A stretch of 64,000 nucleotides of DNA from Candidatus Poribacteria bacterium (GTDB lineage: Bacteria; Poribacteria; WGA-4E; UBA9662), in NCBI GenBank assembly GCA_036339735.1, contig JAYZAL010000087.1, positions 1 to 64,000 on the forward strand. The letters are read 5' to 3'. Numbering within the stretch: position 1 is the first letter of the stretch; every line of letters starts with the position of its first letter. This document shows, one piece after another, positions 1 through 64,000 of this stretch. The notes under the pieces are model-generated. The model was not told the DNA's origin. It ran no database searches and worked only from the letters and a program-made list of their open reading frames with translations. A program made the position numbers and the translations under genes.

Positions 1-1
1 T

Positions 2-100
2 AATCTTACAGTAACAGGCGAAGGTGTTAGTGGTGGAACAACGGCTGTAAATCCTCGCCAGAAATTAACTACTACCTGGAGCCAGTTAAAACGAAATTAG
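2..100 (+). CDS. 3' end of a secreted protein with a Poribacteria-type C-terminal motif (partial, probable paralogue of the next gene)
   Basis: Frame 2 reads NLTVTGEGVSGGTTAVNPRQKLTTTWSQLKRN* (TAG 98-100), parallel to the end of 212..883 (DVKITGKGVKTLPVNPKSKLASVWGQFKRE). Not in the ORF track because it starts upstream of the window. Confidence 0.8.
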   Translation, partial: NLTVTGEGVSGGTTAVNPRQKLTTTWSQLKRN

Positions 101-211
101 TTGTTCCACAATGATTGATTGTTTTTGAGATCGATCGGATAGACCATATGGTTACTTTAGAGTAGTCATATCGGTATAGGTGCAAAATAAAATTTAGTAA
201 AAGGAGAATCG

Positions 212-883
212 ATGAAATCAGCAATAACAGGTATTTGTCTTTTTCTAATGATAGGGTTCGTGTCCCCAACGATAGCGGGTTTTCAGATTTGGGATTTTGA
301 AGACGCTGAACGGAATAAAGAGTGGAAAGTTGCTAATGGTAAATGGAAATTCAACAATGGTGTTTATCAAGAAACCTCTGGTAATGAAAAGGCTATGCAC
401 ACCATCGTTGGTGAAGTTGGTTGGGAAGATTATACGGTTGAAGCTAAAGTTCGGATGGACGAAGGAAAATGGGCGGGTTTAATTTTCCGAGCACAAGACG
501 AGTTTGAATACTATGTTTTTTATCTGAATCAACCCGACCAAAAAACCGAACTTTGGGTCCATAAAAAAGGTGCTTTTGATAATCGTGCAGTAGGGAACCC
601 ACAGAATTTCCCAGCCAAAGGCAAAATCAAAATCAAGAACGGGGACTGGAATCACATGAAGATTGAAGTTAAAGGTGAAAAGTTTACCCTGTTCATCGAC
701 GACATAGAGCAAGGCGAAGGTACTTCCAACGTCAAATATGATAAAGGTATGATTGGATTGTGGTGCTGGGAGACCAAAACGAGTTTTGATGATGTCAAAA
801 TTACTGGAAAAGGAGTGAAAACCTTACCCGTTAACCCCAAATCCAAGCTGGCGTCTGTTTGGGGCCAATTTAAAAGGGAATGA
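212..883 (+). CDS. Secreted DUF1080 / LamG-like jelly-roll protein with C-terminal PVNPKSKLASVWGQFK motif
   Basis: AGGAG RBS; signal peptide; motifs WEDYTVEAKVR, GLIFRAQD, WNHMKIEVKG, GMIGL, FDDVKIT typical of DUF1080 (3-keto-disaccharide hydrolase-like). Confidence 0.8.
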   Translation: MKSAITGICLFLMIGFVSPTIAGFQIWDFEDAERNKEWKVANGKWKFNNGVYQETSGNEKAMHTIVGEVGWEDYTVEAKVRMDEGKWAGLIFRAQDEFEYYVFYLNQPDQKTELWVHKKGAFDNRAVGNPQNFPAKGKIKIKNGDWNHMKIEVKGEKFTLFIDDIEQGEGTSNVKYDKGMIGLWCWETKTSFDDVKITGKGVKTLPVNPKSKLASVWGQFKRE

Positions 884-911
884 ACGGAATTTGACCACTA
901 ACTATCGTTGT

Positions 912-959
912 CAAGCCCACAATTAGCGAGATGAATCGTTGGTTGTGGGCTTGTTGTTT
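912..959 (+). terminator. Stem-loop, likely intrinsic terminator
   Basis: CAAGCCCACAA (912-922) / TTGTGGGCTTG (943-953) inverted repeat followed by TTGTTT, about 30 nt after the stop. Confidence 0.6.
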
Positions 960-1775
960 ACTTCCAGATAACCCTAGCCCTATCGGGAACCAGAATAATT
1001 TCCTTCATCAATTCTAAACCTTCTCTTACTTATCTAATTTGGGACCTGCACAAAAATTGGAAGCTCTCGCAAAAAATAATCCCTAGGTAATATTCACTAT
1101 TCGGTATATTTATTTTTATTCTTGTTGATCCTATCCTCGGACATAAAAGGTTTTTTGTGGTACGATTTTTCCACTACTAAAAGTCTATCGAGTCTACCTA
1201 TAAGATCAAATCTCATAAATAATTAGATTACGCCCCTAAAGTAAGTCTTGAGTTAACTTTCGATCTCGAAAACACGCCGAATCTATTAACATTGACCAGA
1301 CAGAGAAGAGATTTGTTATTTGTGCTTATTCTTTAGTAAATACCTCAGAGATTAACCATGCAAATTAAAGGTCGCTTACAATTGGCCTTACTGTAGTATA
1401 CTGCACGTTTTTCCTGGTTCAGCCAACAAGTATCTTTCTCGTTTATACTGTCGGACTGACACTTACCGTTCTTTTTATTCTCGATCATTTGATTAGAAGT
1501 TGTCTGCTAAAGGTAGCATTAACACAAATCTAACTACTGATGCCTTATACGATACTCCACATATCTGTTTCGATTCGTATCACAGACTTAGCTTGTTCGA
1601 CATAAATTAGTAGTGTGATTATCAATAAGACAGTCAGAAAGACAATAATAAATTTAAGTGGTTTCGTAAAATCTCCTGATTTAATTACAGGTTCTAGGTC
1701 TCACTGCTAGTCAAATGGAAATTTTGATTAAAATGTTGTCAACAAACTTTCGCAAATCCATCCAAGCGTATTAAA

Positions 1776-3536
1776 TCACTGGCTTTTAGCTAACTTTTCT
1801 GTAATTTTTTCTATTCCTATTTGATAACTTTGATTCTCAGGTTCTATAGCTAAGGCGGCCTGAAGAGCTTCTTGAGCCAGATTATAACTTTCAAGTTGGT
1901 AATATAGAAGTGCTAACGTGTTATGGTATTCGGCTTTCTCAGGTTCTATTTTGATAGCTTGTTTTACGAGGTAAATAGCTCTTTCTGGCTGTTCTTTTTT
2001 CTGCCCATATAACCTGGCTAGAGCGTGGAGGCCTTTTGCTAAACTATCATCCATTTCAATTGCTTGAATGTAAGCTTTTTCGGCAGCAATTTTGTTAGAC
2101 GAATGATTATATGCCTCAGCTAACAAGAAGTAGGTTTCTGCCAAAGACCTATTTTCTGAACTAGATCTTAGCTTAATCGACTCAAGATAGGAGTCGATGG
2201 CGGATTTCATTTTGTCCTGGTAAGCCAGTGATAGACCGAGGTTATGGTAATTATCAGCCGAAGATGGATCAATATCTAAAGCTTTTTTAAAGGCTACTTC
2301 AGCTTGTGCGTATGATTGCTGACTAATGTAGATTAATCCAATTTGTCGTTGAACATCAGCCACCCCTGGTTTAAGTTTTATCGACTGTTGGTATGCTGAA
2401 AGAGCTAAGTCAATTTTATTTTGTTTGAGGTAAATCAGCCCTAGCGAAGAAAGAGCTTCAGTTAAGTCAGGTTGTAAATTCAAAGCCTTTTTTTGATTAA
2501 AGATAGCTAATTCATAGCGATTGAGCATCGCATATGCTAAACCGATTCCGCTATATGCAATCGGTAGTTGAGGATCAAGACCAATCGACTTTTGGTAGTA
2601 TTGAATGGCGGTTTTGTATTGATTATTCTTTAAATAGGCCCGACCAATATTGGCCGAAATTTGGGCTTTCTGTTTTTGGTCGTTACTTCGTTGAAATGCG
2701 CCTTTTAAGCGAGCTATCTGGTCAGATTGTTTTTTCTTGTTTTGAAAACTGCGTAGATGTATTTCAGCCTTGTCTGGGGCGCCTTGCCGGAAGTAGGCTT
2801 GAGCCAAATTGTATTCGGCTTCGACTAGTCCACTATCCAGTTCGATAGCTTGTTTATATGCGGTGATTGCCGAAGGCCAATTCTGGGTTTTTGCATAGGC
2901 TAACCCCAGTTGAAGATGTGCAGACGCAAGCCTTGGTTCAAGTAGTATTGCACGCTGTTGATGTTCGATTACAAGTTGAGGCCTATTACCCTGTTTTGAA
3001 ATTATATTGCCTAATTGATGATGAATCATAGCATCGTCAGGAAAAAGGTTGAGCGCTTGCTCATAAGCTGTCTTTGATTTTTCGTATTGATAAAGCGACG
3101 CATAGGCACTGCCTAGTGCAGCGTAAATATGTGCTTTACTTTTGATGTCACTTTTAGTATTTGATTGCCTTGTATTTAATTCTCGATGAAGAGATTCAAT
3201 TGCTAGATCGAATTTGGATTGGCCTGAATAGGCTAAACCCAAGCCATAATCCACATTCGGATGGTACGGGTCAATTGACCGCACCTTTTGGTATTGATCG
3301 ATAGCAAGATTGAAAGCTTCTATTTGTAGGTATATCTTGGCCAGAGCCAATCTAGGCGAAATTAGACTCGGGTCATTATCTATTTGGGTTTGGTGAAGTT
3401 GAATTCGATCCGGGAAACTAAGCTCTAAATCCGGTTCTAGTTGACTGTGTAATCCAACTTGTAACCATAATAAATACCAAACGAACCAACAAAAAAAAAG
3501 CTTTCTTCCGAAGCACGATAATTTCTCGTACATCAC
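1776..3536 (-). CDS. Tetratricopeptide-repeat protein, N-terminal signal/anchor
   Basis: More than 10 TPR units (e.g. AHLQLGLAYAKTQNWPSAITAYKQAIELDS); hydrophobic N-terminus. Confidence 0.9.
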   Translation of the reverse strand: MMYEKLSCFGRKLFFCWFVWYLLWLQVGLHSQLEPDLELSFPDRIQLHQTQIDNDPSLISPRLALAKIYLQIEAFNLAIDQYQKVRSIDPYHPNVDYGLGLAYSGQSKFDLAIESLHRELNTRQSNTKSDIKSKAHIYAALGSAYASLYQYEKSKTAYEQALNLFPDDAMIHHQLGNIISKQGNRPQLVIEHQQRAILLEPRLASAHLQLGLAYAKTQNWPSAITAYKQAIELDSGLVEAEYNLAQAYFRQGAPDKAEIHLRSFQNKKKQSDQIARLKGAFQRSNDQKQKAQISANIGRAYLKNNQYKTAIQYYQKSIGLDPQLPIAYSGIGLAYAMLNRYELAIFNQKKALNLQPDLTEALSSLGLIYLKQNKIDLALSAYQQSIKLKPGVADVQRQIGLIYISQQSYAQAEVAFKKALDIDPSSADNYHNLGLSLAYQDKMKSAIDSYLESIKLRSSSENRSLAETYFLLAEAYNHSSNKIAAEKAYIQAIEMDDSLAKGLHALARLYGQKKEQPERAIYLVKQAIKIEPEKAEYHNTLALLYYQLESYNLAQEALQAALAIEPENQSYQIGIEKITEKLAKSQ

Positions 3537-3555
3537 CTGATTCCTAAACCGCCTA

Positions 3556-3855
3556 TCAAGGTTTTATTTTTCCGCGATAACTATAAACAGATCGACCAGT
3601 GTTCCCAGCAGTTGTCTGGGACGTCGTACCATATTTCCTTTGGTCTAGTACCACCAACGGCCAAAAATTCCAATCCGAGGGAATTTTGAATCCTGACTGA
3701 ACCATCATGGGATAAAAACCACGCCAAATTGATAGTAATATTGTTCTCACTAATGCTGACAAACAGTTCAACTCCGGTTGCAGACTGATCGGTTGGCCTG
3801 ATTACCTAAGTATCATACCGAAACGTGTCAGTTAAGATCACGATGATATTTTCAT
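3556..3855 (-). pseudogene. Frameshifted remnant of a sulfatase-family gene 5' end
   Basis: ATG at 3855 directly follows the CRTAC1 stop. With frameshifts it reads M..IIVILTDTFRYD / LGNQANRSV / PELN, resembling the sulfatase N-terminal 'NIILIxxDxxRxDxLG...TPxLD' motif. No intact frame. Confidence 0.5.
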
Positions 3856-5490
3856 CTATTCTTCCTCTACTACAGTTAAAAATTGATTGGCTTTGACCTG
3901 TTCCATAATTTGTTGATTGCCACTAGCCCATTCAATTTCGAGACGGTCAACTATTTTTGCTTTCCCCAAACCGAAATGCAAACGCAAGTCATTTTGACTA
4001 GCATAACCCGATCCACTTTTGACCTCACGGCTTTGCTTCGACCAACTGATTGATGAGTCATTCAAAAAGATTGTAAGATTAGAGCCAATAGCGCTCCGGT
4101 TGCACTGAGATCCGATTAATTTAACGGTCAGCCAATTATATCCATTTTGGTTGCTAGCAGAATTTCGAAATATAGTTGGTTGGTCATTTAGATTGACTAC
4201 AACTACGTCTACGTCGCCATCATTATCTAGATCCCCGAAGGCGCTTCCACGACTAACTTTATGATCATCGACTAAAAGTCGTTCAATGAAAAAATCTCCT
4301 TTCTGATTCCAAAAAATTTGATTAGGTTGTTGATAAGTACCAACTGGATCAATCTCTTCGATATTGTCGTCCAAATGGCCATTGGCAATGAATATATCTA
4401 ACCAACCATCATTATTCAAATCAGCAAAGTCCACCCCCCATGATAGATAAGGTAAACTACGTTGTCCAATACCCGATTGGAAACTAGTTTCTGTAAATAG
4501 AAAGCTTCCATCGTTTCGGAATAAGTGATTGGTTTGATCTTGAAAATTAGTGACTATAATGTCGAGATCCCCGTCGTTATCGTAATCTCCAGTATTACAA
4601 CCCATTCCACTCAATGCTTGGCCAGATTCACTGAGACCAACTCCTGTCATTAGGCCGATTTCTCGAAAAAATTGGCCGCCGGAATTTTGGAGTAAAAAGT
4701 CGGGCGTCGTATCATTAGCCACAAAAATATCTGGCCAATTATCGTGGTTAAAGTCCCCACAAACTACACCTAACCCCTTGCCTTTTTTTGAGCTAACATT
4801 AGTTAATTCACTGACATCAGAAAAGGTGCCATCAGTGTTATTACGGTACAATTTATCAGCCTCGGCGTCGAAGATCTCGGGAGTGCAATAGGTCTGTTGG
4901 TTTAAGTGCTTACAGGAAGGATTATTGCTTACATCAAATTGGACATAGTTGGCAACGTACAAATCCAGCCAACCATCTTGGTCGTAATCTATAAATGAAC
5001 ACCCACTACTAAAACCTTTAACATCCACACCAACTGTCTGACTCACATCAGAAAAAGTGCCGTCAGCGTTGTTTTTATATAAAACATTAGAACCATAATT
5101 AGTCAAGTACAAGTCGGTCCAGCCATCATTGTTGTAATCACCCGTACAACAACCAATACCGTAACCAGTATGCCCAGTTTGAGTTTCATTGGTCACATCA
5201 GTAAATATGCCTCCATCGTTTCGGTAAAATCGGTTGGATACTTCTTTTGTTTGGTGACGTAGATCACAACCATTGACAAAATATAAATCTAAGTCTCCAT
5301 CATTATCGTAGTCAATCATAGCCAAGCCACAACCAATAGGTTCAATAAAATATTTTAAGCCAAATTGCCCGTCGGTGTGTTGAAAATTCAGGCCATATTT
5401 TGTTGGGTTTTCGATATTAAACTGACTCCTAGCACTTGAGAGAATTGGTATAACTAGAGCGACGAAAACTATTAAAAAAGTCTTATTCAC
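3856..5490 (-). CDS. CRTAC1-family protein (FG-GAP/VCBS repeats + ASPIC/UnbV domain)
   Basis: Repeated DYDNDGDLDLY / DYNNDGWTDLY motifs; C-terminal GSGYASQNDLRLHFGLG...LEIEWASG; signal peptide. Confidence 0.92.
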   Translation of the reverse strand: MNKTFLIVFVALVIPILSSARSQFNIENPTKYGLNFQHTDGQFGLKYFIEPIGCGLAMIDYDNDGDLDLYFVNGCDLRHQTKEVSNRFYRNDGGIFTDVTNETQTGHTGYGIGCCTGDYNNDGWTDLYLTNYGSNVLYKNNADGTFSDVSQTVGVDVKGFSSGCSFIDYDQDGWLDLYVANYVQFDVSNNPSCKHLNQQTYCTPEIFDAEADKLYRNNTDGTFSDVSELTNVSSKKGKGLGVVCGDFNHDNWPDIFVANDTTPDFLLQNSGGQFFREIGLMTGVGLSESGQALSGMGCNTGDYDNDGDLDIIVTNFQDQTNHLFRNDGSFLFTETSFQSGIGQRSLPYLSWGVDFADLNNDGWLDIFIANGHLDDNIEEIDPVGTYQQPNQIFWNQKGDFFIERLLVDDHKVSRGSAFGDLDNDGDVDVVVVNLNDQPTIFRNSASNQNGYNWLTVKLIGSQCNRSAIGSNLTIFLNDSSISWSKQSREVKSGSGYASQNDLRLHFGLGKAKIVDRLEIEWASGNQQIMEQVKANQFLTVVEEE

Positions 5491-5608
5491 TTGGGAAAAA
5501 ATCGGATTTGGATATTTAAACAGTTGATCAAATATTAGAATGAGGAGATTGTTCCCCTATAATAAACAAAACGGATACGATTACTGTCAGTAGAAGGTAT
5601 TTCATTTG

Positions 5609-6889
5609 TCAGATGGATTGGCGTTCATCCTTTATTCGTTCAGTCGTTCTAATTATGTTGTCTTCTATGATAACACTCCCTGCTTGTCTTCCAATGCGAA
5701 TACCAGTTCGTTGCCGTCCATCCCCGCTGTCCTCAATGGTATTTCGGCGAATTACTGTTCCTTTAGTAAATCCATCAACAAACAAGCCCCAGCTCTGGTT
5801 ATCACGAATGATGTTTTCTTCGAAGGTCGTACGATGTCCTGCCATGGGCTCACTTTCTGAGCGCCAGTAGACGCCGCCCATTTGGTTTCTGATAATGGTG
5901 TTCCTCCGAACAAAATTGTCGGTATCCTTGTGCCCAATTGACATCCCGTAACCACCATTTCTTTCGAGCCAATTCTCTTCTGCCACACCGTTACGAACTC
6001 GCCAACAGAAGAAAAAACCATCTTCATCATTACTTATAGCGTGACAATTGGTCACAGAAGGCCTCTGAGACCCACTGCCTGGATGTAATCCGAAGCCCGC
6101 ACATTGTTTGACAATACATCGACTGACTCTGACATCATTGGATTGTTGGAAACTAATGCCATCCCCTTGATAGTTAGTCACTGTGCAGTCAGTAATCGTA
6201 CAATGGTCACCTTGATAAAGATAGATGCCAGCAGTACGACAACCATCCACTTTAGTTGGGTTATTTTGACGGTTACCGTCAATAGATAAGTGTTCTACTT
6301 GGGCGTCCTGAATCTTGTAACCACTGATGACCGGGAACACTGTAGCTGCGAATCCACCTTCGGCTACCATGATGTCAGCATTCATAGAACGACTAAGTGT
6401 AAAATAGTTATCCTTGGCATTCAGAACCGTAGCACAGACCCCATGGAAATTCCGTTGTTTTTTGGAAGCAACATAAACTCCTCGTCCTCTGGCAAACCCT
6501 TCAGGATTTTTAAGCGAAATGGCTGCTTCACCAAAATCTCCGTCTGCTGCTAGTTCAGACCTATACTCGAGGTCTTTTTTCAGGATTGTTTTACCCGGTG
6601 TACCTCGAATTTTCACACGATTACGTAGGTGTAGTGAATCCCTCATTAGGAATTCACCTGGACCGACTTTTACTAAGCCACCCCCTAAGCTACCAACATA
6701 GTCCACCGCAGCCTGTAGCGCACGATTGTCGCTCCCAATAATGTCTGCATTCTCAAGCCCGATCGATATCTCAATCGCAGGTCGTGCATGAAGATCGTTT
6801 TCCGCATATTGTCGTTCTGCTTGGCCTACTGAAGTATACTGACTATATATAAGACCGAGGCTAGCTACAAGCATCGCAGTATATCCCAT
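5609..6889 (-). CDS. Right-handed parallel beta-helix (pectin-lyase-like/NosD) protein
   Basis: ALQAAVD...GGGLVKVGPGEF pectate_lyase_3-like start; PbH1 repeats (DGISFQQSNDVRVSRC, GFGLHPGSGS). Confidence 0.8.
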   Translation of the reverse strand: MGYTAMLVASLGLIYSQYTSVGQAERQYAENDLHARPAIEISIGLENADIIGSDNRALQAAVDYVGSLGGGLVKVGPGEFLMRDSLHLRNRVKIRGTPGKTILKKDLEYRSELAADGDFGEAAISLKNPEGFARGRGVYVASKKQRNFHGVCATVLNAKDNYFTLSRSMNADIMVAEGGFAATVFPVISGYKIQDAQVEHLSIDGNRQNNPTKVDGCRTAGIYLYQGDHCTITDCTVTNYQGDGISFQQSNDVRVSRCIVKQCAGFGLHPGSGSQRPSVTNCHAISNDEDGFFFCWRVRNGVAEENWLERNGGYGMSIGHKDTDNFVRRNTIIRNQMGGVYWRSESEPMAGHRTTFEENIIRDNQSWGLFVDGFTKGTVIRRNTIEDSGDGRQRTGIRIGRQAGSVIIEDNIIRTTERIKDERQSI

Positions 6890-7405
6890 ACATGGCTTAT
6901 TTTTGTCAACTTTTTTCCTTTCTCGTGAGATTAAAAGTTAGCAGCTTACTTTTCTAAATATTGAATTCATAAAAGCTAAAATTAGTTTCAAGACGTTCGT
7001 ATATTTGATCAACCAATCACCAAAATAATTTAGACTTATTATCCCATTACTACTTTTGCAACATTATGCCTTACTTCTGCTTATGCGAATAACAAATTAG
7101 CAGAGAAAAACTTTTACTGGATATAAAAAGACTGGTAATCTTTTTTTTCAGCATATACTGAAAAAAGACAAAAAAGAAAAATAACTTATCTTTTAAACTA
7201 TTTAAACTACCTTTTTCTTGGGCTAACTCTGTTTTAGAGTCCTACAATTATAAACAATAAAAATTAAGGTAATACTTAGACAAATCTCAACCTCAAAAAG
7301 AAAAACTCTGCCCCGAAAGCTACAACAGGTAAAGTAAGTTTCAAAAATTATGGCAGACAAAAGTTGCCATTCGAATACAATTTTGGTATTTGTGTGTATT
7401 AGCTC

Positions 7406-8122
7406 TTATTGATAATTGATAAAAACAGTAGTTCCCATCTCAACATACAGGTCTTTATCTTCTGGCGGAACACCCCGCATACAAACTGCAACACCGGTAT
7501 CATTCAACTGTTCAGCTACATGTTGAACACAATCTTCGACCGTTTTTAGAAAATGGTTAGGATAACACTCTAAGCTAAAACTTAAGTCAGCAGGGCCGAA
7601 CGAAACGCAATCAACACCTGACTTAGCTAATTTCCGGGCGTTGGTTACCGAATTAATGGACTCAACTTGTATCCATAAAATCCCATTTTCTTTCCACCAC
7701 TGGCTATAATCTAAACGACCCCGATGGTGCTCAGAAACTGGCCGAGATGCCCCTCCCCAACTACGTTTCCCAAATTGTGGATAGTAAAATGCATTGATTG
7801 CAGTATCAACAGTAGTTTCAAGTTCTACTTGTGGAACCTCGATACCTGTTGGTCCTAAGTCGAGCATATTGCCAATTAGGTATGCTTGCTCGGTATGCTT
7901 GATACGAAATATTACATCTGCTTCGTACTCATCGGTTAAACGACAAAAATGAAATAGCCGTTCTTCGTTGAAAGGATCATGTTGGCTATCGGTAGCGATA
8001 AAGTCAAAACTACCTTCGTCTAAAATAGATCGTATCTTCTCTGGTTCAGTCATAATTGGAATATGACGACCGTCAAGTACTTCTCCATCTTTCATCCGCT
8101 GCTTCAAACTACTGGTCAGCAT
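7406..8122 (-). CDS. HpcH/HpaI aldolase family protein
   Basis: DSQH, LDLGPTGIEVPQVE, YPQFGKRSWG, QVES, FGPADLS motifs; AGGAG RBS. Confidence 0.85.
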   Translation of the reverse strand: MLTSSLKQRMKDGEVLDGRHIPIMTEPEKIRSILDEGSFDFIATDSQHDPFNEERLFHFCRLTDEYEADVIFRIKHTEQAYLIGNMLDLGPTGIEVPQVELETTVDTAINAFYYPQFGKRSWGGASRPVSEHHRGRLDYSQWWKENGILWIQVESINSVTNARKLAKSGVDCVSFGPADLSFSLECYPNHFLKTVEDCVQHVAEQLNDTGVAVCMRGVPPEDKDLYVEMGTTVFINYQ

Positions 8123-8789
8123 CGATTATTCACTCCTTTTTGCTTCAATAGTATTTTAATTATCAGGGCCCGACCTCAGTTTTTTCCGGTTAATAGGCTT
8201 GCTGTTTTTATTCCGTTTTAACAAAAGCTTGGTTTTCTTTTTCTTGTTCAATAACTCTACCACTCTAGTTATTACTCCTCGATTTAACATACGTTGTATT
8301 TCCTAAATAAATTTAAAGCCAAATTATATAAACAAGTACTCTTACAGAAGAACGAATACCAAATAGACTTATTTGATTATTCTTGGTTGAAAAATTATTC
8401 AGGTTCTAGAGATTTACAAGCATCAAAAAAAGCTGAGGAGGACTCAGCTAGGTTGGGATATCGCCTTATTTTTGGTAAAGCTGGTAGGTATTCTCTCACA
8501 GTTAGCCTATTCTGTAAAGGCATCAACAAACTTTTTACTTCCTATTGATTTTTATTACTCTCTGCAAGCTTTTCCTTAAAGAAGAGTGCCCAATAAGGTT
8601 TTATCTTTCGTAATAGGAGGATTAATAATGCAAATTAGTAGACATAAAATAAGTAGAATCAGAATAGGAGAAGCTAATTTCTTGACTAACAGTACAAACT
8701 TAACGATTCATTAATGGGAAAAATCGTAGATTGAGATGGTACGAATGATAAACTTGCAATCAAACCTAAAAATGAGAAGGCTGAAAATC

Positions 8790-10490
8790 ATGAAGGATAT
8801 TAACGAATTGACGTATTTATTAAAGAAGAATAGGTTAAAACTGGGCTTTGGTTTGATAGTGCTTGCTATTGCAAGCTACAACGTCAATGCTCAAGGAGGT
8901 CTGCAAACATATAGTGCAATACCAGATTATAATGGCTATTCATCGTCTATGTATTCTGTACAGGTTAGAGAGGTTGATAGCGAAGGTGCTTCATTGACAG
9001 AGTATGAAAGTAATCACACTTACTATTTAGAGAGTATTGCAAAAAATGGTGCTGATAGAATGAGTCATAGTCACTGGACGACATTTAGCTTCGGACCAAC
9101 CGGAAGTTCCAAAATGGTAGAGGTAGAAGTAAGTATGCAGTCAGGTTCAATTTCAAACTATGAGTTTAGACCAACACATGTTCACAATATCTCACAAAGT
9201 GGAGGAAAGCTTACGTTTCAAATTGAGTCTAACAAATATACAGCAATAATTATCAATGGAGATATTAGAAATCCACTGTTTATTTTTGCTGATCCAGTAG
9301 AGACAAATGTTCCGGATTCTAACGGAGAATCTGTTTACGTGGTAGAAAAAGGCTCTACAACTAAAGAAGCCCCTTTAACAATAAGAGATATAGGAGATAA
9401 AAAGATTATTTATTTCGAGAAGGGAGAACATTTTATTAATGAGACCGATGCATTTGGTTATACACCACAAAGTTATAACTCAGCATTTTTTGTGTGCTCT
9501 AATAGTGGTTCAAGATGCGAAGGAAACCAAATCGAACAAATTTATATCCCTGGAGGAGCAATTGTACATGGTAATATTAGAGCAACACGAGCTCATAACT
9601 TAATGGTTAACGGGCGAGGTATTATTGAAGGGCAAGATACTTATGGTGCAGCTGAGGAAGGAAAGGGAGGAGGAGCAGATTACTTCTCTGGTCAAATTTT
9701 GAATTCTGCAGTTACAATGGCAGCATACAGAGATAAAATGACAGATGCAAGACCAACAACAATGAATCAAGTTGTGGAAGGTGTAACCAGTATATTGGCA
9801 AGAAAGTATAACTTTCAATTAGGTATTGGTGCCATTGTAAGAAATACAAAATCATTTGCTCACCGTCAAACCACTGATGGAATTGGTGTAGAAGAGAATT
9901 CTCGAGTGTCTACTAATTTTATGAAAGTAAACGATGATGCGTTGAAACTATATCAAGATAACACTGTTTTTGAAAACTCCTACATATGGCATCAAATGAA
10001 TGGTGCAGCTATGCAACTAGGTTGGGATAAAGAAGAAGGTGATAGTATTACAGTAACAAATACTTACATACTTCATGATGATATGTATCAGGCAAAATAT
10101 TTTAATGAGGGTTTTTGGGCAAATCAATCAATTATATGTTGGTTGAAACATTTTGAGAATTTTGATCATACTAGAGAAGGGATTGTAATTGATGGTATTA
10201 ACTCTAATAACATGCCAGAGGTAGGTGTTATTAGATTGATTGCTATTGCAATGGATGGAGAAATGGGAGGTAGTGGTTTAGGAAATCTAGACATGACTCT
10301 TAAAAATATTAATGTAGGGGCAGAAGATGAAGACACACCAAGCTATGTAGGTTGTGCTGATGCTAGAACGTGCAAGGTAGAGTTTATAAACTGTAAGCGT
10401 GCAGGGGTGTACATGGATGCATCCAATGTTCCTGCCAGAGGAAATACTGCAGGCGTAACAATTACCTCTGATTTAGCAGAGAAACCGTAG
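8790..10490 (+). CDS. Secreted glycoside hydrolase, GH49 (dextranase/isopullulanase)-like beta-helix
   Basis: SHWTTFSF, IYIPGGAIVHG, GRGIIEG, TDGI and FMKVNDDALKLY...IWHQMNGAAMQLGW resemble the GH49 catalytic region. The ORF is open from 8736; ATG 8790 is the probable start. Confidence 0.65.
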   Translation: MKDINELTYLLKKNRLKLGFGLIVLAIASYNVNAQGGLQTYSAIPDYNGYSSSMYSVQVREVDSEGASLTEYESNHTYYLESIAKNGADRMSHSHWTTFSFGPTGSSKMVEVEVSMQSGSISNYEFRPTHVHNISQSGGKLTFQIESNKYTAIIINGDIRNPLFIFADPVETNVPDSNGESVYVVEKGSTTKEAPLTIRDIGDKKIIYFEKGEHFINETDAFGYTPQSYNSAFFVCSNSGSRCEGNQIEQIYIPGGAIVHGNIRATRAHNLMVNGRGIIEGQDTYGAAEEGKGGGADYFSGQILNSAVTMAAYRDKMTDARPTTMNQVVEGVTSILARKYNFQLGIGAIVRNTKSFAHRQTTDGIGVEENSRVSTNFMKVNDDALKLYQDNTVFENSYIWHQMNGAAMQLGWDKEEGDSITVTNTYILHDDMYQAKYFNEGFWANQSIICWLKHFENFDHTREGIVIDGINSNNMPEVGVIRLIAIAMDGEMGGSGLGNLDMTLKNINVGAEDEDTPSYVGCADARTCKVEFINCKRAGVYMDASNVPARGNTAGVTITSDLAEKP

Positions 10491-10680
10491 TGGCCGGTAC
10501 AAATCATACAGTGCTGGTGTCAATTTTCACGAGCACTTTTCTAAATGGTTGTATCTATCGAGGTTTACACAGAAGCCGTAGTGGAGGTAGAAGCAAAACC
10601 TTCGCCAGAATAATCCTACAAATGAGCCCTAAATTGCCAATTTTAGATAACACTGCTAGACTAAAGAATCTATACCTGAA

Positions 10681-11337
10681 ATGACTAGCTATAATTTTCA
10701 TCTCATGTTTTTTACTTATACTTTTCAATTTACAGCTTGTTTGAGATCAGTCCTTTTATTTTTGTTACTGTTAGCACTGAGCGGTTGCCAATCCCCCCTC
10801 AAAAACAAGCCAGTTAATTCAGGCCAGTCTGTTTTTTTCTCTCCAGATCGAATTAGAACAATTGCTGTTATACCACTAAATGGAGCCAACGCCAAGCGTG
10901 CAAGAGAAATGACCCGAGAATTAACAGTACAAATTTTGCAATTGAATCGCTTCGAAGTTGTAGATCATTACAAGGTAGCTACATTAGTAGAAGATGAAGG
11001 GTTAGAAGGTATCGATCTGAGCGACACGTTGGTGAAAAATATCAGTAATAAACTGAAAGCAGATGCCATTCTACTTGGTGAAATTACATCTTTCCAAGAA
11101 CCTGAATCTCCTTACCCAATTTTACGAAAGGCACCCCTCATTGCATTGAGCTTACGCATCGTAACCAGTGACCCTACAGAACCGAAAACAATTTGGAGTT
11201 TAAACGATACTTTTGATAGTAAAGATCGTCAAGTAAAGCAATACGTCAGTCGATCAGAACGTGGGAAGCTAGCCAAAGATCCCAGCTTCTTGATCCATAT
11301 AGTCGCTAAAGAAATTGCAAAAACCTTCTCATTTTGA
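10681..11337 (+). CDS. Lipoprotein, CsgG/LpoB/GNA1162-like alpha-beta fold
   Basis: Lipobox LALSG-C; motifs TIAVIPL, RFEVVD, LKADAILLGEITSF. Confidence 0.65.
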   Translation: MTSYNFHLMFFTYTFQFTACLRSVLLFLLLLALSGCQSPLKNKPVNSGQSVFFSPDRIRTIAVIPLNGANAKRAREMTRELTVQILQLNRFEVVDHYKVATLVEDEGLEGIDLSDTLVKNISNKLKADAILLGEITSFQEPESPYPILRKAPLIALSLRIVTSDPTEPKTIWSLNDTFDSKDRQVKQYVSRSERGKLAKDPSFLIHIVAKEIAKTFSF

Positions 11338-12333
11338 CTAGCTCGGCTGATTTCGTTGAGCTAGCATCGCGGCACCAACTAACCCAGCTTGATTACCCAG
11401 TTTGGCTGAAACAATTTGTAAGCTTTCTGCATTAGTGTCCATGGCTCTTTTTCGTACTTCAGCTCGGATTGGTTCAAATAATAGTTTCTCGCCGGCAGAG
11501 GAAACTCCTCCTCCAATAATTGCCATTTGTGGATTCAGAATGTGTGCGAAGGAAGTCAAGGCAATGCCAATATATCGAGCAGTTTCCATGAAAATCTCGA
11601 TTGCGACTTGGTCTCCTCTGTCTGCTGCTTCGGCGATAATTTTAGGGGTCAGTGAATCCATTTGTGCTTCTAATATAGGAGAGCCAGATGCTGATTTGAT
11701 AATTTTCGCTCTTGTTCGTTCCACAATTTGGTCTCTGCCCACATAGGCTTCTAAGCAGCCATAGTTTCCACAACCGCAGAGCCTTCCATCTCCAAATATA
11801 GTCGTATGGCCAAGTTCGGCTCCCACATATCTACTACCGTGAAAAATTTGTCCATCTAGGATAATGCCACCACCAACGCCAGTTCCCAACGTCAGGCAAA
11901 TTATGTCTTTCATACCGATACCAGCGCCTTGGCGTAATTCGCCATAAGCCATAGCATTACCATCATTTTCAATATGGATAGGTAAATGAGTTAATTGTGC
12001 CTCTAGATTTTTCTGGACCAAATCAACTAACGGAATGTCATACCAACCATCAAAGTTAGGTGAGAAATGGACGATCCCACGATCCGGAATAATCAAACCA
12101 GGTGTTCCAATACCAATACCAACGAGATCCTCAGGAGATAGTTGGGGATTCGTTCGAATTAATTGGTGGATTGCCGAGGCTATGTTACCTGATACTATCG
12201 ATGCGCCATCATTAGCTTGACTAGGCTTAGATAAGTTATCAATCACTTTCCCAGTACTAAGTACCAAACCTGCTTTAATTTCTGTTCCACCAAGATCAAC
12301 TCCAATGCTGTATGATTTACTTGATTGACTCAA
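11338..12333 (-). CDS. glk: ROK-family sugar kinase (glucokinase-like)
   Basis: IGVDLGGT, ENDGNA, TLGTGVGGG, ELGH, CGCGNYGCLE Zn motif; no N-terminal HTH. Confidence 0.85.
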   Translation of the reverse strand: MSQSSKSYSIGVDLGGTEIKAGLVLSTGKVIDNLSKPSQANDGASIVSGNIASAIHQLIRTNPQLSPEDLVGIGIGTPGLIIPDRGIVHFSPNFDGWYDIPLVDLVQKNLEAQLTHLPIHIENDGNAMAYGELRQGAGIGMKDIICLTLGTGVGGGIILDGQIFHGSRYVGAELGHTTIFGDGRLCGCGNYGCLEAYVGRDQIVERTRAKIIKSASGSPILEAQMDSLTPKIIAEAADRGDQVAIEIFMETARYIGIALTSFAHILNPQMAIIGGGVSSAGEKLLFEPIRAEVRKRAMDTNAESLQIVSAKLGNQAGLVGAAMLAQRNQPS

Positions 12334-12375
12334 TTAACTTACCTCCACTGCAATTTAAAACCAGTAAAAAAGCTC

Positions 12376-13125
12376 TCAATTACTGGACCAGTTCACCAAG
12401 TGCCTTAAAATTTGAGATAATTCCTGACGACTAGAGACTCTATCGATTAAGCCATTATCAGGTAGCGAAATCATTTCTGTTTCCGTAGCTTTTTCAACAA
12501 TTAAGATATCACCCATCGGAAAATTGGGAGAGAATTCTTGTGAAATCAACCTATCTTGAAAACGCGGATCGGGTGATGTCAGGACAGTTAAACAGAGTAA
12601 CCCTTTTAACTGTTTCTGTTTAAGAACCAGAAGATTTAAATCAATTGCTGATAGGTTTTGTAGATCAGGCTCTTGGATATCTGGTAAAAACACGATAAAA
12701 GGGCATCGTTTTTCTGTTACAATTTCGAATGCTTGAAGGGCAGGGGCTACTGATTGAGGCAAACCAGACAGAACAACAACTTCTTCTGATCCTAACAGGC
12801 CAGTTGCGAGATAACATGGATCATCATTTTGTTTGGTTGGTAAGTATTTATATTCTACTGAATTTAGTATTTGTTCAATTCGGTACTGGTTTGGCAAAGC
12901 ATTATTACATTGGCAATAAGGACAAGTATAAAAATTTCTGATCAATGTCTTAGAAAATACTAATTCATTGCACTGATGACACTTTTCCCAAAGGCTAGAC
13001 TCACTAGGGGATAATACTGAAACCGGCTCCGTTGTTTCGCTTGCCTTCATTGAATCAGATATACCACTGGATGGAATTGTCAGTATTTCTTCTTGGTCTG
13101 ATTGCATTTTTAAATTACCTCTCAT
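12376..13125 (-). CDS. Divergent AccD (carboxyltransferase beta)-like protein with Zn ribbon, catalytic motifs eroded
   Basis: LWEKCHQC-x15-CPYC Zn ribbon; LTVLTSP, GDILIVE, GLIDRVSSRQEL align with AccD; GGARMQEG and TTGGVSAS absent. Confidence 0.7.
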   Translation of the reverse strand: MRGNLKMQSDQEEILTIPSSGISDSMKASETTEPVSVLSPSESSLWEKCHQCNELVFSKTLIRNFYTCPYCQCNNALPNQYRIEQILNSVEYKYLPTKQNDDPCYLATGLLGSEEVVVLSGLPQSVAPALQAFEIVTEKRCPFIVFLPDIQEPDLQNLSAIDLNLLVLKQKQLKGLLCLTVLTSPDPRFQDRLISQEFSPNFPMGDILIVEKATETEMISLPDNGLIDRVSSRQELSQILRHLVNWSSN

Positions 13126-13132
13126 TTGTTTC

Positions 13133-13537
13133 TTAACTGATACGCTTAACCATAGTAATACCAGTCCTCTCGTAGTTCACCTCATCCATATAGGCATTGA
13201 TTAGTTGTAAACCACGCCCACTAGACCGCCAAAGATCATTATTTTCTACATGTATCGGATACACGTCTTGACCACTATCTCGTATAACAATAGTTATTTT
13301 ATCTACTGCGGCTCGAAATTCAAAACGAATATGAGAATTAGAACTGGCTGTATTACCGTGTTTTACAGCATTTGTACCGGCTTCAATAACAGCTAAGTTA
13401 ATTTGATGACGTATATGCTTATCTATTTTTAGCAGGTCTAACATTTCAGAGATCACGACATCGAGCAAATGAATACTCTCTAGACTCCTTGGCAGATCAA
13501 GTCGTACAGGGCACCCATTTATAAAAGAGTCTGACAT
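13133..13537 (-). CDS. Anti-sigma factor / Ser kinase (RsbW/SpoIIAB family)
   Basis: LAVIEAGTNAVKHGN (N box), RDSG, SSGRGLQLI...MDEVNY. Confidence 0.88.
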   Translation of the reverse strand: MSDSFINGCPVRLDLPRSLESIHLLDVVISEMLDLLKIDKHIRHQINLAVIEAGTNAVKHGNTASSNSHIRFEFRAAVDKITIVIRDSGQDVYPIHVENNDLWRSSGRGLQLINAYMDEVNYERTGITMVKRIS

Positions 13538-13539
13538 AC

Positions 13540-14823
13540 CTAACTAGTTTCCAAGTCAAACGTTTGGTTCTCTATTACTTTAACTACAACCATAGCTAAA
13601 TCATCTTTCAGTTGGGGAAACGATTCGGGAGGAGAATCAGCATTCAGTCTATCTATTTTACCCGTTTTAATAAACTGATCTAAACTACTGGAAATTCGTT
13701 GACAAATTCCATCTGCTGATAAATATCGACTTTGCAGTAAGACTTGCTGTAAACGTTCTTCACCATAAGGCTGACCATCCGGGCCTTCTGCCTCTACGAT
13801 ACCGTCAGTGTAAAACAACAAGATATGCCCAGCCTTGAGTTCAATCAGCTCTTCATCAAAATTAGCAAATTCAAAACTGCCTAACAATAGCCCACCTACA
13901 GTCAATGTATGAACCTGTTCATCTACTACGTGAAGTGGATAACAGTGACCAGCATTAGCATACCTAAAAGTACGAGGTTGCTGGATATTTTCATCTGTAG
14001 TCGGATGAACATCTAGGATACCATAAACAATAGTTGCAAAAAGATCAGGGGCAGTATCCGTAGCAATCAGATCGTTTACTCGTTTTAATACATTTGCAGC
14101 AGGAGAAGTGTGCCGCGTGGCCTCCTCTCGGCCAACCAGACGCAACGCAGTACGAATCATTGCCATCAATAAAGCGGCTGGAATACCTTTGCCTCGAACA
14201 TCAGCAATAACAAGCCCAAAACAATGATCATTCAACTGGATAAAATCGTAGAAATCACCTGATATTGACATAGAACTGTGAAGACACCCAGCGATATCAA
14301 AACCTGGTATCTGGGGCGGTTTTTTGGGTTCCAATCCTCTTTGGATAGCAGCCGCAGCCTGTAGATGGGATGCTAATTGCTCTACGGCATCCTCACTATA
14401 CCAGTTCCCCATAGCAGAAATTAAGGGGTTCATGTACTTGACAGGTAATGTTCGATTTAATACTGATTCAATCCGTAGAATCAACTCTTTGGTATCAAAC
14501 GGTTTAGTAATATAATCTTCAGCTCCAGCAGTTAGACCTTTGATTTTTTCTTTGGCTTGAGCCATGGCTGTCAACATAATAACCGGGATATTTGCTACAC
14601 TAGGTTTGTCTTTCAGAGAAGAGATGACAGCATATCCATCCATACCCGGCATCATCAAATCCAACAAAATCAAGTCAGGTTGATGAATATCAGCGTAGAG
14701 GAGACCATCCATCCCATTGCTAGCTTGAAACACTTCGTATCCTTCGGTTGTCAACAACATTTCCAACAAATCTAAAATGTCAATTTCGTCATCTATAACT
14801 AAAATTTTTGCTTTGTATGTCAT
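13540..14823 (-). CDS. Response regulator receiver + PP2C/SpoIIE phosphatase (RsbU/RsbY-like)
   Basis: REC: ILVIDD, LLDLMMPGMDG, YITKPF. PP2C: SGDFYD, ADVRGKG, ANAGH, YTDGIVEA, DDLAMVV. Confidence 0.9.
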   Translation of the reverse strand: MTYKAKILVIDDEIDILDLLEMLLTTEGYEVFQASNGMDGLLYADIHQPDLILLDLMMPGMDGYAVISSLKDKPSVANIPVIMLTAMAQAKEKIKGLTAGAEDYITKPFDTKELILRIESVLNRTLPVKYMNPLISAMGNWYSEDAVEQLASHLQAAAAIQRGLEPKKPPQIPGFDIAGCLHSSMSISGDFYDFIQLNDHCFGLVIADVRGKGIPAALLMAMIRTALRLVGREEATRHTSPAANVLKRVNDLIATDTAPDLFATIVYGILDVHPTTDENIQQPRTFRYANAGHCYPLHVVDEQVHTLTVGGLLLGSFEFANFDEELIELKAGHILLFYTDGIVEAEGPDGQPYGEERLQQVLLQSRYLSADGICQRISSSLDQFIKTGKIDRLNADSPPESFPQLKDDLAMVVVKVIENQTFDLETS

Positions 14824-14829
14824 TACGTT

Positions 14830-17307
14830 TTACAAAGGTAAGGTAAACTGAAAATTACTACCTTGACCTCCTTCTCCATCATCCATCCACAATCTACCGT
14901 GGTGAGCAGAAATAATACTTTTTGCGATGGCTAGGCCCAGTCCAGTACCGCCCTGTTGTCGCGTATGAATACTGCTCTGTTGATAAAATTTATCGAATAC
15001 TTTTTCTCTTTCATCCAGTGGAACACCAACCCCATTATCAATAACTTCAATATGCAGTGAGGGAAGATCATCACTTTTGACAGCCTTAATATTGGCGCGT
15101 ACCTGAATTACGCCGCCATCTGGTGTAAATTTGATAGCATTTCCAATTAAATTAGTTAGTACTTGGCCTAGCCTTGCTTCGTCTCCATAGATCGTAGGGA
15201 GCTGAATTTCATCATTTAATATCAGCTGAATTGATTTTTCTTCGGCTTGTGGACGGAGATCAGCTACTCGATCTTTAATGATTTTCGTCATATTAACTGG
15301 CTGACGTTCAAATTCTGTTCGACCAGCCTCAATTCTGGAAACATCAAGTAAATCATTAATTAAATCTGCTAACCATTTTGATTGACGATGTACTCGTAAT
15401 AAACTGTCTTTTTGTTTTGAGTTCAGATCTCCGGCTTTCCCGTCTAACACAAAAGATACAAAACCAATAATAGAAGTCAGAGGAGTTCTTAATTCGTGAG
15501 AAACTAAGGAGATGAAATCTGATTTCATCTGATCAATTTCCCTTTCTCGTGTCACATTCTCAAAAACGTATACCGAGCCTAGAATTTTTCCTTCCTCATC
15601 TAGATATGGAACTGTCACTACCCTCAGTATAATCTGCCTTTCTTTTTCGTTAGCTTCTATCCGAATAACCTCATCCTCATTCTCTTTCTTATTTTTGTCT
15701 CTACCTAGCGTAATCTCAGTTGTCACAACATCGGTTATCGGGCTGTCAGAAGTTTGCCTCTTTTGTAAATGATGAGTTTGGTTCAAATTTTCCGTTGTAG
15801 TGCGTTTGGCTCCTTGCAATAGTACCTCAATAAGATTTTTGTCTTTTATAATAGTCGCGAGGTCTTGTTTTAGAGCACTACTATGGATATTTAACAATCG
15901 CTCAGCCGTCGGGTTTATATGCAAAACTCGATATTGACTATCAACTACAATCAGTCCTTCGGATAAACTGTTGACGATAGCTGTCATCTTTTGTTCTTCT
16001 TGCCTTAGGTTTTCAACTGCAGACTTGAGGTTACGCTCCATAGCATTAAATTCTTCAGCTAATAGACCCAATTCATTACCAGTTGTAACTGGAATTTCTT
16101 GGTCAAACTCACCTTGTCCAACTGCACGCACACCACTAACCACCTGCATAATAGGAGTCACAATCCGTTGTGATAATAGCCAGGCAATAGGAATGATTAT
16201 GGCACAAGAAATCATCGTAAAATTAAGTATTCGCTGGGTTAAATCTGTAATGCCTTCGAAAGCTACCACCGCTGGTTGGGAAACCAAGACTGTCCATCTG
16301 CTGAAATTGGGTCTTGTTTTTCGGTTATGCCATCGCTGGTGCCAAATTCTGGTCCTCGCCCAACCATATACTTGGGCGAGTCCTCTGGTATTCGTCAGCT
16401 CTTGTGAATCTCTAGTTGAAGTGTTTGTCTTTTCGGCCCGCATGTGGTAGTCGTACCACTTCTCTTTTTTGTGTTCGCCTTGACTTGCTATGATGGCTGC
16501 CATGGCGGCATCACTTTGATCGATTCGCTCACCGAACTCGTACTCACTTGAATTTGAAGCTACAATAACTCGACCATATTGGTCAATAATGACTGTTTGA
16601 AGAGCTGAAAGCTCGTCTCCCTGCCGGTAATTAGAATTTTTCACCAAGTCAGCTAGCTCCGGTAATACCAGCGTGGCCTTCAAAATTCCTATAACATTTT
16701 GCTGATTCCTATCGCGAATAGGCAAAGCAATTGTCAATTGATATTGTTCCCTCTCAAGAACAATATCACCGATAACATCGTATCCTAAATTATTGTTGTA
16801 GGCTTTATCCCACCAGTCATCCGAGACAGATGAATAGAGAATATCTTGGTTTGAGGATTGAATAATTTGCTTCGTTGCATTAGTGATAATAATCTGGCTA
16901 TTGGGGCCAGCGTAACCCTCTAGCTGTTTTACGTCATCTCGTAGTAGATTATTCGATTCTAGTAGTTGAAGCTCAGTCGGTAGATTAGGCGAAAAGCTAT
17001 CATTGCGATTACCATTTGAGAGTGCGACCTTGGTTTGAATTGTTTTAATGTATTTCTCGATAGTATCCAATCGCAGGGTGATACTTTGGTCAGCTTGATC
17101 TAATTTTCCTTGTGCAACCTGAACTAATCCTTTCCCGATGGTCTTTTCCAATGCTTGTTTACCATACGTGTATGCAATTACCGAGGCTACCAAAAGTGGA
17201 ATTAGTGAAATTAGTAAAAACTGTAGAACGAACTCACCTCGTAGACCTAGATTAGGCCAACGGACAGCAGCTAACTGACCAATATTTTTATTTTCCACAT
17301 TAGTCAT
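14830..17307 (-). CDS. Membrane sensor histidine kinase (periplasmic Cache-like, HAMP, PAS, HisKA, HATPase)
   Basis: Two TM segments; HAMP NELGLLAEEFNAM; PAS EGLIVVD..INPTAERL; SHELRTPLTSI; NLIGNAIKFT; GGTGLGLAI. Confidence 0.93.
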   Translation of the reverse strand: MTNVENKNIGQLAAVRWPNLGLRGEFVLQFLLISLIPLLVASVIAYTYGKQALEKTIGKGLVQVAQGKLDQADQSITLRLDTIEKYIKTIQTKVALSNGNRNDSFSPNLPTELQLLESNNLLRDDVKQLEGYAGPNSQIIITNATKQIIQSSNQDILYSSVSDDWWDKAYNNNLGYDVIGDIVLEREQYQLTIALPIRDRNQQNVIGILKATLVLPELADLVKNSNYRQGDELSALQTVIIDQYGRVIVASNSSEYEFGERIDQSDAAMAAIIASQGEHKKEKWYDYHMRAEKTNTSTRDSQELTNTRGLAQVYGWARTRIWHQRWHNRKTRPNFSRWTVLVSQPAVVAFEGITDLTQRILNFTMISCAIIIPIAWLLSQRIVTPIMQVVSGVRAVGQGEFDQEIPVTTGNELGLLAEEFNAMERNLKSAVENLRQEEQKMTAIVNSLSEGLIVVDSQYRVLHINPTAERLLNIHSSALKQDLATIIKDKNLIEVLLQGAKRTTTENLNQTHHLQKRQTSDSPITDVVTTEITLGRDKNKKENEDEVIRIEANEKERQIILRVVTVPYLDEEGKILGSVYVFENVTREREIDQMKSDFISLVSHELRTPLTSIIGFVSFVLDGKAGDLNSKQKDSLLRVHRQSKWLADLINDLLDVSRIEAGRTEFERQPVNMTKIIKDRVADLRPQAEEKSIQLILNDEIQLPTIYGDEARLGQVLTNLIGNAIKFTPDGGVIQVRANIKAVKSDDLPSLHIEVIDNGVGVPLDEREKVFDKFYQQSSIHTRQQGGTGLGLAIAKSIISAHHGRLWMDDGEGGQGSNFQFTLPL

Positions 17308-17367
17308 TGGTCTTCATGGATCAGATTTGGAGTTTCGTAAACAGCAATTGTTTGATTAAAGGTTAAC

Positions 17368-17703
17368 TCATATAGGCATTTCATTCTTAATTTCTAAGAC
17401 TGTATCCAGGCGAGTAACCTGAAAGACATGGCGAACATTAGGCTGAGGATTCAATAGAACCAATTTCCCACCACTTGGTCTCAGCCTCTGAGCAATCAGC
17501 ATAATTACACCCAGAGCACTACTATCAAGCAGCGAAACTTCAGACAAATCAAGGGCAAAACCTTTGGGATTCAATTGGCTTAATTTTTCCATCTCTTTTT
17601 TGAGGTCTTCCGATTTTAAACCGATTATTTTTCCCGTGAAATGAAGTGTTGGAGGTTCGCTATCCGAAATTCGGATTTCACTACGATTGTCAATTAGTGG
17701 CAT
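17368..17703 (-). CDS. STAS anti-sigma-factor antagonist (RsbV/SpoIIAA family)
   Basis: LDLSEVSLLDSSALG with the phosphorylatable Ser; VRHVFQVTRLD. Confidence 0.88.
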   Translation of the reverse strand: MPLIDNRSEIRISDSEPPTLHFTGKIIGLKSEDLKKEMEKLSQLNPKGFALDLSEVSLLDSSALGVIMLIAQRLRPSGGKLVLLNPQPNVRHVFQVTRLDTVLEIKNEMPI

Positions 17704-17711
17704 GATAGTTA

Positions 17712-18377
17712 CTATTGTCCCCGCTTAATTGCTATTAGATTTTCTTCGTAGATGTCAACAACCTCAGCTCCAAGCTGAGATAAAACTGACTGGGCAGAAT
17801 CAATCTCTTTCTCAACTAATTTTGTCGGACCAGATTTGTAGGCATACCAAGTACCGTTAGGCTGTAACAATGGTAAGCAGTAAGTGGCAGAATCTGATAT
17901 GTCAGCCACATAGCGAGTCACTACGACATCCGCTGGAACATATGCTAGATATTTTTCCTGAGCAGCCAGTGTTTCAGCACGGTTGGCTAGAACTTCAAAT
18001 TGGCCAAAACCATGTGGGGCAGTTTGTCGAAATTGAGCCAGAACAAACTGTAAAAAACTAGCTTTTTTACTAACCGATTCGACTAATAACAAATTGGTCG
18101 ACGGCTGATATATTTTAAGCGGTAAACCAGGAAAACCTGCACCACTGCCAATATCGATTAACCTACAAGCAAGTGGTAATTCAATAAATTTTAGCAGTTT
18201 TAATGAATCCAAAAAATGCTTATGGATGATACCTAAGTCATCATCGATACTAGTCAAGTTAATATAGTTATTCCAAGTCTTAAGCTGCTCCAGATAAAAA
18301 CTAAATTGGTCGATTTGCAGATCAGACAAGGGAAAACCGTTTTTTCGAAACTCAACTTCAATTGAGGTGGACTGCAC
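17712..18377 (-). CDS. rsmG: 16S rRNA m7G527 methyltransferase
   Basis: WNNYINLTSI, HFLDSL, DIGSGAGFPGLPL, KKASFL, RAE; directly downstream of mnmG. Confidence 0.93.
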   Translation of the reverse strand: MQSTSIEVEFRKNGFPLSDLQIDQFSFYLEQLKTWNNYINLTSIDDDLGIIHKHFLDSLKLLKFIELPLACRLIDIGSGAGFPGLPLKIYQPSTNLLLVESVSKKASFLQFVLAQFRQTAPHGFGQFEVLANRAETLAAQEKYLAYVPADVVVTRYVADISDSATYCLPLLQPNGTWYAYKSGPTKLVEKEIDSAQSVLSQLGAEVVDIYEENLIAIKRGQ

Positions 18378-18409
18378 AGTATTGGCACTTAAGAACCAAT
18401 GCGCAAGGC

Positions 18410-20368
18410 CTAGGCCAATAGGTTCTTACCCTCTTGCTTTTCATTATTAATTTCTTTCATCTCTCGGCTTTTTAGCCAAACCATCAAGATTGATATGTCA
18501 GCTGGCGTGACTCCGGGCACGCGTGATGCATGCCCGATGGAAACGGGTCGAACTTGAGACAACTTCTTTCGTGCTTCAGTTTTCAGACCATGGACTGCAT
18601 CAAAATTAAAATTGCTGGGAATAGGAAGTGTCTCCAGTCGTCTAAATTTTTCAATTTGTAGATCTTGTCTGGCTATATAGCCTGCATATTTAATCTGAAT
18701 TTCGACTTGCTCTCTAATCGCACAACCCAAATCCTGATCTAAGTTTATGGTGGAAGAGACCCCAATTTCGGTAGCTAAATTGCTAATTTCCTGGTAAGTG
18801 ATATGCGGACGTTTCAGTAGATCTGCTAATGTCGTAGCCGTCTTAATGTTAGGTAGCCCAACCTTTTCAAGTTTTTTTAACGTTTCTTCAGTAGGTTTAA
18901 TTTGTGTTTGAGAAAGTAATCTGAGTTCTGTCAATACAGCCTTCTTTTTTTTCACGAACCTTTTGTAATCACTTTCGCATACAGTTCCAATTTGGTAGCC
19001 TGTTTCGGTTAGTCTCCAGTCAGCATTATCTTCTCGTAATTGCAATCGATGTTCAGCCCGAGAAGTAAACATCCGGTAGGGCTCTCGGATATCTTTTGTG
19101 ACTAAATCATCAATTAACACACCAATATAAGCCGAAGCACGATCCAATACTAGCTGACTTTGGTTCTTCACTTTCAAAGAGGCGTTGATACCAGCCATCA
19201 GTCCTTGGGCCGCAGCCTCTTCGTACCCAGTTGTACCATTTAACTGCCCAGCAAAAAACAGGTTTCTAACTCTCTTGGTTTCTAAAGTTGGATAAAGTTG
19301 GGTAGCTGGCGCGAAATCGTATTCTACGGCATAGGCAAACCGCATAATTTCTGCTTTTTCCAGTCCTTGGATACTTCTCACCATTTCTACTTGAACATCT
19401 TCTGGTAGACTTGCTGAAATACCGTTGAGATAAATTTCTTGTGTATCTCTTCCTTCGGGTTCAACGAAAATCCTATGCTCATTCTTTTCCTCGAACCGAA
19501 CTACTTTATCTTCTATAGAGGGACAATAACGAGGTCCAATACCTTGAATACGTCCACTATACATCGCTGATCGCTCTAGATTATTTCGGATAATATTATG
19601 TGTTTTAGGGTTGGTGTATGTAACGTAGCAAGGTAATTGAGATTGGCTAATCAAGTGATTAGAGAAAGAAAATGGCTTCGGGACTTCATCACCAGGCTGT
19701 ACTTCCATTTTGCAAAAATCAACTGTTTGTGCATTAACACGGGGTGGTGTCCCTGTTTTCAATCGTCCTACTTCAAAACCAAGATCTAGAAAACTTTCTG
19801 ATAGCTTTTCAGCGGCAGATTCTCCGGCTCGACCTGCGCTATAGGATACATCACCAATATGAATGGTACCTTTTAGAAAGGTACCAGTGGTCAAAATAAC
19901 CGTTTGTGCCAAGTAAGCTGTTTGAGTATGTGATACAACACCTAAGCATTGGCCATTTTCGGTCAATAACTCTTCAACTAAACCTTCTTTCACATCTAGA
20001 CAATCTTGATTCTCAAGTACTTGCTTCATATAAAGCTGGTATGCCTTCTTATCAGCTTGAGCTCGACTAGAACGAACAGCTGGCCCTTTCTTCGTGTTTA
20101 ATTGTCGAAATTGAATGCCTGTCTCATCAATGGCTTTAGCCATTTCACCACCTAACGCATCAATTTCTTTGACCAAATGTCCCTTTGCTAAACCACCAAT
20201 AGCTGGGTTACACGACATTTTCCCAATCGTATCTAAGCTAATAGTCAACATAAGTGTCTGACACCCCATCCGAGCAGAAGCTAAAGCCGCTTCACAACCG
20301 GCATGCCCTGCCCCGACAACCAACACGTCATAATTTTTGTAATAGTAATTCATTTCTTTTTGACTCAC
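18410..20368 (-). CDS. mnmG: tRNA uridine-5-carboxymethylaminomethyl modification enzyme
   Basis: VVGAGHAGCEAA, MSCNPAIGG, RLKTGTPPR, GPRYCPSIEDK, AGQLNGTTGYEEAAAQG, EPYRMFTSRAE. Confidence 0.97.
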   Translation of the reverse strand: MSQKEMNYYYKNYDVLVVGAGHAGCEAALASARMGCQTLMLTISLDTIGKMSCNPAIGGLAKGHLVKEIDALGGEMAKAIDETGIQFRQLNTKKGPAVRSSRAQADKKAYQLYMKQVLENQDCLDVKEGLVEELLTENGQCLGVVSHTQTAYLAQTVILTTGTFLKGTIHIGDVSYSAGRAGESAAEKLSESFLDLGFEVGRLKTGTPPRVNAQTVDFCKMEVQPGDEVPKPFSFSNHLISQSQLPCYVTYTNPKTHNIIRNNLERSAMYSGRIQGIGPRYCPSIEDKVVRFEEKNEHRIFVEPEGRDTQEIYLNGISASLPEDVQVEMVRSIQGLEKAEIMRFAYAVEYDFAPATQLYPTLETKRVRNLFFAGQLNGTTGYEEAAAQGLMAGINASLKVKNQSQLVLDRASAYIGVLIDDLVTKDIREPYRMFTSRAEHRLQLREDNADWRLTETGYQIGTVCESDYKRFVKKKKAVLTELRLLSQTQIKPTEETLKKLEKVGLPNIKTATTLADLLKRPHITYQEISNLATEIGVSSTINLDQDLGCAIREQVEIQIKYAGYIARQDLQIEKFRRLETLPIPSNFNFDAVHGLKTEARKKLSQVRPVSIGHASRVPGVTPADISILMVWLKSREMKEINNEKQEGKNLLA

Positions 20369-20381
20369 TGGATAGAGATCA

Positions 20382-21086
20382 TCACCTCAGTTCTACTTTT
20401 GGGTCATAACCTTTATTGTAACTAGTTGAACGCTTAGGAATATAATGACAAATGAAGGATTTGCGAAATCTGTTCATAGAACGATTAGGTAGAGAGCCGT
20501 GAATCAACCTACCATGAAAAAATAGGGTATCGCCTTTTTCCATTTCAACCATTTTAGTCGAGTATTGAGGATTTGGTCTCACTGCTGTATGAGTAAATGA
20601 AAGTGCGGGGTCAGTTTCTTTCATTTCTAATACTGGCTCTAGATGCGAACCAGGACAGACCATCAACGCACCATTACCAGCATCAGTTTTTTCAAGGGCA
20701 ACCCAAGCAGCAACACAAGAATAAGGTTGTGTTTGCAAATAAAAATCGTCTTGGTGTAAGGCTTGACCAAGTGCCTGCGGTGGTTTCCAATAAATCATAG
20801 TTTGCAAGCCAACTGCTGGTTCACCCAGTAGAATTTCCAATTGATCGACAATTCTCGGATGCCTCAAAACGTGCAGAGATAGCGGGTCTACCCGGTGCGG
20901 GTGCATCATACGAGGGTAAACTTCTAGAGGGTCTTCGGCATCTGGTTTACTGTTGAAACATCCAACAATGCTTTCTTGTTGGTGGAGTTCATGAGCGCGT
21001 TCAACTATCTGATCACATTCATTTACTGATAACAAAGACTCGCAGACTACGAAACCATGAGCAAGGTATTGATTTTGTAAATTCAT
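20382..21086 (-). CDS. PhyH-family Fe(II)/2-oxoglutarate dioxygenase
   Basis: ALHQD, WVALE...NGALMVCPGSH, GDTLFFHGRLIHGSLPN..R. Confidence 0.88.
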   Translation of the reverse strand: MNLQNQYLAHGFVVCESLLSVNECDQIVERAHELHQQESIVGCFNSKPDAEDPLEVYPRMMHPHRVDPLSLHVLRHPRIVDQLEILLGEPAVGLQTMIYWKPPQALGQALHQDDFYLQTQPYSCVAAWVALEKTDAGNGALMVCPGSHLEPVLEMKETDPALSFTHTAVRPNPQYSTKMVEMEKGDTLFFHGRLIHGSLPNRSMNRFRKSFICHYIPKRSTSYNKGYDPKVELR

Positions 21087-21438
21087 ATTATTTCTTCTCG
21101 CTACCCCCCCAAGTATACCACATCTCTACAAGATTAATATGTTGCTACTTGTTGGTGGAACTTGAAAACAACAGGATTGTCTGTTATCTTCTGGGCAGTA
21201 ATTTCAATCCCTTCTGACATATATCTTAAAAAATTAATAACTTATCTCAAACCAAGATAAAAAGAGCAGTCATGAGAAACAAACCTGTCCTGTTTCCTAA
21301 TTTATAATATAAAGGAACAGGATTTGAGAAATACAGAAAGAGGAAGTCAAATAAAAAGATTACTCATAAAACTTAAACGCCAATTGATTGTTCAGTAATC
21401 ATAGCTTTTACTACTTTTGTGGCATAGGAGTTTTGATA

Positions 21439-22464
21439 ATGAAAGAAATATTAGGCCAAACGAACGTATTATCACTGCGTTGTGGCTCTGGGAGTACTAA
21501 AGGAATTGGTCAAGAAATTGGCAAATTTGCGGTAGTTACAATGGAGATTCCGTGGAACCTCACCAAGACAGTGATTGGAGGAACTCCTGAGCAAGTATTA
21601 TTTGTGGACTCTGTAGATCAGTTGGTTTTGGACCAAAAACTACTAAGTCTACCAGAATGCGATACTATAATCGGGATTGGAGGTGGTCTAGCCGTGGATG
21701 CGGCCAAATATTTTTGCTGGAAGCGGAATCTGAGATTAGTGACCATCCCTACAGTACTTAGTGTGAATGCATTTGTAACTCCAGCAACTGGAATTAGAAT
21801 TAACCGTGAAGTTAAGTATGTTGGTATAACAAGCCCTGATCCTCTAATTATAGATTACGATATTCTTCGTACTGCACCACAGAGTTTGAATATTGCTGGA
21901 ATTGGAGATTTACTTTCGATTCATACTGCTAGCTTTGATTGGGAATATGCTGAAAGTAAGGGGAAATCCGAATATGTATTTTCTGAATTGGCAATCAAAG
22001 AAGCTAAATCAATACTAATGGATATTTGTTCAATGGCTTCTGAAATAAGAGATGTTACAAACAAAAGCTTATTGGCAATCGTTGAAGGCTACATGAAATT
22101 GAACGCAATTTGTATACCTTTAGATCACTTTCGTGTAGAGGAGGGATCGGAACATTTTCTATTTTATGAATTGGAAGAACGATTAAGAAGGTCCTTCATT
22201 CACGGTCATATAATTGGCCTTGGCATATACCTAATGAGCCGGTTACAAGATAATCAGGCCGAGCATATTACCGAAATTCTAAATAGGACTAAGTTGGATT
22301 ATCATCCTAGGGATCTAGGGATTAAGCGACAAGATTTGGTTGATTCCTTAAAAAACCTGAAATCCTTTGTCCGAAATAAACCACAACTTTGGTTCACAAT
22401 TATAGATGGTTCAGAAATATCGGATGAGTGGATAGATCATGTCTTATCAGACCTACGTTTCTAA
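21439..22464 (+). CDS. Glycerol-1-phosphate dehydrogenase-like (EgsA/AraM; DHQS/Fe-ADH superfamily)
   Basis: GIGGGLAVDAAKY, IPTVLS, AGIGDLLS, GSEH...HG metal ligands; AGGAG before ATG 21439. Confidence 0.75.
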   Translation: MKEILGQTNVLSLRCGSGSTKGIGQEIGKFAVVTMEIPWNLTKTVIGGTPEQVLFVDSVDQLVLDQKLLSLPECDTIIGIGGGLAVDAAKYFCWKRNLRLVTIPTVLSVNAFVTPATGIRINREVKYVGITSPDPLIIDYDILRTAPQSLNIAGIGDLLSIHTASFDWEYAESKGKSEYVFSELAIKEAKSILMDICSMASEIRDVTNKSLLAIVEGYMKLNAICIPLDHFRVEEGSEHFLFYELEERLRRSFIHGHIIGLGIYLMSRLQDNQAEHITEILNRTKLDYHPRDLGIKRQDLVDSLKNLKSFVRNKPQLWFTIIDGSEISDEWIDHVLSDLRF

Positions 22465-22869
22465 TCATGGCTCAACTCATTGCTATTGTCTCTTAGATAC
22501 AAGATACTGAAGTTGTGACAATCACGAGGCAAGGAATCCAGTCAAATTTGAACTGATTCTAAGATAACCTTCTCTTAGAAACAAAGCTTTCTGGTTCCCT
22601 GATAAATGCATCATCTTTACTTAATATAAATCCGCTATATTTGTAATTCAGTTTGATTTTTATAGAGATTGATTTAATGGAGAAACTCCGTTCGAGAGCA
22701 AAATATCAGATACGGCCGTTTTTCTCAACTCAGATACAAGATTACAAATGAAATCTATATGTTCCGTTCAATTTTGATTATCTAAAGATGAATTTGCATA
22801 ACACATCCGTTTTGTATGTTCATAGAAAAACGCATTTAGCACAATACCTTTCACGAGGGGGTTAATGAA

Positions 22870-24198
22870 ATGAAGATTGCATTTAGGTTCTCGATTATTT
22901 ATCTTTGCCTATTTATCTCATTTATTTCTTATAGTCATGATCTACCTTGGCTAACAGCTCCCTACCTACAGAACGTGAAACCAAATGGAATCACTATCAT
23001 GTGGGAAATTAGAGAAAAAAAAGACATTTACATTAATTACAGTACCGATCAGGCTTTAAAGAAATCAAAGCAGGCTAGATCAACTAATTCCAAGCACGAT
23101 TCACACATATACAAGGTTGAGCTCATAAATTTGAAGCCGGGGACGACATACTATTACAGGTTGAGCCATGAGGATATGCATTCATATATAAGAACATTTC
23201 GAACAGCGCCTCTATCGCCTCAACCCTTTAGCTTTGGTGTTTGGTCTGATAGTCAAGGTCATAATCGAGGTGTATATAATATAGACATTCACGAACCAAC
23301 AAAAAGTATGATGAAGCACATGGCTGATAGCGGTGTGGATATTGCGTTGACTGCAGGAGACCTTGCGGAAAATGGAGGGAACTATCAGGATGTCCGAAAT
23401 TACTTTCTCGATCGTATAGCAAAATACCTTGGACAATCTGTTCCATTCTTCCCTGCCTGGGGAAATCATGAACCTAATCGGCAAGACATAATCAGAAAGT
23501 TTGCCGATACACCGGCAAAAAACCGTACTGGTATGGACCCGGGATGGGGCAGTTATTCCTTCGATTATGCTGGAGTTCATTTTATCTGTATAGATTTCAG
23601 TACAATGAAAGAGGATATAAAAACGTGGCTGGAGGATGATTTAAAATCCTCTTTATCAAACAATCCACGTTACACTTTTTTATTCATCCATATACCACCA
23701 TACTGTGAGCTCTGGATCGATGGAGATAAGTGGCTACGCTCACGTTTAGTGCCTTTATTAGAACAGTATGGAGTTGATGCTGTGTTCAGTGGACATACAC
23801 ATGAGTACGAACGTGGTTACAAGGAGCACGTCCACTACATCATAACTGGTGGTGGTAGTTGGTTAGATTGGGAAGAGCCGATTGTAAAAGACTGGGAACA
23901 CATGTTTGTTGGTGGAGCAAAAAACTTGGCGGAATTTCGCCACGGTCTCATTAACGAATATGTACGAGTAGATGTTGAAATGGATGAGTGGATCGGTTCT
24001 ATGCATGCATTTCAACCAAATGGAGACTACATAGGTGTACGTGATCGCTTTGGATCTATGCTGAAAGATGCTAATGGTGATGGATTATTAACGGGACCAG
24101 AACGTATTATGCCATCAAACTACTTGACGGGTATGCCTTCAGATGCTAGGAAAATTGGTGTTAACGATCCAACGAAAAAAAAGAAAAATGCAGAATAA
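22870..24198 (+). CDS. Secreted purple-acid-phosphatase-family metallophosphoesterase
   Basis: Signal peptide; PYLQ...LKPGTTYYY...FRTAP N-terminal domain; SDSQ, GDL, GNHE, GHTHEYER motifs. Confidence 0.88.
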   Translation: MKIAFRFSIIYLCLFISFISYSHDLPWLTAPYLQNVKPNGITIMWEIREKKDIYINYSTDQALKKSKQARSTNSKHDSHIYKVELINLKPGTTYYYRLSHEDMHSYIRTFRTAPLSPQPFSFGVWSDSQGHNRGVYNIDIHEPTKSMMKHMADSGVDIALTAGDLAENGGNYQDVRNYFLDRIAKYLGQSVPFFPAWGNHEPNRQDIIRKFADTPAKNRTGMDPGWGSYSFDYAGVHFICIDFSTMKEDIKTWLEDDLKSSLSNNPRYTFLFIHIPPYCELWIDGDKWLRSRLVPLLEQYGVDAVFSGHTHEYERGYKEHVHYIITGGGSWLDWEEPIVKDWEHMFVGGAKNLAEFRHGLINEYVRVDVEMDEWIGSMHAFQPNGDYIGVRDRFGSMLKDANGDGLLTGPERIMPSNYLTGMPSDARKIGVNDPTKKKKNAE

Positions 24199-24694
24199 TA
24201 GAAGTATAGTTGCCCAAGAATTTTACGTCATATTCTTTTACTATGCATTCCAGAAAGTATCCAGATTTTGTTTGAAGAAAGTAGAGAGCCTTTAGGAGTA
24301 AGATGAGTACGTATATAGAAAAAACTTCTGTCAAACAGAGAAAGCTTCTCCATTTAAGTGAATAAGGTCTGAATTGATAGTACACGACTCAACTAATTTT
24401 GTACTTGACATACTACTCACGAACTTAACATCGAACTCAAAACTCATCTTGTTGATGGACAGTCCTACTTCGTTTAATTTAAGTTGGGTTACGATGTAGA
24501 CTATGATGTTCAATTGAGTGGTAGAGGTTTTGTTACTTATTTCAAGATCATCTAATCTTAACCTTTCAAATTCTGGGAAGTGGAGTCTTTGAGATGATAG
24601 ATACTCAGCATTCTTCTCTGATACAAGATAAAGTAAGTGAAAAATTGCATGTAGATGAAGATAAAATCATGCATATGGAACTGAGTTGTCACCA

Positions 24695-24720
24695 ATTAGC
24701 TTTGATAAATCAAAGCTAAT
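24695..24720. repeat. Perfect 12-bp inverted repeat, possible operator
   Basis: ATTAGCTTTGAT-AA-ATCAAAGCTAAT, about 160 nt upstream of moeB. Confidence 0.5.
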
Positions 24721-24877
24721 CTTTCAAAGATTGTTTACGTATAGAAGCTCAAAACAGATCATTAATCAATCGAAATAGGACCGTAGAAAAGCGCTAACTG
24801 GATACTATGAGCCAGGCTTGAAGGGTGAACGGAGGTATGATATAATTCTCTCGCTTGAACTCGGTGTAAAAACAGCT

Positions 24878-26056
24878 ATGAAATCTTCCAGAGACCTAAT
24901 CGCTTCTGCAAAACAAGAGATACCCGAAGCTTCCGTTTCAGAAGTGAAACAGAAAATTGACGGTGGTGATGATTTTGTTTTGCTTGACATTCGTGACAAT
25001 GATGAATATCGAGCAGGCTATATTCCTTCAGCTGTCTACATAAGCCGTGGCATGTTAGAGCTAGAAATAGAGGATTACGTTCCTGATCGAAACCAAGAAA
25101 TTGTCTTGTATTGTGCCGGTGGAGTTCGTTCATTATTAGCGGCTCAAACGCTCAAATCATTGGGGTATACACGGTTAATCTCTATGTCTGGTGGCTTCAG
25201 AGACTGGCTTAGTAGTGGTAATGCAGTTGACAAGCCTGTTGCTATGACGACGGAGCAAATGGAACGTTATAGTAGACACTTCATGCTTCGTGAGATTGGT
25301 GAAGCTGGACAGGCCAAATTATTGGACTCGCGTGTGTTACTGATTGGGGCTGGTGGATTAGGTTCGCCAGCGGGGGTATATCTGGCCGCAGCTGGTGTGG
25401 GAACTTTGGGTATTGTTGATTCTGATACGGTAGACCTTAGTAATCTGCAACGCCAGATCCTGCACTATACCGCTGATGTCAGTAAACTGAAAGTTGATTC
25501 GGCTATTGAAACCATTCAGGCGATGAATCCGGATGTGAACGTAATTCGACATGCGTTTCGTTTGGATGAGTCTAATGTGATGGATATTTTCAATGATTAT
25601 GAAGTAATAGTTGATGGAACAGATAACTTTGCGACCCGATATTTAGTTAATGATGCAGCGGTTTTGGCCAAAAAACCAGTGGTTCACGGTAGTATTTTCC
25701 AATTCGAAGGGCAGCTAACAGTTTTTGACACTAACCAAGGACCTTGTTACCGTTGCTTATTTCCTTCACCTCCACCACCAGGCTTAGTACCTGGCTGAAA
25801 CGAAGCTGGTGTACTGGGCGTGCTCCCAGGAACGATTGGTGTTCTGATGGCAACAGAAGCAATGAAGCTACTACTAGACGGTGGAAATCCCTTAGTTGGC
25901 CGCCTCATGACTTACGACTCAATGTCGATGAAGTTTCAAGAATTCAAGGTAAGTCGTGACCAAGATTGTGTAATTTGCGGTACTACTCCACAGCTAACGC
26001 AACTTCTACCGGACTATGAGACTTACGCGGACACTGGCCAACTATCCATTCCTTGA
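24878..26056 (+). CDS. moeB: Rhodanese-MoeB/ThiF sulfur-carrier adenylyltransferase with in-frame TGA (probable selenocysteine) at the active-site Cys
   Basis: Rhodanese YCAGGVRS; RYSRH, GAGGLGSP, SNLQRQ, DGTDNF; CYRCLFPSPPPPGLVPG-[TGA 25796-25798]-NEAGVLGVLPG...DCVIC. ORFs 24818..25798 and 25820..26056 are one reading frame. Confidence 0.88.
25814..25829 (+). promoter_or_regulatory. Putative bacterial SECIS element
   Basis: CTGGG-CGTGCT-CCCAG hairpin; the apical loop starts 20 nt after the TGA and has G at loop position 2. Confidence 0.6.
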
Positions 26057-26083
26057 TCAAAAAACTGGGACTTAGAACCTAAG

Positions 26084-27196
26084 ATGACATGGGCCGAAGT
26101 CGATCTGACATTGGTTCGACAGAATGCCTTAGCTATTAAGTCATATGTCGATGATCGAAAGCTGATAGCTGTCATCAAGTCAGATGCTTACGGTCACGGA
26201 TTAGTTCCGGTAGCTCGAGCATTAAGGCCGGTTGCAGACATCTTAGCAGTCGCGACTGTTAACGAAGCAGTCGAGTTACGTAATAACCAGATTGAAGCCC
26301 CGATTATGATTTTGTACAGTAGCTTGCCACAGGATGTGTCAGCTATTATCGAACATGATCTGCAGCCGACTGTATCTGACCCTGAATTTTGCAAAAATTT
26401 ATTTCAATTGGCCGTTGAAAAGCGTCAGATCGTTCGTACCCATGTTAATATTGACACCGGTATGAACCGAGATGGTGTCTGGCATCAGAAAGCAACTTCT
26501 TTTATTGATTGGTTATCGTCTTTACCGCAGATTGAAGTAGCGAGTATCTTCACTCATTTTGCCACTACTGACGTTAACAAATCGTCCCGGATGCACAAAC
26601 AGCTGGACCGCTTTAAGATTGTGGTGTCTGAATTACGCCAACAGAATATTCTTCCTCCGACAGTACATGTGGCTAGTACCGCAGCACTATTATCGCCTTT
26701 TTCGACTGTTGAAACCGATTTCAATGCAGTTCGAGTTGGTCTTGGGCTTTATGGAGTTTTACCCGTAATGACGAAACAGATGCCATTTCCATTGTCCCCA
26801 GCTCTAACTTGGAAGGCCTCTGTTATTTCAGTTCGGAATGTTAAGGCTGGTGAATCAGTGAGCTACGGAAGTGATTACAAAGCTAATATCGATCAAAAGC
26901 TTGCTACATTAAGGGTTGGTTATGGAGATGGCTACCCAAGACAATTATCAAACAATGGACAGATTATGATCAAAAATAAACTTTATCCGATTGTTGGTCA
27001 GGTTTGTATGGACGTCACTATCTGTTCTTTGGATTCGTATAACACGGTTTCAGTAGGAGATACTGCTATTTTAATTGGTCAGGGGATGGAGACTAACTTG
27101 CCAGTTAATCAGCTTGCTAATCATGCAGGCACTATTTCCTATGAGATTTTGTCTCAGATTAACAAGCGAGTACCACGACTATATAACACCAGTTGA
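26084..27196 (+). CDS. alr: Alanine racemase
   Basis: AVIKSDAYGHG (PLP Lys), IDTGMNRDG, VRVGLGLYG, GYGDGYPR, VCMD, TISYEIL. Confidence 0.93.
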   Translation: MTWAEVDLTLVRQNALAIKSYVDDRKLIAVIKSDAYGHGLVPVARALRPVADILAVATVNEAVELRNNQIEAPIMILYSSLPQDVSAIIEHDLQPTVSDPEFCKNLFQLAVEKRQIVRTHVNIDTGMNRDGVWHQKATSFIDWLSSLPQIEVASIFTHFATTDVNKSSRMHKQLDRFKIVVSELRQQNILPPTVHVASTAALLSPFSTVETDFNAVRVGLGLYGVLPVMTKQMPFPLSPALTWKASVISVRNVKAGESVSYGSDYKANIDQKLATLRVGYGDGYPRQLSNNGQIMIKNKLYPIVGQVCMDVTICSLDSYNTVSVGDTAILIGQGMETNLPVNQLANHAGTISYEILSQINKRVPRLYNTS

Positions 27197-27339
27197 AACA
27201 ATCAAGTCTATGAAAAACAATCTTGATTCATCTAGTTTACTGGCTGTTAGGCGACTTTTTACTTTAGTTGGTTGGTCTATGTAGGCATGACTAGTTTTAT
27301 CGCTTCGTTTCGTGTAACTAAAGCCAATATTTGTGTCTA

Positions 27340-28341
27340 ATGATGAGAAAACTAGTTGAGCTGATATTTGTCTGGGTGTGGCCCGTTTTTTGTTTTTGGA
27401 CCCCATTATTTGCCACCGAGCTGGATAACCTGATTAATTGTCTGGAGTCAGTACCATCAGCAGAGACCAGTGTTTATCAGTTGCGGGACAATCAGGGCCG
27501 ATCGATGGACTGCCTGAAAGTTTGGCCAATGAATCATGGTGAATATCTGGCTATTTATCACTCTTTCAAAGAAGGGGTCTTTAGTGTTCGGTTGGCCAAG
27601 TCTAAAAACCTACTCGATTGGCAATTTCTGGTCTTCCTGGATGAGCACGCATCGCAACCCAACATTTGGCAATCAGCAAATGGATCCTTCATTGCCGCTT
27701 ATGAAAAAGATGCTCCTAATTCTTGCTGGATCAGACTGCGATTTTATCCAGATTTTGCGCATCTGATCCAGGCTGAGTTTTCAGCGGAATATGATATTGA
27801 ACGTACTTTGGCCCCGACAGCAGAGGGAACACCTAGTTTTGAATCAGTTACGTTGATTGATAACCAAATTGACCAATCGGAAATTCACCTGAGATTTCAC
27901 TATTATAAACGAGCTGAAGTTGATCGACTTGCAGAAGGCCGACTAACTAATTTTCGCCAATGGGAATCGAAACCACTCGATCAAATTAATCGCCAGATTA
28001 GAAAACAGGGGTCGAGTGGAAATTTCGGCGATCGAGATAAATTTAATTGGAAAGGGAAACTTTACTATCTACAGGAAGTACAAAAAACAGCAGGTGATTG
28101 GACTTCTTGGCAAATTTTTTTGTGTGATTCAGGTGGAATGCCCAGTAGAAAATTATCTATACAAAGTCATCATGGGTCGGTTTCTTATTCTAACCCAAAT
28201 ATAAGTTGGGTTAGCAACGTAGAAGGTGAAAACAAATTAGTTGTTACACTTTTTTTGCCTTCTGAAGGGAATTCACCGAAGGAATCCGGTCAACTGTTAT
28301 ATGTGCTAGACCCATCCAAGTGCTCTAAAGCAACCCCTTAA
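27340..28341 (+). CDS. Secreted hypothetical protein, possibly a beta-propeller glycosidase-like fold
   Basis: Long ORF with hydrophobic N-terminus; LAKSKNLLDW resembles an Asp-box-like blade; family not recognised. Confidence 0.55.
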   Translation: MMRKLVELIFVWVWPVFCFWTPLFATELDNLINCLESVPSAETSVYQLRDNQGRSMDCLKVWPMNHGEYLAIYHSFKEGVFSVRLAKSKNLLDWQFLVFLDEHASQPNIWQSANGSFIAAYEKDAPNSCWIRLRFYPDFAHLIQAEFSAEYDIERTLAPTAEGTPSFESVTLIDNQIDQSEIHLRFHYYKRAEVDRLAEGRLTNFRQWESKPLDQINRQIRKQGSSGNFGDRDKFNWKGKLYYLQEVQKTAGDWTSWQIFLCDSGGMPSRKLSIQSHHGSVSYSNPNISWVSNVEGENKLVVTLFLPSEGNSPKESGQLLYVLDPSKCSKATP

Positions 28342-29116
28342 CCATCCCCCCATCAACTTGGATTGTGGCACCAGTTATATAGCTAGCTCGAACAGAAGCT
28401 AAAAAGACAACTAAGTTAGCAAACTCCTCTGGGTCGCCGATTCGGCCAAGTGGTATTTCTTCAGTCATATTTTGAATAGCTTCATCAAAACTAATATTAC
28501 CTTCTTTAGCTCTGATCGTAGCCAGTTGCTGAATTCGATCAGTGAAGATAATGCCTGGGCAAACATTGTTGACCAGTATATTGTCACCTGCCAACTCTGT
28601 AGCTAGCGTTTTAGCAAAACCGATCACGCCTGCTCGGGCTGTATTGGACAGCATTAACCCACCAATAGGTTGTTTGACTGAGACTGAGGTAAGGTTGATA
28701 ATGCGCCCTCCACCTCTACTTCGCATACTTGGGACAACTGCTCGAGTCATGTTGATCGTACTCATTAAGTTGAGATCAATGGCGGATTGGTAATCAGCTG
28801 AATCAAGATCGTCAAATCCACCGGCTTTAGGTCCGCCAGAGTTGTTAATCAAAATATCTATTCCACCAAAACGTTCTACTGCAATTTCAACTAGATTATC
28901 GACTTCCTTTGGATTGCTAACGTCAGCTACCACTGACATTACTTCGCCACCAGTCTCATTTTGTATAACTTGTCTGGTTTGAATTAGATCTTCTTCATGC
29001 CTGGCGCAAATAACAACAAAAGATCCTTCTCTGGATAAACCGAGTGAGATCGCTTTTCCAAGCCCCTTGCTAGAAGCGCAAACGATCGCAACTTTTTCTG
29101 ACAAACCTAAATCCAT
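28325..29116 (-). CDS. SDR-family oxidoreductase (3-oxoacyl-ACP reductase-like)
   Basis: ASSKGLG, ILINNSGGP, SNTARAG, NNVCPG, PLGRIGDPEEF, IQVDGG. Confidence 0.9.
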   Translation of the reverse strand: MDLGLSEKVAIVCASSKGLGKAISLGLSREGSFVVICARHEEDLIQTRQVIQNETGGEVMSVVADVSNPKEVDNLVEIAVERFGGIDILINNSGGPKAGGFDDLDSADYQSAIDLNLMSTINMTRAVVPSMRSRGGGRIINLTSVSVKQPIGGLMLSNTARAGVIGFAKTLATELAGDNILVNNVCPGIIFTDRIQQLATIRAKEGNISFDEAIQNMTEEIPLGRIGDPEEFANLVVFLASVRASYITGATIQVDGGMVKGLL

Positions 29117-29230
29117 CCTATGACTCCTTCCGATTATTAATTGTTAAACTGACGAGTAAATTATTTAAGGCCTTTCCAAATCGAAACAGTAGAAAAATAA
29201 ACTCTTATTTTCTGACTATTGAATTTTAGC

Positions 29231-30196
29231 TTAAAACCATTGAGCTTTGTTGACTAAGTTTCGTAATGGCTCACCGGCAGCAAAACGACGCGCATTATCA
29301 AGTAATAATTCAAATTGACGGCTTGGTACATCTACAGCATCCTTAACTGCGATATGTGGTGTTAGAATGACATTGGGTAAATTCCAAAGCCGGTGGTCAG
29401 CGGGGAATGGTTCTACCTCGTAAACATCCAAAGCCGCACCAGCTATGTGACTATTCTCAATAGCTTGAGTCAAATCTTCTATTTGAGTGGTTGCTCCTCG
29501 CCCAATATTAACAAAGTAGGCTGTAGGTTTCATTTTTTTAAACCTGCTCAGATTCCACATACCTTCTGTTTGGGGTGTATGCGGGACAGTGACAATCACA
29601 AAATCGGCTAACGGAATGAGTTGATCAAGAGATTCAGGTTGGTGTTTTTCAATTTTTTCTACTTGGTACTCCCAGCGGATGTCAACACCTAGAGTTCGCA
29701 TGCCAAAAGCCTCACAAAGTCTCGCAGTTTCTTGGCCAATTCCACCAACCCCAACAATCAAGGCTGTGGCATTTTTTAGATCGATGTATGGAGTTTTACG
29801 AGCATTCTGGTCCCAATACTTGTTTCTTTGAGCCTCTATATAAGAAGGTAAACCGCGCGCGAGTGCCAAAATATACATCAGGATATGTTGGCCAATATGG
29901 TCATTATATACGCCCCTAGGGTTACATATTTGGACTGGGTGAGCAATTAATTCTGGGTAGTAAGATCCTGCAGGAGGTCCAGCGGCAGGGCTCTGAATCC
30001 AGCGCAATTTTTTTGCTCTCGGAAGGAGATCAGGCGTTACCCAACCAAATACGGCATCAGCTGTAGCTAGTTCGGCTTGAGCTAACTGCATCGTGTCTGG
30101 CATGACGATATTGTAAATTGGTAACTGTTGGCGAATTTCCTTTGCCCATTCATGCAGCGTCTGAGTACAGGGGGGCATCATCAAAAGCTTAATCAT
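29231..30196 (-). CDS. D-2-hydroxyacid dehydrogenase
   Basis: IVGVGGIG, VPHTPQT, FVNIGRG, AALDVYEVEP, ILTPHIA. Confidence 0.9.
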   Translation of the reverse strand: MIKLLMMPPCTQTLHEWAKEIRQQLPIYNIVMPDTMQLAQAELATADAVFGWVTPDLLPRAKKLRWIQSPAAGPPAGSYYPELIAHPVQICNPRGVYNDHIGQHILMYILALARGLPSYIEAQRNKYWDQNARKTPYIDLKNATALIVGVGGIGQETARLCEAFGMRTLGVDIRWEYQVEKIEKHQPESLDQLIPLADFVIVTVPHTPQTEGMWNLSRFKKMKPTAYFVNIGRGATTQIEDLTQAIENSHIAGAALDVYEVEPFPADHRLWNLPNVILTPHIAVKDAVDVPSRQFELLLDNARRFAAGEPLRNLVNKAQWF

Positions 30197-31130
30197 TTTC
30201 TTAATTCCTTTGAAGACCTAAGTAATTACTAGCTACACTTTATAAATAACTGATTAACCATTTTATGTCTGTGAACAGATCAGCCAATTGAAAGAAATAC
30301 CCTACTTCCATTGATCAAGAAACACAATCATCGATTTTAATTATCCCAGTGGTAAACAAACTAGGAACGGGACTAAACTCGACGATTTAAATGAGATTTT
30401 CAAACATATAGTAAGAACAGTGTGGGAGGTCAAGACTGAGTGCTTGGAACGATGAAGGTTAAACCTTATACCCACCAATAATTGAAAACCTTACCGAGGC
30501 ACAAAAACTCGTTTGTTCCTTCATCCGCGGAAACAAATAATTTTCAGGCCTGACTTATTTGTTTCTGATTAATATTGAATCTAGGCAAGGGCATTTATCA
30601 TTTCGCTATTCTACATTATTTCTAAAGAAAGTTCTAGACAGCCTCTCGCAGATTATATGTTTGATTAGCCAGTGTTCACGTAAGTAGATTCGAACTTCGC
30701 CAATATCCAGTACTATGTAATATCAAGGCCCATCATATTAGTGTGGCGGAAACAATCTACAAATATGCACATCAAGCATAATAATAACCGTAAAAATTGA
30801 TTATTCAATAGCTGAGAAATACAATCAGCAAACTAGTCTTTTTTCTTTCTGTATCTGTATTCATTTTGAATTAACTTTACCTTACTGACCCAGGCTATTG
30901 AAACATCTATTTGAATACGAGTCATTCGAAATAATTATAAGATGCTCACCCTTTAATCATGATAGTGCCAACAATTACAGCAACCATGATTATGCCCATG
31001 CGAAAAAAATGTAGCAATTTAGCTACTCCACTGACCTGTACTTTATAAATTCTAGAACTATTTTAAATTTTAGCTAATAATTTCATTGATTAACCGATAT
31101 AAACTTAAGATTAAACCTAGTGAGAAGATT

Positions 31131-31146
31131 TGGCATTACTTATGCT
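31131..31146 (+). promoter_or_regulatory. Sigma54 (RpoN) -24/-12 promoter
   Basis: TGGCATTACTTATGCT has GG and GC at the exact TGGCAC-N5-TTGCW spacing, upstream of a nitrogen-scavenging operon. Confidence 0.7.
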
Positions 31147-31201
31147 AGTGTGGTATCAAAGATCGGAAGGTAGTGTTAAACGGCAGACTTAATGGTGTGG
31201 C

Positions 31202-31332
31202 TTCTCAAAGGCGAGAGTCATATCTAGGCTACTAGATCAGAATTCTCTTAAGCCATTATTTGGTTTGAACGGGCAAAGGCGTCCATTATTATGAGCACCA
31301 GCTGTGCTTGTAGGTGGGCGCCTTTTTTGTTT
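31202..31332 (+). promoter_or_regulatory. ANTAR-target leader: AAAGGC hexaloop hairpins overlapping an intrinsic terminator
   Basis: TTCTC-AAAGGC-GAGAG (31202-31217) and GGGC-AAAGGC-GTCC (31271-31284), with A1/G4 loops. AAAGGCGTCCA can alternatively pair with TGGGCGCCTTT (from 31315), followed by TTTGTTT. Confidence 0.75.
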
Positions 31333-31352
31333 ACAGGTTTCAAGGGTGCATT

Positions 31353-32012
31353 TTGGAAAAATTAGCAAACAACTATCAGAGCGTTTTAGTTGCTGATAGT
31401 AACGAAAAACGAAGACATGTTTTGTTGGAGTCTCTGGAGGTTAGTCGTTACAGAGTAATCTCTAACCTATTTCTTCCGGAAGATCTGTTCGCTCATGTAG
31501 AGTCGATAAAGCCAGATATCATATTCATTGGGTCAGATTTCCCTGATCAGGAAGTAATGGATTTCATAAGTTCGGTTACTCAACATCGGCCGTGTCCAAT
31601 TGTTCTGTTTGCACAAGATGATGATCCTAGAACAATTCAGGTTGCAACTCAAGTTGGTGTATCTGCCTACGTGAGTGGCGATCTGAGCACCAAAAACGTC
31701 CAGACTATTACTGAAGCTGCAATTGCCCGGTTTTGTCAACTACAGAATCTGAAAAGTGAGTTAGAAAAAGTTCAAACAAACCTTTCTGAACGGAAAGTTA
31801 TTGAGCAGGCAAAAGGTTTTCTTATAAATCAGAAAGGGTATAGCGAAAAAGAAGCTCACAGGGCATTGCAGAAAATTGCGATGAATAAAATGAGACGTTT
31901 AGCTGAAGTAGCTCGAGATGTGGTTTCTTCTTACAAAAGTAAAGGTCTAAAAAAAAACAACCACAAAATTGAGGGGCTAAATTCTGGGCAACGGATAATT
32001 ACGTGTATTTGA
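31353..32012 (+). CDS. NasT/AmiR-like ANTAR antiterminator with pseudo-receiver domain
   Basis: C-terminal ANTAR LSERKVIEQAKGFLI...SEKEAHRALQKIAM; REC has PDIIFIGSDFP (Gly at the usual phospho-Asp). The track's GTG 31314 lies inside the terminator; TTG 31353 is more plausible. Confidence 0.85.
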   Translation: MEKLANNYQSVLVADSNEKRRHVLLESLEVSRYRVISNLFLPEDLFAHVESIKPDIIFIGSDFPDQEVMDFISSVTQHRPCPIVLFAQDDDPRTIQVATQVGVSAYVSGDLSTKNVQTITEAAIARFCQLQNLKSELEKVQTNLSERKVIEQAKGFLINQKGYSEKEAHRALQKIAMNKMRRLAEVARDVVSSYKSKGLKKNNHKIEGLNSGQRIITCI

Positions 32013-32188
32013 ATAGCTTTGGGGAACATTTGAACCCCTAACCAATTTACATTAAGAAACGAATAGATTCGTCTGTTGATTATTCAATCATGGTGTTGAG
32101 ATTAAGTTTTTCTATTTAATAATTTAACACTTGTTACGCCAATCCTTTTGGCTGACATATTTTTTTTTAACTATAGGAGGCGGTTTTT

Positions 32189-33451
32189 ATGCTGTTATTA
32201 AATAAAGTTAAAATCTACGTTCTATTACTATTTGTTATGTTGTCTGCCAGCACCTTAGTACGAGTTCAGGCCTATGCAGCCAGCCACCCACCAACCTCTG
32301 AGGTCAATACTACCGGACTAGCAGTTACTAATGACACGGTGACTGTGGGACAACTTCATTCGATTACCGGAACAATGGCAATAAGTGAGACTGGATCAGT
32401 CGAAGCTGAGCGTCTAGCTATATCGCAGATTAATGCAATGGGTGGAGTCCTTGGGCGAAAAATTGAGATCATCCAAGAAGATGGTGCATCGGATTGGCCA
32501 ACCTTCGCAGAAAAGTCAAAAAAGTTAATTATCAAGGATAAAGTCGCGTGTGTTTTTGGGTGTTGGACCTCTGCTTCCCGAAAAGCGGTGCTTCCCATAT
32601 TCGAGAAAGAAAATAACATGCTTTACTACCCAACTTTCTACGAAGGTTTAGAAGCTTCCAAAAACGTTGTTTATACTGGTCAGGAAGCGGTTCAGCAGAT
32701 TCTTTGGGGACTTGATTGGGCTTACGAAAATTTGGGCGCGCGTACTTTTTACCTAATTGGCTCTGACTACATATGGCCGCGCACCTCAAACAAGATTGCT
32801 CGTAACCATATCGAACGGTTTTTAAAGAAAAAAGATCCCAAGTGTAAGGTTGTAGGTGAAGACTACTATCCCCTTGGTCATACTAATTTCCGTTCTTTAA
32901 TCAATAAAGTTAAATTAAAGAAACCTGATTTGATCTACAGTATAGTCGTGGGTGGAAGTAACGTCGCATGGTACAAGCAACTTAAAGCAGCTGGAATAAC
33001 TTCCAAAAAATATAATTTGCTTACTATTTCGACGACTGAGGATGAATTGCTAGGTATCGGAGGTGAAAATGCTGAAGGTTTCTATGCTTGCATGAAGTAT
33101 TTTCAATCTCAGGAAAATCCCAATAATCAGGCCTTCGTAAAAGCATTTAAGGAAATGTGGGGCGACGATTCTGTAATCGGAGACGTTACTCAGGCAGCAT
33201 ATCTTGGACCTTGGATTTGGAAAGCTGCAGTTGAAAAAGCAGGAAGCTTTGACATAGACAAAGTGCATGCTGCTCACCCCGGCATTGAATTGCCAGACGC
33301 TCCGGAAGGATATGTACGTGTACATGAAACTAACCAACATCTGTATAGTCGAGCAAAAATTGGAAAGATCAGAAAAGATGGTCAGTTTGATGTAATGGCG
33401 ATTTCCGAAGACTTAATTGAGCCCGACCCATTCCCAGAGGGATACCAGTAA
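32189..33451 (+). CDS. urtA: Urea/short-chain amide ABC transporter substrate-binding protein (FmdD-like)
   Basis: VNTTGLAVT, LHSITGTMAISE, EDGASDWPTFAEK, GCWTSASRKAV, YYPTFYEGLE, GSDYIWPR; signal peptide. Confidence 0.92.
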   Translation: MLLLNKVKIYVLLLFVMLSASTLVRVQAYAASHPPTSEVNTTGLAVTNDTVTVGQLHSITGTMAISETGSVEAERLAISQINAMGGVLGRKIEIIQEDGASDWPTFAEKSKKLIIKDKVACVFGCWTSASRKAVLPIFEKENNMLYYPTFYEGLEASKNVVYTGQEAVQQILWGLDWAYENLGARTFYLIGSDYIWPRTSNKIARNHIERFLKKKDPKCKVVGEDYYPLGHTNFRSLINKVKLKKPDLIYSIVVGGSNVAWYKQLKAAGITSKKYNLLTISTTEDELLGIGGENAEGFYACMKYFQSQENPNNQAFVKAFKEMWGDDSVIGDVTQAAYLGPWIWKAAVEKAGSFDIDKVHAAHPGIELPDAPEGYVRVHETNQHLYSRAKIGKIRKDGQFDVMAISEDLIEPDPFPEGYQ

Positions 33452-33479
33452 ACAATCGGTTAATCTATTGTTTTGATAG

Positions 33480-33530
33480 TATTCGTGGGGTTTACTGCTC
33501 AATGTGCTAGTGTGGTGGATCCCATGAATA
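33480..33530 (+). other. Long intercistronic hairpin after urtA (probable mRNA-stabilising/partial terminator stem)
   Basis: TATTCGTGGG.../...CCCATGAATA, with further pairing GTTTACTGC/GTGGTGGAT. Confidence 0.5.
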
Positions 33531-33578
33531 ACATCAAAGTGTTTGGGGATGGTTTAGCAATAGATAAAGGAATATTAA

Positions 33579-34502
33579 ATGGGTGATTATACAGCAGCAG
33601 AAATTTACGCGATTGTGGCCATGCAAGGGTTTAGCGGAGTTAGCCTGCTTTGCATTTATGTTCTCATGGGCCTTGGCCTCTATATAATTTTTGGTCAAAT
33701 GGGTGTTATCAACATGGCTCATGCCGAATTCTTGGTTCTTGGCTCATATACCATGTGTCTATTTTCCGAGTTTGTGACAAAGAATGTTCCTTTTTTAACC
33801 ACCTACTATGTCATCCTGGCAATTCCGTTATCCTTCATCATCGCTTTTGGTGTTGGATATTTGGTTGAATGGATCTTGATCAGTCGTCTTTATCAAAGAC
33901 CTCTTGACACCTTACTTGCAACATGGGGATTAAGCCTGATAATGCAACAGTCTTTCAGGACTTTTATTGGTGCACGTGAGAGAAGCGCGGATTTGCCAGA
34001 ATGGCTTCTGGGGTCATGGGCCGTTACCGATATGATCGAAATTCCGATCAGTGGGCTCGTTCTACTTTTTCTCACTGTTCTACTAACCGTTGGTTTAATT
34101 GCCTACACGCAAAGGTCGCGTATGGGGCTGCGGATGAGAGCCACAACACAAAATCGTCAAATGACTAGTGCCTTGGGAATCAATACTAAGATGACTGATC
34201 GTGTTACTTTTGGGATTGCTTGTGGGATTTCTGGGATTGCTGGAGCTTTTTTTACAACCATAGCTTCCACCTCTCCGTCAGCCGGAACTAACTATATTGT
34301 TGATTCGTTTTTGGTTCTAGTTGTAGGTGGATTGGGCAGTTTGTTGGGACTCTTCATATCTGGAGGTTTCCTTGCGTTGCTTTCATCGATCTTGGAATTT
34401 TTCATGACTGGTTCAATTGCCAAGGTCTGGCTCTACATCATTATATTTGCTGTTTTGATGAAATTCACCCGTGGTCTTTTTTCGGAAAGAATTCGCTCAT
34501 AA
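33579..34502 (+). CDS. urtB: Urea/amide ABC transporter permease
   Basis: GLYIIFGQMGVINMAHAEF, RPLDTLLATWGLSL, YIVDSFLVLVVGG. Confidence 0.9.
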   Translation: MGDYTAAEIYAIVAMQGFSGVSLLCIYVLMGLGLYIIFGQMGVINMAHAEFLVLGSYTMCLFSEFVTKNVPFLTTYYVILAIPLSFIIAFGVGYLVEWILISRLYQRPLDTLLATWGLSLIMQQSFRTFIGARERSADLPEWLLGSWAVTDMIEIPISGLVLLFLTVLLTVGLIAYTQRSRMGLRMRATTQNRQMTSALGINTKMTDRVTFGIACGISGIAGAFFTTIASTSPSAGTNYIVDSFLVLVVGGLGSLLGLFISGGFLALLSSILEFFMTGSIAKVWLYIIIFAVLMKFTRGLFSERIRS

Positions 34503-34535
34503 ACCAATATTATTATTCTCCATTATTAGTCAATT

Positions 34536-35687
34536 ATGAATCTTTACGATCGACTTTTTAAAAACAAAGAAGGTTTAGCGGCCTTCATCATCTTGGCCAT
34601 TATACTACTGGTTATTCTTCCAGTTTCACTTAATGTTTTTCGACTGAATCTGACTGGTAAATACTTGTGTTACGCTTTCGTAGCAATTGGTCTTGTAATG
34701 TGCTGGGGCAATTCTGGCATTCTCAGCCTTGGTCAGGGGTTATTCTTCGGAATTGGTGGATATTGTATGGCCATGTTTCTAAAACTTGAAGCCTCTGACC
34801 CAGAAAGCACCTCCATTCAAACTACGCCGGGAATTCCAGACTTCATGGATTGGAACCAGGTTACCGAATTACCTTGGTTTTGGTACCCGTTCAAGAACTT
34901 AGCCTTAACTCTGTCTCTGATCTTGATTCTACCTGTACTAATGGCTTTTATATTGAGTTTCTTTTACTTCAAGGGGCGTGTTACAAATGTGGTTTTTGCC
35001 ATTCTTACTCAGTCAATGGTCGCCTGCCTTTGGTATTTCATCGTAGGCAACCAAGGTTACTTTGGAGGAATCAATGGTATTACTGACTTGAAAACTCTCC
35101 TAGGCTGGGATATACGACCTGAATCAGCACAGAAAAGCCTATATTACGTCTGCGCAATTTTACTTCTTTTTTGTATTCTTGCCAGTAGATATATTTTGTC
35201 GACTCGTCTGGGACGTGTATTAGTTGCTCAACGTGATAAGGAAATGCGTGTTCGTTTCACGGGATATAACATTACGTCTTTCCGTATTTTCGTTTTCTGC
35301 TTTGCCGCCCTGCTTAGTTCAATTGGAGGTGCATTGTTCACCCTGCAGGTTGGATTCATGTCTCCTAATTTGATTGGTATCCAGCCATCTATCGACATGG
35401 TCATTTTTACAGCTGTTGGTGGACGAGAGAGCCTTCTTGGTGCAGTCTATGGCGCTTTAGCAGTTAATGCTGCTAAAACTGCTTTCTCGGAAGCCTATCC
35501 CGGGTGGTGGCTGTTTTTATATGGTTCTACATTCATCGTTATTGTTCTCTTTTTACCTAGGGGTTTAGCTGGACTATATGAAAGTAATATTAGAGGATGG
35601 ATCTCTAAGTTGAGAAAAAGAACTGAACCCGAATCCACACCTGTTATTAGTCAACTAGAAGAGGAGGGATCGAATGCGATCGAGTGA
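34536..35687 (+). CDS. urtC: Urea/amide ABC transporter permease
   Basis: GKYLCYAFVA, WGNSGILSLGQG, PGIPDFMDWN, AVGGRESLLGA. Confidence 0.9.
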   Translation: MNLYDRLFKNKEGLAAFIILAIILLVILPVSLNVFRLNLTGKYLCYAFVAIGLVMCWGNSGILSLGQGLFFGIGGYCMAMFLKLEASDPESTSIQTTPGIPDFMDWNQVTELPWFWYPFKNLALTLSLILILPVLMAFILSFFYFKGRVTNVVFAILTQSMVACLWYFIVGNQGYFGGINGITDLKTLLGWDIRPESAQKSLYYVCAILLLFCILASRYILSTRLGRVLVAQRDKEMRVRFTGYNITSFRIFVFCFAALLSSIGGALFTLQVGFMSPNLIGIQPSIDMVIFTAVGGRESLLGAVYGALAVNAAKTAFSEAYPGWWLFLYGSTFIVIVLFLPRGLAGLYESNIRGWISKLRKRTEPESTPVISQLEEEGSNAIE

Positions 35688-36447
35688 CACCGATTATGTA
35701 CTGGCCATAGAGAATTTGACAGTTAGTTTCGATGGCTTTAAAGCCGTCGACGATCTTACTCTCTATATTGACCAGGGAGAATTAAGAGTAATTATCGGAC
35801 CTAATGGGGCTGGAAAAACTACGGTTTTAGATCTAATCAGCGGTAAGACTTCTGCAACCTCCGGAAGTATCCGCTACAACCCGTATGCACAAAAAAAGGG
35901 TAGAAACATAGAGCTTACCGAAATGCGTGAACATGAAATCGTTCGTGCCGGAATCGGGAGAAAGTTTCAAACACCATCGATCTACGAGAGTCTGACGGTA
36001 TTTGAGAATCTTGAAATTTCTTACCCCCGTGGACGAACAGTGTTGGGCTCATTGACCTTTCAAAGATCAGAGGAAGTAATGGATCGTATTCGTGAAGTGG
36101 CTGAAGCGATATTTCTGATTGAGATGCTAGATTCTCAAGCTGAGCTTTTAAGCCATGGACAGAAGCAGTGGCTAGAGATAGGTATGCTGTTGGTACAAAG
36201 TCCAGATTTAATAATGCTAGATGAGCCAGTTGCTGGGATGAGTGCCAAAGAACGTGATGCAACAGCCGAGCTGCTGCGCGAGGTTTCTAAGGAACACTCG
36301 GTGCTGATTATCGAACATGATATGGATTTTGTGGCCAAGATAGCAGATCAGGTGACCGTGCTTCACTTGGGACAAATTATCATGGAAGGGACAATGGAAG
36401 AAATTCAAAACGATTCAGTCGTACAAGAAGTCTACCTTGGACATTAA
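35674..36447 (+). CDS. urtD: Urea/amide ABC transporter ATPase
   Basis: VSFDGFKA, GPNGAGKTT, GIGRKFQTP, LSHGQKQWLEIGM, LDEPVAGM. Confidence 0.92.
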   Translation: MRSSDTDYVLAIENLTVSFDGFKAVDDLTLYIDQGELRVIIGPNGAGKTTVLDLISGKTSATSGSIRYNPYAQKKGRNIELTEMREHEIVRAGIGRKFQTPSIYESLTVFENLEISYPRGRTVLGSLTFQRSEEVMDRIREVAEAIFLIEMLDSQAELLSHGQKQWLEIGMLLVQSPDLIMLDEPVAGMSAKERDATAELLREVSKEHSVLIIEHDMDFVAKIADQVTVLHLGQIIMEGTMEEIQNDSVVQEVYLGH

Positions 36448-36484
36448 TAATTAGATAATTAACCAAAACTAAGAGTAATTAATT

Positions 36485-37177
36485 ATGTTCCACATAAAAA
36501 ATCTTAAAGTCGGTTATGGTGAGAGCACGGTAATCAGCGGATTGGACTTGGATCTTGGTGAAGGAGAGATTCTAGCCATAATGGGTCGCAACGGAATGGG
36601 TAAGACCACATTGTTCAAATCCGTCATCGGTATTTTAGATTGTGGCAATGGCTCTAGTATCAAAATCGGCGAGCAAGAATTGGCAGAGGCCCCTAGTTTC
36701 ATGCGGGTTCGTCGGGGGTTAGCCTATGTCCCACAAGGTAGGATGATTTTTCCAAGTATGACTGTGAAGGAAAATATTGAAATAGGAATGGATACCACGG
36801 ATCTAAATGAGGTTCCTGATTATATTTATGAGCTGTTTCCAGTGTTGGACGAAATGGGGAAACGTAAAGGCGGAAATTTATCAGGTGGCCAGCAACAGCA
36901 ATTAGCAATTGCTCGGGCTTTAGTCACAGAACCAAAAGTATTACTTTTGGATGAGCCAACCGAGGGAATTCAACCATCAATAATCAAGGAAATGGCCCAA
37001 AAACTTAAAGTGATCAGAGACATGCATGGTATTTCTATTATCGTAGCAGAACAAGTTCTGTCTTTTACTTTGGATGCTTGTGATCGTTTTTTAGTTATGG
37101 AAGGTGGATCAATTGTTCATTCTAGTGATCGAAAGGAGGTGGACGCGGAAAAAATTAAAAGTTTCCTTTCCGTATGA
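36485..37177 (+). CDS. urtE: Urea/amide ABC transporter ATPase
   Basis: GRNGMGKTT, YVPQGRMIF, LSGGQQQQLAIARAL, LDEPTEGIQPSII. Confidence 0.92.
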   Translation: MFHIKNLKVGYGESTVISGLDLDLGEGEILAIMGRNGMGKTTLFKSVIGILDCGNGSSIKIGEQELAEAPSFMRVRRGLAYVPQGRMIFPSMTVKENIEIGMDTTDLNEVPDYIYELFPVLDEMGKRKGGNLSGGQQQQLAIARALVTEPKVLLLDEPTEGIQPSIIKEMAQKLKVIRDMHGISIIVAEQVLSFTLDACDRFLVMEGGSIVHSSDRKEVDAEKIKSFLSV

Positions 37178-37463
37178 TTAACAGGTTTAAGATTCATCAT
37201 TTAAATGAGTTTATTAGGCAAAAAAACAAAAACTAGATTTTGTCAAATAGCTCACCTACGGATATAGTGGTCGAATTTTGGCTGATAACACGGAAGTTCA
37301 GCCGGAATCTTTGTTGAAGGGAACTTCGGGTTTTACTCCGGTATGTTTGAAACAGTAGAAAAAGACAGTGTTCAGAGAAGGTAGTATGTTTTCATTGATA
37401 CGATTTTGAATCAAAATAAACCACAGCGTAAGTTTAGTTTTTTTATATTTATAGGATTTTAAT

Positions 37464-38714
37464 ATGGCCGAAACTAATAAGCCTACTTCACTTATTCGAG
37501 TTGATTTAAACCAGAGTCCTTACGAGAATGAGAATGTCCATAATCGATGGCATCCTGACATTCCAATGGTAGCGACCGTTAAGCCAGGTGATGATTTCGT
37601 GGTTGAGTGTTATGATTGGACTGGAGGGCAAATCAAGAATGACGACTCAGCTGAAGATGTCCGTGATGTAGATCTTGGGCAAGTCCACTTTTTATCTGGA
37701 CCCATAGAGATAGAGGGGGCTGAACCTGGTGATTTACTACAGGTTGACATCTTGGATATTGGTGCATTTTATGAGTCTAGCTGGGGATTTAACGGTTTCT
37801 TCAGCAAAAAAAATGGCGGTGGATTTTTAACCGAGCATTTCCCTGAAGCACAGAAATCTATTTGGGACTTTAATGGTATGTTCACCAAATCTCGACATAT
37901 ACCCGGTGTCGAGTTTGCAGGTTGTTTGCATCCTGGACTGATTGGTTGTCTACCAGACAGAAAAATGCTAGACATGTGGAACACTCGTGAAAAGGAATTA
38001 TACGATACAGATCCTGATCGTGTTCCTGAACTAGCAACATTACCGCAAGCACGCGTAGCACATATGGGACGTATGCCGGCAGATGAAGCCAAGATTGCGG
38101 CAGCTGAGGCGGCAAGGACAGTTCCTCCAAGGGAGCACGGTGGTAACTGTGACATCAAAGATTTATCTCGTGGCTCGACGGTTTACTTTCCGGTCTATCA
38201 AAATGGTGCTGGCCTCTCTATGGGCGACATACATTTTAGTCAAGGTGATGGTGAGATCACATTCTGTGGTGCCATTGAAATGGCCGGTTGGCTCCATCTG
38301 CGTGTGAACTTAATTAAAGATGGAATGGAAAAGTACAGTGTTAAAAATCCGATTTTTAAACCCAGCCCAATAGTACCTAAGTATGATGATTACCTGATTT
38401 TTGAGGGTATTTCTGTTGATGAAGATGGGAGGCAGCATTATTTGGATGTTCATATCGCATATCGTCAAGCTTGTTTAAATGCGATTAGCTACTTGACCAA
38501 GTTTGGCTACAGCGAGGCTCAGGCCTATGCTATTTTGGGTTGTGCACCTGTTCAGGGACATATCAGTGGTGTAGTTGATATCCCTAATGCATGTGCAACA
38601 CTCTGGCTGCCTACTGATGTATTTGATTTTGACGTTCAAATCAATCCAAATGGACCAGAGAAGCATGTCGACTCCTCCTTAATTGATGTCCCTCTTGCAC
38701 CAGACCTTGAGTAA
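37464..38714 (+). CDS. fmdA: Formamidase (acetamidase/formamidase family)
   Basis: HNRWHPDIP, ECYDWTGGQI, PPREHGGNCDIKDL, GDIHFSQGDGEITFCGAIEM, SGVVDIPNAC. Confidence 0.95.
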   Translation: MAETNKPTSLIRVDLNQSPYENENVHNRWHPDIPMVATVKPGDDFVVECYDWTGGQIKNDDSAEDVRDVDLGQVHFLSGPIEIEGAEPGDLLQVDILDIGAFYESSWGFNGFFSKKNGGGFLTEHFPEAQKSIWDFNGMFTKSRHIPGVEFAGCLHPGLIGCLPDRKMLDMWNTREKELYDTDPDRVPELATLPQARVAHMGRMPADEAKIAAAEAARTVPPREHGGNCDIKDLSRGSTVYFPVYQNGAGLSMGDIHFSQGDGEITFCGAIEMAGWLHLRVNLIKDGMEKYSVKNPIFKPSPIVPKYDDYLIFEGISVDEDGRQHYLDVHIAYRQACLNAISYLTKFGYSEAQAYAILGCAPVQGHISGVVDIPNACATLWLPTDVFDFDVQINPNGPEKHVDSSLIDVPLAPDLE

Positions 38715-38742
38715 CCAAAATAAAGTTAATTAGGAGCAATTT

Positions 38743-39087
38743 ATGCCACTCTATGAATATAAATGCAGAGAACATGGAATCTTCTCAGAATTAGCTACTT
38801 TAGCTGATAGTGCACACCCCACAGATTGCCCCCAATGTGGGGCAACCTCTCCTCGGATACTGACCTTGTCGCCTCGTGTAGTTTTAGCTCTCAAGGAAGG
38901 TGTGAGTATTAAGGCAATAGAACGTAATGAGAAGGCTCAAAATGAACCAGAGGTTTCCACCGTGGATAGGCGACAAAACGACGATAAACATATCATTGGT
39001 AAAAGTATAGGCAAGTCTAAAGTTATATATACTGCTGACGGAAAGAAAATGTTTCCCTCTATGAGGCCTTGGATGATAAGTCACTAG
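38743..39087 (+). CDS. fmdB: FmdB Zn-ribbon regulatory protein
   Basis: MPLYEYKCREHG...CPQCG; C-terminal RPWMISH; follows fmdA. Confidence 0.88.
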   Translation: MPLYEYKCREHGIFSELATLADSAHPTDCPQCGATSPRILTLSPRVVLALKEGVSIKAIERNEKAQNEPEVSTVDRRQNDDKHIIGKSIGKSKVIYTADGKKMFPSMRPWMISH

Positions 39088-39540
39088 ATTTAGCTTTTAC
39101 TCTCATCTATTGAAATTGATTTGCTAACAGCCAACGTGCAAAATATTGGACCTAAAAGCATATTTAGCATTTATAGGCTGAGAATCTAGAATCGTTGTGA
39201 CTAAACAAAAATCTCGGGCCAAAAAAGTAAAAAGTAAACAGCGTTATCACTCTGAACATATCTGTCTACTTTTAATGCATCTCTTAGCTGTCCTGACAAT
39301 TGACAGATAATATTCATATAAGGTTTGCTAGGTGATGTTGTCGTATTTGTAATGTACTAGAGTTTCGCGTAAAACGCATAATCGTTTTAAGTCTATATTT
39401 GTTTAGGATTTAGGCTAATCCCAAGTAATACGAAAAACAAGTAAACTTCAGTTGTATTGAAAGTGATCTGTTTGATGATTATTGCGTTCCTTTATTTTTT
39501 ATTAATTATACATTAGTCCTGACAAAATGGTGGACGATGC

Positions 39541-39569
39541 TTGACAGGAGTGTTATGTTATATCATAAT
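39541..39569 (+). promoter_or_regulatory. Sigma70 promoter with an embedded Zur box (zur autoregulation)
   Basis: TTGACA (39541) - 17 nt - CATAAT (39564); the spacer and -10 contain TGTTATGTTATATCATAAT, a near copy of the 40807 palindrome. Confidence 0.75.
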
Positions 39570-39614
39570 GAATGTGTTGGTTGTTAACAACAAACACCCA
39601 AAAGGCATTTTCAT

Positions 39615-40115
39615 ATGAATAAGCAGCAAATAGATCGTGTGATCGATAAAGCAAAGTACCTTTGCGAACGTTCGGGGACACGTTTGACAGAGAAGCGCAG
39701 AAGCGTTTTAGAACTTTTACTGGTTTCCAATATACCTTTATCGGCCTATGAAATTACTGATGCTTATAATCAGATCGATGAAAAACCCATTCTGGCAATG
39801 TCAGTATATCGCATTTTAGAATTTCTCGAGTCAGAGAACTTGGTGCACAAACTAAGTTCAACCAATAAATACGTCGCTTGTTCCCATATCACTTGTGGGG
39901 AGGTGCACGGAATCCCACAATTTTTAATTTGCGGTGAATGCCAAATCACTAGAGAAATCGCGTGTGGTGGATGTAAGGATGAGAAAGAAATATCAATTTC
40001 CAAAAGCGTGATTGATGAGCTAGGTAAACTGGTTGGTAAAGCGGGTTACACGCTTATAAATTCACAATTGGAGTTACGGGTCCTCTGTAATAACTGCTCG
40101 GTGAGTAAGGCTTAA
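39615..40115 (+). CDS. zur: Zinc uptake regulator (Fur family), copy 1
   Basis: RLTEKRRSVLELL, LSAYEI, SVYRILEFL, VHKLSSTNKYVACSH, QFLICGEC, CNNC; Zn-uptake context. Confidence 0.85.
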   Translation: MNKQQIDRVIDKAKYLCERSGTRLTEKRRSVLELLLVSNIPLSAYEITDAYNQIDEKPILAMSVYRILEFLESENLVHKLSSTNKYVACSHITCGEVHGIPQFLICGECQITREIACGGCKDEKEISISKSVIDELGKLVGKAGYTLINSQLELRVLCNNCSVSKA

Positions 40116-40117
40116 CC

Positions 40118-40174
40118 CTGTCGAATTACTTTTGTCAATCACCTGAATCCATCACCAAAAGAGAATTTACATCA
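40118..40174 (+). pseudogene. Decayed 5' fragment of hisI left by the zur-hisI duplication
   Basis: Reads LSNYFCQSPESITKREFTS versus HisI N-terminus MLNRFYKSLESITTGEFIS, at the same 2-nt spacing after the zur stop. Confidence 0.7.
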
Positions 40175-40498
40175 TCCACCTGGCATCGAATGATGTTGGA
40201 GGAGTCTGAATACTTTTCAAGGTGTAAAAAGTTACTTTTCGCGGTGGGGGTATTTCATCATCTTGGCTTCTCTAGCACGTGTTTATACACGATTGGCAGC
40301 CCAAGCTGAAAATATCAACTAACATCAAGCCAGACCCTTGCAACGGTCTTAATCGGCTAACAAGATTATTATTGAAATTGGCCAACTCTCTTGTGTGACA
40401 GATTTAAGACCTATTTAGCCAAAATCTAAAGTCGAAAAGGACTTTGGTTGAATTATGTGGGCTGGTTAACAGGGCAGATTTGGGTCTCTAATATCAAT

Positions 40499-40533
40499 CA
40501 AAGCGGGGAAGTTTAATCAACTTCCCCGCTTTG
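40499..40533 (-). terminator. Strong hairpin terminator for the His/Asp lipopeptide gene (possibly bidirectional)
   Basis: CAAAGCGGGGAAGTT-TAATC-AACTTCCCCGCTTTG, perfect 15-bp stem about 25 nt past the stop. Confidence 0.8.
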
Positions 40534-40556
40534 GTTCGATCCACCCAAGAACTTAT

Positions 40557-40766
40557 TTATTTTGTTCCATCGTCATGATCATCATCTTGGTCATGATCGT
40601 CGTGATCATCATCGTCGTGATCATCATCGTGGTCATGATCGTCGTGATCGTCGTGATCGTCATCGTCTGTATCACAGGCAGTGATTAAGAACATCGAACT
40701 AAACAGCAATATAAAGAGCATCAGCCCAATAAAAACTGGCTTAAATCTGAGACTAGCCAACGTCAT
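40557..40766 (-). CDS. Small lipoprotein whose mature part is almost entirely Asp/His (putative Zn-binding peptide)
   Basis: GGAGG RBS before ATG 40766; signal peptide with lipobox LITA-C; mature CDTDDDDHDDHDDHDHDDDHDDDDHDDHDQDDDHDDGTK; has its own terminator. Confidence 0.8.
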   Translation of the reverse strand: MTLASLRFKPVFIGLMLFILLFSSMFLITACDTDDDDHDDHDDHDHDDDHDDDDHDDHDQDDDHDDGTK

Positions 40767-40780
40767 TGTTATAAACCTCC

Positions 40781-40834
40781 TTGACAAAGGATTTGGTAAT
40801 CAATAAAATATGTTATGTTATAACATAACATATT
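40781..40834 (+). promoter_or_regulatory. Sigma70 promoter overlapped by a perfect 28-bp Zur-type palindrome, in a divergent intergenic region
   Basis: TTGACA (40781) - 17 nt - TAAAAT (40804); AATATGTTATGTTA|TAACATAACATATT at 40807-40834. Confidence 0.85.
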
Positions 40835-40981
40835 GGGCGGGTTTTTACAACCCCCACCCAAACAGGTACTCTCAGATGGACAACCAGCAATCAGATCGAA
40901 TTTGTTTTAACACATCACCATCGGCTTACAGAAAAGCTCGAATTAAGTCTTGGAATCCGTTTCCGAAGCTAAGGAGCTAGT

Positions 40982-41419
40982 ATGACCGAAATTACACCTA
41001 CGTCATCTTCTTTAGTAGATGATGCTCAGACAGCTCGGCCCTCTGTACTTCACGTATGCACATCTTGTAGAACACCCGGCTCACCACGTGAGCCAGAAGA
41101 GAATCGAGCAGGTTTTAAACTATATCAAGAACTTTCCACGGTTTTTCGAGACAGTACGTTGGGACACCATGTGAAGGTTCAGCCTACCGTCTGCCTCAAC
41201 GTGTGCTCACGCCACTGTGGGATCGCGCTCTCTTCCCCTGGTGCCTGGAGTTATATCTTCGGAGACCAAAACCCAAGTGAGAGTACAAGTGATATCGTAG
41301 AGTGTTTGTCGATCTACATCGGCACCGAAGATGGAGTCATGCGACGAGAGAAGCGTCCTAAGTCTCTTCGAACAAGTATATTGGGGCGTGTGCCACCCCA
41401 AGGTGGAATTACTGAGTGA
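40982..41419 (+). CDS. DUF1636 family metal-binding (thioredoxin-like ferredoxin fold) protein
   Basis: LHVCTSCR...VCLNVCSRHCGIALSSPGAWSYIFGD...RP..LR...GRVPP; AAGGAG RBS. Confidence 0.8.
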   Translation: MTEITPTSSSLVDDAQTARPSVLHVCTSCRTPGSPREPEENRAGFKLYQELSTVFRDSTLGHHVKVQPTVCLNVCSRHCGIALSSPGAWSYIFGDQNPSESTSDIVECLSIYIGTEDGVMRREKRPKSLRTSILGRVPPQGGITE

Positions 41420-41457
41420 GCAATTCATTTTTGAGTGATGACAGCAAACGTTTTCAT

Positions 41458-41961
41458 ATGAATAGAAAGCAACTCAATCACGTTCTCGATAGAGTAAAAG
41501 AGATTTGTACCCGTTCTGGCTGGCGTCTGACCGAAAAGCGCAGAGGTGTTTTAGAACTTTTGCTAATGTCCGATGTTCCTTTGTCGGCCTACGAAATCAC
41601 TGATGCTTACAATCAGATCGCCAAAAAATCGATCACAGCCATGACCGTATACCGGATTGTGGGATTTCTCGAGTCAGAAAATTTGGTACACAAACTTAAT
41701 TCAACCAATAATAAATACGTTGCCTGTTCCCATATTGCTTGTAGACAAGCGCACGAAATCCCACAATTTTTAATTTGTGGTGAATGCCAAACTACCAAAG
41801 AAATCGCATGTGGTGGATGCCCAGATGAGAAAGAAATATCAATTTCCAAAAATGTGATTGATGAGCTAAGCAAACTGGCCAGTAGGGCAGGTTACAGGCT
41901 TATAAATTCGCAATTGGAACTGCGGGTTCTCTGCAATAACTGCTCGGTGAGTAAAGCTTAG
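41458..41961 (+). CDS. zur: Zinc uptake regulator (Fur family), copy 2
   Basis: Closely similar to 39615..40115 along its length (both end INSQLELRVLCNNCSVSKA). ATG 41458 has the same TTTTCATATGAAT context; the ORF is open from 41416. Confidence 0.85.
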   Translation: MNRKQLNHVLDRVKEICTRSGWRLTEKRRGVLELLLMSDVPLSAYEITDAYNQIAKKSITAMTVYRIVGFLESENLVHKLNSTNNKYVACSHIACRQAHEIPQFLICGECQTTKEIACGGCPDEKEISISKNVIDELSKLASRAGYRLINSQLELRVLCNNCSVSKA

Positions 41962-41963
41962 CT

Positions 41964-42401
41964 ATGTTGAATCGTTTTTATAAATCGCTTGAATCTATTA
42001 CTACAGGGGAATTCATTTCGCTTGACGAATGCGTTAAACACTTGACTTTTAATAACCAAGGTTTAATCCCTGTAGTGACACAGTGTTACCATAGTAAAGA
42101 TGTACTAATGCAAGCTTGGATGAACCGAGCGGCAATTGAAAAAACGTTGACCTCTGGACTGATGACCTACTGGTCTCGTAGTCGTCAAGAGTTCTGGGTG
42201 AAAGGCGAAACCAGTGGTCATACTCAACAGTTGGTGGATATGCGCTTTGATTGCGATGGAGACACCATCCTATGTCAGGTTAAGCAGATGGGCTCAGCTT
42301 GTCATACTGATCGCCCCAACTGTTTTTACTTGCAGGTCGATACCGATAATCAAGTGGTAAAATTGCATAAAGCAGATCAAGACAAGAGTGATCAATCATG
42401 A
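41964..42401 (+). CDS. hisI: Phosphoribosyl-AMP cyclohydrolase (Zur-regulon paralogue)
   Basis: GLIPVVTQ, VLMQAWMN, YWSRSRQEFWVKGETSGHTQ, DCDGD, ACHT..NCF. Confidence 0.92.
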   Translation: MLNRFYKSLESITTGEFISLDECVKHLTFNNQGLIPVVTQCYHSKDVLMQAWMNRAAIEKTLTSGLMTYWSRSRQEFWVKGETSGHTQQLVDMRFDCDGDTILCQVKQMGSACHTDRPNCFYLQVDTDNQVVKLHKADQDKSDQS

Positions 42402-42522
42402 TTAAAATCAAAATGATCCGTGTCAAACCCCTTCTGTATTGGAGTGTCTGGAGTCGTATGGGGTTGGCACTGTTTCTAAGCCTGATTATGTGGGCATTGG
42501 TATTAGGAATTATCCGTTCATC

Positions 42523-43266
42523 ATGAGTATTCAACTTAATAACCTTACGCTTACCTATGGGCGACATCCAGCAGTACATCATGTGACAGCGTCTATCGCC
42601 CAAGGAGATTGGCTAGCCATTGTAGGACCCAATGGTGCAGGGAAATCGACTCTGCTGAATGCTATGGCTGGGCTAACTACAGTTCATCAGGGTGGAGTTG
42701 AAGGTAGCATTGAAGGTTTATGTCCAAATGCGGTGGCCTATCTACCACAGCAAACACAGTTAGATAAAAGTTTCCCCATCAACGTGTTTGAGCTAGTAGT
42801 AACAGGCTTATGGGCTGAACTTGGTTTTTCAAAGTCCGTGACTAGGAAACAATATGATCAATGTGCAGATGCGATAGCAGCGGTAGGCTTACAAGGTTTC
42901 GAAGACCGCATGATCAATACACTTTCCGGTGGGCAATTACAACGCAGCCTGTTTGCACGAGTCCTTCTACAAGACCAATCAGTGATCTTATTGGATGAGC
43001 CTTTTAACGCAATTGATTCAAAAACCTTAGCTGATCTGACTGACGTAATACAGCAATGGCATCAAAATAAGCGAACCGTAATCATGGTGACGCATGACCT
43101 TGAATATGTGCAACAAAACTGCCCCAAAACCATGTTGCTAGCACGAGAGTGCATTGGGTACGGCTTAACCGAAGATGTTCTTACCCGAAAAAATTTAAAG
43201 CGGGCAAGACAAATTTCTGAAGCATTTGATGACCATGCTGAATTATGTGTACAAGGTATAGCATGA
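42523..43266 (+). CDS. Zn/Mn ABC transporter ATPase (AztA/ZnuC-like)
   Basis: YGRHPAVH, GPNGAGKSTLL, AYLPQQ, LSGGQLQR, LLDEPF, VTHD; probable start ATG 42523. Confidence 0.9.
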   Translation: MSIQLNNLTLTYGRHPAVHHVTASIAQGDWLAIVGPNGAGKSTLLNAMAGLTTVHQGGVEGSIEGLCPNAVAYLPQQTQLDKSFPINVFELVVTGLWAELGFSKSVTRKQYDQCADAIAAVGLQGFEDRMINTLSGGQLQRSLFARVLLQDQSVILLDEPFNAIDSKTLADLTDVIQQWHQNKRTVIMVTHDLEYVQQNCPKTMLLARECIGYGLTEDVLTRKNLKRARQISEAFDDHAELCVQGIA

Positions 43267-43267
43267 T

Positions 43268-44134
43268 ATGAATGCACTATTAATTGGCCCCTTCAGTGAT
43301 TATGTTTTTATGCAACGTGCGTTAGTCGGTAGTCTTGCCGTTTGTCTGGGTTCTGTACCTGTGGGAATATTTATGACATTACGACAAATGAGCTTAACAG
43401 GTGATGCTATGGCTCACGCCATACTGCCGGGGGCAGCCATAGCCTATTTGCTGTCAGGTTTATCTTTGGTGGCGCTTACCTTGGGGGGGCTGGTAGCGGG
43501 GCTCGTAGTAGCAGCACTGGCAGGTTGGGTTGCACGCAGTACTCACCTTAAGGAGGACACTAGTCTCGCGGCCTTTTATTTAGTCTCTCTAGCCTTAGGT
43601 GTTTTAGTGATTTCACTCAAGCACAGTAACGTGGACTTGTTTCATGTACTCTTTGGTAATATTTTAGCCCTCGATAACGCAGCATTATGGTTGTTAGCTA
43701 GTATAGCTACGATCAGTATGGTGTTTATGGCTTTTTTATATCGCTCTTTGGTAATTGAATGTGTCGACCCTTCGTTTTTGCGTCGTTCCAGCAAGGCGAG
43801 CTCAATCGCCCATTACGGTTTTTTATTTTTAATGGTAATTAATTTAGTAGGAGGCTTTCATGCCCTAGGCACATTGATGGCAATTGGTATCATGATTTTA
43901 CCCGCAGCAGCGGCCCGATTTTGGGCGAAAACATTGGATGGCATTCTCACGACCTCTATACTAATGAGCTTTGCAGGTTGTTATGCTGGTCTATTACTCT
44001 CTTTCTACTTTGATTTACCTGCGGGCCCGGCCATTGTACTTTCATTGGGTATGGTTTACATGACCTCGATATTTATTGGTTTCAATGGTGGATTGCTTGA
44101 AAAATACTATTCGGGCAGCCACCTTACGGGATAA
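43268..44134 (+). CDS. Zn/Mn ABC transporter permease (AztB/ZnuB-like)
   Basis: FMQRAL, MSLTGDAMAHAILPG, DLFHVLFGNILA, ILPAAAAR, PAGPAIV. Confidence 0.9.
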   Translation: MNALLIGPFSDYVFMQRALVGSLAVCLGSVPVGIFMTLRQMSLTGDAMAHAILPGAAIAYLLSGLSLVALTLGGLVAGLVVAALAGWVARSTHLKEDTSLAAFYLVSLALGVLVISLKHSNVDLFHVLFGNILALDNAALWLLASIATISMVFMAFLYRSLVIECVDPSFLRRSSKASSIAHYGFLFLMVINLVGGFHALGTLMAIGIMILPAAAARFWAKTLDGILTTSILMSFAGCYAGLLLSFYFDLPAGPAIVLSLGMVYMTSIFIGFNGGLLEKYYSGSHLTG

Positions 44135-44138
44135 CACT

Positions 44139-45026
44139 ATGTATCAGATAAAAAGATTTTTAAAATCAATGTTTCTATGCCTATTTTTTTTGGCAAATGT
44201 CGTCAGCGCTGGCGACTCAAGTATTCGTGTTGTCACCAGCTTTTCTATTTTGGAAAACTTAGTCAACGAGTTAGGTGGTCAATACGTCAGTGTGATAAAT
44301 CTAGTTAGTCGAAATAGCGACGCGCATATGTATCAACCCAAACCCTCCGATGCCGTTTCTATTGCAAAGGCTGACTTGGTCGTCTTCAACGGACTGGGGT
44401 TCGAAGGCTGGATTCCACGTCTAATAAAAAATAGTGGCTACAAAAATAAACAAATTATTGCGAGTGAGGGCGTTGATGCCATTAAGAATGGTAAGGAGAT
44501 TGACCCACATGCCTGGCAGAGTTTTCACAACATTCGTCTGTATGTCCAAAATATTACTCAGGCGTTGATAGAGCTTAGGCCACAGCATGTAAAAGCCTTA
44601 ACCAAACGTCAGCAGAAATATCTAGGCTCGATAAGCAATTTAGAAAAGCGTCTCAAAAAACAGTTTGCAAGTATTCCCTCGAATAAACGTATTGTCGTGA
44701 CTAGTCATGATGCATTTGGTTATTTAGGACGTGAGTTTAATATTCGGTTTCTAGCACCACTTGGGCTAAGTATAGAAGTCGAAGCTTCAGCTGAGGATGT
44801 GGCCGCCATTATCGATCAGATACGTGAGCAAAATGTCAAAGCACTCTTTGTAGAAAATATCAATAATCCGCGCTTGTTAGAGCTGATTTCTGCCGAGACG
44901 AATGTTGCCATCGGTGGTCGTCTCTATTCGGACGCATTAAGTGAAATCAAAGGTCCAGCAGACACATATTTAAAAATGATGCGACATAATATCGAGTCGT
45001 TAATCAATAGATTAAATACCCATTAA
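44139..45026 (+). CDS. Zn/Mn ABC transporter substrate-binding protein (AztC/ZnuA-like)
   Basis: VVTSFSIL, DAHMYQPKPSD, NGLGFEGW, DPHAWQS, TSHDAFGY, LYSDALS; signal peptide from ATG 44139. Confidence 0.9.
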   Translation: MYQIKRFLKSMFLCLFFLANVVSAGDSSIRVVTSFSILENLVNELGGQYVSVINLVSRNSDAHMYQPKPSDAVSIAKADLVVFNGLGFEGWIPRLIKNSGYKNKQIIASEGVDAIKNGKEIDPHAWQSFHNIRLYVQNITQALIELRPQHVKALTKRQQKYLGSISNLEKRLKKQFASIPSNKRIVVTSHDAFGYLGREFNIRFLAPLGLSIEVEASAEDVAAIIDQIREQNVKALFVENINNPRLLELISAETNVAIGGRLYSDALSEIKGPADTYLKMMRHNIESLINRLNTH

Positions 45027-45057
45027 ATTTAGGGGTGAATAAAGTTAAGGAGTCAAG

Positions 45058-46500
45058 ATGAGCCAAAAAGTAAAAAGAAAACAACGAAAAGATAAAAAGA
45101 AAAGCCAAGCCCGTAACCGATCGAAAGCAAATGTGGTCGAATCAAAACCATCAGTTCTTAATAAGATTCCCGTTACTGTACTGACAGGTTTTCTTGGTAG
45201 TGGTAAAACTACACTACTTAATCGCATTTTATCGGAAGAGCATGGCCTACGCATCGCCGTAATCGAAAATGAATTTGGTGAAATTGGGATTGACCAAGAC
45301 TTAGTGATTAATGCTGATGAAGAGATTCTCGAAATGAACAATGGTTGCATTTGTTGTACAGTCCGTGGGGATTTAATTCGCATCTTGGGCGAATTAGCCA
45401 AGCGTAAAGACAAATTTGACCGTGTGATTTTAGAAACGACAGGCATGGCTGACCCTGGTCCCGTAGCTCAAACATTCTTTGTAGATCAAGATATTATTGA
45501 TCAATATGAACTCGATGGCATTATCACCCTAGTGGATTCCAAGCATGTCAACGCCCACTTGGATGATGGTACTGATGAAGTTATGTCTCAGCTGGCTTTC
45601 GCCGATCGTATTATACTTAATAAAGCGGATCTGGTAACTGAAGGCCGACTCTCCAGTTTAAAGACGCGCTTGCAGGAAATGAATCAAATGGCAGGGTTTT
45701 ATTCAGCTACCATGGCCGATGCTCCCATTGCTGAACTGCTGGATATTGGCGGTTTTAATCTTTCACGTGCCGTGGAGATGAAACCCAATTTCTTGGAGCC
45801 CGAATACCCCTTCGAGTGGGGTGGTATTTGGCAGTTGCCAGCAGGCCACTATCGTTTCCAGTTAGCCAACGGCCCGGACCCGGATATGACTTTTCTGATG
45901 TCTGAAGTTGAAGATGCCTCTGAATCAGCGGTCTTGGAGTTAGCAGAAGAGGTATTTGTCGAATTCTCAAGAACGCCAGCGCAGTTGTCACACGGACAGT
46001 CAATAGCTGAAGTTGCTAAGTGTTACAGGCTCCAACTGGTAGGCCAAGAACTCTATGAATTTCATCTCGAAACGGAAGACGCTAAGGATGTAGCGATTTT
46101 TTCTCAGCACACTCCGGAAGAGTTCGATATGAAATTGGTCAACCAGGATAATGCCGAATATAGTCCGGTCGCTGAACACTTTTTTAATGCCGAACATGAG
46201 CATGATGATGCTGTCTCATCTGTTTCAGTTGAATTACCTGGATTATTTGACATAGAAAAAATCAACGGCTGGCTTGGTATGTTTCTCCAAGAAAAAGGCG
46301 TTGATATTTATCGCATGAAAGGTATAGTAGGATTAAAAGGCGAAAAACGTAAAATTGTGTTTCAAGGGGTTCATATGATTTTTGGTAGTGAGCCAGGAAA
46401 ACCCTGGGGTGCTGAGGAACCGGTAAACCGAATGATTTTTATTGGCAAAGATCTAGATGAAGAATATATACATGGTTCATTGCAAGCTTGTTTAAACTAA
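45058..46500 (+). CDS. COG0523/CobW-family metallochaperone GTPase with central insertion
   Basis: [33 protein letters not shown]; insertion starting [10 protein letters not shown]; CobW_C HEHDD...YRMKG..FQGVH. Confidence 0.92.
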
Positions 46501-46527
46501 GCAAAACGGTACAAGGCGAATTTCTGT

Positions 46528-46965
46528 ATGAAAAATATAAAAAATATATTCCGCAACCTTGAAAAAAAACTGGAACAGTCAAAATGGTTTGGAGATGACT
46601 GGGAAATATATAATCGTGGCGTTTACTTACAACTCTACAAAGTGAATTGGTACAACGAGAATCAAGGTGGAATACATTTTGAAACCTATATTGAAGCGCC
46701 TCAGATTAAACAAAAATCATTTCCAGTCTGTATGCATGCAGAAGAGGATTGTCCATCTCAACCAGTATTTATTCAAAAAATTCTGGATATGGAGGGCGAT
46801 CGAATAAAAAGTTGGAAGGGATATCAAGCCAGCGGTAAGGGGTACGTTATTTGTCAGCGAACACTGTCGCTTAATTTGAAAAACCTAGAACAACGGCTTT
46901 TTGAAGAGTTTAACCGGCTTCGGCAGCTTGAAGCTTCCGTTGAAAAGGTACTACTCTCGATTTAA
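46528..46965 (+). CDS. Hypothetical protein in the Zn-starvation cluster
   Basis: 145-aa ORF 27 nt after the CobW stop; protein-like composition (YLQLYKVNW, GGIHFETYIE). Confidence 0.6.
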   Translation: MKNIKNIFRNLEKKLEQSKWFGDDWEIYNRGVYLQLYKVNWYNENQGGIHFETYIEAPQIKQKSFPVCMHAEEDCPSQPVFIQKILDMEGDRIKSWKGYQASGKGYVICQRTLSLNLKNLEQRLFEEFNRLRQLEASVEKVLLSI

Positions 46966-47010
46966 TCACAAGTTTATTTGATTCAGAGGAATGAATGTGA
47001 GGTTAAAACT

Positions 47011-47199
47011 ATGAAACGAAATCAAAGTCCTTGCATAGATATGTGTATTTTCTCAGGACCTAAGGGATGGTGCTTGGGCTGTGGTCGTACTCGGAAAGAA
47101 TGTCAGAAGTGGAAGAAAATGAAGCCCTATGCTAAAATTACTCTTCAGAAGGAACTCAAAAAGAGGATGTCTCAAATAGAGGCTAAGCAAATCCGATAA
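47011..47199 (+). CDS. DUF1289 family small Cys-rich protein
   Basis: SPCIDMC...WCLGCGRT..E...W..M; GAGG RBS before ATG 47011. Confidence 0.8.
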   Translation: MKRNQSPCIDMCIFSGPKGWCLGCGRTRKECQKWKKMKPYAKITLQKELKKRMSQIEAKQIR

Positions 47200-47397
47200 A
47201 AAAGTTTAACCAAATTTGTTGCTGAAACCTCTGGAAGATTTTGGTTAGTCTGCTTAACCGTAAGGGGATATCAAAATAGTCAAGGACTCGGCTGAACTTG
47301 TAACGATTATTTCTGTTTGTCTTGGAAACTTGCGGATGTAGATTGGGTTTCTATTGATTCATCTTCTAATTTGGAGCAGGAATAGGAGGATTTTTCT

Positions 47398-47625
47398 ATG
47401 CCCGTGTACGATTTCGAATGTATTGATTGTGAAATCATGTTTGAAGAAAAGCTATCCATTACCGAATCTGATAAAACTGTAAGCTGCCCCTTTTGCCAGA
47501 ATCAAAATACGAAGAAGCGACTTAGTATACCGATGATTTTCAAAAAACAGGCTAGCTCTCCAAGTCCTAGTCCTAACCAAGCTGCAGCATCAAGAAGACA
47601 CTTCTCAGGCTGTCCTTGTTGTTAG
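47398..47625 (+). CDS. FmdB-family Zn-ribbon protein
   Basis: MPVYDFECIDC...FE...CPFC...KRLS; ends HFSGCPCC; AGGAGG RBS. Confidence 0.85.
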   Translation: MPVYDFECIDCEIMFEEKLSITESDKTVSCPFCQNQNTKKRLSIPMIFKKQASSPSPSPNQAAASRRHFSGCPCC

Positions 47626-47644
47626 TCATTATTTTTCATTTTCA

Positions 47645-48691
47645 GTGGTGAATCACATGAATCATATTACAGAATCCCCAATCCCAATTACTATTCTCAG
47701 TGGTTTTCTAGGAGCTGGCAAAACCTCACTACTCAACCATATTCTACATGGCAATCACGGATTAAAAGTTGGGGTGTTAGTGAACGATTTCGGTGAAATT
47801 AATATCGATGCCGAACTAGTAGCTGGTGCTTCTGACAACTCAGTCAGTTTATCTAATGGTTGTGTCTGTTGTTCGATTCGGGATGACTTGGTTGAATCAA
47901 CACTCCAACTGCTAGATAGCTCTGATTGCCCCGAATACTTGATATTGGAGACTAGTGGAGTCGCTGATCCAGTAGCTGTAACCAGAACTTTTTTGGAAAG
48001 CGAACTAGAATCTAGGATTGAGATTGATAGTATCCTGACAGTAGTCGACGCCGATAATGTCGATCAATTGGATGGTGAGTACCAAGATTTAGCCCAAAAT
48101 CAGGTTGGTATAGCTGACATCGTGATCTTGAATAAGATTGACTTAGCTGACCAAGCGAAATTGGATCAGATAAAAACTTGGATCCAAGAACTGGTGCCGA
48201 GTGCTCGGGTAATCGATACGACTCACGGCCAAGTTCCTCTGGAGCTCATTCTGGGGATTGGTCAATTCAAGATTGAAAGGCTTGCCAACCGTTCAGAATC
48301 TGATATTCATGTTCATAGCGCAGACGATGATCACGACCACCATCATGATCACGACCACCATCATGATCACGACCACCATCATCATGACCACACATTGGTT
48401 TTTAGTACTTGGAGCTATAGTTCGGATATGCCCCATTCTTACAAGGCTTTACGTCAAGCAGTGGAAAGTCTGCCTAGAACTATCTATCGAGCTAAAGGGA
48501 TCGTCTTTTTAGATGAATCACCCGACCGACGGGGCGTGTTTCAATTGGTTGGACAGCGAACCCGTGTTTCTGTAAGTGACGAGTGGGGAGAACAAACTCC
48601 TTATACTCATATCGTAGTTATTGGTAGTGACGATGGGATTGATGCCGATGAGTTGAATCAACGATTTACGGCTTGTCAGGTTAAGAGCTAA
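47645..48691 (+). CDS. COG0523/CobW-family metallochaperone GTPase with His-rich linker
   Basis: LSGFLGAGKTS, VNDFG, GCVCC, ETSGVADP, NKID, poly-His/Asp tract, YRAKG. Confidence 0.92.
   Translation: MVNHMNHITESPIPITILSGFLGAGKTSLLNHILHGNHGLKVGVLVNDFGEINIDAELVAGASDNSVSLSNGCVCCSIRDDLVESTLQLLDSSDCPEYLILETSGVADPVAVTRTFLESELESRIEIDSILTVVDADNVDQLDGEYQDLAQNQVGIADIVILNKIDLADQAKLDQIKTWIQELVPSARVIDTTHGQVPLELILGIGQFKIERLANRSESDIHVHSADDDHDHHHDHDHHHDHDHHHHDHTLVFSTWSYSSDMPHSYKALRQAVESLPRTIYRAKGIVFLDESPDRRGVFQLVGQRTRVSVSDEWGEQTPYTHIVVIGSDDGIDADELNQRFTACQVKS
48329..48382 (+). repeat. 18-bp tandem repeat x3 encoding DHDHHH
   Basis: GATCACGACCACCATCAT repeated three times exactly. Confidence 0.9.
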
Positions 48692-49093
48692 AAGACAGTC
48701 CATGGAGAAACGTAACTTTCCGTATTAGATTAGGTTAATCAGTATTGGTATCAGGTTGCAAAGAAACTGACCATCGTAAAAAATAAGAAATTAAATACCT
48801 GACACCGAATAATGCCAAGTTATGTATGGATGAGGTGGTAAAGCAGAAGTAGCATTTGAGGATAGGTCGGACTTCATTCCCAAAGCGTTAAATATTGGGA
48901 GTTGCCTGTGGTCCGTGTATTTTGTAAAAAAGTATTATAGGCAAAGGAATGGAATAAGTGCTCGCTATATCATCCGAAGAGAAACAAGCTTCTGTTTAGG
49001 TAGATATTAAAGCCAAGTCAATCGATATGGATATCTGTAAAAGCTATGCGAACTGGAGTAAAAAGACCTCGCTAGAAATGTAGTACGGGATAA

Positions 49094-49345
49094 TCATTCA
49101 TGCTGATTGGCTACCCCGATGTTCGCAATAGTTTGACTAATGATAGTATCGAGATTCTGTTGGTTTCGATTGGCACTTTGAAAGGCTATCACCAGTGCGT
49201 TAATTAAATCGAACTCCATCGTTTTTAACTGTTGGCTTAATTGTTGTTCCAAAAAGGTAATATCTTTCTTGTCGAGCGCAGTTGATAGTCGCTTTTCAAC
49301 TTTCTCGATCGGTATGCGAATGTCAGCTTGAATTTTCCGACTCAC
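49094..49345 (-). CDS. Small hypothetical protein
   Basis: 83-aa helical-looking ORF; GAGG upstream of the GTG. Confidence 0.45.
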   Translation of the reverse strand: MSRKIQADIRIPIEKVEKRLSTALDKKDITFLEQQLSQQLKTMEFDLINALVIAFQSANRNQQNLDTIISQTIANIGVANQHE

Positions 49346-49533
49346 CTTTTGTACCTCTGCATATTTTTAAATTCGATTTTTGTCAACTCACTACTAGCTT
49401 ATTATCGGATGATTTAGATTTAAAGTTTAGTTTTTCGATCAGAAGATGAATCCCAATGTTTTATATGTTATTTCTAATGGTTGATCTGTTAAACTGTGGC
49501 GTTTAGAAAATATACGAAGTAGGGTTATACTGT

Positions 49534-50259
49534 ATGAAATTCGGATTTAAACAAGGTACCAGTATTTGCTGGATATTAATGATTGTTACTTCTGTAGAGT
49601 TGGTCATAGCTAGCCAGATTTTAGCAAACAAAGACAACGAATCTTCAATCAAATTACCAACAAATGCTCCATGTGCTGTATGTTCTACAGGTGAAAATAC
49701 GGAGACATATCCTGTTCATTCGTGGAGTAAATATCAGGGTGAAGTTTTCTACTTTCGTACCGTGGACTGTAAAAAAGAGTTCGACAGAGATCCTTTAGCT
49801 ATTATTTTAGGTCCAACTCCACGCCCGTTACCTGATTTCGTGGCACAAAACTTGAAAGGAAAAATCGTTGATCTTAAGTCCAAAAAATACAAAAAAAAAC
49901 TTATGTTAATTGATTTTTGGGCTACTTGGTGTTTACCTTGCTTAGAGAGTATACCGGAATTAAATCAAATTCAAAAAAAATACAAAAAGAAACTGACAAT
50001 CTTGGGAATTTCACTAGATACAGGTCAACAGGCTGAAGGAAAAGTAAAAAAAGTTATAAGAGAGAAAAAAGCTTCGTATCCTATTTGGCTGGCTAATTCA
50101 CAATCATCAGCATTTGAAGCCTTTAATTTGAAGAGCGTACCGACAATGTTTTTAGTTAACCGAAAACAGCAAATCGTAGCACAGTGGATGGGTAAAGTTA
50201 ACCATGAAACAATTGAAAAAGCGATTGAGATAGCGGTTAGCGCCACTGAAGAAAAATAG
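49534..50259 (+). CDS. Exported YHS/TRASH-like + TlpA thioredoxin fusion
   Basis: Signal/TM; CAVC...YQGEVFYFRTVDCKKEFDRDP (YHS-like); LIDFWATWCLPC, SVPTMFLVN (TlpA). Confidence 0.8.
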   Translation: MKFGFKQGTSICWILMIVTSVELVIASQILANKDNESSIKLPTNAPCAVCSTGENTETYPVHSWSKYQGEVFYFRTVDCKKEFDRDPLAIILGPTPRPLPDFVAQNLKGKIVDLKSKKYKKKLMLIDFWATWCLPCLESIPELNQIQKKYKKKLTILGISLDTGQQAEGKVKKVIREKKASYPIWLANSQSSAFEAFNLKSVPTMFLVNRKQQIVAQWMGKVNHETIEKAIEIAVSATEEK

Positions 50260-50273
50260 GTTTACATAGTTAT

Positions 50274-51611
50274 TTGTTAATAACAGCTCTTTTCAACCTA
50301 TGTTTAGTAATCGGCCTAGCTATTTGTTTAGCGAAATTATGTAAGCGAATCAATCTACCACCGTTATTAGGGTTCTTGTTAACTGGCATTATAGTAGGCC
50401 AATATACACGGTCAATAATTGACCCGATGCTGCCTGATTGGTTGACCAGCTGGGTCTCCCTCCCCACATATATTTTTGAACCAATTGGTATTACTCAATG
50501 GCCATTTTCTAATTTTAAACTATTCTCATTGAGCTATGCTGCTGTCGTACGAAAAATAGCCTTGATTATCATCTTGACTCGAGCCGGTTTAGGCATTGAT
50601 CGTCGAGCTCTTATCCGCATAGGCCATCCGGCTCTACGGATGAGCATCCTACCTGGTCTACTAGAAGCTACTTTGGTAGCTTATATATCTTCACACTTTT
50701 TTCGCTTGCCACTAATGGAGGGATTGATATTTGGTTGGGTAATCTCAGCAGTTTCTCCTGCTGTAATTGTTCCACAGATGTTGAGACTAAAGGATCAAGG
50801 TTATGGTCAAATCAAACAAATTCCTACACTAATTTTAGCTAGTGCCACTGTCGATGATGTAATCGCTATTACTATGTTCGATATCAGCATCAATCTCAAT
50901 ATGGATGGGTTGACAAGTACGGCATTTCTACTTTTGAGCATCCCAATTAAAATCATACTTGGATTGTTTGTAGGTTGTGGGTTAGGCTACATTTTGAGCC
51001 TAGCTTTAGCTCGACAGCACAGCCGTTTAGTCTGTGTGATTATGTTTTTTGTTGGAGTTGTAGCTTTACACCTTCTTGAATTAGAAGCTAATTGGCCAAT
51101 TTCTAGTCTTATTGGGATAATGGCTTCAGGATTTACTGTCTTGTTGCTGACACCATATTTAGCTCAGCAATTATCTTCTGCATTCAATCAGTCGTGGAAG
51201 GTTGCGGAAACAGCTTTATTTGTATTGATAGGAGCTGAAGTAGATTTGGCATTAGTTGGTTCCGCAGGAGTCTCAGGATTAGCTATCATAAGTATTGGCC
51301 TGATTGCTCGTAGTTTGGGTGTGTCTCTATCTTTAATCGGCTCTGAACTCAATTGGAAAGAACGTATTTTTTGTCAAATTTCCTTCTTACCAAAAGCGAC
51401 TGTTCAAGCTGCTATTGGTGGTACCGCGATAACATTAGTAGAAAACAATACTCTGAATTTGAATAACGGCGTTGAAACAGGTCAGTTAATTTTGGCACTT
51501 TCAGTTTTTAGTATTGTAGTAACAGCTCCACTGGGAGCAACCGCGATTCAACACCTAGCTCCTCGCCTTTTATACCGTCGACAGAACTATTCCGCTACCA
51601 CTTTGGAATAG
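50274..51611 (+). CDS. Cation:proton antiporter (NHA2/SLC9B-like bacterial clade)
   Basis: IILTRAGL, SAVSPAVIVP, ASATVDDV, LFVLIGA, ERIFC..SFLPKATVQAAIG; many TM segments. Confidence 0.85.
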   Translation: MLITALFNLCLVIGLAICLAKLCKRINLPPLLGFLLTGIIVGQYTRSIIDPMLPDWLTSWVSLPTYIFEPIGITQWPFSNFKLFSLSYAAVVRKIALIIILTRAGLGIDRRALIRIGHPALRMSILPGLLEATLVAYISSHFFRLPLMEGLIFGWVISAVSPAVIVPQMLRLKDQGYGQIKQIPTLILASATVDDVIAITMFDISINLNMDGLTSTAFLLLSIPIKIILGLFVGCGLGYILSLALARQHSRLVCVIMFFVGVVALHLLELEANWPISSLIGIMASGFTVLLLTPYLAQQLSSAFNQSWKVAETALFVLIGAEVDLALVGSAGVSGLAIISIGLIARSLGVSLSLIGSELNWKERIFCQISFLPKATVQAAIGGTAITLVENNTLNLNNGVETGQLILALSVFSIVVTAPLGATAIQHLAPRLLYRRQNYSATTLE

Positions 51612-52329
51612 CACCCAGCAATAGTTTTTGTTCATCGGTTCCTTCATTTTGCAACTTTGTCATACGAGGGCCACTAAAAGATTCTCTTGACTTCATCCAG
51701 GCATTTTGATAGCACATCAAACAAACGCGGCGACGACGATCAGACTTGTTGGCAGCTCCTCTGTGATAAAGCCATCCATCGAACAGTATAGCTTGTCCTG
51801 GTTGAGCCATGATATGCTTTTCATCTGGAAATTTGGGGTAACCCTCTGGTGGGCGGAATAATGCTCGTTGACTACCAGGCAGAATTACGATTGGTCCATT
51901 TTCGCAAGTAATTTCATCCAAATAGTAGCCACAGTTGATTTGGCCAGGCAAACTCCCGTAGGGTGTGCCATCAGGGTCAAGTGGCCAGGGGCCGTCTCGA
52001 TGCCAGTTTTGGTCGCTTTCACCGGGCTCAGTCACTCGAGAAGTTGCGCTGTGCAACTGTACACAGTTACCTAAAATAGCTTTGATTCTTTTTAGTACTG
52101 GTGGATTATCCAAGAGGAAAAGGAATCGATCGTCTTGTTCCAGTAATTCACCGATAAATTGAGTCGAAACGAGTTCCTGCAACTCGTCCAAGGTTTGACG
52201 GAGAATATCAACCTGCTGTTCAGTGATTGCTGACTCAATAACTAGGTAACCCCATTTTTGAAAAAAATTAACTTCAGCTTGGAGTTCCGGAGATAGACTA
52301 GGATTTAGTATTGTGGGGACAATTGACAT
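51595..52329 (-). CDS. PhyH-family Fe(II)/2-oxoglutarate dioxygenase
   Basis: FFQKWGYLVI, WHRD, NGPIVILPGS, WLYHRGAAN..RRR. Confidence 0.88.
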   Translation of the reverse strand: MSIVPTILNPSLSPELQAEVNFFQKWGYLVIESAITEQQVDILRQTLDELQELVSTQFIGELLEQDDRFLFLLDNPPVLKRIKAILGNCVQLHSATSRVTEPGESDQNWHRDGPWPLDPDGTPYGSLPGQINCGYYLDEITCENGPIVILPGSQRALFRPPEGYPKFPDEKHIMAQPGQAILFDGWLYHRGAANKSDRRRRVCLMCYQNAWMKSRESFSGPRMTKLQNEGTDEQKLLLGAIPKW

Positions 52330-52419
52330 ATTACCTGCATTTGCTTGTATTTGGTTTAGTCTTCAAAGAAACCATCCACATTCAACTTAAAAAGTTTCTT
52401 TTGATAATTTAGGGGCATC

Positions 52420-55400
52420 CTAACGAATTACCATAATTTGGCCAACCTTCTGTACTCCTTCACCTTCAATATGGTAGATGTATAATCCACTAATTACTTC
52501 AGCTCCTGCATCGTTTAGCCCATCCCAGACAGCCCTTCCAGTCGTACTTTCAAGTTTAGTTCGTACTCGTTCGCCATCTAGAGTATAGAGATTGACAGTA
52601 GCATTTTCAGTCAATTTGAGAAAGGTAACTTGCTGATTGATTGACTGAGACGGTACAAATGGATTAGGGTAAACAACAACCTGGTCCAAGTTAGTAGGCA
52701 AACGTAAGTGGGCGATTCGGAAAACAGTTAGTTGACTAATATTAGCTGTAACTGTCTGGTTTTCAATATCGATTGTCTGTTTCCCCGGCACAAGATCCCA
52801 TAAGGTTAGTTTACCATAGGGATTGAGACGAAAAATGCGTAGGTTAGGTACGACACTAGCCGGAATACTCTCAGCAGAAAAACCAATGGTCAACTTGGCT
52901 GATTTAGATAATCGTTCAACTTGACCATCAATTTGTCTGATAGTTGGTTTTAGTTCATCGTCGTGAGTTGGCTCAATATTGGCAGTTCCTAGATAGAAAT
53001 TAGCTTCTTCGATTTGGATACTTAAAAGCGAGTTGGTTGGTTCTAGGATGTCCACGGTTGTGATTTCTGATCCAATTACGGCCGGAGGTAAAACAAGCTT
53101 AGTTTTTGGGGCAAAACCCGCTTGGATGGTTGTTTCTATTTGTGGGTATACATAATTAGAAACGGCTCGTACAGGTCCAGCTATCGAACTTACTCCCAAT
53201 TTTGATTGATTACCCCCTTCATCAACGGCAACTACCGCAGCATAGACAGTCAAACCTGATTGGGGAATTGTGACCTTTTGACTAGGTTTCAACGATTTAG
53301 GCAATTGACTGAATTTGTCAGCACGAACCTTAATTGGTTCAACAAGCGGAGTTGCGCCAGAATTCATAAAATTGATATCGTCAATTGTAGGTTGTTGCTC
53401 TGAAAGAAGAATCAAGTAATGATCAATTTCGTCTTGAACATTACTTTCTGGGAATTCCCAGCTGACGGTAACAGCCATTCCACTATCGCTTGGTGTGTCG
53501 CTGACCTGTACTCCTATAACTGGTGGTGGTGCGATTTGGTCTATAGCCTGAACTGGACCAGCCAGTGAGCTATCCACTACAGATGATCGGTTTCCGTTTT
53601 CATCAATAGCTACCACAGATACATAGTAATTAACCCGATTTTTTGGCACATCAACCGTAACCTGATAGATATTAGGGTCGACAATAGTCCCAGCCAAATT
53701 AGGTGCCAGTTCCTCAGCTAATCCTGGTTGAGTTTGCTGAAGAACAGGTCGGCTAGTATACCGATAAATGTGATAGGCTTGAAAGTCGCTCTTATATTCG
53801 GAGTTAACTTCATTTCCCATGGACTCTTGGGGTAACGGCTGCCACTGTACAAGAATAGTCTTCCCATTATCATCAGGCCTATCTTTGGCTTGTACCCCAA
53901 CGACAGCTGGTGGAGCTAAATTGTCGATGGCCTGAACCGGGCCAAAAGTTGACTCCTTGAGCTGTGAAGTTGAAACTTCTGATTCATTCCCGGCAATGTC
54001 TACAGCTGTTACCGCAATGTAGTAATCAAAACTGTTTCGGGGTGCACTGATCCGGGTTAGGTTTTGTTTCAAATCTAGTAAGGGGGTAGGTATAGGAATC
54101 AAGCCAAGGGTAGAACGAATCGGAGCTGTTTCTCGGTACACTTGGTAACGCGAAAAGTCTGATTCTTCAGCAACATTCCAAGAAACTTCGATTACGTTAC
54201 CTTGATCTTTTGGTACATCTATCGCCCTGACATCCGTGACTATTCGGGGTGGTACCGCATCAATAGTGACTGGTTGAGATGATTGAATAGTCTGCGTATT
54301 TCCGCCAGAATCAACTAGATGACCAATCACAACAGCTGCACGAATTTCGATATTTAGATCATTTTCAACAGAATATTGGCCGGTATATACTCCATCGTGG
54401 GCTTTTTGATCTTTTCCAGAACCATCGTCAACCATGATGTTACCCTTTAACTGGCCAACATCGAAACTAGCGGAACAACTTAATTCGCCTTTTAAATAGA
54501 CGATTAACTGATCACCCATGATCAATGCTTTCGTAGCATTGTGTTGGATATACTCAATTTCTGGTGGTTTAGTGTCTATAGTAATAGGTCGGTCTGCGAA
54601 TCGATTATCGGTGTTACCTGCCCGATCTGTCAAGAAACCATTCATAGTTGTAGTCTCAGATACGAAGTCAGCTTCAGTAATTAGACATATAGCTGTATAA
54701 ACGCCATCATTAGATTGAATATCTCCATGTGTTCCATCGTCGTAGAGATCAAATTTGCGTTCACCAACTAAACAGGAAGCCTGACAATCAGTTTCACCTA
54801 CTAGCGTAACAATCAGTTGGTCCCCAGGTAAAAGAGTTGAAGAAGTTGGTACTTCTTGACCTAACCTCTGGATTCGGTAGCTAAGACTATCGATATTTGG
54901 TGATCGAGTATCAACTACCAAAGGGATAAGAGACTGCAGTTGAGCCGTATTACCCGCCAGATCAGAGAGTACCCCTATCACTTGCGTGTTTTGTGTGTCT
55001 GTTTGTATAGTACTTGATTCAATTGTGTAGTGGCCGATATAGGTATGTGCCTGATCTTTTGAGTCGGCCGAATCGCTTATTTCCTTCATTATTCCTTGCG
55101 CTAAAATGGAACCATTACTTTTCTGTCGAATCTGAAATTTGGCATGATTCCCACCTGAACCAATCAGTCGGATCTCCACAGTTTGTCGCAGACCAATAGG
55201 TTGGCTTAGCCCTCCAACTGTAACCGCGTCATGTTCTACAGAAATAATGGTTGGTGGAACCGTATCGATGTTGATAGGTTCATTTATAGTCAGTTGCCCA
55301 CGAAAATTTAAAAATTGCTGATCGTTTATAGGCTGCTGGCTCATCATTTCTATCACCAACTGGCCTTGGGGTAAATGGAGATACTGAGGAATCTCCATTC

Positions 55401-58400
55401 TACCGATGAACAGACCTTCACCCTGATCGACTAGGGGGTGAGCAATTGGTGATGAGATGGATGGAGCTGTGATTTTGAAGTTAGCTGTTGTTAATTGCTC
55501 AGCTGATTGTGGCACTAATTGAAGTCGAACGACCAAATTAGTTTTTTCACCAGATGGACCACCTAATATACGATTTTCGGCATTGTGAGAAACTGACTGG
55601 ATAAACATCGGCAGTAGATTATATCTATCTACACCATGATTTGATGGTAGCATTTCTACTTTCATCCAAACCTGATTACCGTAGGTACGAGTAGCCTCAC
55701 CAACTTGGATGGGCCTCGCTTTCCCATCCAAGTTGGTGAGGCTTAGCGATACCGAATTGTTAACTTCTTCTGGTTTTGCAATACAGAGCCAACCATTAGT
55801 TTGAGAAAGATTAAAACGATACCAATCGCGTTCATCCGAATGTAAACCTAAGATCATCTGATCCAAATCTGGGATTAGTGTTGCTAAATTCATCGTATTA
55901 TTCGGTTCTTTTTCAGTAAATCGAACGTTTTTTCCAGACTCTACTAAAATTTGGTAATTAGACAAATGATCCATGTTGGACGATTCTTCTAGAATTGGCG
56001 ATACGATCAGAGTATACGACCCTTCAGATAAATTAATCCACTGTTGGTCTTTAGGGAATTGTAGTAAGCCAATTTGGTTGTTTTGTTGATTTGCGAAACG
56101 ATTTTCGGCTGAGTTAGGTCCAGCAAAAATCTTTAGATTTAGTTTCGAATTATCTGGTTCGATTAGTGAACTTAGAGAAAACCGAACAGGCCCCACCAAG
56201 TTGAGCATATACTTTTCACCAACAAAAGTTTGTCCAAATAAAGCAAGAGTTCCCTCATTATTAGAAAGTAATGGTTGGTTGGTCTGAACTGAACTAGTAA
56301 ATTCCTGAGTAATTGCATTGGCATGCCACCGGGACGTTGACAAAGATAATTGGTAATCAGAATTTGGGCTTTCATTTTCAGCTCTAATTCGTAGAAAAAG
56401 AGACTGATCTTTAGTTTTTGCAAACAAATGAACCTTTTGTTGGTTTTCAGGTCGGGATCTGACTTGAGCCAGTAGCTGCATATCCGTAGAAAATAAATCC
56501 AGTTGCGTCTCACCTGTACCCATTGGACGATGAAAGTACAGATCAAAATTGTGATCTGATATGTCTGTTGCTTGTGTTGATAAAACGAGGCAAAACCAAT
56601 CTAAATCGTTTGCTGAATGATTGCCCCCTTGAACCATGGCTTGTTGGGTTAAATTGTTAGCGTGATTGACTGTGTCGTTGGGCTCAATTTCGGATATCAA
56701 AGTCGGTCGAACTAAGAAAGTATGTTGGCGAACAGACTGTAGACCGGGTACTAATACTCCATCAGTTTTGATTGAGAACGTATGCTGACCTGGGGACAAG
56801 TTATGTACAGTCAATTGGTAACTAGTTATAGGTTGGTAAGGATTTTGGTCTAAACGATAGTAGATAGTTGGTGTTGGTTGATCGGGTTGAATTGACCAGT
56901 TGGGCATAAAGCGAAAAGTTGCACTGTTTTGCCTTAGAACACCTAATGGTGAAGAAACCAAAGAAATTACATGGTTATCCTGTGCAGGAGAAGTATAGCT
57001 AACCATGTTGTTTATCGACTGCACTGGCCCAGCAACTGACTCTTTTTCTAGGAGTGATTGGTTCCCAGACTGATCTAACACAGTCACAGCATAAAAATTA
57101 GGCCTTGTATCACCCGATGTTTGCACTTCTACACTACTCAAGTTTAAGTTAGTAACAACCAAGGTTACCGGCAACCCACTTAGATCAGTGATAGGGAACG
57201 ACGAATGGTAAACCCGATAGGCTAAAAAATCAGTAATCTGAGTAGGTTCCCAATCTAGGGTAATCAAGCCACCATTATCGAAGGGTGTATCCTCCGCAGA
57301 AATGATGGTGATTGCGGGTGGGATTCGGTTATCCACAGCCCGTCCAGTAGTTGTTACAATATTGGACTCATTACCCGCTAAATCCACAACGGTCACACCA
57401 ATATGATAATCCACATCAGTCTTTTCTAATTTTACGAGGACGGAATTTTTTATTTCAGCAGAAGCAGAAATAGAATTGTGATTAATTGAAAAAGCAAACA
57501 AGTCGACGGGAATACGACCACCGAAAGACTGAATAGGTACTTGGCTGAGGTAAATCTTATATTTATCTGTACTGGCACGTTGATTTTGGGTTAGTCTAGG
57601 CCAAGAGACTACGACCCAACTGCCGTTATCATCAGGTATGTCAACAGCTTCTAAGGCAGAAACCGGTAATGGTGCAATAGTATCTGCAGCAATGGGTTGA
57701 GTCGATGTTAGGGTAGATGGAAAGCCTGATAGTGGCTGAACTAAGTAGGCGGTCACAAGACCTGATTGAAAATTGTCACCAGTTTGGATCTTCAGTTGGT
57801 AAGTATGCTGAGAAGAGTACTTACGGATAAACCGGTTGCGATCAACTAGTATTTGGTTGGTATATGGATCTACAATAGCCAGATTGATTTTATTTTCGGT
57901 TGGTATATCAACAACTATGGTCACCATATCAGCAATCTTCAATGTTGTTAAGGCATCATGCTTGATTGTACCGGTATTTTTTGTTCTGGTGTTTTTAGGC
58001 GTAAATAAGGGGTAAACATTTTTACTGGACTTGTTTCCAGCCGAGTCAATCAGTGTAACTATCAATTCAACTGGCTGTAAGGACCGCCAGATTTCGGGTT
58101 CTGGGATCCTTATACTTCCTTCATAGATACTGAACTGTTTAGTTAAATCATTAGAACTTCGCTCGTCCATCTGAATCATAACGGTCTCTGATTGTGCCAA
58201 GTCGTTTATTTTCTGAAGCGTAATAAATGCTCTGTTGTTTGATTCTCCAGTCAGGCTAACCTCTAACTCTTCTCCCGTTATAATTTGGCGAAGCGAACCG
58301 TCGGGGCGAACGGCGCTGTGTTTAGCTGTCAATATCTGAGGTGGTATGACATCAATTGATAAATGACCATCGGGGTAGGGGTCAGATACAATCAGTCTTC

Positions 58401-61400
58401 CTGTTTCACCTTTAGTATTTATTAATTCAATTACTACACGAACATCAGTAGTAGGTTGACCAAAATTTCCGATAGAGAAGGTCGTTTGATACTCGAATGA
58501 TGGTTGATTGTAACCAGAAGACGTTACAACAGTGGATAAGTTGTCCGTAAGGACCAAGCTCGACGATTTGACCTGTGCAACCTCTATTTGGCGTGGCATT
58601 TGAGAATAAGTTTGAACCTTCAAGTGTATCTCGTCGCCCATTTTCAATTGTCGGTTGGTACTACTATTTTGACTGATGTTAACAGTTACGGACTTAACTA
58701 AAAAAGTAGACAATGTGTAATTAATTTCAGCCTGAGAATTAACCTCAATTAGGTAAGAATCTTCACTCAAATTATAACTTTGTATGTAAGTCGTTTGTTC
58801 ACCAGTATTTCTTATTGCTGATGTGTCTGCCTCAATAAGATTATCAGCGTTATTTCTTAGGCTAATAATAGCCGATTGTTTTTTCGGCAAATTAGCACCA
58901 GCCACTAATTCGATTGCTAGCTGACCATCTTGTGGTACCTTTAGTTTGTAGTAGTCGATTTCGTCGTTTCCGTTTATGTCACCGATAAAGCCATGGATTA
59001 ATCGATTGATCGGTAGAGGCGTAGCATTGGAAAATGTTTGATTAGGTTCACTTTCTAATAAAATTTCGTCCGAAATTATAGTGATGTCTGGCTGATTATT
59101 GATAGAACTGACGGCGGGAAATTGAACAGGGTTTTGGTTACCCGAATCATCTACAGTTGCCACTGTGAAATAAAAAGGAACCTGATTTCTTTCGGTTTCG
59201 ACGACAGTTTCAACGCTCGTTTCCGATTGATTAGATACAACAGCTTTTTCCAAAATGAGTTGACCAATGTTAGCAGGACTCGATGAACGATAAATGTTAT
59301 AGTGAGAAAACCCGCCAAGGGGTGGTGTCCAAGCCAAACGAATCTTTTTCCCCTCGTCACCGGCAATGTCTTGAGATGAAGGATTAGTAATTGGGATCGG
59401 TAAAACACCATCAATACGAATTGGTTGATCTGCATTCTTTCTTACAGTTGTACCATTAGATTTTTCTACGGTGGCAACAAGTTTTCCAACTTCGACTCTA
59501 TCTCCCACCTTGACGGTTAAGGTGAATGAATAATTTTTGTCTCCATTATCTAAGGGTTCGGTTTTTTTATCAGATATGAACCGCTCACTCGAAATTAGTA
59601 TTTTGTTACTATCTTTTTCCTGGATTTGTAATTTGGGTTTCGATTGACTAATTACACTAATGTACAATTTTTGCCCGACAATGAGTGTATCTTTTCCACT
59701 GTGACTAAGGCCGGCTATCGGGGCGTTTGTGGTGTCAATATGAATTTTCTGCGATAGTGGAAAGAAAATTGGATGTGGGGTCGATAATCGGATGAAAATT
59801 TCAGCTTGGTTTGCCTGCAAACCTTCCGGCAGGTATTCGGCTGGACCGGCATTTGACCATCTTTCTGTTATAAGTGGAATATTATAGCTAGCTTGTTGGA
59901 AGGGAGGTGTGATCCCGTCTACAATTACGGGTTCGACTATCACATTTAGTTGATCGCCAATTGTCAGTTGGTTCTCCGCTTTGCTATAATTGATTTGGTA
60001 CTCGGCTTTCTGTAGAAGTGTTGCCAATAGCTGATACGAGCTGAGTATTTCTGATGTAGCAGAAATACTAACCTGATAGACACCCTTCCGTAAATCATAA
60101 ATGAAAAATCTTCGATTAGCTGAGAAGTAGTCGACGCCTTCGTCCCTTGGCAAAAGAGGGTGGGTAGTCGTACCAAAACGTTGTATTGAAATGTCAACGG
60201 GTGTCTCATTTTCTGTCTGAGATATATAGTTGACAACCAAAATACCGTCGGTCGGTAAGACTACACGGTAGCGGTCGTTATCTTGGGAACTGTTCAAAGC
60301 TCCGAAGACTGTACTACTTGGTAACGTTCCAACCAATGGAAGTGTTCCACTCAGCTCGTTTGATTCAAACTCCCAATTGTTGGTCAAACTAAATTGGCTT
60401 GCTAGGCTGTAACTGGTATTAGCTATTCCTTCACATAGAATGAAGTAAGAGCCAACATCCAAACCCAAGCTGAATTTACCTTCACTACTGTTAGCTCTGG
60501 CTATGGTTGTGTCAAATTGTTTAAGCTCAATATCTATATCACTGTTACTACTTGACCAGTGCAGGTCAATCAGGCCACTTTCAACAACTTCAAGTCGATA
60601 AATATCAATTTCTTGGTTTGTTAAATTGCCATGGACTTGCCAGCCAAAAGGTAGGACATCGGCTTGTAACAGGCTGTCATTGGGTTCACGTTCACTGAGT
60701 GGAGATCGATAAACATTGAATTTTCGAATAACTTTCTGCTCTTGATCGCCACTTAGTAAAGCTAATTGGTGCTGGCCCACTGTTAATCCAGTGAGTGTGA
60801 GTTCATTAGCTGTGGTTGGTTGCAAACGCCCACCATCGAGCTGATAGTAAGTAAAAGTTTGTTCAGCTGAGAACCAGCGAAAAGTTAAGTTATCCTGCCG
60901 AATCGGGCCAAGTGCAGTTGTAATCCATTCGATTTCGTTGATGGTTTCTGGTTGCTTAGCCAAGTTTGAATGGGACTGGGTTGGTTCAGATATAGACTGT
61001 GGAATAACATGTGATTCATTGCCAGCGAAGTCAACAGCAGTAACGAAAAAATAGTGGTCTAACATGTCATCAATCGTCGGCATTTCAACTGATGTGACAT
61101 AGGGATGTGGAACTTTTATGGATAGATGTTCCGGCTTTTTTTTACCCGTTTCCGGTGGGGTTATTGAGCGGTGAACTTGATAATATGAGAAATCATCAGC
61201 TCGACTCGGTTGAGTCCAAGATATGGTAACACTACCACCAAAGTCATCAATAGTATCAACGGCTGAGACTATAGCTACCGGTGATGGAGGTAAATTATCA
61301 AACGCAATTGTTGGCTTAGACAAAGACCCCAAATCAATTTCAGATTCATTCCCGACTTGGGTGACAGCTGTCACCGCTATGTAATAGGGTATACCATTTT

Positions 61401-64000
61401 GATCAACTTGGATAGTTTTTTGGCTTAATTCAGGTTCTAAGTTGTAAATAAAGGGTTGATCTGTCACACGGATCGGTCGATCATTCAGGTATATGTTGTA
61501 CCCAACTATTTTTGGATCAGTAGATGCCTTCCATTCCACTCGTAATTGATACCCATCGTCTTCGGCAATATCTGTTACCTTTTTTATTACGATTGGTTTA
61601 GGGCGGATTCCATCTAGAGTAACTTTATCAGGCAAAGTAATCTGGACCAACGGCTGATTTGATGGTTCATAAAATACATGGACAGCCACATCGGATAAGT
61701 CGTCAGTTGCTTTTACCGTGTAAGTGCCCCGAAGTAATCCATTTTGATTTCTCAATGGATATCGATCTATTTGGTGCCCCAATTGGAAGTAGCCACTACC
61801 GATAGCTTGTAGGTTTTGGTCCGTCTGGTAAAGTTTCATAGTTACCACCAAAGTTTGCCCGAACCTTAATGGCTGGTCAGCATTATGTTGAACTAACTCT
61901 ATCTTGGGAGCATTACCAATGATGATTACTTTTTGCGGGTGTTCTCGAACAAACGTATTGCCTGCGGTGTCAATGCTACGAGCTATGACGATACCATCCA
62001 TCACTTGATGTGTTTTTAGTACCGATAGTATTCCAATTTTGGACTGTCCAGAACTCAATTCCTGTTTTTGTAATGGAAATCTCAGTTGAACTTGGCCAGT
62101 TTCAGCTGATTGGATTTCAATAAAAACCTGATCTGTAGGGTCAAAGTCACCGATTACTTGAACTGTCAAACGATCACCGGCTGATAGCACGCCGGAACCG
62201 TTGTGCTGAATACTCTCGATATATGGTGCTACAGTATCAATCTGGATTGGTCGTGGCAGGTCGACTACGACAGCTAAACCTATTTGAGGTTTCCAAGTCA
62301 CTCGAACAAATGCCGAGGTGACGTCTTCACCTAGTTGTGGTGTGTAAGTTCCAATATAGGTATTATCGCTTAGCATCATAGACCTTTTGGCTAAACGTTC
62401 TGGGAATACTGAAGGTGAAAATTCCCCTATTAGTTCAAATTGGGGGGGGGTGAGAGCTGTAATCTGTCCGGTTGGTAAGTCCATCAATACAGTTAAGGTT
62501 TCACCTAAGGCTAATTCTCCTTCAGCACTGTGAGATATGGATTTGATTAGATTAGTAGTCAACTGGTAACTAGCAGTTCCAGAAGGGAAAAAAGGGGAAA
62601 CTCGAATGAAATACTTACTGTTTGAGACTGGAACTGAAAGCTGTCTTGTCTCGTCAGTAATAGACGAAACAGAATAGAATTGATTTTGTCCAAGCACTTG
62701 CTGAACAGAGTCATACACTTCAACTTGGATCCAGCCAGCTTTTAGTGTTGTTTGTAAGTCGACAACTAGAAACGACTGTTTTGTTCTGCTTGGAATAATA
62801 CTCTGGCTAAGATCTACCCGAAACCAATCCACATCATTCTGGCTATCCCAGTGGGTACCTGAAAGTGGATTACCTAACGTAAGCTGTGTCGCCTGCTGTG
62901 AGTTTACAAAGGGTGATACATTATTAGGCTCAATCTCAATGTCCATGTTGGGATCAAGCTCAGCTAAAGAAACATTTACGAAATAAGGAGAATCAACTGT
63001 GTCACTACTGAGTGTAATATTGCTGTTGTCGACGACTAGAAAATATTCACCAGGTACTAAGGGAAATAAAAGTTCTGGGCTCGGATTTTCAGTAACATTG
63101 ACCGTAATCTGGCCTACTTTTCGGTTGTTAATATCATCAGTAATTAGTGGGGATCGGTAAATATCAATAGTGGTGGGACCTACCACAAGCGGGCGGATTA
63201 TGCTTAATGTCAGGCTTTGATTTTTGTTGACGTATAACCGAAACCAATCTTGGTCTCCTTCGTGGTTTTTGTCACCAATAATGGTCAACGGGTTATCAAT
63301 CGTAGGATTTATCCGATTCGCTCTTATATAGGAATCATTATTCTCTGCATCCCAAGCGAAATCAGTACCAAGTTCGTTTGCTGAAACAGTCAAAAAGTAC
63401 GATCGATGGTTAGCATCGACGGATTCAGGAACTACTTTCAGATAATATCGGGTTTCACCTGTTAATCTCCTTCGATTTAGACCAACTGTACCAACAACGA
63501 ATTGACTATTGATATCACTGATTCGCGCGGTGTGAACCAAGTTTTCTTCTGATACCTGTTCTTGATAGATCAGTAAGTTCGTAGCTCCAGTTCCACCTTC
63601 TCGATTAAGTGTGAAGGTTAATAGACCATTTTGAGTAGTCAGAGAGTATTGGAACCAATCAACATCATTTTTGTCTAAACTTACACCTCGGATAGTTCGG
63701 TTGAATAAAACTGGGTTAGCTTCGGTTTGTCGATTGTTGAACTCCAGCTCTGCTTGAAAATCCAACTGCACTCTGAAACTTCTAACAACTGGAGTTGGGT
63801 CCTTTTTACCATCTACAGTAATCGCTGAGACTGATAGGTTGTAAGTATCATCGGTCAAATCCCTAAATGTTACATGGTTACTTTGAGTAAAATTACTCTG
63901 GCCATTCAGTGTGTAGTCAAAACCTAAAATCTGCTGGCTGGGTGCTGTCCCCATCCACCAAAAGGTTGGGTTCTGATAACCAATATCACCGTCAGGGCCA
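52420..64000 (-). CDS. Giant repetitive secreted/surface protein (PPC-like, FN3-like, Ig-like repeats, choice-of-anchor-X-like motifs, FlgD/T9SS-like C-terminal domain); 5'-partial
   Basis: The frame stays open past 63954 to the window edge (GPDGDIGYQNPTFWW-M). ExEPN motifs, DxPxDxG..I.V.W repeats, LYDDGTHGD..NDGVYT, and C-terminal VYPNPF...WDGLNDAG..VISGLYIY. Confidence 0.88.
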   Translation of the reverse strand, partial: GPDGDIGYQNPTFWWMGTAPSQQILGFDYTLNGQSNFTQSNHVTFRDLTDDTYNLSVSAITVDGKKDPTPVVRSFRVQLDFQAELEFNNRQTEANPVLFNRTIRGVSLDKNDVDWFQYSLTTQNGLLTFTLNREGGTGATNLLIYQEQVSEENLVHTARISDINSQFVVGTVGLNRRRLTGETRYYLKVVPESVDANHRSYFLTVSANELGTDFAWDAENNDSYIRANRINPTIDNPLTIIGDKNHEGDQDWFRLYVNKNQSLTLSIIRPLVVGPTTIDIYRSPLITDDINNRKVGQITVNVTENPSPELLFPLVPGEYFLVVDNSNITLSSDTVDSPYFVNVSLAELDPNMDIEIEPNNVSPFVNSQQATQLTLGNPLSGTHWDSQNDVDWFRVDLSQSIIPSRTKQSFLVVDLQTTLKAGWIQVEVYDSVQQVLGQNQFYSVSSITDETRQLSVPVSNSKYFIRVSPFFPSGTASYQLTTNLIKSISHSAEGELALGETLTVLMDLPTGQITALTPPQFELIGEFSPSVFPERLAKRSMMLSDNTYIGTYTPQLGEDVTSAFVRVTWKPQIGLAVVVDLPRPIQIDTVAPYIESIQHNGSGVLSAGDRLTVQVIGDFDPTDQVFIEIQSAETGQVQLRFPLQKQELSSGQSKIGILSVLKTHQVMDGIVIARSIDTAGNTFVREHPQKVIIIGNAPKIELVQHNADQPLRFGQTLVVTMKLYQTDQNLQAIGSGYFQLGHQIDRYPLRNQNGLLRGTYTVKATDDLSDVAVHVFYEPSNQPLVQITLPDKVTLDGIRPKPIVIKKVTDIAEDDGYQLRVEWKASTDPKIVGYNIYLNDRPIRVTDQPFIYNLEPELSQKTIQVDQNGIPYYIAVTAVTQVGNESEIDLGSLSKPTIAFDNLPPSPVAIVSAVDTIDDFGGSVTISWTQPSRADDFSYYQVHRSITPPETGKKKPEHLSIKVPHPYVTSVEMPTIDDMLDHYFFVTAVDFAGNESHVIPQSISEPTQSHSNLAKQPETINEIEWITTALGPIRQDNLTFRWFSAEQTFTYYQLDGGRLQPTTANELTLTGLTVGQHQLALLSGDQEQKVIRKFNVYRSPLSEREPNDSLLQADVLPFGWQVHGNLTNQEIDIYRLEVVESGLIDLHWSSSNSDIDIELKQFDTTIARANSSEGKFSLGLDVGSYFILCEGIANTSYSLASQFSLTNNWEFESNELSGTLPLVGTLPSSTVFGALNSSQDNDRYRVVLPTDGILVVNYISQTENETPVDISIQRFGTTTHPLLPRDEGVDYFSANRRFFIYDLRKGVYQVSISATSEILSSYQLLATLLQKAEYQINYSKAENQLTIGDQLNVIVEPVIVDGITPPFQQASYNIPLITERWSNAGPAEYLPEGLQANQAEIFIRLSTPHPIFFPLSQKIHIDTTNAPIAGLSHSGKDTLIVGQKLYISVISQSKPKLQIQEKDSNKILISSERFISDKKTEPLDNGDKNYSFTLTVKVGDRVEVGKLVATVEKSNGTTVRKNADQPIRIDGVLPIPITNPSSQDIAGDEGKKIRLAWTPPLGGFSHYNIYRSSSPANIGQLILEKAVVSNQSETSVETVVETERNQVPFYFTVATVDDSGNQNPVQFPAVSSINNQPDITIISDEILLESEPNQTFSNATPLPINRLIHGFIGDINGNDEIDYYKLKVPQDGQLAIELVAGANLPKKQSAIISLRNNADNLIEADTSAIRNTGEQTTYIQSYNLSEDSYLIEVNSQAEINYTLSTFLVKSVTVNISQNSSTNRQLKMGDEIHLKVQTYSQMPRQIEVAQVKSSSLVLTDNLSTVVTSSGYNQPSFEYQTTFSIGNFGQPTTDVRVVIELINTKGETGRLIVSDPYPDGHLSIDVIPPQILTAKHSAVRPDGSLRQIITGEELEVSLTGESNNRAFITLQKINDLAQSETVMIQMDERSSNDLTKQFSIYEGSIRIPEPEIWRSLQPVELIVTLIDSAGNKSSKNVYPLFTPKNTRTKNTGTIKHDALTTLKIADMVTIVVDIPTENKINLAIVDPYTNQILVDRNRFIRKYSSQHTYQLKIQTGDNFQSGLVTAYLVQPLSGFPSTLTSTQPIAADTIAPLPVSALEAVDIPDDNGSWVVVSWPRLTQNQRASTDKYKIYLSQVPIQSFGGRIPVDLFAFSINHNSISASAEIKNSVLVKLEKTDVDYHIGVTVVDLAGNESNIVTTTGRAVDNRIPPAITIISAEDTPFDNGGLITLDWEPTQITDFLAYRVYHSSFPITDLSGLPVTLVVTNLNLSSVEVQTSGDTRPNFYAVTVLDQSGNQSLLEKESVAGPVQSINNMVSYTSPAQDNHVISLVSSPLGVLRQNSATFRFMPNWSIQPDQPTPTIYYRLDQNPYQPITSYQLTVHNLSPGQHTFSIKTDGVLVPGLQSVRQHTFLVRPTLISEIEPNDTVNHANNLTQQAMVQGGNHSANDLDWFCLVLSTQATDISDHNFDLYFHRPMGTGETQLDLFSTDMQLLAQVRSRPENQQKVHLFAKTKDQSLFLRIRAENESPNSDYQLSLSTSRWHANAITQEFTSSVQTNQPLLSNNEGTLALFGQTFVGEKYMLNLVGPVRFSLSSLIEPDNSKLNLKIFAGPNSAENRFANQQNNQIGLLQFPKDQQWINLSEGSYTLIVSPILEESSNMDHLSNYQILVESGKNVRFTEKEPNNTMNLATLIPDLDQMILGLHSDERDWYRFNLSQTNGWLCIAKPEEVNNSVSLSLTNLDGKARPIQVGEATRTYGNQVWMKVEMLPSNHGVDRYNLLPMFIQSVSHNAENRILGGPSGEKTNLVVRLQLVPQSAEQLTTANFKITAPSISSPIAHPLVDQGEGLFIGRMEIPQYLHLPQGQLVIEMMSQQPINDQQFLNFRGQLTINEPINIDTVPPTIISVEHDAVTVGGLSQPIGLRQTVEIRLIGSGGNHAKFQIRQKSNGSILAQGIMKEISDSADSKDQAHTYIGHYTIESSTIQTDTQNTQVIGVLSDLAGNTAQLQSLIPLVVDTRSPNIDSLSYRIQRLGQEVPTSSTLLPGDQLIVTLVGETDCQASCLVGERKFDLYDDGTHGDIQSNDGVYTAICLITEADFVSETTTMNGFLTDRAGNTDNRFADRPITIDTKPPEIEYIQHNATKALIMGDQLIVYLKGELSCSASFDVGQLKGNIMVDDGSGKDQKAHDGVYTGQYSVENDLNIEIRAAVVIGHLVDSGGNTQTIQSSQPVTIDAVPPRIVTDVRAIDVPKDQGNVIEVSWNVAEESDFSRYQVYRETAPIRSTLGLIPIPTPLLDLKQNLTRISAPRNSFDYYIAVTAVDIAGNESEVSTSQLKESTFGPVQAIDNLAPPAVVGVQAKDRPDDNGKTILVQWQPLPQESMGNEVNSEYKSDFQAYHIYRYTSRPVLQQTQPGLAEELAPNLAGTIVDPNIYQVTVDVPKNRVNYYVSVVAIDENGNRSSVVDSSLAGPVQAIDQIAPPPVIGVQVSDTPSDSGMAVTVSWEFPESNVQDEIDHYLILLSEQQPTIDDINFMNSGATPLVEPIKVRADKFSQLPKSLKPSQKVTIPQSGLTVYAAVVAVDEGGNQSKLGVSSIAGPVRAVSNYVYPQIETTIQAGFAPKTKLVLPPAVIGSEITTVDILEPTNSLLSIQIEEANFYLGTANIEPTHDDELKPTIRQIDGQVERLSKSAKLTIGFSAESIPASVVPNLRIFRLNPYGKLTLWDLVPGKQTIDIENQTVTANISQLTVFRIAHLRLPTNLDQVVVYPNPFVPSQSINQQVTFLKLTENATVNLYTLDGERVRTKLESTTGRAVWDGLNDAGAEVISGLYIYHIEGEGVQKVGQIMVIR

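Follow-up and report, generated by a model that had tools for sequence, protein, structure and literature searches.

A gene for a rhodanese-MoeB/ThiF protein in a pelagic Candidatus Poribacteria genome is very probably one gene with a genuine selenocysteine (Sec) codon, an in-frame UGA at positions 25796-25798 of the 64,000-nucleotide stretch of DNA that was analysed (hereafter the window). The reading as a probable selenoprotein, proposed in the initial annotation from the letters alone, is now supported by the location of the UGA on a cysteine column, by the conservation of this codon among orthologues, by a constrained hairpin and by the occurrence of selA, selB and selD in the genome.

One reading frame across an internal UGA

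Gene calling with table 11 splits the region into two ORFs, 24818-25798 and 25820-26056, which had been suspected to be one frame broken solely by the TGA at 25796-25798. Translation of positions 24878-26056 on the plus strand confirms a single internal TGA, codon 307, in the context ...PPPGLVPG-U-NEAGVLGVLPG..., and the domains span it. The features of the gene are the following:

24838..24846, plus strand: extended -10-like promoter motif TGATATAAT, read from the sequence, 32 nt 5' of the start codon
24878..26056, plus strand: rhodanese-MoeB/ThiF selenoprotein gene (predicted Sec), 392 codons and a TGA stop
24935..25213, plus strand: rhodanese domain, residues 20-112 (Pfam PF00581, E = 2.4e-19)
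25112-25114, plus strand: codon TGT of the rhodanese catalytic Cys79, motif CAGGVRS, invariant in 39/39 orthologues
25268..25969, plus strand: ThiF/MoeB adenylation domain, residues 131-364 (Pfam PF00899, E = 2e-82)
25796..25798, plus strand: UGA codon 307, predicted Sec, on the column of the crossover-loop catalytic Cys (from alignment and orthologue conservation)
25814..25829, plus strand: putative SECIS-like hairpin, 5-bp stem CUGGG/CCCAG and 6-nt loop CGUGCU
25967..25978, plus strand: second Zn-site CxxC (CVIC, C364/C367), 3' of the UGA, kept in 36/39 orthologues
26054..26056, plus strand: true stop codon TGA, not followed by a conserved hairpin

The start codon ATG at 24878 agrees with the N-termini of the homologues in an alignment of 15 full-length sequences. 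Upstream of it, contigs from RNA libraries of three studies start at 24864, 24875 and 24880 while a DNA contig continues further upstream, the RNA contig starts thereby giving a weak hint that the -10-like motif is used. At the other end of the gene, the orthologues terminate with TAA, TAG or TGA.

The adenylation domain match covers positions 1-236 of the 238 positions of the PF00899 profile and runs across the TGA. Within it lie the nucleotide loop GAGGLGS, at residues 157-163, and the first Zn CxxC, formed by C290/C293; residues G157/G159/G160, D181, K205, D249, C290 and C293 are invariant in all 39 orthologues. The second Zn CxxC is retained downstream of the TGA, as had been pointed out, so that a translation ending at codon 307 would give a product missing it. 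The N-terminal location of the rhodanese domain, also noticed at first reading, is confirmed by Pfam and corresponds to an architecture already known as NCBIfam NF006444 (PRK08762), MoeB with an N-terminal rhodanese. With Sec entered as Cys, the window protein scores 534.7 bits with this profile (cut-off 449), residues 5-383 aligning on profile positions 4-382 of 387, and this full-length match goes along with the same domain order and 57-60% identity to the Cys forms. In contrast, its scores lie below the cut-offs of NF005902 (MoeZ; 393.6 vs 647), TIGR02355 (E. coli-type MoeB; 218.5 vs 376.55) and TIGR02356 (ThiF; 246.1 vs 275.25). The NF006444 Cys forms, found in Ktedonobacter, Nitrospinota and others, carry Cys at column 307, and most of them possess in addition a nearly invariant C384 in a C-terminal ...FCG that is absent from the window protein.

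Conservation of the UGA and of its column

Column 307 is Cys in 15/15 full-length homologues aligned, and the consensus PPPGLVPSCAEAGVLG initially given for Cys homologues agrees with the consensus of this alignment (A1). In E. coli MoeB the aligned residue is likewise a Cys, and in Chaetomium Uba4 (CtUba4) it is C202, which is described in the text of PMC7527816 as the crossover-loop Cys forming a thioester; structures 6yuc and 6z6s, of the C202K variant, have Lys at this column. The assignment of the UGA to the active-site-loop Cys of MoeB and ThiF is thereby borne out.

At the nucleotide level, TGA is present at this column in all of the 39 orthologues inspected, which represent four families and ten genera at 59-95% identity, and each of the best 150 matches listed in a phylum-wide search (176 genomes) contains exactly one TGA, showing that the codon is no private mutation of the source genome. 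Within the order, 159 genomes were searched and the gene itself was detected in 153 of them (E <= 1.8e-144), and the region 3' of the UGA is conserved at the protein level in the 39 orthologues. The codon is likewise confirmed by contigs of independent sequencing runs: those of two RNA libraries (X3, X14) and of one DNA run (X7) bridge the TGA unchanged, contigs from RNA libraries being proof neither of transcription nor, still less, of translation, and contigs of four runs have no letter other than TGA at 25796-25798. Record 11 of X17 was left out of the bridging contigs, as it begins merely 15 nt before the TGA.

In the light of this conservation, it is very unlikely that the UGA serves mostly as a stop codon within a selenium switch, the usual form being a 306-residue protein made of the rhodanese and half of ThiF, the full-length Sec enzyme appearing when selenium is plentiful, and the hairpin tuning the ratio of the two. 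Sec insertion does compete with release factor 2, and the truncated frame is open, as reflected by 306-aa public gene calls. Nevertheless, the 306-residue product would hardly be a working E1, since it has neither the second Zn CxxC nor the C-terminal third of the ThiF fold, and the protein-level conservation of the 3' part in 39/39 orthologues implies that this part has to be translated regularly. As a side effect of Sec insertion, such a switch is compatible with the reading as one selenoprotein gene.

Outside the orthologue set, a pattern scan of metagenomes returned at least 120 loci, with an in-frame TGA in 80/80 of those fetched. Both domain orders occur among 30 domain-scanned metagenome loci, 7 of which have the MoeZ-type order. 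A tree of the family displays at least four Sec/Cys changes; a near-identical pair of Sec and Cys proteins exists, as does a double-Sec variant with a second UGA in place of the rhodanese Cys codon.

A SECIS-like hairpin and the Sec machinery

The initial annotation had placed a CTGGG/CCCAG hairpin with a G-containing loop 20 nt after the TGA. Its two arms and its loop are present (CTGGG 25814-25818, loop CGTGCT 25819-25824, CCCAG 25825-25829), the distance of 20 nt being correct for the loop and not for the stem, which begins 15 nt past the TGA. Most relatives have a sixth pair, C-G, at the positions equivalent to 25813 and 25830, and the window hairpin is limited to 5 bp because 25813 is A.

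The main support for a constraint on this element comes from codon usage. In the 39 orthologues, the codons at +6 to +10 from the TGA are CTG (38, with one TTG), GGC (39), GTG (39), CTC (39) and CCA (26) or CCG (13), whereas three to four codons are used at flanking four-fold sites, and the equivalent residues of 20 Cys paralogues encoded in these genomes draw on four to six codons per position. The expected conservation of the hairpin among orthologues thus takes the form of wobble sites that are frozen in the Sec genes and free in the Cys paralogues. In the same line, the alifold consensus reaches -9.3 kcal/mol for the Sec orthologues vs -2.4 for the Cys paralogues, paired cells amount to 95.8% in 95 distinct sequences, and an identical 18-nt core is found at 69/80 metagenome loci. 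Besides, 9 of the 95 distinct sequences have a hairpin of 6-7 bp shifted by one register, whose outer pair, formed by two wobble sites, is G-C in four rows and C-G in five.

Other measures gave null results. A single-sequence fold of 55 nt has an energy of -12.2 kcal/mol with z = 0.00, 93 of 200 shuffles being at least as stable; no double change was counted in the main register among the 95 distinct sequences, and the shuffle control is uninformative for covariation since coding fixes one side of each pair. An Rfam scan of window positions 25600-26100 returned no match, and a conserved lower stem was not found beneath the hairpin. The hairpin is partly an automatic product of the LGVLPG codons: as it is made from the codons of this invariant peptide, just six wobble positions need to be fixed. 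It is therefore by comparison across relatives that the hairpin is constrained beyond chance, and not by the window sequence alone. With the bacterial SECIS of the fdhF type it shares a small size, a location within the coding sequence shortly 3' of the UGA, and an apical loop with G and U; it differs by its very short stem (5-6 bp) with no conserved lower stem found. In E. coli fdhF, the critical G-U of the loop occupies +23/+24 when counting starts at the U of UGA, and the loop G-U of the window hairpin is at +25/+26 in the same count.

As for the machinery, the source genome encodes SelA (510.5 bits), SelB (362.3 bits) and a SelD (359 bits) of the Sec type, with its own in-frame TGA (...SCAG-U-ASK...). 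Of the sel genes suggested as a check, selA, selB and selD are therefore present, and tRNA-Sec was not found in the source assembly, where the best Rfam score (45.2 vs a cut-off of 47) belongs to a tRNA-Ser and aragorn detects 34 tRNAs in the whole genome, none of them for Sec. A blastn search of the source genome with the tRNA-Sec genes of relatives and their flanks gave no tRNA match, the sole flank match (contig C49) being non-syntenic at the tRNA, and Rfam scans of the selA, selB and selD neighbourhoods gave none either. Yet a tRNA-Sec of 72.8-78.1 bits is found in 5/5 relatives tested, among them both same-genus genomes. Since the source assembly is 92% complete and likewise misses Cys, Glu, Ile and Lys tRNAs, the absence of tRNA-Sec is weak counter-evidence. 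SelB together with Sec-tRNA(Sec) would recognise the putative hairpin, whose loop starts 20 nt past the UGA, and would thereby insert Sec at codon 307.

Decoding of the UGA as a standard amino acid, either by genome-wide reassignment to Trp or Gly or by near-cognate read-through with Cys- or Trp-tRNA, appears extremely improbable. Bacteria are known to read through UGA at a low level with near-cognate tRNAs, and the missing tRNA-Sec would be in line with it. Against this, 12 of the 37 window frames that stay open for 200 codons or more end with TGA, the rhodanese-MoeB gene among them, and each orthologue among the matches listed has exactly one TGA; moreover, the Cys of the homologue column gives the classic Sec/Cys pattern, selA, selB and a Sec-type selD accompany it, both same-genus genomes have tRNA-Sec, and a conserved hairpin stands at SECIS distance. 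Finally, a pseudogene or truly split gene, with a TGA that arose by nonsense mutation or through an error of sequencing, and with ORFs that are either the remains of a dead gene or two separate proteins, can scarcely be entertained, as the two table 11 ORFs, the 306-aa public products and the missing tRNA-Sec that speak for it are opposed by TGA in 39/39 orthologues down to 59% identity and in the best 150 matches listed across the order, by a conserved in-frame downstream part with the second CxxC in 36/39, by a ThiF profile that crosses the TGA, by contigs from independent runs that carry it, and by the GTG start within the conserved hairpin that the 3' ORF would need.

Family, possible chemistry and annotation

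A selenoprotein family named "Molybdopterin biosynthesis MoeB protein" was described from the Sargasso Sea by Zhang, Fomenko & Gladyshev in 2005 (PMC1088965), catalogued again in GOS 2008 (PMC2398784) and listed in reviews of 2022 and 2026 (PMC9312934, PMC13188914), whose passages on it are limited to this listing. The table of GOS 2008 places it under pfam05237, the MoeZ/MoeB region (PMC2398784), which fits the site found in the window. In the accounts of 2005 and 2008, as in the window gene, a ThiF/MoeB-family protein of marine origin has a single in-frame UGA with a stem-loop behind it, and its Cys homologues are widespread; the match is one of description, the Sec position, motif and domain order not being given in these passages. 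Poribacteria are unnamed in the passages on Sec-MoeB, and the term has no occurrence in the text of the 2026 review. The window gene encodes a ThiF/MoeB protein, its UGA/Cys column is conserved as UGA and a SECIS-like stem-loop follows. It is thus probably a further member of the selenoprotein family that was predicted in 2005 from metagenomes of the ocean, the family itself being not new, as the initial annotation had suggested with reference to metagenomic surveys. The latter knew of no biochemical characterisation, and our full-text literature search found no biochemical study of the Sec-MoeB family, reviews merely listing it.

Among characterised systems, Uba4, MOCS3 and MoeZ have in common with the window enzyme the adenylation domain, the catalytic crossover-loop column (CtUba4 C202) and a rhodanese with a catalytic Cys, and their chemistry is presumed to be alike. 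Their rhodanese is C-terminal whereas that of the window protein is N-terminal, and the catalytic residue of the latter is a predicted Sec. The window enzyme would therefore work in the manner of the MoeZ/Uba4/MOCS3 type, yet it is no member of that type. E. coli MoeB and ThiF (PDB 1jw9, 1zud) have the ThiF fold and both Zn CxxC pairs in common with the window protein and carry a Cys at the equivalent loop column, but lack a rhodanese domain.

By homology with Uba4, MOCS3 and MoeZ, the ThiF domain would first adenylate the C-terminal glycine of a carrier of the ThiS/MoaD/CysO type, four of which are encoded in the source genome, namely a CysO-like, a MoaD-MoaE, a ThiS and a UbiD-linked protein. 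The loop Cys of E. coli MoeB is dispensable and that of ThiF forms an acyl-disulfide. In a second step, and again by homology, Sec307 could either attack the acyl-adenylate to give an acyl-selenoester, or resolve an acyl-disulfide formed with a persulfide on the rhodanese Cys79; the carrier would then be released in thiocarboxylate form, to serve the synthesis of cofactors or of cysteine. Selenium at residue 307 would provide a better nucleophile and leaving group, as well as an oxidation that is more easily reversed. By analogy, there is an even chance that Sec307 has a specific selenoester or resolving role. It is a more tentative proposal that Sec307 becomes covalently linked, through an acyl-selenoester, to the C-terminus of a ubiquitin-like carrier, much as Uba4 C202 does through a thioester, or that it pairs with Cys79 in a selenenyl-sulfide. 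A role in carrying selenium is supported by none of the present analyses.

If this chemistry is true, the protein would be the first E1-type enzyme acting through selenium, and Sec may be selected to keep carrier thiocarboxylation running or repairable in oxic seawater and sponge tissue. In addition, with a SECIS pre-encoded by the invariant LGVLPG, switches from Cys to Sec would be unusually easy at column 307, and such easy switching would account for the four or more Sec/Cys changes, the near-identical Sec/Cys pair and the double-Sec variant.

The genomic context was compared between the window and nine loci (L077-L085). In the window, the neighbours include a metallophosphatase, an alanine racemase and MnmG/GidB, among others; the alanine racemase and a few other neighbours are kept in loci L077-L079 only, loci L080-L085 have no neighbour in common with the window, and the synteny around the gene is limited to the family level. 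This comparison indicates no carrier partner. A plain Cys MoeB paralogue adjoins a NirA-type sulfite/nitrite reductase, and a CysO-like carrier adjoins a cysteine synthase, an APS/PAPS reductase and a JAMM protein. Assignment of a partner from context was rejected, as either E1 could serve the CysO-like carrier.

In practical terms, the value of the finding lies in the correction of annotations for sponge and seawater Poribacteria. In public records the Poribacteria orthologues are entered under the name MoeB as truncated products of 306 aa, a miscall that had been predicted for annotation pipelines. Metabolic reconstructions built on such entries are therefore short of an intact enzyme for the activation of sulfur carriers and of one of the selenoproteins of these bacteria. 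With Sec on the thioester residue of Uba4, a comparison of Sec and Cys forms would directly test the loop residue in bacterial E1-like enzymes, the Poribacteria clade, a soil clade and the near-identical Sec/Cys pair offering natural material for it. The proteins of the soil clade end in a diglycine; an origin of this end as a ribosome-binding-site artefact was rejected, given that it is encoded mostly by GGC GGC and that there is no start codon after it.

Reading frame and domains

Translation of window 24878-26056 (+) yields 392 residues in one frame, the sole interruption being the TGA of codon 307 within ...PPPGLVPG-U-NEAGVLGVLPG..., and ORF calling with table 11 cuts the gene in two (24818-25798 and 25820-26056). 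Since the ThiF profile match spans residues 131-364, it crosses the TGA uninterrupted, and the earlier proposal that the two ORFs are a single frame with one TGA is thereby borne out. In addition, the NCBIfam MoeB model NF006444 (387 positions, N-terminal rhodanese included) matches residues 5-383 (score 534.7 bits, cut-off 449). A check of the sequence found the rhodanese Cys, both Zn pairs and the final stop in place, as initially noted.

Features of the rhodanese-MoeB gene and its product
24838-24846 (region 24838-24880): extended -10-like motif TGATATAAT
25796-25798 (+): in-frame TGA, residue U307
25814-25818 and 25825-25829 (+): hairpin stem, CUGGG with CCCAG, loop CGUGCU
26054-26056 (+): the gene's own stop, TGA
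Residues 20-112: Rhodanese domain (Pfam)
Residue 79: rhodanese Cys, in CAGGVRS
Residues 131-364: ThiF domain (Pfam), profile positions 1-236 of 238
C290/C293 and C364/C367: Zn CxxC pairs

At the C-terminus, Poribacteria orthologues from other families (L022-L056) end in ...AAD-COOH (33/39) or ...AAG (2/39), and the end differs in the window's own family (L018-L021), e.g. ...QLSIP. The Cys of ...FCG, nearly invariant among Cys homologues, is missing from the window protein. Besides, three orthologues of one genus (L022, L023, L024) carry W...G at the second Zn CxxC site and retain the TGA and the hairpin.

Conservation of the TGA and of the downstream hairpin

Six-frame searching of 41 genomes from the same order gave, in 39 of them, a match over the full length that contains a single TGA; the remaining two showed only a shorter paralogue. 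As the TGA occupies the identical column in all 39 orthologues (4 families, 10 genera, 59-95% identity), and as each of the best 150 matches listed in a phylum-wide search of 176 genomes, one match per genome, also holds one TGA, a private nonsense mutation is ruled out. Within the order, 153 of the 159 genomes, source genome counted, reached E <= 1.8e-144, the six others being 73-95% complete; outside it, 7 of 17 genomes gave paralogue-level matches only and 10 gave none at 1e-90. Candidatus Poribacteria is the name given in the record titles of related loci.

The CTGGG/CCCAG hairpin announced 3' of the TGA is present, and its support is comparative, coming from relatives rather than from the fold of a single sequence: on its own, the window hairpin is unremarkable (-12.2 kcal/mol, z = 0.00, 93 of 200 shuffles equally good), and no Rfam family matched the region. 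Counted from the TGA, codons +6 to +10 of the 39 orthologues are CTG in 38 (TTG in one), GGC, GTG and CTC in all 39, and CCA or CCG in 26 and 13, respectively, while nearby four-fold sites use 3-4 codons. In 20 Cys paralogues encoded by these genomes, the equivalent residues use 4-6 codons each. With RNAalifold, the consensus energy is -9.3 kcal/mol for the orthologues, which form a 6-bp stem (nt 18-23 with 30-35, numbered from the U of UGA), and -2.4 kcal/mol for the paralogue control. The invariant LGVLPG peptide supplies the codons that build the hairpin, so that part of the structure comes at no cost, and six wobble positions account for the remainder.

Across 95 distinct sequences (35 genome orthologues and 60 metagenome loci), 95.8% of cells are paired, versus 68-70% after moving the partner by one position, the shuffle control on this pairing being blind because coding fixes one side of each pair. 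No pair in the main register is changed on both sides in these 95 sequences. In nine of them the hairpin is shifted by one register (6-7 bp), and its outer pair, formed by two wobble sites, reads G-C in four of the rows and C-G in the other five.

Selenocysteine machinery and sequencing runs

The Sec machinery, whose presence was to be verified in the source genome (4.32 Mb, 107 contigs, 92% complete), was recovered as far as SelA (510.5 bits), SelB (362.3 bits) and SelD (359 bits) are concerned, but tRNA-Sec was not found in this assembly: the best Rfam score, 45.2 against a cut-off of 47, belongs to a tRNA-Ser, Aragorn reported 34 tRNAs and none for Sec, and blastn with the relatives' gene gave no match. 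The Cys, Glu, Ile and Lys tRNAs are likewise missing. All five relatives tested, both same-genus genomes included, possess tRNA-Sec (72.8-78.1 bits); the absence is probably an assembly gap, and a location near a contig end, as in the two same-genus genomes (G001:C180:8474-8563; G002:C73:14873-14962), may account for it. The source selD (G000:C70:27515-28441 (+)) is itself a selenoprotein gene, with an in-frame TGA in ...SCAG-U-ASKLDPG.... Moreover, among the window's 37 open frames with 200 codons or more, 12 end in TGA, which is an ordinary stop in this DNA.

Twenty runs, drawn from 14 studies and annotated as marine or seawater metagenome, contain the gene; six of them are RNA libraries. 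A comparison of contigs from four independent runs (three RNA libraries, one DNA) shows no other letter at 25796-25798, and the TGA is bridged by RNA-library records (X3 record 12, X14 record 5) and by DNA record 14. RNA-library contigs of three studies start at 24864, 24875 and 24880, and the DNA contig extends further upstream, which hints weakly at a 5' end immediately preceding the ATG, with a short leader downstream of the -10-like motif. Such contigs cannot prove transcription or translation. Taken together, the selenoprotein reading proves correct, and a genuine selenoprotein gene is well supported.

Function, relatives and distribution

Position 307 is an invariant Cys in 15 full-length homologues from Ktedonobacter, Nitrospinota and metagenomes (50-60% identity to the window protein), and its counterpart in the solved structures of E. 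coli MoeB (1jw9) and Chaetomium Uba4 (6yub) is likewise a Cys, the Lys found there in 6yuc and 6z6s being the C202K mutant. Uba4 C202, the crossover-loop Cys, is described as forming a thioester with Urm1 that is then attacked by the rhodanese persulfide, and as important in resolving reactive intermediates during oxidative stress (PMC7527816). Domains and aligned residues support an E1-like sulfur-carrier adenylyltransferase/sulfurtransferase, in which Sec307, by analogy with Uba4, would be a selenoester-forming or resolving residue. The gene-neighbourhood comparison revealed no neighbours of the Sec gene conserved beyond its own family. Four ThiS-family carriers are encoded in the source genome.

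ThiS-family carriers of the source genome
CysO-like carrier: ends in GG+Ser; adjoins a JAMM protein, APS/PAPS reductase and cysteine synthase
MoaD-MoaE fusion
ThiS: with ThiG and ThiO
Fourth carrier: adjoins UbiD and a molybdenum hydroxylase

On one strand of G000:C47 ~20350-23720 (L219:6349-9717), a CysO/Mec-type protein-thiocarboxylate cysteine module groups the genes for cysteine synthase, APS/PAPS reductase, a 92-aa ThiS/SAMP-like carrier (GG+Ser end) and the JAMM protein together with pyrF. The second MoeB of the genome, a plain Cys form, adjoins a NirA-type reductase: at G000:C36 ~138640-142670 (L218:3641-7666), it lies two genes downstream of an 828-aa sulfite/nitrite reductase of this type whose C-terminal domain is YedF/TusA-like; nearby is a glutaredoxin-thioredoxin reductase fusion.

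A 'molybdopterin biosynthesis MoeB protein' was presented in 2005 as a new selenoprotein family of 11 Sargasso Sea sequences, with widespread Cys homologues and SECIS-like stem-loops (PMC1088965); 19 GOS sequences followed under pfam05237 (PMC2398784), and the family appears in tables of PMC1976440 and of the reviews PMC9312934 and PMC13188914. The window gene fits the published descriptions of these proteins, and may share their Sec column and domain order. Our literature search found no biochemical work on the family, nor, in the literature on Poribacteria and selenocysteine, anything on the Poribacteria version (no mention of Poribacteria in a 2026 review). The gene is a new, Poribacteria member of an already known, biochemically unstudied family.

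Scanning metagenome contigs with the amino-acid motif forced and wobble positions free retrieved at least 120 loci, of which 80 were examined; all 80 have the in-frame TGA within the motif, and 69 share the Poribacteria 18-nt hairpin core. Among 30 translations (Pfam), Rhodanese precedes ThiF in 18, ThiF precedes Rhodanese (the MoeZ order) in 7, and ThiF stands alone in 5 owing to truncation or an additional stop. A quickly built tree compares 99 ThiF cores, with 8 Poribacteria Cys paralogues as the root; near-duplicates (>93% identity), one Cys row without the motif and 306-aa truncated gene calls were excluded, and the sampling was biased (Sec rows by pattern, Cys rows by similarity to the query). 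In it, the Poribacteria Sec genes form one starred clade (18 rows) and most soil sequences another (22 rows), and at least four Sec/Cys changes are required. The Sec locus L162 and the Cys protein P0007 have near-identical cores (end branches ~0.006), which looks like a recent Sec/Cys switch. The L162 hairpin loop differs (AGUUUUG).

The C-terminal tail of soil-clade Sec proteins is Ala/Pro-rich and closes with [KR][AS]GG-COOH, a pattern found in 27 of 75 loci with a complete 3' end (including L099, L103, L110, L113, L114, L116 and L117), and some tails have KAGS, RAGA or KAGGC in its place. This diglycine end resembles the C-terminus of carriers activated by an E1, whereas the window protein has none; a ribosome-binding-site artefact was ruled out, the codons being mostly GGC GGC with no start codon after them. 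In the soil relative L141 (619-1515 and upstream), TAG replaces a Trp that is conserved where the rhodanese domain ends, probably reflecting a broken copy or an assembly error. Finally, two in-frame TGAs occur in the metagenome relative L108 (520-1446 (+) plus 130 codons upstream): one in the crossover loop, the other precisely on the catalytic Cys of the rhodanese domain (...VLY-U-GGGSRS...). Behind the latter, 63 nt fold into a stable stem-loop (-23.1 kcal/mol), so that this single contig encodes a candidate double-Sec rhodanese-MoeB.

Follow-up and report, generated by a model that had tools for sequence, protein, structure and literature searches.

A short Asp/His-rich putative lipopeptide sharing a Zur-like palindrome with a divergent zinc operon in Candidatus Poribacteria

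In the genome of a Candidatus Poribacteria bacterium, a small gene for a predicted lipopeptide composed largely of aspartate and histidine is encoded opposite a zinc-starvation operon, from which it is separated by a perfect palindrome that may serve as a Zur operator for both. The periplasmic zinc binding protein encoded by that operon is devoid of the His-rich loop found in many of its kind, and the peptide can be read as a zinc antenna supplied to it in trans, a whole explanation that is plausible and that we hold to be evenly poised between right and wrong. The analysis concerned a stretch of 64,000 nucleotides, referred to here as the window, in which all coordinates are given, together with the rest of the source genome, related genomes, protein and metagenome collections, and RNA-library contigs.

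The open reading frame of the peptide is located at 40557-40766 on the minus strand, stop codon included, and encodes 69 aa with the translation MTLASLRFKPVFIGLMLFILLFSSMFLITACDTDDDDHDDHDDHDHDDDHDDDDHDDHDQDDDHDDGTK, comprising a prolipoprotein-like signal at residues 1-30, Cys31, and a 38-residue Asp/His tail. The signal peptide with its I-T-A-C lipobox occupies codons 1-31 (40674-40766, minus strand) and was read by eye, with Arg7 and Lys9 in the n-region and an uncharged hydrophobic core at residues 11-27, after which I-T-A-C31 follows. This layout satisfies the general lipoprotein rule, which requires a basic n-region, an uncharged core, and the motif [LVI][ASTVI][GAS]C at roughly 15-35 residues from the start. 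Counted from Cys31, the mature peptide has 39 residues, of which 25 are Asp, 8 are His, and 2 are Thr, with one each of Cys, Gln, Gly, and Lys, and the spacing between its eight histidines is 2-6 residues. The DNA coding for the tail (40560-40673, minus strand) was recognized by composition and repeat analysis as a length-variable tandem repeat with a period of 42 nt, two copies, and 95% matches, and since this repeat codes for Asp and His, the open frame is kept by composition.

A GGAGG ribosome-binding site (40776-40780, minus strand) lies 9 nt 5' of the ATG and is kept in the diverged metagenome locus L017 described below, while a terminator hairpin with a 15-bp stem follows the gene at 40499-40533 on the same strand. 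The 81-nt terminator region has a folding energy of -35.6 kcal/mol (z -7.6), which was equalled by none of 200 shuffles. Each of these elements had been named in an earlier, sequence-only reading of this DNA, and the ribosome-binding site, the LITA-C signal, and a mature part of 39 residues (25 Asp, 8 His) were re-found by translation and composition, the strong terminator being borne out by its stem and z value. The same reading had described the peptide as lacking a folded domain, in agreement with which no Pfam family was matched at E <= 0.01, including PF01297 (ZnuA) and PF09223 and PF10986 (ZinT / ZrgA-PA4063). No NCBIfam family came near its cut-off, the weak matches of the tail being to Ni/Co efflux loops far under their cut-offs; the best match in the ESM Atlas (0.75, under lead level) belonged to an unnamed, mostly viral cluster, and the peptide unit gave a single Rfam match at E 0.26, far under the gathering score. 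The gene is a self-contained, probably translated unit. A his-leader-type attenuator was also considered and was rejected on the grounds that the minus strand carries no gene past the terminator and that the signal peptide is conserved.

Parts of the 3-kb stretch around the peptide gene are contained in 20 RNA-library runs from 16 studies, and four of these runs, each from a different study, were compared in detail. Contigs covered the reading frame in three of the four, with the qualification that contaminating DNA is possible and that contigs give neither strand nor expression level. The contig of run X1 spans 40474-40794 with an in-frame skip of 51 nt, that of run X4 spans 40546-40776 with an insertion of 6 nt, and that of run X5 spans 40636-40795, while run X3 has no contig across the frame, a gap that constitutes no evidence either way. 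All length changes seen in the tail are in frame, an observation to be read with the knowledge that the repeat unit is codon-based and that predicted proteins are selected as open. The contig ends at 40794 and 40795, which come from two studies, offer a weak hint of a transcript start. In view of these contigs, of the 14 length-variant homologues described below, and of the presence of LspA, the peptide gene looks real.

The perfect 28-bp palindrome is located at 40807-40834, 40 nt from the ATG of the peptide gene, and consists of two arms of 14+14 nt that are 100% complementary and 0 nt apart; it is a putative Zur operator common to both divergent promoters, and a sigma-70-like site (TTGACA, 17 nt, TAAAAT; 40781-40809, plus strand) overlaps it. 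With up to three mismatches allowed, the 20-nt core of the palindrome occurs twice in the window against 0.01 occurrences expected from 100 shuffles. The exact core occurs a single time in the 4.32-Mb source genome, and it is kept in the metagenome locus L017. The core search placed a second Zur-like box, with three mismatches, at 39551-39570, overlapping a promoter-like site (39541-39569, plus strand) and lying 5' of a Fur-family regulator gene (Zur-like paralogue 1; 39615-40115, plus strand) that is convergent with the peptide gene. Both Fur-family regulators of the neighbourhood have the NCBIfam Zur model as their best match, at 73.5 bits for paralogue 1 and 70.8 bits for the other, under a cut-off of 167, and they are labelled Zur here because of that best match and their context.

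Genome-wide, near-copies of the core with 3-4 mismatches were located twice in a cluster on contig C7 whose members are a 164-aa lipoprotein, FolE2 (232.8 bits), and a lipoprotein of 188 aa whose C-terminal part carries a His/Asp run, and once 5' of a 773-aa open reading frame on contig C28, which we read, judging from its N-terminal sequence alone, as a putative TonB-type receptor. Another near-copy precedes ilvB and is regarded as doubtful, and a copy with five mismatches lies 5' of a second ZnuA-family gene on contig C2. FolE2, HisI paralogues, COG0523 proteins, and znuABC are classical members of the Zur regulon, and the distribution of the motif fits that expected of a putative Zur box. 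Two earlier claims are supported: a perfect 28-bp palindrome, shared with the divergent zinc operon, was found 40 nt upstream as described, and its designation as a Zur-type operator agrees with the near-copies in front of zur paralogue 1, the FolE2 cluster, and the putative TonB-type receptor.

Starting 147 nt past the palindrome, the divergent zinc-starvation operon (40982-46500, plus strand) is a row of overlapping or tightly spaced genes encoding a DUF1636 protein, Zur-like paralogue 2, a HisI paralogue (phosphoribosyl-AMP cyclohydrolase), ZnuC, ZnuB, a loop-less ZnuA-family protein, and a COG0523 GTPase. The last of these is followed by a 145-aa protein without a family match and, further along, by another member of COG0523, this one containing a long run of His. 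The ZnuA-family protein (44139-45026, plus strand) is an AztC-like periplasmic binding protein that scores 260 bits against the AztC model (cut-off 350), and its invariant residues H63, H124, H190, and D265 are what we take to be a zinc-type ligand set. We read its signal as being of the signal-peptidase-I type, from which a periplasmic location is expected. At the position of the His-rich loop, the protein carries only GVDAIKNGKEIDPHAW, and all 16 aligned sequences are equally short there; the stretch ahead of the DPH(A/V)W ligand motif contains no His in the binding protein or in 15 relatives. A second ZnuA-family protein of the source genome, encoded on contig C2, carries a His-rich loop. 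The short loop segment noted in the earlier reading is confirmed for the cluster's own binding protein. The pairing of a loop-less binding protein with a free Asp/His peptide is real in this genome, which constitutes a sample of one. Prediction of a complex between the mature peptide, the mature binding protein, and two Zn returned a score of 0.00 (mark 0.32), a result that speaks neither for nor against an interaction.

Homologues of the peptide were sought with a word index over 5.8 billion proteins, from which 8000 candidates were scored. Fifteen proteins reached E <= 0.01 among these candidates, and 14 of them are family members, all metagenomic and 44-72 aa in length, which keep the start, the hydrophobic core, the LITAC motif, and the ending HDDG(T)K and vary in the number of Asp/His units. 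Across the 15 aligned sequences, the hydrophobic core and the lipobox are invariant or nearly so, and the core is without any charged residue. Longer or fused forms of the peptide did not appear at E <= 0.01 among the 8000 candidates of this weak search. When a profile of the peptide family was searched exhaustively against 1.84 billion representatives, only four matches were obtained, indicating that the family is small; two belong to the family itself and two are N-terminal fragments of a family of 164-aa lipoproteins.

In a metagenome scan, two loci were recovered, one from the same strain (L016, 99.3%) and one diverged (L017). The latter shares 83% identity with the window across the flank holding the convergent zur gene and conserves the signal region of the peptide gene. 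In the sister lineage (P0015, P0017, and L017), the lipobox Cys is replaced by Tyr and the tail comprises 10-13 residues. By our own count, the 31 signal codons of the window and of L017 differ by eight non-synonymous and three synonymous changes, a ratio that, as judged from these aligned codons, appears close to neutral. Among 41 related genomes, the peptide is present as a short open reading frame in one, the source genome itself, and it is missing from both same-genus species representatives; any function it has is accordingly dispensable for close kin. A tblastn search of the 41 relatives gave matches in 34 genomes at E <= 1, all of which, outside the source genome, are Asp-rich linkers of longer lipoproteins or low-complexity sequence, and a scan of genome contigs with the peptide alignment gave 80 pattern matches, none of them confirmed. 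The peptide is restricted to a narrow lineage. The closest genomes come from marine assemblies.

The profile matches outside the peptide's own family point to its probable origin. The two N-terminal fragments of the 164-aa family were matched at E 1.8e-4 and 4.2e-4, and an hhalign comparison of the two families aligned 23 columns at 96% probability, from the signal core through the lipobox to the first acidic residues. Most of this alignment falls in the signal peptide, a region in which sequences look alike by composition, and both the profile and the hhalign scores are possibly inflated by this; the link is provided by profile methods alone, since BLASTP of the peptide against the 164-aa paralogue on contig C7 was not significant (E 1.2). 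Members of the 164-aa family occur in the Poribacteria genus, Neomarinimicrobiota, and Krumholzibacteriia and are laid out as a lipobox, a short Asp/Glu/His linker, an Ig-like domain, and a conserved C-terminal His motif. The domain was modelled as an Ig-like beta-sandwich with a mean pLDDT of 76, and the top fold matches of the model are S-layer, filamin, and Big_2-type domains, while the family has no match in Pfam or NCBIfam and its profile found nothing below E 0.45 in the PDB.

A crude scan for lipoproteins in the source genome with our own regular expression yielded 78 candidate open reading frames, the peptide among them. The first 20 mature residues are most acidic and His-rich in the peptide (14 Asp/Glu and 5 His) and in the C7 paralogue (9 and 5), and both of these genes are fronted by a Zur-like box. 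The peptide thus shares with the 164-aa family a lipobox followed by Cys-Asp/Glu-Asp-Asp-His-rich residues and, in the source genome, a Zur-like box in front of the gene, but it differs in that it ends 38 residues past the Cys, has neither the Ig-like domain nor the His motif, and carries a linker expanded about 4-fold. This N-terminal likeness makes the peptide look like a truncated offshoot, and it is probably a truncated and repeat-expanded derivative of a 164-aa lipoprotein gene; the simplest history would be that the 5' module was copied and cut short and that its linker was grown by repeat slippage. The sequence-only reading had raised the case of a truncated remnant of a longer ZnuA- or ZinT-like lipoprotein, of which the first half is supported by the match of the N-terminus to the Zur-box-fronted 164-aa family and the second half is not, the apparent parent being Ig-like.

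With regard to lipoprotein processing, LspA was identified in the source genome at 141.9 bits and a LolA-like protein at 38.7 bits. A search for Lgt gave no match in this genome, which is 92% complete; 19 of 20 relatives have the enzyme, both same-genus genomes among them. According to the sorting rule of E. coli, Asp at position +2 leads to inner-membrane retention, and Asp occupies that position in 6 of the 78 candidate lipoproteins.

Considering the gene, its neighbourhood, and its motifs together, we infer that the product is lipidated, that it resides at the membrane, that its gene is under Zur control, and that it binds zinc and passes it to the transporter; these steps may be arranged into a mechanism as follows. 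In this pelagic Candidatus Poribacteria bacterium, the 69-aa product would be exported by the Sec pathway, Cys31 would be lipid-modified, and signal peptidase II would cleave ahead of it, yielding a lipid-anchored, disordered polyanion of 39 residues, which Asp at +2 may hold in the inner membrane if the E. coli rule applies in this phylum. When zinc is sufficient, Zur bound to the 28-bp palindrome would shut both the promoter of the peptide gene and that of the DUF1636-zur-hisI-znuCBA-COG0523 operon; when zinc is short, the peptide would be made together with the transporter. The His imidazoles beside the Asp carboxylates could then form a few low-affinity Zn2+ sites on the periplasmic membrane surface, raising local zinc for a binding protein without a His-rich loop. 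At an Asp:His ratio of 3:1, Mg and Ca in seawater would take up much of the charge of the tail. The gene itself may have originated from the 5' module, comprising the signal and the Asp/His linker, of the Zur-box-fronted gene for the 164-aa Ig-like lipoprotein, cut short and then enlarged as its repeat expanded.

A bolder and distinctly tentative version of this proposal, which we rate as rather unlikely, regards the product as a domain-less, ribosomally made, lipid-anchored "zincophore", in which a 39-residue Asp/His membrane brush, cut from a larger Zur-regulated lipoprotein, would supply the missing antenna in trans to a loop-less ZnuA-family protein, tethering preventing captured zinc from being lost to the open sea. 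Such a molecule would be the peptide counterpart of fatty-acid-tailed marine siderophores. The nearest named relatives of the binding protein are 89% ("Candidatus Poribacteria bacterium"), 79% ("Pseudomonadales bacterium"), and 73% ("Cellvibrionaceae bacterium") identical, and the inclusion of Gammaproteobacteria among them suggests an acquired transporter with a home-made helper.

Separate and disordered His-rich elements in zinc uptake have been described in several systems. Zinc-specific binding proteins of cluster A-I commonly have a flexible His-rich loop, transfer from AztD requires the short loop of AztC and the three His of that loop, and the separate helpers ZinT, PhtD, and AztD hand over zinc or have been proposed to do so (PMC6689063). 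The peptide resembles a ZnuA-type loop in being a disordered, His/acid-rich periplasmic stretch under Zur control of a kind thought to capture zinc or to take it from a partner (PMC6689063), these attributes being predicted for the peptide. Unlike the ZnuA/AztC loop, it is encoded by a gene of its own, carries a lipoprotein signal, is far richer in Asp, and has no ZnuA domain. ZinT and PA4063/ZrgA are separate periplasmic helpers acting under zinc shortage, with disordered His-rich tracts or loops that aid zinc binding (PMC8561739, PMC9820375, PMC6689063), and PA4063 is described as having a noncanonical ferredoxin-like fold whose histidine-rich loops are disordered in the apoprotein (PMC8561739, PMC9820375). 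In contrast to these proteins, which are soluble and folded, the peptide is domain-less, predicted to be lipid-anchored, and without sequence relation to them. ZinT was not found in the source genome; the corresponding search for the ZrgA family carries no weight, as its control itself had no match anywhere.

PhtD of Streptococcus, which has Pht domains, is a surface protein encoded beside the zinc binding protein AdcAII (PMC6689063). The peptide has neither the triad motif nor the domain, and its host encodes a LolA-like protein and a binding protein that is periplasmic. To our knowledge, AdcAII has no His-rich loop. Hrl (MG_149) of Mycoplasma genitalium is a His-rich lipoprotein under a Fur-family repressor with a dyad operator near the -10 element, is down-regulated by added zinc, and is speculated by its authors to have a metallophore-like or substrate-binding role (PMC6968530). 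Hrl, with an expected size of 32 kDa, has been tied to the uptake of nickel and to a transporter of the ECF type (PMC6968530), whereas the peptide has 39 mature residues and an unrelated sequence. PA4063 and Hrl are far larger, and the peptide is the linker alone. No paper on a domain-less Asp/His lipopeptide was found in the literature searched, though small genes of this sort may be listed in supplementary Zur-regulon tables. What appears new is the domain-less form, and separate His-rich helpers with folded domains (ZinT, PA4063/ZrgA, PhtD, and Hrl) are known. The earlier statement that no such family had been described thus holds for the sequence, given the lack of Pfam and NCBIfam matches, and does not extend to the concept, for which these analogous helpers are in print.

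The main rival to the antenna reading is that the gene is a decaying by-product, in which a partial 5' duplicate of the 164-aa gene gained a stop codon and an expanding microsatellite-like repeat and is transcribed, and perhaps translated, by way of its retained promoter and ribosome site, drifting or decaying without a selected function. The resemblance of the N-terminus to the 164-aa family, the tandem repeat with its hypervariable length (44-72 aa), the loss of the Cys and shrinkage of the tail in the sister lineage, the eight non-synonymous against three synonymous differences that separate the signal codons of L017 from those of the window, and the lack of the peptide in both same-genus species representatives would all be accounted for in this way. 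Such drift is harder to reconcile with the persistence of the start, ribosome site, uncharged core, lipobox, and HDDG(T)K ending over four diverged sequence groups, with a hydrophobic core free of charged residues in all 15 aligned sequences, and with the strong terminator that the gene has of its own; that the length changes are all in frame also argues against decay, weakly so in view of the codon-based repeat and the selection of proteins as open. We consider the by-product explanation unlikely, although it is the strongest of the rivals.

The antenna reading also has to be weighed against a broader role and against a role at the RNA level. The product might be a general polyanionic envelope lipopeptide that binds Ca and Mg, or Ni, Co, Cu, or Fe, modulates surface charge, or buffers excess metal, its place beside the zinc operon being incidental or reflecting a broader metal role. 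The excess of Asp over His (25 against 8), the ties of DUF1636 and COG0523 to cobalamin and cobalt contexts as well (judging from the Pfam family names), and the weak matches of the tail to Ni/Co efflux loops, far under the NCBIfam cut-offs, are consistent with such a product, but classical zinc-starvation genes (the FolE2 cluster, znuCBA, and zur) share the operator motif, a unit derepressed when metal is short is suited to acquisition and not to detoxification, and N-termini of this kind are confined, among the 78 candidates, to the two Zur-box lipoproteins, so that we regard it as improbable. Alternatively, the functional product of the locus might be a small RNA of about 300 nt that is under Zur control and terminates at the hairpin, comparable to Fur-controlled regulatory RNAs, with the reading frame incidental or secondary. 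A short monocistronic unit with a very stable terminator would suit such an RNA, as would, in the manner of a weak hint, the contigs of two studies that stop near 40794/40795. The canonical GGAGG at proper spacing, the conservation of the signal and lipobox at the protein level, the lack of an Rfam family (the sole match having E 0.26), and a repeat length that varies, unlike that of a structured RNA, argue against this, and we consider the small RNA very improbable indeed.

Should the peptide indeed bind zinc and pass it to the transporter, no smaller accessory of a zinc uptake system would be known, and the His/acidic "antenna" would prove to be a portable module working without a folded scaffold. 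The role of the disordered His-rich loops of ZnuA-type proteins, which has long been debated, would then become testable with a 38-residue synthetic peptide and a loop-less binding protein. The locus also illustrates how, in an ocean habitat poor in zinc, the 5' end of a large gene can give rise to a small one; as a merely decaying fragment, it would be of little consequence.

At E <= 1e-90, the binding protein of the zinc operon occurs in one of 176 genomes of the phylum, namely the source genome itself, and the binding proteins of same-genus genomes are 27-31% identical to it, while DUF1636 was not found in the five genomes of the same-genus synteny comparison. The same-genus genome G002 matches the window at 96% over 30001-37466, up to the end of a G002 contig, and at 85-91% over 45790-49998; the stretch between is unmatched, with the G002 contigs breaking at the edges of the island. 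From this alignment, and with the contig breaks at its edges in mind, the zinc island looks like a flexible, possibly transferred region.

The interval of the window that runs from the formamidase gene up to where the first COG0523 gene begins (about 37466-45790) has no match in the contigs of G002, a genome of the same genus, which break at the island edges and match both flanks of the interval at 85-96%. The binding protein of the island, a member of the ZnuA family, shares 73-79% identity with proteins that carry the labels Pseudomonadales and Cellvibrionaceae, and this similarity, together with the gap between matched flanks, suggests that the zinc island is a flexible region, possibly exchanged horizontally. 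The other ZnuA-family binding protein of the source genome G000 (contig C2, 34033-35067) contains a His-rich loop and is encoded downstream of a Zur-like box (a near-copy of the core of the 28-bp palindrome) with 5 mismatches; the native protein for zinc binding is probably this one.

Two Zur-like Fur-family paralogues, sharing about 80% DNA identity, are located on either side of the peptide-DUF1636 unit (window 39615-40115 and 41416-41961), the former with its own Zur-like box; one zinc island carries two Zur-like zinc regulators. Immediately downstream of the second zur paralogue, the zinc operon includes a paralogue of HisI (PRA-CH; 41964-42401), presumably a zinc-sparing replacement enzyme. 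The second COG0523 GTPase (47645-48691) is characterized by a long His/Asp run separating its two domains, which matches the ZrgA family weakly, below threshold.

A second zinc-starvation cluster, associated with two Zur-like boxes, is found on contig C7 of G000 (about 28960-32650, corresponding to 4965-8650 of locus L013, minus strand). Besides FolE2 and a small secreted ORF, it encodes two lipoproteins: one of 164 aa, which combines an Asp/His linker with an Ig-like domain, and one of 188 aa, whose C-terminus is a His/Asp run. The former matched no family in Pfam or NCBIfam, and its family, which also occurs in Neomarinimicrobiota and Krumholzibacteriia, may represent an undescribed metal-binding lipoprotein family. 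Acidic post-Cys linkers seem to be a recurrent trait of the source genome's order, since several lipoproteins at loci from other families of this order (L002-L005, L010-L011) carry long Asp-rich linkers (Asp/Tyr/His/Asn) that immediately follow the lipobox Cys and precede various domains.

The end of the window is filled by a repetitive surface-type protein of 3844 aa (52420-63954, minus strand).
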